DNA from: Dendrobates tinctorius
Taxonomy: Eukaryota
DNA length: 64,000 bases
Direction: 5' to 3'
Assembly: GCF_039654945.1 (NCBI RefSeq)
Contig: NW_027361824.1
Location: 12,772,001-12,836,000, forward strand
A model generated the notes under the pieces. The model was not told the origin of the DNA. It worked only from the letters and a program-made list of their open reading frames with translations, and made no database searches. The stretch's first letter is position 1. Each line of letters starts with the position of its first letter. Positions 1 to 64,000 of this stretch are shown in pieces. Position numbers and translations under genes: made by a program.

Positions 1-3000
1 CTCCCTCCATCTCAGACACTGTGCTCCCCCTTGCTCCCCCCATCTCAGACACTGTGCTCCCCCTTGCTCCCTCCATCTCAGACACTGTGCTCCCCCTTGC
101 TCCCCTCCATCTCAGACACTGTGCTCCCTCCATCTCAGACACTGTGCTCCCCCTTGCTCCCTCCATCTCAGACACTGTGCTCCCCCTTGCTCCCCCCATC
201 TCAGACACTGTGCTCCCCCTTGCTCCCTCCATCTCAGACACTGTGCTCCCCCTTGCTCCCCCCATCTCAGACACTGTGCTCCCTCCATCTCAGACACTGT
301 GCTCCCCCTTGCTCCCTCCATCTCAGACACTGTGCTCCCCCTTGCTCCCCCCATCTCAGACACTGTGCTCCCCCTTGCTCCCTCCATCTCAGACACTGTG
401 CTCCCCTCCATCTCAGACACTGTGCTCCCCCTTGCTCCCTCCATCTCAGACACTGTGCTCCCCCTTGCTCCCCCCATCTCAGACACTGTGCTCCCCCTTG
501 CTCCCTCCATCTCAGACACTGTGCGCCCCCTTGCTCCCCTCCATCTCAGACACTGTGCTCCCCCTTGCTCCCCTCCATCTCACTGTGCTCCCCCTTGCTC
601 CCTCCATCTCAGACACTGTGCTCCCCCTTGCTCCCCCCCATCTCAGACACTGTGCTCCCCCTTGCTCCCCCCCATCTCAGACACTGTGCTCCCCCTTGCT
701 CCCCTCCATCTCAGACACTGTGCTCCCCCTTGCTCCCCTCCATCTCAGACACTGTGCCCCCCCTTGCACCCCCCCATCTCAGACACTGTGCTCCCCCTTG
801 CTCCCCCCCATCTCAGACACTGTGCTCCCCCTTGCTCCCCTCCATCTCAGACACTGTGCTCCCCCTTGCTCCCCTCCATCTCAGACACTGTGCTCCCCCT
901 TGCTCCCCCCCATCTCAGACACTGTGCTCCCCCCCATCTCAGACACTGTGCTCCCCCTTGCTCCCCTCCATCTCAGACACTGTGCTCCCCCTTGCTCCCC
1001 TCCATCTCAGACACTGTGCTCCCCTCCATCTCAGACACTGTGCTCCCCCATCTCAGACACTGTGCTCCCCCTTGCTCCCTCCATCTCAGACACTGCGCGC
1101 TCCCCTTGCTCCCCTCCATCTCAGACACTGTGCGCTCCCCTTGCTCCCCTCCATCTCAGACACTGTGCGCCCCCTTGCTCCCCCCATCTCAGACACTGTC
1201 ATCCCCCTTGATCCCTCCATCTCAGACACTGTGCTCCCCCTTGCTCCCCTCCATCTCAGACACTGTGCTCCCCCCCATCTCAGACACTGTGCTCCCCCTT
1301 GCTCCCTCCATCTCAGACACTGTGCTCCCCATCTCAGACACTGTGCTCCCCCTTGCTCCCCTCCATCTCAGACACTGTGCGCCCCCTTGCTCCCCTCCAT
1401 CTCAGACACTGTGCTCCCCCTTGCTCCCCTCCATCTCAGACACTGTGCTCCCCCTTGCTCCCCTCCATCTCAGACACTGTGCTCCCCCTTGCTCCCCATC
1501 TCAGACACTGTGCTCCCCCTTGCTCCCCTCCATCTCAGACACTGTGCCCCCCCTTGCTGCCCCCATCTCAGACACTGTGCCCCCCCCTTGCTCCCCTCCA
1601 TCTCAGACACTGTGCTCCCCATTGCTCCCTCCATCTCAGACACTGTGCGCCCCCTTGCTCCCCTCCATCTCAGACACTGTGCGCCCCCTTGCTCCCCTCC
1701 ATCTCAGACACTGTGCTCCCCCTTGCTCCCTCCATCTCAGACACTGTGCTCCCCCTTGCTCCCTCCATCTCAGACACTGTGCTCCCCCTTGCTCCCTCCA
1801 TCTCAGACACTGTGCTCCCCCCCATCTCAGACACTGTGCTCCCCCTTGCTCCCCCCATCTCAGACACTGTGCTCCCCCCCATCTCAGACACTGTGCTCCC
1901 CCTTGCTCCACCCCCATCTCAGACACTGTGCTCCCCCTTGCTCCCCCCCATCTCAGACACTGTGCTCCCCCTTGCTCCCTCCATCTCAGACACTGTGCTC
2001 CCCCTTGCTCCCCCCCATCTCAGACACTGTGCTCCCCCTTGCTCCCCCCATCTCAGACACTGTGCTCCCCCTTGCTCCCCCCCATCTCAGACACTGTGCT
2101 CCCCCTTGCTCCCTCCATCTCAGACACTGTGCTCCCCCCATCTCAGACACTGTGCTCCCCCTTGCTCCCCCCATCTCAGACACTGTGCTCCCCCCCATCT
2201 CAGACACTGTGCTCCCCCTTGCTCCACCCCCATCTCAGACACTGTGCTCCCCCTTGCTCCCCCCCATCTCAGACACTGTGCTCCCCCTTGCTCCCTCCAT
2301 CTCAGACACTGTGCGCCCCCTTGCTCCCTCCATCTCAGACACTGTGCTCCCCCTTGCTCCCCCCATCTCAGACACTGTGCTCCCCCTTGCCCCCCCCCAT
2401 CTCAGACACTGTGCTCCCCCTTGCTCCCTCCATCTCAGACACTGTGCTCCCCCTTGCTCCCCTCCATCTCAGACACTGTGCTCCCCCTTGCTCCCCCCAT
2501 CTCAGACACTGTGCTCCCCCTTGCTCCCCCCCATCTCAGACACTGTGCTCCCCCTTGCTCCCTCCATCTCAGACACTGTGCTCCCCCTTGCTCCCCCCAT
2601 CTCAGACACTGTGCTCCCCCTTGCTCCCTCCATCTCAGACACTGTGCTCCCCCTTGCTCCCTCCATCTCAGACACTGTGCTCCCCCTTGCTCCCCTCCAT
2701 CTCAGACACTGTGCTCCCCCTTGCTCCCTCCATCTCAGACACTGTGCTCCCCCTTGCTCCCCTCCATCTCAGACACTGTGCGCCCCCTTGCTCCCTCCAT
2801 CTCAGACACTGAGCTCCCCCTTGCTCCCATCTCAGACACTGTGCTCCCCCTTGCTCCCCCCCATCTCAGACACTGTGCTCCCCCTTGCTCCCTCCATCTC
2901 AGACACTGTGCTCCCCCTTGCTCCCCTCCATCTCAGACACTGTGCTCCCCCTTGCTCCCCCCATCTCAGACACTGTGCTCCCCCTTGCTCCCCCCATCTC

Positions 3001-6000
3001 AGACACTGTGCTCCCCCTTGCTCCCCCCCATCTCAGACACTGTGCTCCCCCTTGCTCCCTCCATCTCAGACACTGTGCTCCCCCTTGCTCCCCCCATCTC
3101 AGACACTGTGCTCCCCCTTGCTCCCTCCATCTCAGACACTGTGCTCCCCCTTGCTCCCTCCATCTCAGACACTGTGCTCCCCTCCATCTCAGACACTGTG
3201 CTCCCCCTTGCTCCCTCCATCTCAGACACTGTGCTCCCCCTTGCTCCCCTCCATCTCAGACACTGTGCTCCCCCTTGCTCCCCTCCATCTCAGACACTGT
3301 GCGCCCCCTTGCTCCCTCCATCTCAGACACTGTGCTCCCCCTTGCTCCCCTCCATCTCAGACACTGTGCTCCCCCTTGCTCCCCCCATCTCAGACACTGT
3401 GCTCCCTCCATCTCAGACACTGTGCTCCCCCTTGCTCCCTCCATCTCAGACACTGTGCTCCCCCTTGCTCCCCCCATCTCAGACACTGTGCTCCCCCTTG
3501 CTCCCTCCATCTCAGACACTGTGCTCCCCCTTGCTCCCCTCCATCTCAGACACTGTGCTCCCTCCATCTCAGACACTGTGCTCCCCCTTGCTCCCTCCAT
3601 CTCAGACACTGTGCTCCCCCTTGCTCCCCTCCATCTCAGACACTGTGCGCCCCCTTGCTCCCTCCATCTCAGACACTGTGCTCCCCCTTGCTCCCCTCCA
3701 TCTCAGACACTGTGCTCCCCCTTGCTCCCCCCATCTCAGACACTGTGCTCCCTCCATCTCAGACACTGTGCTCCCCCTTGCTCCCTCCATCTCAGACACT
3801 GTGCTCCCCCTTGCTCCCCTCCATCTCAGACACTGTGCTCCCCCTTGCTCCCTCCATCTCAGACACTGTGCTCCCCCTTGCTCCCCCCATCTCAGACACT
3901 GTGCTCCCTCCATCTCAGACACTGTGCTCCCCCTTGCTCCCTCCATCTCAGACACTGTGCTCCCCCCATCTCAGACACTGTGCTCCCCCTTGCTCCCCCC
4001 ATCTCAGACACTGTGCTCCCCCTTGCTCCCTCCATCTCAGACACTGTGCTCCCCCTTGCTCCCTCCATCTCAGACACTGTGCTCCCCCTTGCTCCCCCCC
4101 ATCTCAGACACTGTGCTCCCCCTTGCCCCCCCCCATCTCAGACACTGTGCTCCCCCTTGCCCCCCCCATCTCAGACACTGTGCTCCCCCTTGCTCCCCCC
4201 ATCTCAGACACTGTGCTCCCCCTTGCTCCCCCCCATCTCAGACACTGTGCTCCCCCTTGCTCCCTCCATCTCAGACACTGTGCTCCCCCCATCTCAGACA
4301 CTGTGCTCCCCCCCATCTCAGACACTGTGCTCCCCCTTGCTCCACCCCCATCTCAGACACTGTGCTCCCCCTTGCTCCCCCCATCTCAGACACTGTGCTC
4401 CCCCTTGCTCCCCCCATCTCAGACACTGTGCTCCCCCTTGCTCCCCTCCATCTCAGACACTGTGCGCCCCCTTGCTCCCCCCATCTCAGACACTGTGCTC
4501 CCCCTTGCTCCCCCCATCTCAGACACTGTGCTCCCCCTTGCTCCCCCCCATCTCAGACACTGTGCTCCCCCTTGCTCCCTCCATCTCAGACACTGTGCTC
4601 CCCCTTGCTCCCCCCATCTCAGACACTGTGCTCCCCCTTGCTCCCCCCCATCTCAGACACTGTGCGCCCCCTTGCTCCCCCCATCTCAGACACTGTGCTC
4701 CCCCTTGCTCCCCCCATCTCAGACACTGTGCTCCCCCTTGCTCCCCCCCATCTCAGACACTGTGCTCCCCCTTGCTCCCTCCATCTCAGACACTGTGCTC
4801 CCCCCATCTCAGACACTGTGCTCCCCCTTGCTCCCCCCATCTCAGACACTGTGCTCCCCCTTGCTCCACCCCCATCTCAGACACTGTGCGCCCCCTTGCT
4901 CCCCCCATCTCAGACACTGTGCTCCCCCTTGCTCCCCCCATCTCAGACACTGTGCTCCCCCTTGCTCCCCCCCATCTCAGACACTGTGCTCCCCCTTGCT
5001 CCCTCCATCTCAGACACTGTGCTCCCCCTTGCTCCCCCCATCTCAGACACTGTGCTCCCCCCCATCTCAGACACTGTGCTCCCCCTTGCTCCACCCCCAT
5101 CTCAGACACTGTGCTCCCCCTTGCTCCCCCCCATCTCAGACACTGTGCTCCCCCTTGCTCCCTCCATCTCAGACACTGTGCGCCCCCTTGCTCCCTCCAT
5201 CTCAGACACTGTGCTCCCCCTTGCTCCCCCCATCTCAGACACTGTGCTCCCCCTTGCTCCCCCCCATCTCAGACACTGTGCTCCCCCTTGCTCCCTCCAT
5301 CTCAGACACTGTGCTCCCCCTTGCTCCCCTCCATCTCAGACACTGTGCTCCCCCTTGCTCCCCCCATCTCAGACACTGTGCTCCCCCTTGCTCCCCCCAT
5401 CTCAGACACTGTGCTCCCCCTTGCTCCCCCCCATCTCAGACACTGTGCTCCCCCTTGCTCCCTCCATCTCAGACACTGTGCTCCCCCTTGCTCCCCCCAT
5501 CTCAGACACTGTGCTCCCCCTTGCTCCCTCCATCTCAGACACTGTGCTCCCCCTTGCTCCCTCCATCTCAGACACTGTGCTCCCCCTTGCTCCCCTCCAT
5601 CTCAGACACTGTGCTCCCCCTTGCTCCCTCCATCTCAGACACTGTGCTCCCCCTTGCTCCCCTCCATCTCAGACACTGTGCGCCCCCTTGCTCCCTCCAT
5701 CTCAGACACTGTGCTCCCCCTTGCTCCCCCCATCTCAGACACTGTGCTCCCCCTTGCTCCCCCCCATCTCAGACACTGTGCTCCCCCTTGCTCCCTCCAT
5801 CTCAGACACTGTGCTCCCCCTTGCTCCCCTCCATCTCAGACACTGTGCTCCCCCTTGCTCCCCCCATCTCAGACACTGTGCTCCCCCTTGCTCCCCCCAT
5901 CTCAGACACTGTGCTCCCCCTTGCTCCCCCCCATCTCAGACACTGTGCTCCCCCTTGCTCCCCCCATCTCAGACACTGTGCTCCCCCCCATCTCAGACAC

Positions 6001-9000
6001 TGTGCTCCCCCTTGCTCCACCCCCATCTCAGACACTGTGCTCCCCCTTGCTCCCCCCCATCTCAGACACTGTGCTCCCCCTTGCTCCCTCCATCTCAGAC
6101 ACTGTGCGCCCCCTTGCTCCCCCCCATCTCAGACACTGTGCTCCCCCTTGCTCCCCCCATCTCAGACACTGTGCTCCCCCTTGCTCCCCCCCATCTCAGA
6201 CACTGTGCTCCCCCTTGCTCCCTCCATCTCAGACACTGTGCTCCCCCCATCTCAGACACTGTGCTCCCCCTTGCTCCCCCCATCTCAGACACTGTGCTCC
6301 CCCCCATCTCAGACACTGTGCTCCCCCTTGCTCCACCCCCATCTCAGACACTGTGCTCCCCCTTGCTCCCCCCCATCTCAGACACTGTGCTCCCCCTTGC
6401 TCCCTCCATCTCAGACACTGTGCGCCCCCTTGCTCCCTCCATCTCAGACACTGTGCTCCCCCTTGCTCCCCCCATCTCAGACACTGTGCTCCCCCTTGCT
6501 CCCCCCCATCTCAGACACTGTGCTCCCCCTTGCTCCCTCCATCTCAGACACTGTGCTCCCCCTTGCTCCCCTCCATCTCAGACACTGTGCTCCCCCTTGC
6601 TCCCCCCATCTCAGACACTGTGCTCCCCCTTGCTCCCCCCATCTCAGACACTGTGCTCCCCCTTGCTCCCCCCCATCTCAGACACTGTGCTCCCCCTTGC
6701 TCCCTCCATCTCAGACACTGTGCTCCCCCTTGCTCCCCCCATCTCAGACACTGTGCTCCCCCTTGCTCCCTCCATCTCAGACACTGTGCTCCCCCTTGCT
6801 CCCTCCATCTCAGACACTGTGCTCCCCCTTGCTCCCCTCCATCTCAGACACTGTGCTCCCCCTTGCTCCCTCCATCTCAGACACTGTGCTCCCCCTTGCT
6901 CCCCTCCATCTCAGACACTGTGCGCCCCCTTGCTCCCTCCATCTCAGACACTGTGCTCCCCCTTGCTCCCCCCATCTCAGACACTGTGCTCCCCCTTGCT
7001 CCCCCCATCTCAGACACTGTGCTCCCCCTTGCTCCCCCCCATCTCAGACACTGTGCTCCCCCTTGCTCCCTCCATCTCAGACACTGTGCTCCCCCTTGCT
7101 CCCCTCCATCTCAGACACTGTGCTCCCCCTTGCTCCCCCCATCTCAGACACTGTGCTCCCCCTTGCTCCCCCCATCTCAGACACTGTGCTCCCCCTTGCT
7201 CCCCCCCATCTCAGACACTGTGCTCCCCCTTGCTCCCTCCATCTCAGACACTGTGCTCCCCCTTGCTCCCCCCATCTCAGACACTGTGCTCCCCCTTGCT
7301 CCCTCCATCTCAGACACTGTGCTCCCCTCCATCTCAGACACTGTGCTCCCCCTTGCTCCCTCCATCTCAGACACTGTGCTCCCCCTTGCTCCCCTCCATC
7401 TCAGACACTGTGCTCCCCCTTGCTCCCCTCCATCTCAGACACTGTGCTCCCCCTTGCTCCCCTCCATCTCAGACACTGTGCGCCCCCTTGCTCCCTCCAT
7501 CTCAGACACTGTGCGCCCCCTTGCTCCCTCCATCTCAGACACTGTGCTCCCCCTTGCTCCCCTCCATCTCAGACACTGTGCTCCCCCTTGCTCCCCCCAT
7601 CTCAGACACTGTGCTCCCTCCATCTCAGACACTGTGCTCCCCCTTGCTCCCTCCATCTCAGACACTGTGCTCCCCCTTGCTCCCCCCATCTCAGACACTG
7701 TGCTCCCCCTTGCTCCCTCCATCTCAGACACTGTGCTCCCCCTTGCTCCCCTCCATCTCAGACACTGTGCTCCCTCCATCTCAGACACTGTGCTCCCCCT
7801 TGCTCCCTCCATCTCAGACACTGTGCTCCCCCTTGCTCCCCCCATCTCAGACACTGTGCTCCCCCTTGCTCCCTCCATCTCAGACACTGTGCTCCCCCTT
7901 GCTCCCCCCATCTCAGACACTGTGCTCCCTCCATCTCAGACACTGTGCTCCCCCTTGCTCCCTCCATCTCAGACACTGTGCTCCCCCTTGCTCCCCCCAT
8001 CTCAGACACTGTGCTCCCCCTTGCTCCCTCCATCTCAGACACTGTGCGCCCCCTTGCTCCCCTCCATCTCAGACACTGTGCTCCCCCTTGCTCCCCTCCA
8101 TCTCACTGTGCTCCCCCTTGCTCCCTCCATCTCAGACACTGTGCTCCCCCTTGCTCCCCCCCATCTCAGACACTGTGCTCCCCCTTGCTCCCCCCCATCT
8201 CAGACACTGTGCTCCCCCTTGCTCCCCTCCATCTCAGACACTGTGCTCCCCCTTGCTCCCCTCCATCTCAGACACTGTGCCCCCCCTTGCACCCCCCCAT
8301 CTCAGACACTGTGCTCCCCCTTGCTCCCCCCCATCTCAGACACTGTGCTCCCCCTTGCTCCCCTCCATCTCAGACACTGTGCTCCCCCTTGCTCCCCTCC
8401 ATCTCAGACACTGTGCTCCCCCTTGCTCCCCCCCATCTCAGACACTGTGCTCCCCCCCATCTCAGACACTGTGCTCCCCCTTGCTCCCCTCCATCTCAGA
8501 CACTGTGCTCCCCCTTGCTCCCCTCCATCTCAGACACTGTGCTCCCCTCCATCTCAGACACTGTGCTCCCCCATCTCAGACACTGTGCTCCCCCTTGCTC
8601 CCTCCATCTCAGACACTGCGCGCTCCCCTTGCTCCCCTCCATCTCAGACACTGTGCGCCCCCTTGCTCCCCCCATCTCAGACACTGTCATCCCCCTTGAT
8701 CCCTCCATCTCAGACACTGTGCTCCCCCTTGCTCCCCTCCATCTCAGACACTGTGCTCCCCCCCATCTCAGACACTGTGCTCCCCCTTGCTCCCTCCATC
8801 TCAGACACTGTGCTCCCCATCTCAGACACTGTGCTCCCCCTTGCTCCCCTCCATCTCAGACACTGTGCGCCCCCTTGCTCCCCTCCATCTCAGACACTGT
8901 GCTCCCCCTTGCTCCCCTCCATCTCAGACACTGTGCTCCCCCTTGCTCCCCTCCATCTCAGACACTGTGCTCCCCCTTGCTCCCCATCTCAGACACTGTC

Positions 9001-12000
9001 CTCCCCCTTGCTCCCCTCCATCTCAGACACTGTGCCCCCCCTTGCTGCCCCCATCTCAGACACTGTGCCCCCCCCTTGCTCCCCTCCATCTCAGACACTG
9101 TGCTCCCCATTGCTCCCTCCATCTCAGACACTGTTCGCCCCCTTGCTCCCCTCCATCTCAGACACTGTGCGCCCCCTTGCTCCCCTCCATCTCAGACACT
9201 GTGCTCCCCCTTGCTCCCTCCATCTCAGACACTGTGCTCCCCCTTGCTCCCTCCATCTCAGACACTGTGCTCCCCCTTGCTCCCTCCATCTCAGACACTG
9301 TGCTCCCCCCATCTCAGACACTGTGCTCCCCCTTGCTCCCCCCATCTCAGACACTGTGCTCCCCCCCATCTCAGACACTGTGCTCCCTCTTGCTCCACCC
9401 CCATCTCAGACACTGTGCTCCCCCTTGCTCCCCCCCATCTCAGACACTGTGCTCCCCCTTGCTCCCTCCATCTCAGACACTGTGCGCCCCCTTGCTCCCC
9501 CCCATCTCAGACACTGTGCTCCCCCTTGCTCCCCCCATCTCAGACACTGTGCTCCCCCTTGCTCCCCCCCATCTCAGACACTGTGCTCCCCCTTGCTCCC
9601 TCCATCTCAGACACTGTGCTCCCCCCATCTCAGACACTGTGCTCCCCCTTGCTCCCCCCATCTCAGACACTGTGCTCCCCCCCATCTCAGACACTGTGCT
9701 CCCCCTTGCTCCACCCCCATCTCAGACACTGTGCTCCCCCTTGCTCCCCCCCATCTCAGACACTGTGCTCCCCCTTGCTCCCTCCATCTCAGACACTGTG
9801 CGCCCCCTTGCTCCCTCCATCTCAGACACTGTGCTCCCCCCATCTCAGACACTGTGCTCCCCCTTGCTCCCCCCCATCTCAGACACTGTGCTCCCCCTTG
9901 CTCCCTCCATCTCAGACACTGTGCTCCCCCTTGCTCCCCTCCATCTCAGACACTGTGCTCCCCCTTGCTCCCCCCATCTCAGACACTGTGCTCCCCCTTG
10001 CTCCCCCCATCTCAGACACTGTGCTCCCCCTTGCTCCCCCCCATCTCAGACACTGTGCTCCCCCTTGCTCCCTCCATCTCAGACACTGTGCTCCCCCTTG
10101 CTCCCCCCATCTCAGACACTGTGCTCCCCCTTGCTCCCTCCATCTCAGACACTGTGCTCCCCCTTGCTCCCTCCATCTCAGACACTGTGCTCCCCCTTGC
10201 TCCCCTCCATCTCAGACACTGTGCTCCCCCTTGCTCCCTCCATCTCAGACACTGTGCTCCCCCTTGCTCCCCTCCATCTCAGACACTGTGCGCCCCCTTG
10301 CTCCCTCCATCTCAGACACTGTGCTCCCCCTTGCTCCCCCCATCTCAGACACTGTGCTCCCCCTTGCTCCCCCCATCTCAGACACTGTGCTCCCCCTTGC
10401 TCCCTCCATCTCAGACACTGTGCTCCCCTTTGCTCCCCTCCATCTCAGACACTGTGCTCCCCCTTGCTCCCCCCATCTCAGACACTGTGCTCCCCCTTGC
10501 TCCCCCCATCTCAGACACTGTGCTCCCCCTTGCTCCCCCCCATCTCAGACACTGTGCTCCCCCTTGCTCCCTCCATCTCAGACACTGTGCTCCCCCTTGC
10601 TCCCCCCATCTCAGACACTGTGCTCCCCCTTGCTCCCTCCATCTCAGACACTGTGCTCCCCCTTGCTCCCTCCATCTCAGACACTGTGCTCCCCTCCATC
10701 TCAGACACTGAGCTCCCCCTTGCTCCCTCCATCTCAGACACTGTGCTCCCCCTTGCTCCCCTCCATCTCAGACACTGTGCTCCCCCTTGCTCCCCTCCAT
10801 CTCAGACACTGTGCGCCCCCTTGCTCCCTCCATCTCAGACACTGTGCTCCCCCTTGCTCCCCTCCATCTCAGACACTGTGCTCCCCCTTGCTCCCCCCAT
10901 CTCAGACACTGTGCTCCCTCCATCTCAGACACTGTGCTCCCCCTTGCTCCCTCCATCTCAGACACTGTGCTCCCCCTTGCTCCCCCCATCTCAGACACTG
11001 TGCTCCCCCTTGCTCCCTCCATCTCAGACACTGTGCTCCCCCTTGCTCCCCTCCATCTCAGACACTGTGCTCCCTCCATCTCAGACACTGTGCTCCCCCT
11101 TGCTCCCTCCATCTCAGACACTGTGCTCCCCCTTGCTCCCCTCCATCTCAGACACTGTGCGCCCCCTTGCTCCCTCCATCTCAGACACTGTGCTCCCCCT
11201 TGCTCCCCTCCATCTCAGACACTGTGCTCCCCCTTGCTCCCCCCATCTCAGACACTGTGCTCCCTCCATCTCAGACACTGTGCTCCCCCTTGCTCCCTCC
11301 ATCTCAGACACTGTGCTCCCCCTTGCTCCCCTCCATCTCAGACACTGTGCTCCCCCTTGCTCCCTCCATCTCAGACACTGTGCTCCCCCTTGCTCCCCCC
11401 ATCTCAGACACTGTGCTCCCTCCATCTCAGACACTGTGCTCCCCCTTGCTCCCTCCATCTCAGACACTGTGCTCCCCCTTGCTCCCCCCATCTCAGACAC
11501 TGTGCTCCCCCTTGCTCCCCCCATCTCAGACACTGTGCTCCCCCTTGCTCCCTCCATCTCAGACACTGTGCTCCCCCTTGCTCCCCCCCATCTCAGACAC
11601 TGTGCTCCCCCTTGCTCCCCCCCATCTCAGACACTGTGCTCCCCCTTGCCCCCCCCCATCTCAGACACTGTGCTCCCCCTTGCCCCCCCATCTCAGACAC
11701 TGTGCTCCCCCTTGCTCCCCCCATCTCAGACACTGTGCTCCCCCTTGCTCCCCCCCATCTCAGACACTGTGCTCCCCCTTGCTCCCTCCATCTCAGACAC
11801 TGTGCTCCCCCCATCTCAGACACTGTGCTCCCCCTTGCTCCCCCCATCTCAGACACTGTGCTCCCCCCCATCTCAGACACTGTGCTCCCCCTTGCTCCAC
11901 CCCCATCTCAGACACTGTGCTCCCCCTTGCTCCCCCCCATCTCAGACACTGTGCTCCCCCTTGCTCCCCCCATCTCAGACACTGTGCTCCCCCTTGCTCC

Positions 12001-15000
12001 CCCCCATCTCAGACACTGTGCTCCCCCTTGCTCCCCCCATCTCAGACACTGTGCTCCCCCTTGCTCCCTCCATCTCAGACACTGTGCTCCCCCCATCTCA
12101 GACACTGTGCTCCCCCTTGCTCCCCCCATCTCAGACACTGTGCTCCCCCTTGCTCCACCCCCATCTCAGACACTGTGCGCCCCCTTGCTCCCCCCCATCT
12201 CAGACACTGTGCTCCCCCTTGCTCCCCCCATCTCAGACACTGTGCTCCCCCTTGCTCCCCCCATCTCAGACACTGTGCTCCCCCTTGCTCCCTCCATCTC
12301 AGACACTGTGCTCCCCCCATCTCAGACACTGTGCTCCCCCTTGCTCCCCCCATCTCAGACACTGTGCTCCCCCCCATCTCAGACACTGTGCTCCCCCTTG
12401 CTCCACCCCCATCTCAGACACTGTGCTCCCCCTTGCTCCCCCCCATCTCAGACACTGTGCTCCCCCTTGCTCCCTCCATCTCAGACACTGTGCGCCCCCT
12501 TGCTCCCTCCATCTCAGACACTGTGCTCCCCCTTGCTCCCCCCATCTCAGACACTGTGCTCCCCCTTGCTCCCCCCCATCTCAGACACTGTGCTCCCCCT
12601 TGCTCCCTCCATCTCAGACACTGTGCTCCCCCTTGCTCCCCTCCATCTCAGACACTGTGCTCCCCCTTGCTCCCCCCATCTCAGACACTGTGCTCCCCCT
12701 TGCTCCCCCCATCTCAGACACTGTGCTCCCCCTTGCTCCCCCCCATCTCAGACACTGTGCTCCCCCTTGCTCCCTCCATCTCAGACACTGTGCTCCCCCT
12801 TGCTCCCCCCATCTCAGACACTGTGCTCCCCCTTGCTCCCTCCATCTCAGACACTGTGCTCCCCCTTGCTCCCTCCATCTCAGACACTGTGCTCCCCCTT
12901 GCTCCCCTCCATCTCAGACACTGTGCTCCCCCTTGCTCCCTCCATCTCAGACACTGTGCTCCCCCTTGCTCCCCTCCATCTCAGACACTGTGCGCCCCCT
13001 TGCTCCCTCCATCTCAGACACTGTGCTCCCCCTTGCTCCCCCCATCTCAGACACTGTGCTCCCCCTTGCTCCCCCCATCTCAGACACTGTGCTCCCCCTT
13101 GCTCCCTCCATCTCAGACACTGTGCTCCCCCTTGCTCCCCTCCATCTCAGACACTGTGCTCCCCCTTGCTCCCCCCATCTCAGACACTGTGCTCCCCCTT
13201 GCTCCCCCCATCTCAGACACTGTGCTCCCCCTTGCTCCCCCCCATCTCAGACACTGTGCTCCCCCTTGCTCCCTCCATCTCAGACACTGTGCTCCCCCTT
13301 GCTCCCCCCATCTCAGACACTGTGCTCCCCCTTGCTCCCTCCATCTCAGACACTGTGCTCCCCCTTGCTCCCTCCATCTCAGACACTGTGCTCCCCTCCA
13401 TCTCAGACACTGTGCTCCCCCTTGCTCCCTCCATCTCAGACACTGTGCTCCCCCTTGCTCCCCTCCATCTCAGACACTGTGCTCCCCCTTGCTCCCCTCC
13501 ATCTCAGACACTGTGCGCCCCCTTGCTCCCTCCATCTCAGACACTGTGCTCCCCCTTGCTCCCCTCCATCTCAGACACTGTGCTCCCCCTTGCTCCCCCC
13601 ATCTCAGACACTGTGCTCCCTCCATCTCAGACACTGTGCTCCCCCTTGCTCCCTCCATCTCAGACACTGTGCTCCCCCTTGCTCCCCCCATCTCAGACAC
13701 TGTGCTCCCCCTTGCTCCCTCCATCTCAGACACTGTGCTCCCCCTTGCTCCCCTCCATCTCAGACACTGTGCTCCCCCTTGCTCCCTCCATCTCAGACAC
13801 TGTGCTCCCCCTTGCTCCCCTCCATCTCAGACACTGTGCGCCCCCTTGCTCCCTCCATCTCAGACACTGTGCTCCCCCTTGCTCCCCTCCATCTCAGACA
13901 CTGTGCTCCCCCTTGCTCCCCCCATCTCAGACACTGTGCTCCCTCCATCTCAGACACTGTGCTCCCCCTTGCTCCCTCCATCTCAGACACTGTGCTCCCC
14001 CTTGCTCCCCTCCATCTCAGACACTGTGCTCCCCCTTGCTCCCTCCATCTCAGACACTGTGCTCCCCCTTGCTCCCCCCATCTCAGACACTGTGCTCCCT
14101 CCATCTCAGACACTGTGCTCCCCCTTGCTCCCTCCATCTCAGACACTGTGCTCTCCCTTGCTCCCCCTATCTCAGACACTGTGCTCCCCCTTGCTCCCCC
14201 CATCTCAGACACTGTGCTCCCCCTTGCTCCCCCCATCTCAGACACTGTGCTCCCTCCATCTCAGACACTGTGCTCCCCCTTGCTCCCCTCCATCTCAGAC
14301 ACTGTGCTCCCCCTTGCTCCCTCCATCTCAGACACTGTGCTCCCCCTTGCTCCCCTCCATCTCAGACACTGTGCTCCCCCTTGCTCCCTCCATCTCAGAC
14401 ACTGTGCTCCCTCCATCTCAGACACTGTGCTCCCCCTTGCTCCCTCCATCTCAGACACTGTGCTCCCCCTTGCTCCCCCCATCTCAGACACTGTGCTCCC
14501 TCCATCTCAGACACTGTGCTCCCCCTTGCTCCCTCCATCTCAGACACTGTGCTCCCCCTTGCTCCCCCCATCTCAGACACTGTGCTCCCCCTTGCTCCCC
14601 CCATCTCAGACACTGTGCTCCCCCTTGCTCCCCCCATCTCAGACACTGTGCTCCCTCCATCTCAGACACTGTGCTCCCCCTTGCTCCCCTCCATCTCAGA
14701 CACTGTGCTCCCCCTTGCTCCCTCCATCTCAGACACTGTGCTCCCCCTTGCTCCCCCCATCTCAGACACTGTGCTCCCCCTTGCTCCCCTCCATCTCAGA
14801 CACTGTGCTCCCCCTTGCTCCCTCCATCTCAGACACTGTGCTCCCCCTTGCTCCCCTCCATCTCAGACACTGTGCTCCCTCCATCTCAGACACTGTGCTC
14901 CCCCTTGCTCCCTCCATCTCAGACACTGTGCTCCCCCTTGCTCCCCCCATCTCAGACACTGTGCTCCCCCTTGCTCCCCCCATCTCAGACACTGTGCGCC

Positions 15001-15495
15001 CCCTTGCTCCCTCCATCTCAGACACTGTGCTCCCCCTTGCTCCCTCCATCTCAGACACTGTGCTCCCCCTTGCTCCCTCCATCTCAGACACTGTGCTCCC
15101 CCTTGCTCCCTCCATCTCAGACACTGTGCTCCCCCTTGCTCCCTCCATCTCAGACACTGTGCTCCCCCTTGCTCCCTCCATCTCAGACACTGTGCTCCCC
15201 CTTGCTCCCTCCATCTCAGACACTGTGCTCCCCCTTGCTCCCTCCATCTCAGACACTGTGCTCCCCCTTGCTCCCTCCATCTCAGACACTGTGCTCCCCC
15301 TTGCCCCCCCCCATCTCAGACACTGTGCTCCCCCTTGCTCCCCCCATCTCAGACACTGTGCCCCCCCTTGCTCCCCCCATCTCAGACACTGTGCTCCCCC
15401 TTGCTCCCTCCATCTCAGACACTGTGCTCCCCTCCATCTCAGACACTGTGCTCCCCCTTGCTCCCCTCCATCTCAGACACTGTGCTCCCCCTTGC
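1..15495. repeat. Large minisatellite/satellite array, ~33-bp unit (CATCTCAGACACTGTGCTCCCCCTTGCTCCCTC) with 23-35 bp variants; runs off the left edge
   Basis: Unit read directly, roughly 470 copies. C-rich + strand. The unit has no TAA/TAG/TGA, which explains the multi-kb ORFs in all three + frames. Confidence 0.98.
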
Positions 15496-15677
15496 ACACT
15501 CTCACGCACTCCCTTTCACGTCACATTCATGGCAGAAGGAGAATTTCTTCTCATGAACTCCAGAAAAGGCAAAGGAGGCAATAATAACCCGACAACAACC
15601 TCGATGTACCAGACACCAGAACACCGCTGCAGAAGAACTACACCTCCCAGCAAGCTTCGCGCTGCAGCCGCATCTGT

Positions 15678-15752
15678 TTCCGCTTCCGGTTGACCGCATA
15701 TAGAGACTTCCGCCGGAAGTGCTTTCCCTTTCCTTTCAGCAGCGCGGAGAAG

Positions 15753-15760
<8 letters not shown>
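15678..15760 (+). promoter_or_regulatory. RPS3: RPS3 core promoter: ETS/GABP sites, TATA-like element, 5'TOP tract, YY1 site
   Basis: TTCCGCTTCCGGT (15678-90); CATATAGAG (15697-705); palindromic ACTTCCG-C-CGGAAGT (15706-20); pyrimidine tract CTTTCCCTTTCCTTTC from 15722; AAGATGGCGG (YY1) over the ATG. This is the typical vertebrate ribosomal-protein promoter layout. Confidence 0.85.
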
Positions 15761-26754
<10,994 letters not shown>

Positions 26755-26789
26755 TGGGTAAGTACGGAGTTGGCGCACAGTCTGTGGAG

Positions 26790-26937
26790 CCTTCAGTGAT
26801 GATCCGATGACGAGTCTGACAGGGCGAGTCCTTTCCTTCTGGGCTCTGTCTGCAGCACGTTCTGTGCTGCTGGCGTCCGCTCAGTGGCATGAGGGCCGTC
26901 CGTCACTTGATGTCTTTGAGGCATTTGTCTGAGAAGG
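26790..26937 (+). ncRNA. SNORD15: Box C/D snoRNA U15 (SNORD15), intron-6 copy
   Basis: CCTTC-AGTGATGA ... GATGACGAGT-CTGA ... GAGGCATTTGT-CTGA-GAAGG. Confidence 0.94.
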
Positions 26938-27592
26938 TTCTAGACACTGAATACAGGGATTGTGGTCATATTGCCTGGGACTCCCAGAGGCTCACTGTGT
27001 AATACAAAATAGCGGCCGGGACTCCCAGAGGCTCACCGTGTAATAAATATGTATATCGATATATAGAGCTATTGGCTATATGCCCAAAATGGTCCAAACT
27101 AGAACTCATTTACCCCAAAACATACAGCAGACTATTAACATCTTCCCGGTCCAAGTCCTAACGTGGGTGCAATCACTGACCCTCTGCCAGTGTGAAAACA
27201 AAGTTCTATAGCAACACTTCCCTAAAAGTCCACAATTATTTAACCGATAAGGTATTGAAGTAAAGAGCAAAATTGAAACACTAGAAATGCCATAAAAATA
27301 CAATGGTGGAATTACAATATTACGCTATCTTGCTGCATTTTACCCATTTTTCACAGTCCGTTCATTGTGCTTGGAACTCGGACTGGGATTCTTAGGCGTC
27401 CGTATTCTTATCACACGTGGCTTTGTGCCACAAGCGCCCCAGTCTACAGACTCGTTCCCGTCGGGACTGGATCAGCCGGGTGATTGCCCACGTCACCCCT
27501 GTAGCTTACAGCTGTGAATGACCTGATGGGTGCGACACGGACTTGTGATGTATTTTCGTTCTGACATTTTTTTTTCTTCTCTCATCTCACAG

Positions 27593-27665
27593 GATGCTGA
27601 ATTCAAGGACGTGAAAGTTTTTGCATACGGCCCAAGTCTGTAAAATAAATGCCAAAAAAACTTAC
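27593..27665 (+). other. RPS3: RPS3 non-coding exon 7 (3'UTR) with poly(A) signal
   Basis: Branch-like CTGAC, strong pyrimidine tract and CAG at 27590-92; AATAAA at 27644-49; GT-rich sequence downstream. The 3' end is approximate. Confidence 0.85.
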
Positions 27666-28188
27666 CTGGCTTGTGTTGCTGTAAATTTTAATGAGAAAAT
27701 GCGCGCTGACCGTTCTTGTGGAAGCTCAGGCCAGGTGGTCTTTCCTGGAGAAGAGATCCAAACAGGCTCCCTTTACTTGTGCAGAATAGTAAATGGGAGC
27801 TGCCAGACAAGATAAGATCCCAAGATCTCGGGTGTCCTCTCTCCATTGTAGTGCACTAAGCCGTTGGTAAAAATGTTTTTACCTTCTGACTTTCAGATCT
27901 CACCATCCACTACTGCTTGGAATGCGAGACAACCATCATTTTATAGACAATCATCTCGGCTATCTCATACATAAATGTGACTTGCAGCTATTTAGCATAG
28001 GATTAGTTACGCAGATTCTTGTCAGGTCACTGCTTTGTTACTATTTTGTTCCTGGTGGTGGGAAATCATTTTCTTCGTCTAAACTACAAATTACAACCTG
28101 TTCTCACATTCCCTAATAGCTCCCTATCAGAATGTCTTTGGAGTGTGGAATTAAACCCAGTGCTGCAAGGCTGCAGTGCTGCCCTGCC

Positions 28189-28736
28189 ATGAAAAAGATT
28201 TCCCAAGAAAAAGGAAATGGCATCATCCATCTCATCGATAGTTGTATTTCAGCCAAGGAAAGTGCCAAACTGCATCATGTGAGCACCATGACAGCTGGAA
28301 GAATACCCTTAATTTTGTATGTGCAGCACACATTGCGGATTTGGCTGAATCCACAGGTAAAATGACCTGCGGATTTCCCCTGCGTTTTTACACCTGTGGA
28401 TTCCTATAATAGAAGAGGTGTGAAAACGCTGCGGATTCCGCACAAAGAATTGACATGCTGCGGAAAATAAGCCGCATTGGTTTTCCATAGGTTTACATGG
28501 TACTGTACACCGCATGGAAAACTGCAGGGCCAATTCCGCAACGTGTGCACATACCCTATGTCTGTCCATGCATTCAGAAGCCAAGAGGTGGATGACCAGG
28601 TCAACAAGTTGGTTCATCACAAGGTCTATCAATTCTGGTGCAAAAAATGAAGCAGTTGAGGTGGCTCGTAGCTTCAGAATGGTAAGATCACAGATATCGA
28701 TGCACATTACACAAGTCTGGAATGGTGTCCCGAAAA
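28189..28736 (+). pseudogene. Decayed N-terminal fragment of a Tc1-like transposase, interrupted by a MITE (28317-28556) and cut off by the DIRS element
   Basis: MKKISQEKGNGIIHLIDSCISAKESAKLHHVS..., ITRSINSGAKNEAVEVARS and HKSGMVSRK resemble the paired-like HTH region of Tc1 transposases. The MITE has the same TGCGGATT / GTGTGCACATACCC style as 25410-25766. Confidence 0.55.
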
Positions 28737-31700
28737 ATAGAATTGGACTTGTTGGTAATTCGGTTTCTAATAACCCCCTATGACAGCACACGGGAGGATG
28801 TAATCTCATCCTAATAGGGACGGGAGGCAGGAAAGAGGTCAAATAGCCGCTCACTCCTCTTTTCCCCAGTGTTATAAATGACCACAATAGTATGAACGCT
28901 TTAAATCATATTTATTATTGCTGCATCCAATAACTGAGCAAGGGAAGGGAGTTATCCGTGCTGTCGTGGTGGGTTATTAGAAACCAAATTACTGGTAAGT
29001 CTAATTCTCTTTTGTATAATAACCCCTCATGACAGCACTCAGGAGGAGTACCAAAGACTAATGTCTGAGGGACAACCGCCAGGAGAATCTCCCAAAAGCT
29101 AAATCCTTAATGAATGTAGTCTGTAGTGTTTGACAAAGGGTGTGGACAGACCAGGTAGTGGCTCTGCATATCTGTTCGATGGAGGCGCTGGCTTTTTGTG
29201 CCCATAAGACTGCCACTGATCTGGTGGAATGAGCCGTGAACTTCTGTGGAGGTGTAAGATTCAACAATTGCTCTTTTAATCCAATTGGCCATCATAGTCT
29301 TTGATGCCTTCTTTCCCCTATTCTGACCATAGGGTTGAACAAATAGGTTGTTATCCTTCATCCATTCTTTGGTTACATGGAGATCATGCAGGACTACTCT
29401 CCTTACACCAAGAGAATGTAACTCTTCTTTCTGTTCTTTGGGTTTTGGCAGAAGGAAGGTAATTTTATGTCTTGATTTTTTTTTTTTAAATTTTTTTATG
29501 AAAGTCTGAAACTACCTTAGGTGGAAATGAAGGGTCAAGGTGTGACGCACCAGCTGGTCTTCCAGTAACTCTGGTAGGGTTCATATATTGTCTCCCCCCA
29601 CATGTCTAGCTGTTGTGATTGCCACCAAGAACACTGATTTCCAGGACATTTTGTCCAGCATTATTGATTAGTATGGGCTCAAATGGCGGAAGAGTCACCC
29701 CTTTCAGGACAATATTAAGGTGCCAGGTGAGGACCAGATTGATTGGTGTGGGATGAAGGCTGCTGTCTTGAATCGTTTCACCCAGCTATGTTCAGCCAGG
29801 GTCTGGTCGAAGTATGAACTCCATGCCGCCACCTGAACTTTTAGAATACTGGGTCTGAGTCCTTTTTCCAAGTCTTGTAGGAAGTCCATGATCTGGGCAA
29901 TGTTTGGTTGTCTGGAAACCGATGCCTACCATGAAACACTTCTTCCAGGTCTTGTGATGCATGCTGTTTGTTACCAGTTTTCTACTTTAGGGTAGGATGT
30001 TTGACCCTTTCTGAGAGACCTTTTGGCCTTTAGAATCGAAAACTCAGAAGCCAAGCTGTTGGATGCAAGTTCTTGATGGCAGATTGGCCCTTGGTGCAGG
30101 AGATCTCTGACTGGTGGAAGGATTAGGGGACCGTCCACCCACAGGCTGGTTATAGTGCTGAATCAACTCCTTTTTGGCCAGAGGGGTGCGACCAGAATGA
30201 CTGGTCTGCTCAAACCTTATTTTCTGCAGTCTTTGGTAAAACTGGAATTGGAGGAAAGGAGTAGGCTAGATTGGACCTCCATTGGTGAACGAAAGCGTCT
30301 ATGCTTAGACAGGTGTCTTCTGGTTTCAGTGAGAAATGGTGGGTCACCTTTGTATTCTGGTGTCCCACAAATAGGTTGACCTCTGGGTAACCCCACTTCT
30401 TAACATCTGGAAGCCCTCTGGAATCAGACTCCACTCTCCTGGGTGGGATATCCCTTCTGCTTAGGAAGTCTTGCCTGCTTTGTTGCCTGCTCCCCTTTTA
30501 TATGGAGGCTGATATGGATAGAAGATTCTCTTCAGCCCAAGAAAATATTCTTGATGAAATGCCTTTTTGGTCTTCATGGCTCCAGCTTCCCATGTGATGG
30601 ATGTGTTCGACTGTAGTCACATTGTCCAAATAGATTTTCACGTGGGTACCTCGAATCAATTTTGTTGCTGCCGTGAGGCTTTCTTCCACTGCCTTCAATT
30701 CCCTGAAATTTGAGGACGGATGTCTGGCATCCACTTCTATGGTGGTCAGCGGGATCTGGATCCAAGGAACTCCCGTGTTAAGCTTCCTTGGCTTGTTCCA
30801 CCAAGATAACGATGTCCTGGGTAGGTATCGAAATCCTATTCAGCGACCTAGGGGATCCATCACACACTTCAGGAATATAGGTCTGAAGGTCTCTGGAGTG
30901 TGCCTAGGCTACTGTCGGGATGAAGGATGTCATCTAGCCAACATGGTGAATCTCAAAGACACCGACTTTCTGCTCTGCAGGATGTTCACCTTTGACCTGA
31001 GCTGGATCTCTTTTGCCAAAAAAAAAAAAAATGTTTGCTCTTGAGAATCCAGAAGACCTCCTAAGAATGTCTTTGTTGAAGGGACCATATGTGACTTCTC
31101 GTGGTTTACCAGCCACCCCAGAGACAACAGGCTCTAGGACGTTGTCTATATGCTCCTGTAGTCATAGCACTGAGGGAGCTACTAGCAGGAAGTCGTTGAG
31201 ATATGGGATAATGCAGATCTGTCGACTTCTGATGTGAGCCATGACCTCTGCCATAATTTTCATGAATAATCGGGGTGCTGAAGATATTCTGAATGGGAGC
31301 ACTTTCAATTGGTAATGTGTTATCTGCTTCCTGTGGGCAACCGCGAATCTCATAAATGTCTAGTAGTTGGGATGAATCAGGACATGAGCGTATATCGCGG
31401 GAGTAAGTGACCCCTGTTCTTATCCATCTCCAGGATAGTGAAACGGCTCCTAAGGCCAGAAGGTTCTTCAGACCGGAATTCATTGTGTCTTGGAGCTTCT
31501 GTGCAGAGTTGTTCTCACTCTCTGTGGCCGGTAGGAGGTAAACTCTAACTTCACTCCTTCTTGGAAGGATTTTAGAACCCACGGGTTGGTGCACACCTGT
31601 CATTGTGGAGGGTAATGCAAGATACTCTCCTTCAGCCGCCTTTGGGGGGGTAGCTCCCTCTGCCTGGTTTCCTGTAACCCCTGGATTGGGAAGATGGCTC

Positions 31701-32520
31701 CTGAGGGAGCCAAATGGACCTCTTCCTTGTCCCAAGCATTCTCCAACAAATCATCTAGGGCTGCTCCGAACATGTATTTTCCCTTGAAGGGAGTAGATAA
31801 TAGCTTCATTTTTAATGATACATCGCCACCCCGTGATTTCAGCCAAAGACCCCATCTCACTGAGTTGGATAAGGCTGATGACCTTGCCGCTACCCTGAGT
31901 GACTCTGCCGAGGCATCTGCTAAGAATGCTGCAGCTTTCTGTAGAAGGGGTAGTGAGGCGAGGATTTCTTCTGTGGGAGAACCTGCCACCAGGTGTTCGT
32001 CTAGCTGCACTAGCCCGCAAGATATTGCTCTGACTACGGATGTAGAAACCGCATTTGTATTTGATGTCCTTGCCGAGGTTTCACAGGACTTCCTCAGGAG
32101 GCCCTCCATGATGTGCTCTAGTCTAGAGGATTCTTTAAGTGGGGGGAATTCTCAAATGGTAAGGTAGTCTTCGTAGCAACGTGAGCGACCTGAATTGTCT
32201 ACCTTGGGCACCTCGAACCACCATTCTGTGGTGTCCTCATCTACAGGAAATCTGTCCTTCAAGGGGATACGGAGCCTCCTTTTTTTTTTTTTTTTTTTTT
32301 TTTTGGAGAATCCAATTCTTCCAGATTTTGATTGTCTATTAAATGGTGGCAGTTTCACGTTCCAAGCAGTAGTGGATGGTGAGATATGGAGCCTGGAAGT
32401 CAGGACATTGTTACCCTTTGAGGTCCACTTCCATGCTGATCCACAGATGTTCCCTAGAAGGATGATGGTCTGGAGTAGTCTACAGTGCATGGTGGGAATT
32501 GTAGTGTGACACCTAAACGT
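28731..32520 (-). mobile_element. Degenerate DIRS1-type tyrosine-recombinase retrotransposon
   Basis: Minus-strand fragments in DIRS order: gag-like (AAAFLADASAES...PFKGKYMFG), RT (YQLKVLPF..SAPRLF..IPYLNDFLL), RNase H (SSNFRELKAV..YLDNVTTV), MTase-like (PEVNLF..AYSFPP), YR (AHSTRSVA..EQICRATTWS). Terminal/internal complementary repeats at 28732-29047. Many frameshifts; 5' limit approximate. Confidence 0.88.
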
Positions 32521-32919
32521 GCTGCTGCACGGAGGGTAATCGGAAGTTTCGGATGTAGCGTCAGCGTTCTATTCTGCTATTGTCTTCCCAGAATACCCCT
32601 ATAATGCTTACAGCTGTGCATGGTCTCCGATTACCCAATCTGATGGCTACACTTACCACACACTGCCATCTGCTGGTCACAACATAGACTGCAGTATGCG
32701 ACGGGCTAGAAATTGTGAGAAATGATGGCACACAGTCATACAAAAACAATTTCACTTACCAACAATTTACAAGATATTGGAGAGACCTACATTTGATGTT
32801 TGAATTCAGGGGAAAATTAGAACTATGTAATTCTGAGAGTTGTGTTACCACCCTAAATATAACTCCCAGCAGAGTATACAACACATCATAAGTTATGCAA
32901 AATATCATTACTGAATGAG

Positions 32920-35263
32920 CTGTATTCTTGTACATAGGGGGCAGTATTATAGTAGTTATATTCTTGTACATAGGGGGCAGTATTATAGTAGTTATATTCT
33001 TGTACATAGGGGGCAGTATTATAGTAGTTATATTCTTGTACATAGGGGGCAGTATTATAGTAGTTATATTCTTGTACATAGGGAACAGTATTATAGTAGT
33101 TATATTCTTGTAGATAGGGGGCAGTATTATAGTAGTTATATTCTTGTAGATAGGGGGCAGTATTATTGTAGTTATATTCTTGTACATAGGGGGCAGTATT
33201 ATAGTAGTTATATTCTTGTACATAGGGGGCAGTATTATAGTAGTTATATTCTTGTACATAGGGGGCAGTATTATAGTAGTTATATTCTTGTACATAGGGG
33301 GCAGTATTATAGTAGTTATATTCTTGTACATAGGGGGCAGTATTATAGTAGTTATATTCTTGTACATAGGGGGCAGTATTATAGTAGTTATATTCTTGTA
33401 CATAGGGGGCAGTATTATAGTAGTTATATTCTTGTACATAGGGGGCAGTATTATAGTAGTTATATTCTTGTACATAGGGGGCAGTATTATAGTAGTTATA
33501 TTCTTGTACATAGGGAACAGTATTATAGTAGTTAAATTCTTGTAGATAGGGGGCAGTATTATAGTAGTTATATTCTTGTACATAGGGGGCAGTATTATTG
33601 TAGTTATATTCTTGTACATAGGGGGCAGTATTATAGTAGTTATATTCTTGTACATAGGGGGCAGTATTATAGTAGTTATATTCTTGTACATAGGGGGCAG
33701 TATTATAGTAGTTATATTCTTGTACATAGGGGGCAGTATTATAGTAGTTATATTCTTGTACATAGGGGGCAGTATTATAGTAGTTATATTCTTGTACATA
33801 GGGGGCAGTATTATAGTAGTTATATTCTTGTACATAGGGGGCAGTATTATAGTAGTTATATTCTTGTACATAGGGGCAGTATTATAGTAGTTACTGTATA
33901 TTCTTGTACATAGGGGCAGTATTATAGTAGTTATATTCTTGTACATAGGGGGCAGTATTATAGTAGTTATATTCTTGTACATAGGGGCGGTATTATAGTA
34001 GTTATATTCTTGTACATAGGAGCAGTATTATAGTAGTTGTATTCTTGTACATAGGAGCAGTATTATAGTAGTTGTATTCTTGTACATAGGAGCAGTATTA
34101 TAGTAGTTATATTCTTGTACATAGGGGCAGTATTATAGTAGTTATATTCTTGTATATAGGGGGCAGTATTATAGTAGTTACTGTATATTCTTGTACATAG
34201 GGGCAGTATTATAGTAGTTATATTCTTGTATATAGGGGGCAGTATTATAGTAGTTGTATTGTACATAGGGGCAGTATTATAGTAGTTATATTCTTGTACA
34301 TAGGGGGCAGTATTATAGTAGTTATATTCTTGTACATAGGGGGCAGTATTATAGTAGTTATATTCTTGTACATAGGAGCAGTATTATAGTAGTTATATTC
34401 TTGTACATAGGGGGCAGTATTATAGTAGTTACTGTATATTCTTGTACATAGGGGCAGTATTATAGTAGTTATATTCTTGTATATAGGGGGCAGTATTATA
34501 GTAGTTACTGTATATTCTTGTACATAGGGGCAGTATTATAGTAGTTATATTCTTGTATATAGGGGGCAGTATTATAGTAGTTGTATTGTACATAGGGGCA
34601 GTATTATAGTAGTTATATTCTTGTACATAGGGGGCAGTATTATAGTAGTTATATTCTTGTACATAGGAGCAGTATTATAGTAGTTATATTCTTGTACATA
34701 GGGGCAGTATTATAGTAGTTATATTCTTGTATATAGGGGGCAGTATTATAGTAGTTACTGTATATTCTTGTACATAGGGGCAGTATTATAGTAGTTATAT
34801 TCTTGTATATAGGGGGCAGTATTATAGTAGTTGTATTGTACATAGGGGCAGTATTATAGTAGTTATATTCTTGTACATAGGGGGCAGTATTATAGTAGTT
34901 ATATTCTTGTACATAGGAGCAGTATTAAAGTAGTTATATTCTTGTACATAGGGGGCAGTATTATAGTAGTTACTGTATATTCTTGTACATAGGGGCAGTA
35001 TTATAGTAGTTATATTCTTGTATATAGGGGGCAGTATTATAGTAGTTGTATTCTTGTACGTAGGGGCAGTATTATAGTAGTTATATTCTTGTACATAGGG
35101 GGCAGTATTATAGTAGTTGTATTCTTGTATATAGGGGACAGTATTATAGTAGTTATATTCTTGTACATAGGGGGCAGTATTATAGTAGTTGTATTCTTGT
35201 ACATAGGGGCAGTATTATAGTAGTTATATTCTTGTACATAGGGGGCAGTATTATAGTAGTTAT
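32920..35263. repeat. 36-bp minisatellite (TATTCTTGTACATAGGGGGCAGTATTATAGTAGTTA)
   Basis: About 65 tandem copies; gives the spurious (MYKNITTIILPP)n ORF. Confidence 0.97.
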
Positions 35264-35265
35264 AG

Positions 35266-35490
35266 TCTCCGGACTTGTCTCCCATGGCTGCAGCATCTCT
35301 GGACTTGTCTCCCATCGAACACATCTGGATGCTATTGGCTGTTGATTACACAGGAGCTGCCAGCAGCGGATCTTGATGATTTGCCCAAGTACATTCAGCG
35401 GCAGAACCTTTCCCAGATGACCATTAATGACCTCAGTGATAGCAGCAAAGGTTGGAGTTGGATGTTTACTCAAGGCTCAAACTCCAGGCA
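35266..35490 (+). pseudogene. Short Tc1 transposase C-terminal remnant
   Basis: TCTCTGGACTTGTCTCCCATCGAACACATCTGG = SLDLSPIEHIW, matching the Tc1 SPDLxPIE motif; the motif start is locally duplicated. Confidence 0.55.
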
Positions 35491-35775
35491 TATTAAGTTG
35501 TTTTTTTTTTTTGCCATATTTTCATAATTTGCAGAACCGTTAACGTCTCCATCCTGTAATGTCTTTCTTGGTGTGGCAATTTCAATGTGCAAAATATTTC
35601 CTTGACACTTCAAGCTCTGCTACATCTGCACAAGTTCAATAAGGATAAAGCTGGCTACAGTTTCTGATTTACTTACCAATTGAAAAAACTACAATTCCCA
35701 GAATATTGAACAGGACAAAGTCGGCTAATAAATCATCTGATCTACTGGCAACAACAAATTTATAGATTAAATTAA

Positions 35776-38700
35776 CCCCTTCCTGACATCCGACGTACTA
35801 TCCCATCCACGGTACCCGGGCCCGTATGACCGTGGACGGGATAGTACGTCTACCGCGATCAGCGGCGCCCACGTGGTGAGCGCCGCTGATAGTGCCGGGT
35901 GTCAGCTGTGATAATCAGCTGACACCCGGCCGCGATGTGTCAGGGGCGGTCACAGACCGCCCCCGACACGTTAACCCCTTGCACACCGCGATCAAACATG
36001 ATCGAGGTGTACCGGGAGTTAAAGGGAAGCATCGGCAGGGAGGGGGCTCCCTCCTTGCTTCCCTGAGCCCCCCACGGCAGCGCTGCTGCGGGGGACTCCT
36101 ATCCTCCAGGCCCCCGAATCCAAGATGGCGACGGGGACCTGAGGAAGCTGGCTTCCTCAGTGCCTGCAAAGCGCAGGCAAGAGGAAGTCTTCTTCAATGC
36201 CTGTGACAGATTGCTGATCTGTGATGTGACAGATCAGCGATCTGTCACAGGACAGTGATGTCCCACCTGGGACTGTGTAATAAAGTTAAAAAAAAATGTA
36301 AAAATAAATTTAAAAAAAATCGCCAAATAAATTTGAAAAAAAAAAAAAAATATTCCCTCAATAAATCCATTTTTTGGAAATAATAAAAAAAAAAAACAAT
36401 AAAAGTACACATTAGGTATCGCCGCGTCCGTAATGACCCACCCTATAAAACTGTCCCATTAGTTAACCCTTTTAGCGAACCCCTTAAAAAACAAAAATAA
36501 AAAATGAAGCAAAAAATAATGATTTATTATCATACCGCCAAACAAAGTGTAATAACGCGCGATCAAAAAGACGCATATAAATATCCATGGTACCGCTGAA
36601 AACGACATCTTGTCCCGCAAAAAACGAGCCGCCACACAGCATCATCAGCGAAAAAATAAAAAAGTTATAGCTCACAGAATAAAGCAATGCAAAAATAATT
36701 ATTTTTTATATAAAATAGTTTTCATTGCATAAAACCGACAAAAACATAAAAAAAACGACCTAAATGAGGTATCGCTGTAACCGTACTGACCCGAAGAATA
36801 AAACCGCTTTATCAATTTTACCGCACGCGGAACGGTGTAAACGCACCCCCCCAAAAGAAATTCATGAAACGCTGGTTTTTGTTCATTCTGCGTCCCAAAA
36901 ATAGGAATAAAAAGCGATCAAAAAATGTCACGTGCCCGAAAATGGTACCAATAAAAACGTCAACTCGTCCCATAAAAAATAAGACCTCACATGACTCAGT
37001 GGGTCAAAATACGGAAAAATTATAGCTCTCAAAATGTGGTGATGCAAAAACTATTTTACAATAAAAAGCGTCTTTTAGCGTGTGACAGCCGCCAAACATA
37101 AAAACCGCCATAAATAGTAAATCAAACCCCCCGTTATCACCCCCTTAGTTAGGGAAAAATAATAAAACTAAAAAAAAAGTATCTCCATTTTCCCGTTAGG
37201 GTAAGGCTGTGTGCACACGCTGCGGATTAGGTGCGGATTCATCCGCGCGGATTTTGTAAAATCCGCAGGTCAAAAGACCTGCGGTTTTACCTGCGGATTG
37301 CTCTGCTGTTTTGTCCTGCGGTTTTTCATCTCAATAGAGGAGATGGCAAACCGCAGGAGAATCCGCAGAAAGAATTGACAAGTCAATTCTTTCTGCGGAT
37401 TGAAAACCGCAGATAATCCGCGTGGAAAATTCCGCACCGTCTGCACTGCGGTTTTTGATTCCCATAGGGAATCATGGTACTGTACACCGCAGCAGCCAAA
37501 ACCGCTGCGGAACCGCAGCAAAATCCGCAGCGTGTGCACACAGCCTTAGGGTTAGGGGTGTGTTGGGGTTAGGGTTGGAGTTATAATTGGGGGGTTTCCA
37601 CTGTTTGGGCACATCAGGTGCTCTCCAAATGCAACATTGCGTCTGATCTCAATTCCAGCCAATTCTGAGTTGAAAAAGTCAAATGGTGCTCCTTCCCTTC
37701 CAAGCTCTGCCATGCGCCCAAACAGTGTTTTACCCCCACATGTAGGGTATCAGCCTACTCAGGACAAATTGCAAAACAATTTTTGGGGTCCAATTTCTCC
37801 TGTTACCCTTAGGAAAATAAAAAATTGGGGGCAAAAATATCATTTTTGTGGAAAAAAATGATTTTTTTATTTTCACGTCCGAGTGTTATAAACTTCTGTG
37901 AAGCACTTGGGGGTTCAAAGTGCTCACCACACATCTAGATAAGTTCCGTGGGGGGTCTAGTTTCCAAAATGGGGTCACTTGTGGGGAGTTTCAATAGTTT
38001 AGGTACATCAGAGGCTCTCCAAACGCACATGACACCCGCAGACCATTCCATCAAAGTCTGCATTCCAAAACGTCACTGCTTCCCTTCCGAGCCCCGACGT
38101 GTGTCCATACAGTAGTTTTCTCCCACATATGGGGTGTCAGCGAACTCAGGCCAAAATGGACAACAACTTTTGGGGGTCCAATTTCTCCTGTTACCCTTGG
38201 GAAAATGAAAAAATTGGACTAATTGATCATGTTTCTGGAAAAAATACGATTTTTTTTATTTTCATGCCCTGGCATTATAAACTTCAGTGAAGCCCTTGGG
38301 GGTTCAAAGTGCTCACCACACATCTAGATAAGTTCCTTAGTGGGTCTAGTTTTCAAAATGGGGTCATTTGTGGGGGGTTTCCACTGTTTAGGTACATTAG
38401 GGGCTCTCCAAAGGCAACATGACACCCGCAGACCATTCCATCAAAGTCTGCATTCCAAAACATCACTACTTCTCTTCCGAGCCCCGACGTGTGCCCATAC
38501 AGTAGTTTTCTCCCACATATGGGTATCAGCATACTCAGGACAAAGTGGACAACAACTTTTGGGGTCCAATTTCTCCTGGTACCCTTGGGAAAAGTAAAAA
38601 AATGGTGACTAAAAGATCATGTTTGTGGAAAAAATACGAATTATTTATTTTCACACCCGGGCATTATAAACTTCTGTGAAGCACTGGGGGGGTCAAAGTG

Positions 38701-40372
38701 CTCACCACACATCTAGATAAGTTCCTTAGGGGATCTAGTTTCCAAAATGGTGTCATTTGTGGGGGGTTTCCACTGTTTTGGTACATCAGGAGTTTTCCAA
38801 ACGCGACATGGTGTCCGATCTCAATTCCAGCCAAAAACGTCAAATGGCACTGCTTCCCTTCCGAGCTCTGCCATGCGCCCAAATAGTGGTTTACCCCCAC
38901 ATGTGGAGTGTCAGCGTACTCAGGACAAATTGCACAATAACTTTTAGGGTCCTGTTACCCTTGGAAAAATAAGAATTGAGGGTGAAAAGATCATTTTTGT
39001 GGAAAAAATATGATTTTTTAATTGTATGGCTTTATGTTATAAACTTCTGTGAAGCTCATGGGGGTTCAAAGTTCTCACCACACATCTAGATAAGTTCCTT
39101 AGGGGATCTAGTTTCCAAAATGGTGTCATTTGTGGGGGGTTTCCACTGTTTTGGTACATCAGGAGTTTTCCAAACGCGACATGGTGTCCGATCTCAATTC
39201 CAGACAAAAACGTCAAATGGCACTGCTTCCCTTCCGAGCTCTGCCATGCGCCCAAATAGTGGTTTACCCCCACATGTGGGGTATCAGCGTACTCAGGACA
39301 AATTGCACAATAACTTTTAGGGTCCTGTTACCCTTGGGAAAATAAAAATTGGGGTGAAAAGATCATTTTTGTGGAAAAAATATGATTTTTTAATTGTACC
39401 ACTGTACGTTATAAACTTCTGTAAAGCCCTTGTGGGTTCAAAGTTCTCACCACATATCTAGATAAGTTCCTTGGAGGGTCTAGTTTCCAAAATGGGGTCA
39501 CTTGTAGGGGGTTTCCACTGTTTAGGTACATCAGGGACTCTCCAAACGTGACATGGCGTCCGATCTGAATTCCAGCCAATTTTGCATTGAAAAAGTCAAA
39601 TGGCGCTCCTTCCATTCTGAGCTCTGCCATGCGCCGAAACAGTCGTTCCCCCCCACAAATCAGGTATCAGCGTACTCAGGAGAAATTGGACTGCAAAAGT
39701 TATTGTGCAATTTGTCCTGTTACCCTTGGTAAAATAAAAAAAAATTGAACCTGAAGTATTTTTTTTGTGAAAAAAAGTTAGATGTTCATTTCTTTTTAAA
39801 TATTCGAAAAAATTCCTGTGACAAACCTAATGGGTTAATAAACTTCTTGAATGTGGTTTTGAGCACCTTAAGGGGTTCAGTTTTTAGAATGGTGTCACTT
39901 TTGGGTATTTTCTATCATTATAGACCCCTCAAAGTGGCTTCAAATGTGATGTGGTCCTAAAAATAAAATGGTGTTGTAAAAATGAGAAATCGCTGGTCAA
40001 CTTTTAACCCTTATAACTTCCTAACAAAAAAAAATTTTGGTTCCAAAATTGTGCTGATGTAAAGTAAACGTGGGAAATGTTACTTATCAAATTTTTTGTG
40101 TGCCGTATCTCTGTGATTTAAGGGCATAAAAATTCAAAGTTGGAAAATTGCGACATTTTCAAAATTTTTGCCAAATTTCCATTTTTTTCACAAATAAACG
40201 CAAGTTAATTTTACCACTAACATGAAGTACAATATGTCACGAGAAAACAATGTCAGAATCACCGGGATCAATGGAAGCGTTCCAGAGTTATGACCTCATT
40301 AAGGTACAGTGGTCAGAATTGTAAAAATTGGCCCGGTCATGAACTTGCAAACCACCCTTGGGGGTGAAGGGG
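35776..40372. mobile_element. Non-autonomous piggyBac-like element with internal ~370-390 bp tandem repeats
   Basis: TTAA|CCCCTTC ... GAAGGGG|TTAA; no transposase ORF; internal repeat anchored on TTATAAACTTCTGTGAAGC at ~37886, 38275, 38664, 39037, 39409. Confidence 0.8.
37205..37545. mobile_element. MITE nested in the piggyBac-like element (same family as 25410-25766)
   Basis: GGCTGTGTGCACACGCTGCGG ... CCGCAGCGTGTGCACACAGCC, flanked by TAA/TTA within a GTTAGG tract. Confidence 0.88.
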
Positions 40373-40554
40373 TTAAAAAATAATTTACAAATATAAGGTG
40401 TGTTGTTTTTTTTTTGTTTTTTTGTGCACTAGCAGCACTGTACATCCCATCTGCCCCACAGCTGGAGAGGGATGGAAATGATCAGGCACTCCTGCAATAC
40501 CAGAGGGTCTTGTATTAGGGAGAAGCAGTTGCTATCCTCAATGAAAGTGAGACA

Positions 40555-40587
40555 TGCAATTCCTTATTTGACCAGCAGGTGGCAGCA
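40555..40587 (+). promoter_or_regulatory. Candidate CTCF site with upstream motif
   Basis: TGACCAGCAGGTGGCAGCA matches the CTCF core CCASYAGRKGGCRS; TGCAATTCC sits just upstream, where the ZF9-11 upstream motif is expected. Confidence 0.6.
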
Positions 40588-41563
40588 CTGACTATGGATG
40601 AGCTCAGTAGCCACGATCATTAATGATCTTTATGTTATTAGCAGTGGTGGCTGCAAAATATAAGATATCCGCGGATATATATTCTGGTCATGTGACCTGT
40701 GGGTGTTATAATGCATGAGAGGAAGGCAGCAGAAATACTGGAAACATCTACACCAACCGGGTATATAAATACACACAGACCGCTGCGGGCGCTTTATTTT
40801 TAGGCTCTGAGCAGGTGTCTATGGGGATTTCCTGCAGGATCTCCGGTTTCTTCTCCACCGTGGTAATTATAAGGACGTCTCGTGCAATACAGACAAGACT
40901 GGTGAAGACCCTTTATAAACTTGATTCTGCTTAACCTCTTTTTTTTTTTTTTTTTTATTCCCTTCCATGAATAATGGACTGTGCAATTGAGGAAAGAGAA
41001 GTGACAACCGCTGGAGATACAATATATCTGTGCTTGATGTGTTATTGTAGAAACCGGGAAATATCAGCCCGATGTCATAGGATAATATAGTGTTTACCTG
41101 CAGCCACCACTAGATGGAGCTCCTGAGTTGACTGTGTACTGGTTTATTGATTTGAATGGATGTCCAGTAAGCTCTTGTGCTCCCTCTAGTGGCTGCAGAA
41201 AAAAATTGCATCATTTAAGTCTCCGCAGGCGATTTAGATATTTGTGTCCTATAAACTGAGCTGTGATCGCAATAAAGAGAAAATAGGACAGAGTATTGGA
41301 GGGAATGCAGAATAATAGAAACTGGTAAACCATCAAAACTAATGCAGCATAAATAAGTAAATATATTTCCATTGCAATACCTCTCCCAGACTGAATTTTA
41401 AGGTGGCGCTAATGTGACAGTCTTTATTTTAAAGAAAGAAGTTTGCATGAATGTCCGGAAGGCATGGAGGTTATTATGTGGTTGTTACTAATGTGTATAC
41501 ATAATAGGAGAGACAATAGGAAAAAATGGATAATTAAGAAAATAACAGCTTTTTTTTTTCCTG

Positions 41564-41569
41564 TTTATT
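41564..41569 (-). terminator. SERPINH1: Probable SERPINH1 poly(A) signal
   Basis: AATAAA on the minus strand ~750 nt after the stop, followed by a T-rich downstream region. An alternative signal lies near 41719-24. Confidence 0.55.
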
Positions 41570-42315
41570 GCTAAATTCAACACGCGCTCATCAATCAAAC
41601 CGTTTGTAACTTACAAAATAAAGATTTTGTGAATCCACATTGTGAAAGTAATTCAAAATCCCCTTTACTTTTTTTTGTAGATTTTTTTTTTTGTTAAATA
41701 AATTGTTCTTTTTTTTTTTTTTATTTTACCTCCCTCCCTCCATCTTCTCCCACAAATGCAAATCCTTAAAAAAAAAAGTAATAAAAAAAAAAAATGCATA
41801 CACGTGGTGCAATAAGTTATTGCAGAGTTGTCGGTGGCCCTCGTTCATGACACAGGCATTTCAAATAGATTAGCAGACACAGTTCCCCTGAAATAACGGC
41901 ATTAAGAGCCTTTTTATCTGCATCTGATAGAACATACAAAGCAATTTACAGAGGCTCTGGTGGTAGTGGAGGGAACTTGGAGGTCCAAGAGGTATTTAAT
42001 GACTCTCCAAGGCCATGTAAACCTAGCACCATCTCGGAACCCTCAACTCCACATGTACAGTAGTCCTTGAGGTCATGCCATTGGTCCCCTTACTGCAATG
42101 TGAAGTCTCGGTCTACCCCATGAGGTCTACATGGCCTTAACGCATATGTTGGCTGAACCCTTTGATTTGGGAGAGGCTGGCAAAGATCCTACATCGAGAC
42201 CTCCCATGGAACAACCATCGCTTTGGTGGAATGGTCATCAACATGTTCCTTTCAATGAACAGAATTTTTTAGAACTACCCAACCCTACCCCCCCAACCTC
42301 CTTCACTTATTGGGG

Positions 42316-42618
42316 CTATAATTCATCACGCATCTTCTCCCCCTTTGGCCTGATCAATCTACCAATAAACAGGATAGAGACCGTCTTGTTGTCCTTGATC
42401 AGGAAGACGAAGGGATGATCTGTGTAGAAGAGCTTCGGGCTCCTCAGCTCTTCTCTGGCATATAGGTCAGTATCAAATGGGTTCCCTTCTGTGTCCCATT
42501 CAAGGGCAGCAGCATGGAAGAGGTTGGACAAGTAGAGGTCTTTCTTTCCGGAGATCTTGGAAAGGTCTGCTTTGGACTTGTCGATGGCTTCGGTGAGACC
42601 AAGTTCTCCTAAGTGTTT
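42316..42618 (-). CDS. SERPINH1: SERPINH1 last coding exon
   Basis: tag|AAA CAC TTA GGA ([30 protein letters not shown]...MRDEL*). Confidence 0.97.
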
Positions 42619-44490
42619 CTAAAAGGAAAAGATGTTCAAGAGCACAAGATGTAACTAGAGTCATTCAATCCAAATCACCTGATGGCTCATCCACCCAACA
42701 CCAACGATATCATCTGATGACTCATCTACCTAACTCCGAAGATATCATCTGGTGACTCATCTAACCAACTCCGAAGATATCATCTGATAACTCACCTACC
42801 CAACTCCAAAGATATCATCTAATGACTCATCTGCCCAACTCCAAAGATATCATCTAATGACTCATCTACCCAACTCCAAAGATATCTAATGACTCATCTA
42901 CCCAACTCCAAAGATATCATCTAATGACTCATCTACCCAACTCCAAATATATCATCTGATGACTCATCTACCCAACACTGAAGATATCATCTGATGACCA
43001 AGATGTTTTGTGACTATCAATAGTCTATCTCAGGTTCTGTAGATCTACTGCATCATCTTAGGGTAATCCCTTAGGTGGGTCTGCTTTAGTCGTAATTTAG
43101 AACTTGCGCTTAGACTTAGTGAAGGTGACTTGAGCCAACGAGACGGTTTAAGGATGGCCATGTGCCAAAATGTTGCTGTTTATGCTTGTGTGAAAGCATG
43201 AATTGATCGCGTTTGAGATGTTTTTCCACCTTCGCATGGGCTAAAATGACACATAACCCCAAGGCAGCACGCCATCTTGGACCTGGTTCACACAACACCC
43301 ACTCAAACACAGCAAGGGTGACATCTTGGCCATACATTATACTATGATGGTTCCTACCTGAAGGTCATGGCTGACTTCCATACTGACTTTGGGTAGAGAC
43401 ACGGCAACTGCTCTCTTCTGCATATTTCCAATCCAGGTCTTCACCTGCTCTCTGGTCAAGAGTTTCTCCACTCTCTCCAAAGGCTCCACATGGTAGGGCA
43501 TAATGATGATCATGCTGGACAGCTTGTGGGCCAGAGGCATCTCTAAGATTTGGAGGGTGTTGACCTCATCCTCGTAATAGTTGTACATTCCTGAAAAGAA
43601 ACATTATCGTGGTAAATATCAGATAAGGGAAACTGAGTGGAAACAACATCTCTGCACCCTGAAGTGACTTACCTGTGCGATGCATCATGGGGACAGAGAC
43701 AGTGAAGGAACGGGTCACCATGAAGCCTCGGTTATCAACCATCTTGTGGTGGAATTTTTCATCCCAGTGGGCTGTGAAGTGAGACAACACATATTAGTTA
43801 GTTGGGTTGAAAGTTTGTGTCATGGTACATTACCTCAATGATGGTCATGTGCTGGGATTACATACGTTTGAAGAACATGGCGTTGACAATAAGGGCACCA
43901 TCAGTCTTCTCCACCTCGGTGGTCACCTCAGGAAGTTTGCCGTCAGTGGTCTGTGCCGCCCACTCATTGATGGACTTTAGAGCGCTTCTCTTGTCTCGGA
44001 AGTTGATCTTGGAGTGTTCATAGTTGTAATGTTTCTTGCTGTTCTTCACAAAGTCATCAGAGAAGCTGATGGAGCTTGGTCCGTAGAGCCGATTTCCAAG
44101 CTTCCAGGTGACATTCCGAGCTGTGGAGTTGCTGACTTCATTGAGAAGCTCGGAGAGCCCTGCATGGATGTGGTCGTCGCTCAGTTTGTCAACATTCAGC
44201 ACAGCTTTGGCCTGGGCGGCAGTGCTGGATTGACCAGCCAGGTTTACCAGACCGAGAGAAGAAGCCACCACCACTGGTGAAAGTAGGATGTTTTCCACAT
44301 TCTTATCTTTGACAATGGTATGGTAGAGATTGAAGGCAAGACCCGCACTCTTATCGGCCAGGGTGTTGGCCTGTTGACTAATCTTCTTCTCTACTGGAGC
44401 CTCTTTGGCCACTTTCTTCACCGCTTTCTTATCAACTGCTGCATCCACAGCAAAGATGAGGCCAAGAGCTAAGAACTTTATCATCCACAT
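42316..44490 (-). CDS. SERPINH1: Serpin H1 / HSP47 collagen chaperone, spliced CDS of 1260 nt / 419 aa
   Basis: GCCACC-ATG Kozak context at 44490; signal peptide; [16 protein letters not shown]; NAMFFKPHWDEKF; [13 protein letters not shown]; C-terminal ER-retrieval RDEL. Exons of 625, 99, 233 and 303 nt with GT-AG introns. Confidence 0.98.
42680..42998. repeat. 35-bp minisatellite in the last SERPINH1 intron (GATATCATCTAATGACTCATCTACCCAACTCCAAA)
   Basis: About 9 copies, 7 of them with a perfect TGACTCA. Confidence 0.9.
43358..43590 (-). CDS. SERPINH1: SERPINH1 coding exon 3
   Basis: cag|GA ATG TAC (MYNYYEDE...EVSHDLQ)|gtagg; 233 nt. Confidence 0.97.
43673..43771 (-). CDS. SERPINH1: SERPINH1 coding exon 2
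   Basis: cag|CC CAC TGG GAT ([34 protein letters not shown])|gtaagt; 99 nt. Confidence 0.97.
43866..44490 (-). CDS. SERPINH1: SERPINH1 coding exon 1 (exon starts at 44524 with 5'UTR)
   Basis: [10 protein letters not shown]...NAMFFK C|gtatg; acceptor TTCTTCTGTTCTCTCGTAG ends at 44525. Confidence 0.96.
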
Positions 44491-44929
44491 GGTGGCGTCC
44501 AAAGTAGGAAGCGACAATGTGATTCTACGAGAGAACAGAAGAATGCCCAGTGAGCACGGGTCCTAAAAACTACCAGCATTCAGAATTGGTCAAATGTGGA
44601 AGGTTTTTGAATGTTTTTGTTCTTTTTTTTGCTTAGTTTTTAAATAACTGCAGTTATAATAATGATTAATCTCGTCTGAGTCTCCTCATATGGGTGTATG
44701 CTTGTGAAACATTACAGAAGTGTAGCCGGCGGCTATGATGCCGATATTATATCACTGGTGCCCAACCCTGATGTGTCGCTCCTCCCTGCAGACAAGTCTG
44801 GTCCTAGCACTGCCTGAGGGGACGAATTATTGCTAGGGTTTACCAAGTGTGAAGGCCAAAAATAAGTGTGATGGCGCAGTCATGCAGAACAGCGCTCAAG
44901 CGGTGGGTAATGATCTGCTAAACAGATGC

Positions 44930-45238
44930 AAAAAAACAAAAACCCTAAATGTAATAGAAAACAAATTACAATCACGAGAAATAGAGTAAAGATAAACTAA
45001 AAAATAAGTTAAGAAGGAAAATAATAATAAGAAAAATACAGATTACAAAAAATGTATCCTATTGAAAACTGCAGGATGTAAGTATGGAAAAGGACTATAA
45101 AATAAATAAAATATCTCATTTTAAATAATGAAAGAAATAAAAATATATAAAACAAGGATTATACAGAATTTAAAAAAAAAAAAGAAACAGGAAATATAAA
45201 AAAAATCCATACCACTAAATGCTGTGCAAAATGCATGA

Positions 45239-45299
<61 letters not shown>

Positions 45300-46070
45300 A
45301 TAAATAAAATAAAAATATAAGTTAAAGAAAAAATACACCATTGAAAACTTAAAAAAAAAATGGATGCCTAAAATGGGAAACAATAAAAAAATTTAGATTA
45401 AAATATTTAAAGAAATAAAATTAAAAAAAAATATGAAAATGGGAAAATAATTCTAAAAATACAAATTAAAAAAATTCTACTCCATTGAAAAATCTGAAAA
45501 AATGGATTCATAATAAAGGAAACAATAAATAATAATGCAAAATATATAAATTTAAATAATTAAAACCGAAAAGGAATATATATATAAATATTATAAATAA
45601 ATACATATATAAATAATATATATATTATATCTATATAATTTTACAAATATAAATTAAAGAAATTGTACTCCATTGAAAACTCTGAAAAATGGATGCATTA
45701 AAAAGAAAACAACAAATAATAATAAAATAATAATAATGATAATATATATATCGTATATGTATAAATTAAAATAAATAAAATATAAAAAGGAAAATAAGCC
45801 TAAAAATGCAAATTAAAAAAAAATCTACACCATTGAAAGCTCTGAAAAAATGGATACCTAAAAAAGGAAATAATAAAAAAAATGAAAATAATTAAAGAAA
45901 TAAAAAAATATAAAAAAGGAAAATAATGAAAAAAAATACAAATTAAAAAAAAAATTACTCCATTGAAAACTCTGGAATGTGAAAAATTAATTTAAAAAAA
46001 ATTAATAAAATCTTGCCCTGAATTATAAAGCTGTGATTGTTGTAAAAAAAAAAAAAAAAAAAATAACTTG
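44930..46070. repeat. A-rich low-complexity region with a (TA)n microsatellite (~45245-45292) and a decayed 130-280 bp repeat
   Basis: Recurrent CCATTGAAAACTCTGAAAAAATGGA-like anchors at ~45058, 45338, 45481, 45669, 45830, 45959. Confidence 0.75.
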
Positions 46071-47421
46071 GTTATTGGATCAAATCCTACAGCTCCACCC
46101 AGACGCAGAACAAAAGCTGTGTGCTGGAGCTAAGGTTCTTGCAGTAAGTAAGTGCACCCTAGTAATAAGCAGAGATTGCTGCACAGATTTCTGGCCCCGG
46201 TGGGAATCAGACGCTGAATATTAAGAGATCAGAAGGGTCAGATACCTGTAAAGAGTTTCATAGTGAGTTCAAGGTTTGCAATTTTCATTCTGAAAGAGAC
46301 AGACACATGAAGCCAAAATCCAGAGGAAACATATGAAATCTAATTCACCCTGATTGCGCTATGTCCTGGGGGTCTTGTGCTCCTGATGGGGGGCGCAGTG
46401 AGGGGAGGGGGTGCGGAGGATGCTGATGTGGCAGGAAATAGACTCATTCTATATTCGCATTTTCTTTTCAGCCTCCGATCCCTTTTTTCAGAAGAGTTTG
46501 TCCCAATGTATCAGGAACTTCTCATGTATAGCACCACGGATCAATGGTGCTATATAAATAAATAATAATAACTTTATTATGGCTACGACACCCGACAGAT
46601 CGGCGGCATCCTATAAATAAGCCATTGTACTCAATGTGACATGTCATCCTGTGTCTCCCTTGCCCGGGTTTGGGAAAAGGACATGACCGCACTTCCCAAC
46701 TTCCATTGCCATCCTCACCTGGGTGTACTTTTATTTTCTTTATGAAAAAACTGGGACCTGATAACTTTAGGGTTAATGTAAAAAAAATCCTGCCCATGGC
46801 AATGTCAGGTTAGAGGAGACACAACTGTCTGGAGCTTCTGAGAATTTTGTAACAATCCTCCCACATTCCATGGGAACGTTCCTGATACATTGTAGCAACG
46901 CAGAAGACTTTGTGTCCGTCACTCGTTCTCCATGGAAACGTGATGGATACATTGTAACAATGCAGGAAAACATGGAGCTGATTGGCTATTCTCCATGGAA
47001 ACGTTATAACTACGTTGTTACATTCCACAAGTGATGTGGAAACAATATAGATACAATGTAGAGATGAGGGTAATCATCTATGCTGATGTTCCATATGTGT
47101 TCTCCTTGCTGCAATGCAGAGATAAGATGACTGTACTTGTATGTATTATGTACACCCCTCCTCACATGGAAAGTGTCATGGAATAAATGGCGCTATAATA
47201 ATAATAAATAATAAGAATAATAATGATATATGATGGTACGTTGCTGCAGCTCGCCTTTATTACAGGAACGTCTAAATAGGTCTATACATCTCCAACAGGG
47301 CCCCCCACTATCAGGAGTCTTGGTCTTCTCATTAGACCCCCGTACCCGTTCTAGTTACACCACAATAGGGTCGCCTGTCCCTTGTTCATATGACCCCCCC
47401 ATGTAGCAGAGTTGGACCCAC

Positions 47422-47475
47422 CTTATCGGGAGGCGTTTGGCGGTTCTCTCTCTCTACCAGTGTCTTCTTTTTCTG
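47422..47475 (-). other. SERPINH1: Probable SERPINH1 non-coding exon 1
   Basis: Begins ~27 nt downstream of the TATA box; donor AAG|GTGGGT at 47421. TSS approximate. Confidence 0.65.
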
Positions 47476-47500
47476 CTGTCCTCCTCTCCCACCGCTCCCC

Positions 47501-47535
47501 CTATATACCCAGCAGAGGAAAGTTCTGGAACTTTG
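47501..47535 (-). promoter_or_regulatory. SERPINH1: SERPINH1 promoter: TATA box and heat-shock element
   Basis: TATATAG (minus, 47501-07); perfect nGAAnnTTCnnGAAn = gGAAagTTCtgGAAc at 47517-31. HSP47 is a known HSF1 target. Confidence 0.85.
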
Positions 47536-47991
47536 AAAAAAGTTTATTTAAACGGGGGAAGTTGACTGCCCCCTCCTGCAGCTCTCCTCCCTCCTGCTGG
47601 AGACAGCCCCTCACATTCCTGCGCTCCCTCCGCCTAATCCCTGACAATGTGGCATCAGAGGGTTGTTCTGTGCTAAGAGGGCATCTGCCCAGATCTGGTG
47701 ATGTGTGATAGGTGCCACCCAGGCCCTGGCATCACAGATAATAGCTACAGGGGGCAGGAGGAGCCGAAAGACCCTGGTGGAAACAGACAGAGGGGGGGCC
47801 CTGTTGATGAACAGTATAGGGGCATTTTGCAGCTCAATAACTCATCATAATGCAGAATTCCACCGGCTTTGAAAGTGGATGCGGCCCCCTGACTGCACAG
47901 GTTTCAACAATATGTCCACCCCTACATGAAGACCCCTCTGCCGTGAACAGAAACACTGGTAATGCTCTGCATGTACCTTCATTATAATGAG

Positions 47992-49246
47992 TACACTATA
48001 GACGTATAGGGTAACACAGCCGACACCTGGCCCTATACAGACACTATAGACGTATAGGGTAACACAGCCGACACCTGGCCCTATACAGGCACTATAGACG
48101 TATAGGGTAACACAGCCGACACCTGGCCCTATACAGACACTATAGACGTATAGGGTAACACAGCCGGCACCTGGCCCTATACAGGCACTATAGACGTATA
48201 GGGTAACACAGCCGACACCTGGCCCTATACAGGCACTATAGACGTATAGGGTAACACAGCCAACACCTGGCCCTATACAGACACTATAGACGTATAGGGT
48301 AACAGCCGACACCTGGCCCTATACAGACACTATAGACGTATAGGGTAACACAGCCGACACCTGGCCCTATACAGGCACTATAGACGTATAGGGTAACACA
48401 GCCAACACCTGGCCCTATACAGGCACTATAGACGTATAGGGTAACACAGCCAACACCTGGCCCTATACAGACACTATAGACGTATAGGGTAACACAGCCG
48501 ACACCTGGCCCTATACAGGCACTATAGACGTATAGGGTAACACAGCCGATACCTGGCCCTATACAGGCACTATAGACGTATAGGGTAACACAGCCGACAC
48601 CTGGCCTTATACAGACACTATAGACGTATAGGATAACACAGCCGACACCTGGCCCTATACAGGCACTATAGACGTATAGGGTAACACAGCCGACACCTGG
48701 CCCTATACAGGCACTATAGACGTATAGGGTAACACAGCCAACACCTGGCCCTATACAGGCACTATAGACGTATAGGGTAACACAGCCAACACCTGGCCCT
48801 ATACAGACACTATAGACGTATAGAGTAACACAGCCGACACCTGGCCCTATATAGGCACTATAAATGTATAGGGTAACAGCCGACACCTGGCCCTATACAG
48901 GCACTATAGACGTATAGGGTAAGACAGCCGACACCTGGCCCTATACAGGCACTATAGACGTATAGGGTAACACAGCCGACACCTGGCCCTATACAGGCAC
49001 TATAGACGTATAGGGTAACACAGCCGACAACTGGCCCTGTACAGGCACTATAGACGTATAGGGTAACACAGCCGACACCTGGCCCTATACAGGCACTATA
49101 GACGTATAGGGTAACACAGCCGACACCTGGCCCTATACAGGCACTATAGACGTATAGGGTAACACAGCCGACACCTGGCCCTATACAGGCACTATAGACG
49201 TATAGGGTAACACAGCCGACACCTGGCCCTATACAGACACTATAGA
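47992..49246. repeat. 48-bp minisatellite (CACTATAGACGTATAGGGTAACACAGCCGACACCTGGCCCTATACAGG)
   Basis: About 26 tandem copies; each has an internal GTATAGGG/CCCTATAC inverted repeat. Confidence 0.96.
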
Positions 49247-49437
49247 CCAGGGGAAGAGTCTTGAGGAGATCATTTGCATATTTCCAGTGCCTTCTGGGAT
49301 AAGTGAAGAGTCTCCGCGAGCTCAACGATCACTGGGTTTTGGCCGTTGCAGCTGAAAAGAGGAAATCGGAAAACCAGGGGAAGAGTCTTGAGGAGATAAT
49401 TTTGGCTCATCTTTCATCGTTTTTAAGAAATCTCAAG

Positions 49438-50399
49438 ATGGAAGAGGCCAGGAGCCATTTGGTGAGCTGCATTTCTTGCTACATGTTCACAGATTTACCA
49501 GTGGAAAAGCCAAACTTCACATGCCACAAATGCAGCTTGTGTCCCTGTTGGAGGAAAAGTTGCAAAATCTCGAAGAGAGGTTAGCTACATTGAAGATCAT
49601 TAAGGAAGGTGAAGAGTTCTTGGACAGAGCAGAATTATCTCTTCATGTTACAGAAAGAGAAGAAATTCGAAGTGCACCTGAAGAAACAGAGGAATGGAGA
49701 CATGTGACCCAGAGAAGCAGGAGGATCAGGAGGCAGTCAGCACCCATACTGCTCAGGAACCAGTACCAGGCTCTCACGCAGGAAAACAATGAAGAAATAC
49801 ATCAGGATAAGACTTTGCCAACAAACAGCAACCTTGTACGCCTTCAGAGTCCTCCTGGATGGAGAAAGAAAAATGTTGTGAAGAAGAAACGGAGAGTGGT
49901 GGTCATGGGGGATTCCCTGCTGAGAGGAACAGAGGCCGCTATCTGCAGACCGGATATAACTTCAAGAGAAATGTGCTGTCTTCCAGGTGCAAAAATTAAA
50001 GATGTGTCTGACAGGATATCAGGACTCTTCAGACCTACAGATGACTACCCATTCCTGCTACTACATGTGGGGACAAATGACACCGCAAGAAACGACCTGG
50101 AAACCATCTGCAGAGACTTTGAAGACTTAGGCAAGAAAGTGAAAGAACTGGGAGCGCAGGTGGTCTTCTCTTCCATCCTCCCAGTGGATGGCCATGGAAC
50201 AAGGAGGTGGAATAAGATTCTGCAGGTGAACAACTGGCTACGTCGATGGTGCCGTCAGCAACGATTTGGATTTCTGGATCACGGAGTGAACTACTTATAC
50301 GATGGACTACTTGCTAGAGATGGGGTGCACCTTACGAAGACTGGAAAGCATGTATTTGGAAGTCGCCTTGCTACACTTGTAAGGAAAGCTTTAAACTAG
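49438..50399 (+). CDS. CR1 ORF1 (zinc finger/coiled coil + SGNH esterase) with a 1-nt frameshift near 49535
   Basis: MEEARSHLVSCISC...CHKC zinc finger in one frame; LVSLLEEKLQNLEERL, VVMGDSLLRG, HVGTND and DGVHL in the next; ends ALN*. Confidence 0.88.
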
Positions 50400-50578
50400 A
50401 ACAACATGGGAAGGGAAGCAAAAGACCAGAAAAAGCCATACACCTGACAAATGCTATTGAGAACTCTGCTATTAGAAGTGGAAAGGAAGAACAAAGACGA
50501 AAGAATCTAATTAATAAAAATATTGGAGAAAGAGAAACCAATCACAAACTAAAATGTTTCTATACTAATGCACAAAGC

Positions 50579-53311
50579 ATGGGCAACAAACAAGGAGAAT
50601 TGGAACTACTAACACAGGAAAAGAAATATGATGTCATTGGAATCACTGAAACTTGGTGGGGCAATACACATGATTGGAATACAAGACTAGAGGGATACAA
50701 CTTATTTGCAAGAAACAGACTTGATAAACGAGGAGGGGGTGTCGCATTGTATGTTAGAAACGCGTATATCTGCACAGAGATTGAAGCTTCAGAGACTGGG
50801 AGTTCTGTGGAAACTGTTTGGGTAAGAATACAAGGACAGAACAATGGAAAGGACACCATTGTAGGCATTTACTACAGGCCGCCTGTGCAAGCTGAAGATA
50901 TGGATGAACTCTTTATGCATCAAATGGCCAAGTTCTCCAAAAAATATGACATAGTTGTCATGGGAGATTTCAACTATCCAGACATTTGTTGGGAATCTCT
51001 CTCAGGCAAAACTAACAGGTCAAGGAAATTCTTATCCTCTCTTGCTGACAACTTTATCTTCCAAAAGGTAGGGGAGAAAACAAGGGGAACTGCTACCTTG
51101 GATCTAATCCTTATAAACAGGGAGGAAATGGTTGAGGAGGTAAAAGTGGCTGGAACCCTAGGAGGTAGCGACCATGCTATTTTAGAATTTTGCATAACTA
51201 GAGGAGGAAGACCTGTGAAGACTCAGACATCAAGGTTAGATTTCATAAAGGCAGATTTTAAGGGATTCAGAAAGATAATTGGAGGGATCCAATGGCTGGA
51301 TATCCTTAAAGACAAAAATGTCCAGGAAGGATGGGATATCTTGAAAAATGAAATTCTCAAAGCACAGTTGTTAACAATTCCGAAAAGAGGGAAAAATAGG
51401 AAGCATTTAAGGAAACCAGGATGGGTGAACACAGAACTTAAGCACATGCTAAAAAGGAAGAAAAAAATGTTTATAAAATGGAAAGAGGGAGGCATATCTA
51501 AAGAAGAATATAATGCTGTCTGCAGAACCTGCAGGGCACAAATCAGATTATCTAAAGCTGACAATGAATTGAGGCTTGCAAGAGATGTCAAAAGCAATAA
51601 TAAAGGATTTTGGGGATATGTCAAAAGTAAAAGAAAAGTCAAAGATGCTATAGGATTTTTACAGGATGAAAATGATGAAATGGTAAGACAGGATGTTGAG
51701 AAGGCTGAACTTTTAAATTCCTATTTTGCATCTGTTTTCTCTCAGAAAGGAAATGTAACATCAACTGTTATTCACTGTCCTATTAAGGGAATAGAAGAAT
51801 CCAGGATATCTATAAACAGAAAGATAGTGAGGAAACACTTAGCTAACCTAAATGAATTCAAGTCTCCAGGTCCAGATGAATTACACCCCAGAGTACTGAA
51901 GGAGATAGCAGAAGAAATTTTTGAACCCCTCTCCATAATCTTTGAAAATTCTTGGAGAACAGGAGAAGTGCCAGAAGACTGGAGAAGAGCAAATGTTGTT
52001 CCTATCTTCAAAAAGGGGAAGAAGGTGAACCCAGGCAACTATAGGCCGGTGAGTCTGACTTCTATACCAGGAAAGATCTTTGAACAAATTATTAAACAAC
52101 ATGTATGTCAATACCTGGATAAGAATGAAGTGATTAAACAGAGTCAGCATGGGTTTGTAACTAATAAGTCATGTCAGACTAACTTAATTTCCTTCTATGA
52201 CGGTATCACTGATTGGGTGGATCAAGGAAATGCTGTAGATATAGTATATCTTGACTTCAGCAAAGCATTTGACAAAGTCTCTCATACAATCCTTATTGAA
52301 AAAATGACTAAGTATGGAATGGACAAGGCAACTGTTAGGTGGATTCATAACTGGCTTAGTGATCGGACCCAAAGAGTGGTCGTAAATGGCTGCACATCCA
52401 GTTGGAAGAATGTCTCAAGTGGGGTACCACAGGGCTCTGTCCTGGGCCCTGTATTGTTCAACATCTTTATCAACGATTTAGATGAAGGAATTGAGGGTAA
52501 ACTGATTAAATTTGCTGATGACACAAAGCTAGGAGGGATAGCTAATACTAGAGAAGCGAGAGAGAGGATTCAAAAAGATTTAAATAAACTGGAGAAGTGG
52601 GCAGCAACTAACAGAATGGTTTTTAACAGGGAGAAATGCAAAGTACTACATCTGGGCAATAAAAATGAAAAAAGCATATACAGAATGGGAGGAATAGGGC
52701 TAAGCAACAGCACATGTGAAAAAGACTTGGGTATACTAATAGATCACAGACTGAATATGAGTCAACAGTGTGATGCAGCAGCAAAAAAGACAAATGCAAT
52801 TCTAGGATGTATTAACAGAAGCATACACTCTAGATCACGTGAAGTCATTATTTCCCTCTACTCCTCTTTGGTCAGACCTCATCTGGAATATTGTGTCCAG
52901 TTTTGGGCACCACATTTTAAAAAAGACATCAACAAACTGGAGCAAGTTCAGAAAAGAGCGACCAGAATGGTGACCGGTCTGCAAACCCTGTCTTATGAGG
53001 AAAGGTTGCAGGATTTGGGAATGTTTAGTTTGCAAAAGAGAAGACTGAGAGGAGACTTAATAGCTGTCTACAAATATCTAAAGGGCTGTCACATTGTAGA
53101 AGGATCAACTTTATTCTCATTTGCACAAGGAAAGACTAGAAGCAATGGGATGAAACTGAATGGGAGGAGACACAGATTAGATATTAGAAAAAACTTTTTG
53201 ACAGTTAGAGTGATCAATGAGTGGAACAGGCTGCCACGAGAAGTTGTGAGTTCTCCTTCAATGGAAGTCTTCAAACAGAGGCTGGACAGACATCTGACTG
53301 GGATGATTTAG
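50579..53311 (+). CDS. CR1 ORF2, APE endonuclease + reverse transcriptase (frame is open upstream to at least 50390)
   Basis: ITETW, GDFN, SDH (APE); KSPGPD, YRPVSL, YLDFSKAFD, GVPQGSVLGP, FADD (RT); uninterrupted 910 aa. Confidence 0.96.
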   Translation: MGNKQGELELLTQEKKYDVIGITETWWGNTHDWNTRLEGYNLFARNRLDKRGGGVALYVRNAYICTEIEASETGSSVETVWVRIQGQNNGKDTIVGIYYRPPVQAEDMDELFMHQMAKFSKKYDIVVMGDFNYPDICWESLSGKTNRSRKFLSSLADNFIFQKVGEKTRGTATLDLILINREEMVEEVKVAGTLGGSDHAILEFCITRGGRPVKTQTSRLDFIKADFKGFRKIIGGIQWLDILKDKNVQEGWDILKNEILKAQLLTIPKRGKNRKHLRKPGWVNTELKHMLKRKKKMFIKWKEGGISKEEYNAVCRTCRAQIRLSKADNELRLARDVKSNNKGFWGYVKSKRKVKDAIGFLQDENDEMVRQDVEKAELLNSYFASVFSQKGNVTSTVIHCPIKGIEESRISINRKIVRKHLANLNEFKSPGPDELHPRVLKEIAEEIFEPLSIIFENSWRTGEVPEDWRRANVVPIFKKGKKVNPGNYRPVSLTSIPGKIFEQIIKQHVCQYLDKNEVIKQSQHGFVTNKSCQTNLISFYDGITDWVDQGNAVDIVYLDFSKAFDKVSHTILIEKMTKYGMDKATVRWIHNWLSDRTQRVVVNGCTSSWKNVSSGVPQGSVLGPVLFNIFINDLDEGIEGKLIKFADDTKLGGIANTREARERIQKDLNKLEKWAATNRMVFNREKCKVLHLGNKNEKSIYRMGGIGLSNSTCEKDLGILIDHRLNMSQQCDAAAKKTNAILGCINRSIHSRSREVIISLYSSLVRPHLEYCVQFWAPHFKKDINKLEQVQKRATRMVTGLQTLSYEERLQDLGMFSLQKRRLRGDLIAVYKYLKGCHIVEGSTLFSFAQGKTRSNGMKLNGRRHRLDIRKNFLTVRVINEWNRLPREVVSSPSMEVFKQRLDRHLTGMI

Positions 53312-53396
53312 CGAATCCTGCTTTGAGCAGGGGGTTGGACCAGATGGCCCAGGAGGTCCCTTCCAACTCTACGATTCTATGATTCTATGATTCTAT

Positions 53397-55650
53397 GACC
53401 CCCGATCAGCCAGGCAGCGACCGCACAGACCCCCGATCAGCCCGGCAGCGCCCGCACAGACCCCCGATCATCCCGGCAGAGCTCGCACAGACCTCCGATC
53501 AGCCCGGCAGAGCCCGCACAGACCCCTGATCAGCCCAGCAGAGCCCACACAGACCTCCGGTCAGCCCGGCAGAGCCCGCACAGACCCCCGATCAGCCCGG
53601 CAGAGCCCGCACAGACCCCCGATCAGCCCGGCAGAGCCCGCACAGACCCCCGATCAGCCCGGCAGAGCCCGCACAGACCCCTGATCAGCCCGGCAGAGCT
53701 CGCACAGACCCCCGATCAGCCCGGCAGAGCTCGCACAGACCCCTGATCAGCCCGGCAGAGCTCGCACAGACCTCCGATCAGCCCGGAAGAGCCCGCACAG
53801 ACCCCCGATCAGCCCGGCAGCGCCCGCACAGACCCCCGATCAGCCCGGCAGAGCTCGCACAGACCTCCGATCAGCCCGGCAGAGCCCGCACAGACCCCCG
53901 ATCAGCCCGGCAGAGCCCGCACAGACCCCCGATCAGCCCGGCAGAGCTCGCACAGACCTCCGATTAGCCCGGAAGAGCCCGCACAGACCCCTGATCAACC
54001 CGGCAGAGCCCGCACAGACCCCCTATCAGCCCGGCAGAGCCTGCACAGACCCCCGATCAGCCAGGCAGCGACCGCACAGACCCCCGATCAGCCCGGCAGC
54101 GCCCGCACAGACCACCGATCATCCCGGCAGAGCTCGCACAGACCTCCGATCAGCCCGGCAGAGCCCGCACAGACCCCTGATCAGCCCGGCAGAGCCCACA
54201 CAGACCTCCGGTCAGCCCGGCAGAGCCCGCACAGACCCCCGATCAGCCCGGCAGAGCCCGCACAGACCCCCGATCAGCCCGGCAGAGCCCGCACAGACCC
54301 CGCACAGACCCCTGATCAGCCCGGCAGAGCTTGCACAGACCCCCGATCAGCCCGGCAGAGCCCGCACAGACCCCCGATCAGCCCGGCAGAGCCCGCACAG
54401 ACCCCTGATCAGCCCGGCAGAGCTTGCACAGACCTCTGATCAGCCCGGAAGAGCCCGCACAGACCCCCGATCAGCCCGGCAGAGCTCGCACAGACCTCCG
54501 ATCAGCCCGGCAGAGCCTGCACAGACCCCCGATCAGCCCGGCAGAGCCCGCACAGACCCCCGATCAGCCCGGCAGAGCTCGCACAGACCCCCGATCAGCC
54601 CGGCAGAGCTCGCACAGACCTCCGATCAGCCCGGAAGAGCCCGCACAGACCCCTGATCAACCCGGCAGAGCCCGCACAGACCCCCTATCAGCCCGGCAGA
54701 GCCCGCACAGACCCCCGATCAGCCCGGCAGAGCCCGCACAGACCCCCGATCAGCCCGGCAGATCCCGCACAGACCCCTGATCAGCCCGGCAGAGCTCGCA
54801 CAGACCCCCGATCAGCCCGGCAGAGCTCGCACAGACCCCCGATCAGCCCGGCAGAGCTCGCACAGACCTCCGGTCAGCCCGGCAGAGCTCGCACAGACCC
54901 CTGATCAGCCCGGCAGAGCCCGCACAGACCCCTGATCAGCCCGGCAGAGCCCGCACAGACCCCTGATCAGCCCGGCAGAGCCCACACAGACCTCCGGTCA
55001 GCCCGGCAGAGCCCGCACAGACCCCTGATCAGCCCGGCAGAGCCCGCACAGACCCCTGATCAGCCCGGCAGAGCTCGCACAGACCCCTGATCAGCCCGGC
55101 AGAGCCCGCACAGACCCCTGATCAGCCCGGCAGAGCTCGCACAGACCCCCGATCAGCCCGGCAGAGCTCGCACAGACCCCCGATCAGCCCGGCAGAGCTC
55201 GCACAGACCCCCGATCAGCCCGGCAGAGCCCGCACAGACCCCCGATCAGCCCGGCAGAGCCCGCACAGACCTTCAGTGAGCCCGGCAGAGCCCGCACAGA
55301 CCTCCAGTGAGCCCGGCAGAGCTCGCACAGACCCCCGATCAGCCAGGCAGCGACCGCACAGACCTCCAGTGAGCCCGGCAGAGCCCGCACAGACCCCTGA
55401 TCAGCCCGGCAGAGCCCGCACAGACCCCTGATCAGCCCGGCAGAGCTCGCACAGACCCCTGATCAGCCCGGCAGAGCCCGCACAGACCCCTGATCAGCCC
55501 GGCAGAGCTCGCACAGACCCCTGATCAGCCCGGCAGAGCCCGCACAGACCCCTGATCAGCCCGGCAGAGCTTGCACAGACCCCCGATCAGCCCGGCAGAG
55601 CCCGCACAGACCTCCAGTCAGCCCGGCAGAGCTTGCACAGACCCCCGCAC
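53397..55650. repeat. 31-bp GC-rich minisatellite (CCCGATCAGCCCGGCAGAGCCCGCACAGACC)
   Basis: About 72 tandem copies read directly. Confidence 0.96.
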
Positions 55651-55858
55651 ACACATATGACGCTGCGCGGCCAGCCAATCACAGTATTGCCACAACAAAG
55701 AAGGTGGTGGCTTTACTGTGATTGGCTGACGCATGCCGGGCGGGAGATCCGAATATTGCGAGGCGAGTAGTGAAATTTCCTCGCTAGGATTCGAGTACCG
55801 CGAGTACCGCATTACTCGCCGAGTACCGAATCCTAACGAGTATACTCGCTCATCCCTA
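55651..55858. mobile_element. Probable terminus of a hAT-like non-autonomous element
   Basis: Ends CGAGTATACTCGCTCATCCCTA (reverse TAGGGATGAGCG..); CGAGTA subterminal repeats; CAGCCAATCACAG/CTGTGATTGGCTG palindrome. The partner end was not found. Confidence 0.5.
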
Positions 55859-56134
55859 GTAGTCATCCTATTCAGGTACTGCATGCAATAAATGAGATAT
55901 AGGACTGTATGCTACATATACAGTATATGGGGAAGATTATGTGCCCCCTCCACATATTCCTCCAGGAGCTTTTTGGCCTCCTTTCCTACATCCATAGAGA
56001 TAATATAGAGGCATCCTGGTATCAGTGCGCTCTGCACCACCGGCAGATGTGTCACATGGTGGTAAAGGCAGACAGCAGTGGCGCAACTATGAGCCCTGGT
56101 GAAGGATTGGATCTGGGCCCCCCATCCTGGTATA

Positions 56135-57569
56135 CAGTGTGTTCGGAAAGTATTCTGACCCCTTTAAATTTTTCACTCTTTGTTTCATTGCAGCCATTTG
56201 GTAAATTCAAAAAAGTTCATTTTTTTCTCACAAATGTACGCTCTGCACAACATCTTGACATAAAAAAAATAGAAATGTAGAAATGTTTGCAAATTTTTAG
56301 AAAAAGAATGCTAAGAAAACAAGTTCATAATCATTTAGAAACAACAATACTAATGTTTTACCTCAGGAAGAGTTCAGAAATCAATATTCTGTGGAATAAC
56401 CATGATTATTAATCCCAGCTTTCCTGCGTCTTGGCTGCTTTCCACTGGTCTCTCACACGGCTTTTGGGTGACCTTATGCCACTGCTGGTACAAAAATGTA
56501 AGCAGTTCTTCTTTGTTTGATGGCTTGTGACTCTCCATCTTCCTCTTGATTACATTCCAGAGGTTTTCAGTGGGGTTCAGGTCTGGAGATTGGGCTGCCC
56601 ATGACAGGGATTTGATGTGGTGGTCCTTCCTCCACACATTGATTGACCTAGCTGTGTGGTATGCCGAATTGTCCTGCTGGAAAAAACAGTCCTCAGAGTT
56701 GGGGAACATTGCCTGAGAAGAAGGAATCGGCTGTTTATCCAGGATAACCTTGTATGCGGCTTCATACGTCCTTCACAAAAATTAACCTGCCCAATTCCAG
56801 CCTTGCTGAAGCATCCCCAGATAATCGCCGATCCTCCACCAAATTTCAGTCGGTATAAGACACTGTGGCTTGTACGCCTCTCCAGGTCTCCGTCTAACCA
56901 TTAGAAGACCAGGTGTTGGGCAAAGCTGAAAATTAGACTTATCAAAGAAGATTACCTTACTCCAGTCCTCTATGGTCCAATCCTTATGGTATTTGGCAAA
57001 CTTCAGCCTGACTCTCCTTTGTTTCTCATTGATGAAAGGCTTTTTTCTAGCTTTACATGACTTGAGCCCTGTCTCTAGGAGCCTGTTACAAACTGTTCTT
57101 GCCGTGCACTTCACCCCAGCTGCCATTTGCCATTCCTTTTGTAGGTGACTTGATGTCATCCTGCGGTTGCTGAGTGATATTCGAATAAGATGACGGTCAC
57201 CCCGGTCAGTGGAGAGTCGTTTTCGCCCTCTGCCGGTCTGTAGCTTTGTTGTCCCCAATGTCTGCTGCTTGACCTTGTTGTAATGGACTGCTGTCTGTTA
57301 TTTTTTCATTCCTATTAGTTTTGGGATATTCCTAGCATTTGTTTCACCATCCACCTTGTCCTATTGCTAGAGGATTGTGAACACCACAGCATGTTTTTTT
57401 TTATACTTTCCTTCCTTAAATAAGATTTGGTTCAGGTGATCACCTAGTCAGAAGCACATTAAGTAGAATGAGGTGTACTCTGGACACTGGATTGGAATGG
57501 CTGCCAGACATGGAGAGAAGCTGATTTTTATAAAACTGTGCAGTGGTCTCTTAATTTTTGCCAGAGCTG
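56135..57569 (-). mobile_element. Decayed Tc1 (DD34E) transposon with non-matching ends
   Basis: Transposase fragments GRGRKR..KKPFINEKQRR..VIFFDKSNF and FQQDNSAYH..SPDLNPTENLW. TA|CAGTGTGTTCGGAAAGTATT at left versus TTAATTTTTGCCAGAGCTG|TA at right. Confidence 0.85.
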
Positions 57570-57571
57570 TA

Positions 57572-57886
57572 TATCCCCCATCCTGGTATATATGTCCCTT
57601 ATCCTGGGCCCCATCCTGCTATATACTGTATGTCCCTTATCCTGGGCCCATCCTGGTATATACTGTAAGTCCCTTATCCTGGGCCCCTTCCTGGTATATA
57701 TGTCCCGTATCCTGGGCCCCATCCTGCTATATATGTCCCTTATCCTGGGTCCCATACTTGTATATATGTCTCTTATCCTGGCCCCCATCCTGCTATATAT
57801 GTCCCTTATCCTGGGTCCCATACTTGTATATATGTCTCTTATCCTGGCCCCCATCCTGGTATATATGTCCCATATCATGGGCCCCA
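57572..57886. repeat. 33-bp minisatellite (ATATATGTCCCTTATCCTGGGCCCCATCCTGGT)
   Basis: About 9 copies; a partial unit also lies left of the Tc1 at ~56113-56134. Confidence 0.88.
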
Positions 57887-58774
57887 TGCAGGCATACATA
57901 CCGAGGACAATGGGATTCAAGCATGAACCCATGATCACATAACTAATAGATGTAACAAACTGAGCTCTGCTACATCTGAAAACAATGTCAACATTCCCTC
58001 CACGCACTTAATAGCACTTTGTATCTGTTCTTATACAGAGACCGGCCGGTGAGCGGATCCTGCAGCGTTATGTGAATGCCCCATTTCTTATAGTGATGGC
58101 CGGACCGTGTAATACACTGTTCACCATCCACCTGTGTGTCCCCCATTTACCCATAGATGGTAGCTGTAATGTCTTTATTGTCTACACAAGTCCCCTCTAA
58201 ATTGTAAAGCGCTACGGAATATGTTGGCTCTATAGAAATAAAATTATTGCTATTATTATTTTGGTATTTCTGAATATCTCAGATATTTAACAATTTCAAC
58301 CTTGGAACATATGACAAAGCCAACTCTGCTCCATCTGACACTCAGCTCTGCTACGTTTTGCAGTGTCTGTACCATGCTGATGAAAAGCTGGTCTAGTACT
58401 TCTGACAATCTCAGCTCTGCTACATCTGTGAGTGCAGTGGATTTCATCATTCATTGCCCTCCCCCTGGGATTGTGGACACATTCTAGAAGTTTTGGTCAT
58501 TCCTCCCCCCACATTGCCACGTCGTCTCTGCTTTGAGTATCAAGTATCAGAGCCTTCGAAATTCTCCTCCTCCTTCCAGATGCAAAAAAACTTTGTCTGA
58601 ACTCAGGAAAAGAACCAGAATGATCATTGGTATTTTTCTCTGCAAAATGCAAGGTTATATTTGAAAATGAACCAAAATAAAAAAGATGTAGTAGAGCCGA
58701 GTTTGTCAGATATAGTAGGGCTGAGGTGGTAACATGTATCTGAGTTATAACTGATGCAAAAGAAGTGAGATTAT

Positions 58775-59060
58775 AAAGCAGAGCTGTGGCTGCAAAATGC
58801 AGAAGAGACTGCAAGATGTAGCAGAGCTGTGGTTGTAAAATGCAGGAGCAGAGACTGCAAGATGTAGCAGAGCTGTGGTTGTAAAATGCAGGAGCAGAGA
58901 CTGCAAGATGTAGCAGAGCTGTGGTTGTAAAATGCAGGAGCAGAGACTGCAAGAAGTAGCAGGGCTGGAGATGTAAGATGCAGGAGAAGAGGCTGCAAGA
59001 TGTAGCAGAGCTGGGGCTGTACCATGCAAGAGAAGAGACTGCGAGATGCAGCAGAGCTGA
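58775..59060. repeat. 46-bp tandem repeat containing AGATGTAGCAGAGCTG
   Basis: About 6 copies; the core motif is also dispersed through the window. Confidence 0.8.
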
Positions 59061-60037
59061 TTTTGATTAAAATGCACATTGGCTTTATGAGAATGCCCGG
59101 CTGTGATTGTCAGATGTAGCAGACTGAGTTTGATAGATACAATATAGGATGTGGGGGAGCTGAAGTTGTCACATGTGGCAGAGCCAAGACTGTAAGATCC
59201 AATACAGAGGGGTGTAACTATAGGGGGTGCAGGGGTTGCAGTCAGACTTGGGCCCTGGTGTCTGGGGGCCCAATAGGTCCCATTGGTGACATGAGAGGAC
59301 CAATGCTAGTAAAGACGACTCGTGACAGTCGGGGTCCTGTTGGAGAGTTTGCATTGGCGCTAATCAGCTTCATGTTAAGCCACTGCTTAAATGTAGCAGG
59401 GCTGAGTTTGTCAAAAGTTGAAAAGGTGAAGTTGGAACACGGATATGCTGGTGCAGCAGAGCTGAGGCTGCGCGGTATAGCAGAGAGGAGTTGGTGATGT
59501 AACACAGCCCCTCTGAATTTCCCACTCTGGGATTTCCTACAGGACGGCATCTAGAACAAGAGGCCATTCTGTGCAGAGAACCGCAGGGTGGGGAGATGAA
59601 TACGACCCCTTCATGGCGCAGAGGGGGCCTTTCCTGCCCCGATGTAGCCCCCTGTGATAATATAATGTATCCCATAATGTATGTGGCGCCCGCAGAGCTA
59701 GAATGTCACCCGTTACGACACATTGGCGCAGCTTGGTAGACATGGTGGACACTGTATGGTGGGGTCCTATGGGGGCCTGGCAGGGTCTATATGGGGGTCT
59801 GTGCTGCTGTACAGCTCTGTGTGGTGGCTGCTGTAGGGGGTCCTGTAGCCAGCATTGCAACTGTCATTTTATGGGCCTTCGATGGTTGGCCTGTGAAGGC
59901 TGGCACCGGACAGATCACATGAATCCCACCGCTGCCACCACTCGTGATGAACCCATGTGACGTCACTATTATGTGAGAGAGATCACGGAGTGCGGTCTCC
60001 CCACTATCACCAACACGACGTTCTGCACCCCCTGGTA

Positions 60038-60436
60038 GATGGCACTGTTTGTTGGGCACAGTGGATGGCACTGTTTGTCAGGCACCGTGGATGGCACTGT
60101 TTGTCGGGCACCGTGGATGGTACTGTTTGTCAGGCACAGTGGATGGCACTGTTGGTCAGGCACCATGGATGGCACTGTTTGGCGGGCGCCGTGAATGACA
60201 CTATTTGTCAGGCACCGTGGATGGCACTGTTTGTCAGGCACCGTGGATGGCACTGTTTGTCAGGCACAGTGGATGGCACTGTTGGTCAGGCACCATGGAT
60301 GGCACTGTTTGGCGGGCGCCATGAATGACACTATTTGTCAGGCACAGTGGATGGCACTGTTGGTCGAGCACCGTGGATGGCACTGTTTGTCAGGCACCGT
60401 GGATGGCACTGTTTATCGAGCACCGTGGATGGCACA
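60038..60436. repeat. 26-bp minisatellite (GATGGCACTGTTTGTCAGGCACCGTG)
   Basis: About 15 copies. Confidence 0.9.
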
Positions 60437-61369
60437 GACACCACGGGGTTAAAGCAACTAAAAACCAAAAGTTAGCTTTATCTGCTGCCAATGCACCAAG
60501 CAGCAGAGTAAGGCACCCGATCAGCATCCAGCAGCATCATCACTGCTCCAGATAAGCTGAACCCCCTCTGCACCAGGTAGGTCCAGTTCTTCACCTAGGT
60601 TGGTTACCAAATGACCAGTATTACCAACAGTGATCTGCAGCACCAGGTGTTCCTTTATAGGAAGGAGGGAGAGGTCACCACCTGCTGACTAACTACACAT
60701 GTAGCAACACCAGCGGCCACCGGGGGGAGGGGGAACCCAGCAGCAGACTCACTAAACTTGTAGTAACACCAGCGGCCACCAGGGGCAAAAACTAATATTA
60801 ACCCCCGATGGCCTGAAAGGAAAAAGGTTTATATAAGAGAATCCAGACTCTGACACAGATCCAAGAATGGATCGTGATAGGAGCCCATCGGACTCTAGTT
60901 GTGCCACTGGTTATTGACGTCAGAATATAAGTGACAGGGTCCTGAATGAGACCACCTGAAGGTATCTGAGCAGATCTGAGGGTCTGTTACATTGTGTTCC
61001 GTCTCGACAATCCTCAGACCTGCACAAGTCTCTGTCCTGTCCTGGTGTTTTATTACAAAGTGTTACTGCAGTCCTGAGGATGGGATACAAATGTAACAAA
61101 CCCTCAGCTGTGAGCAGCACAGAGGGATTCAACCTCTAGACGGAAATGTAAAGGTCACATCTGCACATGAGAAAGGGATGGGGCGGATGGGAGTGATTGT
61201 TCTCTAGGGTTTCAGGAGGATGAGGAAACTCCTACACTGCCGGATCTTCAAGAAAACTAATGCCAAATTTCACCAAGCTCTCCCCAAACTGAGGGATCAA
61301 AACCCGACCTCCCCCCAAGGCCGCCAACAGGACCCCAACCATGACCAGCTAAGGGCAAAGGGAAGTAAT

Positions 61370-61720
61370 GGTGATGGGGTCACTCCGATGTTTATGGGGC
61401 ACTGACTATAGATATGGGGTCTCTCCGGGGTTTATGGGGCACTGACTATAGTAACTGGGTCACCCCAGGATTTATGGGGCACTGACTATAGTAATGGGGT
61501 CACTCCGATGTTTATGGGGCACTGACTATAGTTATGGGGTCTCTCCGGGGTTTATGGGGCACTGACTATAGTAACGGGGTCACCCCAGGATTTATGGGGC
61601 ACTGACTATAGTAATGGGGTCACTCCGGTGTTTATGGGGCACTGACTATAGTAACAGGGTCACTCCAGGGTTTATGGGGCACTGACTATAGTAATGGGGT
61701 CGCTCCATGGTTTATGGGGC
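61370..61720. repeat. 40-bp minisatellite (TTTATGGGGCACTGACTATAGTAATGGGGTCACTCCGATG)
   Basis: About 9 copies, abutting the next array. Confidence 0.9.
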
Positions 61721-63060
61721 AGGGTCCGGTCTGGGGTCTGTATTTATCTGCAAGGTCCGGTCTTCAGTCTGTATTTATCTGCAGGGTCCGGTCTGGGGTC
61801 TGTATTTATCTGCAGGGTCTGGTCTGGGGTCTGTATTTATCTGCAGGGTCCAGTCTGGGGTCTGTATTTATCTGTGGGGTCTGGTCTGGGGTCTGTATTT
61901 ATCTGCAGGGTCCAGTCTGGGGTCTGTATTTATCTGCGGGGTCCGGTCTGGGGTCTGTATTTATCTGCGTGGTTCGGTCTGGGGTCTGTATTTATCTGCG
62001 GGGTCCGGTCTGGGGTCTGTATTTATCTGCGGGGTCCGGTCTGGGGTCTGTATTTATCTGTGGGGTCCGGTCCGAGGTCTGTATTTATCTGCAGGGTCCG
62101 GTCTGGGGTCTGTATTTATCTGCAGGGTCCGGTCTGGTGTCTGTATTTATCTGCAGGGTCCAGTCCGAGGTCTGTATTTATCTGCAGGGTCCGGTCCGAG
62201 GTCTGTATTTATCTGCGGGGTCCGGTCCGAGGTCTGTATTTATCTGCAGGGTCCGGTCCGAGGTCTGTATTTATCTGCAGGGTCCGGTCTGGGGTCTGTA
62301 TTTATCTGCAGGGTCCGGTCTGGGGTCTGTATTTATCTGCGTGGTTCGGTCTGGGGTCTGTATTTATCTGCGGGGTCCGGTCTGGGGTCTGTATTTATCT
62401 GCAGGGTCCGGTCTGGGGTCTGTATTTATCTGCAGGGTCCGGTCTGGGGTCTGTATTTATCTGCGGGGTCCGGTCTGGGGTCTGTATTTATCTGCAGGGT
62501 CCGGTCTGGGGTCTGTATTTATCTGCAGGGTCCGGTCTGGGGTCTGTATTTATCTGCAGGGTCCAGTCTGGGGTCTGTATTTATCTGCAGGGTCCGGTCC
62601 GAGGTCTGTATTTATCTGCAGGGTCCGGTCCGAGGTCTGTATTTATCTGCGGGGTCCGGTCTGGGGTCTGTATTTATCTGTGGGGTCCGGTCTGGGGTCT
62701 GTATTTCTTTACGGGGTCCGGTCTGGGGTCTGTATTTATCTGCAGGGTCCGGTCTGGTGTCTGTATTTATCTGCGGGGTCCGGTCCGAGGTCTGTATTTA
62801 TCTGCAGGGTCCAGTCCGAGGTCTGTATTTATCTGCGGGGTCCGGTCTGGGGTCTGTATTTATCTGTGGGGTCCGGTCTGGGGTCTGTATTTCTTTACGG
62901 GGTCCGGTCTGGGGTCTGTATTTATCTGCAGGGTCCGGTCTGGTGTCTGTATTTATCTGCGGGGTCCGGTCTGAGGTCTGTATTTATCTGCAGGGTCCGG
63001 TCCGAGGTCTGTATTTATCTGCAGGGTCCAGGCTGGGGTCTGTATTTATGTGCAGGGTCC
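61721..63060. repeat. 31-bp minisatellite (GGGTCCGGTCTGGGGTCTGTATTTATCTGCA)
   Basis: About 43 copies; the unit is stop-free, giving three overlapping spurious ORFs. Confidence 0.96.
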
Positions 63061-64000
63061 TGGGTCACCCTCACACCCAGGGCTGTGGGGCACTCGGTAC
63101 CAGGCCCGATGAGCTTCAATGGGAGATGTCACGGCAGCTGGGACCCGGCCCGTGGCCCTGGGCGCCCATTGTTAAAGGGGTTGTTTCAGTGTGCTGATGG
63201 TAGTGAAAGTTTATAAGTGATTCGTGACTCCACCTGTGGTGTTCGGCAATAGGGATGTAAGCCGACGCTGCAGACAGATCCTCTGGGACAGATGGTGTGG
63301 TGCAGCAGTGATGTTATAGCCCTCCACAGGCAGGGCTGTAGTCCCAGGGCAGTGTAGGTGAAGTGACACTTAGATGATGTAGTGTCAGGCGCAATGGATG
63401 TAGCGGTGCTGGGCAGGTTGGCGCAGAAATAAGTGGAGGACACGAGGGCATGTAGTTCCAAAGCTTTACTCACAGTCTGTTGTGCAAACAGGTGCCCGCT
63501 TCCTCCGGGTCAGGGACTCAGTCAACTTCCAGGCCAGATGGAATACTCCCTTCCAACACTCCTCCAACATATGTGCCTTTTCTGAACGTCTCCTCTTATA
63601 GTGCCTTTGAGTGAAGTACTCTCAGTACTGAGTTACACTGGAGTTCCTCCTGTCAGATGTTCCTATGAACTCTACTTGTACGGCAGACAGCTGTAGCCTG
63701 CTTCGCGGACTCCTTGCTATTAAGTCCCGGCTCACTAATATGTTGCTGTTGTGACCCCAAGTCTTGTGTGGGAATAAAGTGGTCACTACTTCTATTCCTC
63801 CGGTGTCTGCTGCAGGACCATTAGTATCCATACAACCTCGGGGACCGGACCCCGGCCTTGTGCTTAGAACTTGAAAAGGGTTCTCCTCTAACCCTGGTCC
63901 TTGTTCTCTTATTCTCCTCACGTTCCGTGCTAATCCTTCTTTCCAATGGAGAATCAAGCTTCCTTCCTCTGTCTCTTTCCGGTGCCAGCAGACCCAGATC

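Follow-up and report, generated by a model that had tools for sequence, protein, structure and literature searches.

A near full-length, young CR1 LINE lies on the forward strand at 49248..53398 of the 64,000-nt stretch of Dendrobates tinctorius DNA that was analyzed (the window), between a 48-bp and a 31-bp tandem array. Its family, here called F1, is represented by 40 scored matches at 98–100% identity among 194 candidates. ORF1 (49438..50399, forward strand; 320 aa in intact copies) encodes a zinc finger, a coiled coil and an SGNH esterase: a CX2C-X14-CX2C finger is visible in the intact copies L305 and L307, the Lipase_GDSL_2 match (E 3.6e-7, 31.3 bits) falls just under the 32.9 cut-off, and homologues occur in turtle, lizard and bird. 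ORF2 (50390..53311, forward strand; 973 codons counted from the slippery heptamer described below) is intact and encodes an APE endonuclease and a reverse transcriptase, and its frame is free of stops from 50318 to 53311 (997 aa). The 3' UTR (53312..53398, forward strand) carries a terminal stem and an 8-bp tail repeat in place of poly(A), the latter being a CR1 hallmark. With a zf/lz and SGNH esterase ORF1, an APE and RT ORF2 and a 3' stem with tail, the element is an esterase-type vertebrate CR1. The retrieved parts of PMC4120745 describe the same layout for esterase-type CR1s (subgroup 7, type IVB ORF1), 8-bp tail included. An earlier note on this DNA proposed frameshifting between the two ORFs; the junction it described is real, but it missed a break in ORF1, where a one-base deletion at ~49533 (on a basis that includes contigs of all 4 runs) leaves a 48-aa peptide from the ATG at 49438. 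Ribosomes would not reach the heptamer of the window copy from the normal ORF1 start, and the slippery signal is therefore a property of the family, not of this copy.

At the junction, the ORF1 frame reads ...RKALN*, its last codons being GCT TTA AAC. As the earlier note described, these contain an X_XXY_YYZ heptamer in the ORF1 phase, T_TTA_AAC (50390..50396, forward strand), with the stop immediately 3' of it (50397..50399; TAG here, with TAA or TGA instead in some bird-like lineages), and the ORF2 frame is -1 relative to ORF1 and crosses the heptamer within its stop-free stretch. Read from 50390, the -1 frame gives FKLEQHGKG...LKCFYTNAQSMG. A linker (50400..50548, forward strand), stop-free in the -1 frame only and of low confidence in the structure model, leads to the first strand of the APE endonuclease (50549..50569, forward strand; residues 54-60 of the model, in a block with pLDDT 91). 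The Asn of the YTN motif in this strand (AAT 50567-69) aligned by profile with Asn14 of human L1 ORF2p, and the L1 endonuclease was the best fold match of the ORF2 domain (E 1.3e-13); phmmer with the endonuclease alone matched no solved structure, while the profile search did match one. The first in-frame ORF2 ATG (50579..50581, forward strand), the only one between 50318 and 50600, is downstream of motif I, so that translation starting there would lose the first endonuclease strand and the motif-I Asn. This holds for the family, since 51 of the 52 in-phase F1 copies lack an ATG ahead of that Asn; no AUG overlaps or closely follows the ORF1 stop ahead of the endonuclease in F1, and the nine codons after FKL contain neither AUG nor the common near-cognates (CTG, GTG, TTG, ACG, ATH). 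The heptamer is kept in 52/53 F1 copies and the -1 phase in 52/52.

With the heptamer kept and no usable ORF2 start in F1, the copying enzyme likely comes from a one-base backward slip, and we consider programmed -1 ribosomal frameshifting the probable source of F1 ORF2. In this model, U_UUA_AAC would shift a minority of the ribosomes ending ORF1 back by one base, so that they bypass the adjacent stop and continue across the linker to translate the endonuclease and reverse transcriptase. The predicted product is an ORF1-ORF2 fusion of ~1,290 aa (~149 kDa), alongside the 37-kDa ORF1 protein. Comparative tests on sequence came out mostly in favor of this interpretation, which the earlier note had put forward and which they support.

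The DNA sample comprised one frog genome and bird-like metagenome contigs; no CR1 loci were found in genome_contigs or viral_contigs. Among 11 frog and bird-like representatives, 37 degenerate ORF1 columns were conserved in 10 or more, and only Leu(-2) and Asn(-1) among these columns used a single codon (TTA 11/11, AAC 10/10). TTA accounts for 7% of the 190 Leu codons, and synonymous identity between frog and bird-like ORF1 rows is 0.05-0.36. This invariance, confined to two codons, confirms that the junction is more than chance. An ALN* ending is common, as the earlier note feared (59/120 homologues), yet the conservation is at the nucleotide level. Heptamer base 1 is T in 21/22 representatives although the residue there varies (Ala, Cys, Ser, Pro, Thr); the one exception is the F2 family with G_TTA_AAC, the arterivirus type, a G_UU(A) site being listed for equine arteritis virus in the retrieved part of PMC5009743. 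Conservation of heptamer and phase extends to distant lineages. Eight linker lengths (107-281 nt, F4 excluded) were all in -1 phase, and of 14 representatives 12 had a linker free of stops in the -1 frame, none in frame 0 and one in frame +1. The -1-frame ORF2 is open through the site in 8/9 bird-like representatives, and a lizard ORF2 protein (P0128) carries FKLTNVGEG in frame with the endonuclease. F2 and F3 are chimeric, with an F1-like ORF1 (76-80%) and an endonuclease resembling that of F4 (64-70% across the whole domain, against 40-43% to F1), and retain the -1 phase despite the swap; such ORF1 shuffling between lineages is also described in the retrieved parts of PMC4120745. Both families are older and decayed, with 19/28 and 21/27 copies in phase, respectively.

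Two observations would, by the argument of the earlier note, speak against frameshifting: an in-frame AUG upstream of motif I and a variable phase. F1 shows neither, but such an AUG is present in 12/14 representatives, the two lacking it both being F1, and phase varies among F4 copies. These AUGs bear on termination-reinitiation of the L1/SART1 type, in which ribosomes would terminate at the ORF1 stop, resume translation nearby in the -1 frame, using an AUG or, in F1, a non-AUG codon, and release a free ORF2 protein. In 8/15 representatives an in-frame AUG lies no more than 11 codons from the heptamer, at -1-frame codon 4 (2 nt past the stop) in L061, L063, L066, L078 and L105 and at codon 7 in F2 and F3, and TTG or ACG occupies codon 4 in L077 and F4. 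Out-of-phase F4 copies retain a well-placed AUG 34 codons in, and a reinitiation start at a fixed place would likewise fix the phase. L1 tolerates non-AUG codons, and SART1 uses a stop-start overlap, according to the retrieved accounts; L1 still retrotransposes when its ORF2 AUG is replaced by another sense codon (retrieved part of PMC1965478), and the missing AUG in F1 is therefore no proof of a fusion. On the other hand, AUG location is scattered from codon 3 to codon 63, none of the nine codons past FKL is start-like in F1, L071 or L074, and in some lineages the first AUG is 22-34 codons off and yet an open, in-phase stretch runs back to the heptamer. Reinitiation predicts neither the X_XXY_YYZ word nor its arterivirus-type variant nor the G-N and K-N endings described below, and the downstream structure that SART1 requires is absent. 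We regard this route as unlikely; under frameshifting, lineages with an AUG near the stop may additionally use it. Two further start sites were rejected. A 13-codon frame-0 mini-ORF (50406-50447, ending CTGA) could provide a second stop-start, but older F1 copies lack its ATG and L005 its CTG; initiation farther upstream in the -1 frame conflicts with 6/15 representatives, in which a stop interrupts the frame 1-5 codons ahead of the heptamer.

The search for a stimulator agreed with the earlier note, which saw no downstream pseudoknot. Folding gave no 3' hairpin or pseudoknot in F1 (z ~ +1), including one starting 5-9 nt downstream, and no z < -2 in 20 representatives; these share no hairpin or pseudoknot, with weak pseudoknot candidates in L076, L085 and L222 only, and no Rfam family matched the junction above a gathering score. 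What is conserved is an unpaired G-rich motif, GGG-AA-GGG (50408..50415, forward strand), 11-12 nt after the heptamer, a candidate stimulator: G is found at +11 to +15 in 19, 20, 21, 22 and 17 of 22 representatives and at +18 to +21 in 17, 20, 15 and 16. A conserved linear motif ~12-15 nt past the shift site is thereby present, by position only. A Gly-X-Gly peptide requirement may also account for these G positions, and under reinitiation the signal for restarting would consist of the G-rich motif and the conserved letters flanking the stop. In the frameshift model, stimulation most likely comes not from a fold but from a pause at the adjacent stop combined with the unpaired motif, perhaps bound by a protein. 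Pairing of the motif with the 3' UTR was considered on account of an 8-bp match in F1 (50409-16 with 53357-64, -15.3 kcal/mol) and rejected: the strand is locally paired, the F2 3' end lacks a matching change and there is no covariation.

The missing structure would also suit a junction conserved for reasons unrelated to ORF2 translation, such as RNA packaging, protein binding or a required Leu-Asn end, with ORF2 made by a separate route, for instance from an RNA that is spliced or starts internally, or by initiation in the linker. Leu-Asn-stop is kept out to sharks and rays at the protein level, and two F1 ATT codons stand in good context (50456 and 50522). A protein requirement leaves the single codon use and the switch to G-N or K-N unexplained, however, and no non-translational role accounts for the phase and the stop-free -1 linker. 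A splice acceptor at the TAG was rejected, its AG being lost in the TAA and TGA lineages, and no joint crosses the junction in 4/4 runs, two contigs spanning it without a gap (the RNA status of these contigs is a guess). This explanation is very unlikely.

A distant esterase-ORF1 group suggests how frameshifting might extend beyond these families. At the protein level, 13 of its 23 members end X-G-N (12) or S-K-N (1), which is what G_GGA_AAC or A_AAA_AAC would give, and 5 lack a slippery-compatible end. Before G-N, the residue is one with no U-ending codon in 8/11 counted cases, against 3/83 before L-N; the sequences are related, and such a bias is the pattern that the X_XXY_YYZ rule predicts. 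DNA of the X-G-N group was found neither in viral_contigs, genome_contigs or plasmids nor in the frog's own genome, where the 10 loci belonged to F1 or F4 in 7 cases and gave no junction in the other 3. As a tentative and rather doubtful generalization, esterase-type CR1s of frogs, birds, lizards, turtles and distant relatives may all make a Gag-Pol-like fusion through a heptamer that switches among U_UUA_AAC, G_UUA_AAC, G_GGA_AAC and A_AAA_AAC, the vertebrate shift depending not on an RNA fold but on the stop next to the heptamer and a protein that binds the G-rich motif.

Frameshifting at a stop has viral parallels. Rous sarcoma virus is a precedent for a stop directly after the heptamer, pea enation mosaic virus requires a stop 3 nt past the shift site, and the arterivirus nsp1beta/PCBP motif is C-rich. 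In the retrieved part of PMC5009743, IBV (U_UUA_AAC) and equine arteritis virus (G_UUA-type) have the heptamers and phase seen in CR1, with a structural ORF upstream and the polymerase ORF in the -1 frame; unlike these sites, CR1 lacks a pseudoknot or hairpin 5-9 nt downstream and its stop abuts the heptamer. That source also describes arterivirus (nsp1beta and PCBP) and cardiovirus signals whose 5' end lies 12-15 nt past the site and which are possibly linear mRNA, whereas the CR1 motif starts at nt 11-12, is G-rich and is only a candidate for protein binding. Among non-LTR elements, Dictyostelium TRE5-A and TRE3-A, which are APE-type, are stated to need a -1 frameshift for ORF2 (PMC5911963); they differ from F1 in clade, host and the lack of an esterase, and the retrieved passage gives no site or stimulator. 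L1 and SART1, like CR1, have a bicistronic RNA with ORF2 close behind the ORF1 stop, but in the retrieved texts (PMC5972666, PMC10275272, PMC3708506, PMC1965478) an ORF2 AUG precedes the endonuclease in both, while F1 has no AUG and no SART1-like downstream structure. ORF2 translation in two-ORF LINEs other than L1 and SART1 is called unclear in the retrieved part of PMC3708506; that of PMC4120745 does not contain the term "frameshift" or treat the mode of ORF2 translation, and our literature search, beyond whose reach lay the early CR1 papers, found no report of CR1 frameshifting. CR1 is the most abundant chicken repeat (PMC11835228). Were frameshifting correct, ORF2 annotations beginning at the first Met would be wrong or truncated, and ORF2 protein clusters of 514 and 221 members do begin after motif I. 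The polymerase would remain attached to the esterase-bearing ORF1 protein, and the ORF1:ORF2 ratio would be set as in retroviruses. A structure-free stimulator would be unusual, and a stop combined with a protein-bound G-motif would amount to protein-stimulated frameshifting in an endogenous element.

Finally, phase loss in F4 was tied to an unstable G-run at the junction. Among the first 100 of 2,519 genomic matches listed, 17 had in-phase spacing (a hand count from match lengths), and a second count found 11/29 copies in phase. Assembly error was rejected as the cause of the short G-runs because short-read contigs carry the out-of-phase forms G7 and G6 as well. A plain G7 source was likewise rejected, since a coding G7 run retains its length in 32/36 copies and the junction run is 7 in 16/40. 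A plain G8 source fits better but incompletely, a coding G8 run being unchanged in 12/30 copies and the junction run in 6/40.

At the end of ORF1 of the CR1 element in the window, the heptamer T_TTA_AAC (50390-96) lies in ORF1 phase and is followed by TAG, while ORF2 occupies the -1 frame, is open across the heptamer and has its earliest in-frame ATG at 50579. The earlier note had proposed a -1 frameshift signature from this arrangement and had placed that ATG past a conserved endonuclease motif, and both observations extend to the family of the window copy (F1). Own-genome junctions were collected from 148 distinct loci chosen by protein or DNA similarity; 3 without a junction were dropped and 20 pattern-picked loci left out. 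The heptamer is kept in 52/53 F1 copies and the -1 phase in all 52 with a located endonuclease, 51 of which have no earlier AUG. The Asn of the first endonuclease motif (YTN, motif I) aligns with Asn14 of L1 ORF2p and is the last residue of the first strand in the predicted structure of the domain, so that a start at 50579 would cost the modelled endonuclease a core strand. Contigs from 4 runs showed no joint at the junction; the RNA status of these runs is a guess and the evidence is weak.

We found that the heptamer is conserved beyond what the protein needs. An ALN* ending was suspected to be common in CR1s, and indeed 120 ORF1 homologues included 59 ending in ALN, 10 in TLN, 2 each in ELN and FLN and 1 in LLN. 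Codon columns were compared among 11 real copies, namely four frog families (F1-F4) and seven "bird-like" contigs (nearest proteins labelled birds) drawn from 67 metagenome loci, with synonymous identity between frog and bird-like rows near saturation (0.05-0.36). Only two of the 37 degenerate columns kept in 10 or 11 rows use one codon each, and these are the final pair: the penultimate Leu is TTA in 11/11 rows (TTA makes up 7% of Leu codons) and the final Asn is AAC in 10/10. The 20 placed bird-like junctions (24 with an ORF1 end) carry T_TTA in 20 and AAC in 17, followed by TAG (14), TAA (3), TGA (2) or a decayed stop (1). Base 1 of the heptamer is T in 21/22 representatives, over five different residues. 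The exception is F2, with G_TTA_AAC in 26/32 copies and A_TTA_AAC in 5/32; the former matches G_UU(A), given as the equine arteritis virus shift site in the available text of PMC5009743. Two homologues carry unexpected labels. An ORF1 labelled tegu lizard (P0003) is 69% identical to that of F1, most turtle and lizard homologues being at 45-50%, a closeness for which horizontal transfer is possible, and a CR1 ORF1 filed as a Klebsiella SGNH hydrolase (P0034) is probably host contamination of a bacterial assembly.

A profile search with follow-up yielded a more distant group of 23 esterase ORF1 proteins, 12 of which end in X-G-N (X = Q in 8, A in 2, K in 1, V in 1), 1 in S-K-N, 5 with a terminal or near-terminal F-F or F-L and 5 with none of these. 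At the protein level, such endings are the translations of G_GGA_AAC, A_AAA_AAC and U_UUU_UUN. Heptamer-compatible ends stand directly before the stop in 93/115 ORF1 ends versus 220 of 8,000 possible tripeptides (control offsets: 48/133 at one, 0-12 at the others), and residues without U-ending codons precede G-N in 8/11 and L-N in 3/83, although these tallies are not independent counts because the sequences are related. DNA encoding the X-G-N group was not found in viral contigs, genome contigs, plasmids or the frog's own genome.

The -1 phase is likewise maintained while the linker between the ORF1 stop and the endonuclease varies. Motif I lies in the -1 frame for linkers of 107, 113, 149, 155, 161, 167, 188 and 281 nt, and the linker is stop-free in the -1 frame in 12/14 representatives, in frame 0 in 0/14 and in frame +1 in 1/14. 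Representatives are in-phase copies by choice, the commonest state in F2 (19/28) and F3 (21/27) but not in F4 (11/29). In one old copy (L073), motif I is not in the -1 frame. F2 and F3 (L031-L060, L128-L147) are chimeric, with an ORF1 76-80% identical to F1 and an endonuclease 64-70% identical to F4 and 40-43% to F1, and retain the -1 phase despite this pairing. Since their linkers are still F1-like for ~35 codons, the exchange falls at motif I or within the linker. F3-type junctions also occur with two kinds of 3' UTR (F2-like in L137, more F4-like in L295 and L297), which suggests further recombination in ORF2. In predicted ORF2 proteins from lizard and turtle, FKLTNVGEG and SPGEGD are read in the frame of the endonuclease.

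The difficult family is F4. By hand count, the first 100 of 2,519 matches comprised 17 in phase, 45 one base short of it and 31 two short, and short forms are also present in short-read contigs. The junction G-run is intrinsically unstable: among 40 copies, 6 have a run of 8 and 16 a run of 7, G8 and G7 copies are intermixed within sub-lineages, and the youngest copies have G8 in 6/16. A coding G8 run in ORF1 is unaltered in only 12/30 unselected copies and a coding G7 run in 32/36, and a sharp run-length threshold breaks many F4 copies. An in-phase G8 source shedding shorter copies accounts for this better than a G7 source would, yet F4 copies may instead come from out-of-phase sources relying on an AUG at codon 34. 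At the G8 runs of L222 (1706 and 2470), about half of unselected copies are contracted, G6 and G7 runs being stable. In the F4 copy L160, the endonuclease is interrupted at ~2000-2270 by a short piece from the 3' end of an F1 element.

No obvious pseudoknot had been seen downstream, and our search agrees: the 104 nt past the F1 site fold less stably than shuffled sequence (z +0.98), and 20 representatives yielded neither a z below -2 nor a common pseudoknot. A G-rich motif is conserved at a constant distance past the heptamer (G at positions +11..+15 and +18..+21). According to the available text of PMC5009743, a stimulator that begins 12-15 nt past a shift site may consist of linear mRNA and, in the cases characterised, acts together with trans-acting factors, and pea enation mosaic virus needs a stop 3 nt after its site. 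By its comparable position, the G-motif is a candidate stimulator; it may instead be kept for a Gly-X-Gly peptide or a packaging role. In F1 it (50409-50416) is the exact reverse complement of 53357-53364, part of the 3' terminal stem. This long-range 8-bp pairing failed a covariation check, F2 having no matching change, but may still be relevant to F1 and bird-type elements.

Altogether, the CR1 junction probably works like a viral -1 frameshift site, from whose canonical form it departs in one feature, the 3' structure. Termination-reinitiation, as in L1, is rather unlikely for ORF2 but is a live rival, because upstream AUGs are common outside F1 and, in the available text of PMC1965478, L1 works without its ORF2 AUG. 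The earlier note took an in-frame AUG before motif I as evidence against frameshifting; F1 lacks one, but it is the rule elsewhere (12/14 representatives, and near the stop in 8/15). Both routes may operate side by side, and an explanation involving neither is improbable. According to the available text of PMC5911963, Dictyostelium TRE5-A and TRE3-A use a -1 frameshift. The literature searched did not tie CR1 to ribosomal frameshifting, including the available portions of PMC11835228, PMC10275272, PMC1965478, PMC5911963, PMC5972666, PMC3708506 and PMC4120745, and CR1 is unmentioned in those of the frameshifting review PMC5009743; Kojima 2005, Alisch 2006 and the 1997 CR1 papers may mention the overlap. 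What the present analysis adds is the codon-column control, an arterivirus-type form of the site, retention of phase in families with swapped modules, ORF1 ends in G-N or K-N, a G-motif at fixed distance and F4 as a counter-case.

The window element itself (49248-53398) is a near full-length CR1 LINE encoding an SGNH esterase (ORF1) and an APE endonuclease with RT (ORF2), an ordinary esterase-type CR1 by its domain content. Its nearest ORF1 protein (98% identity) is labelled dendrobatid frog, and F1 is young, since 40 scored matches among 194 candidates in the 6.36 Gb genome are 98-100% identical. A one-base deletion at ~49533, directly past the zinc finger, leaves a 48-aa peptide from the normal ORF1 start, while ORF2 is intact; among 30 close copies, ORF1 is intact in 12, broken in 9 and without a start inside the fetched stretch in 9. 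In the 5' UTR, at 49247-49400, repeats of a 25-nt motif lie ~127-129 nt apart, with contigs looping back 127 nt, a pattern of tandem 5' monomers; further monomers may be absent from this copy. No target-site duplication is obvious around the element, and the tandem arrays flanking it differ (48-bp unit, 26 copies, 47994-49247; 31-bp unit, 72 copies, 53397-55647). Elsewhere in the window, a long, strongly skewed stretch (1-15500, GC skew ~ -0.6, GC 62%) is probably a satellite array.
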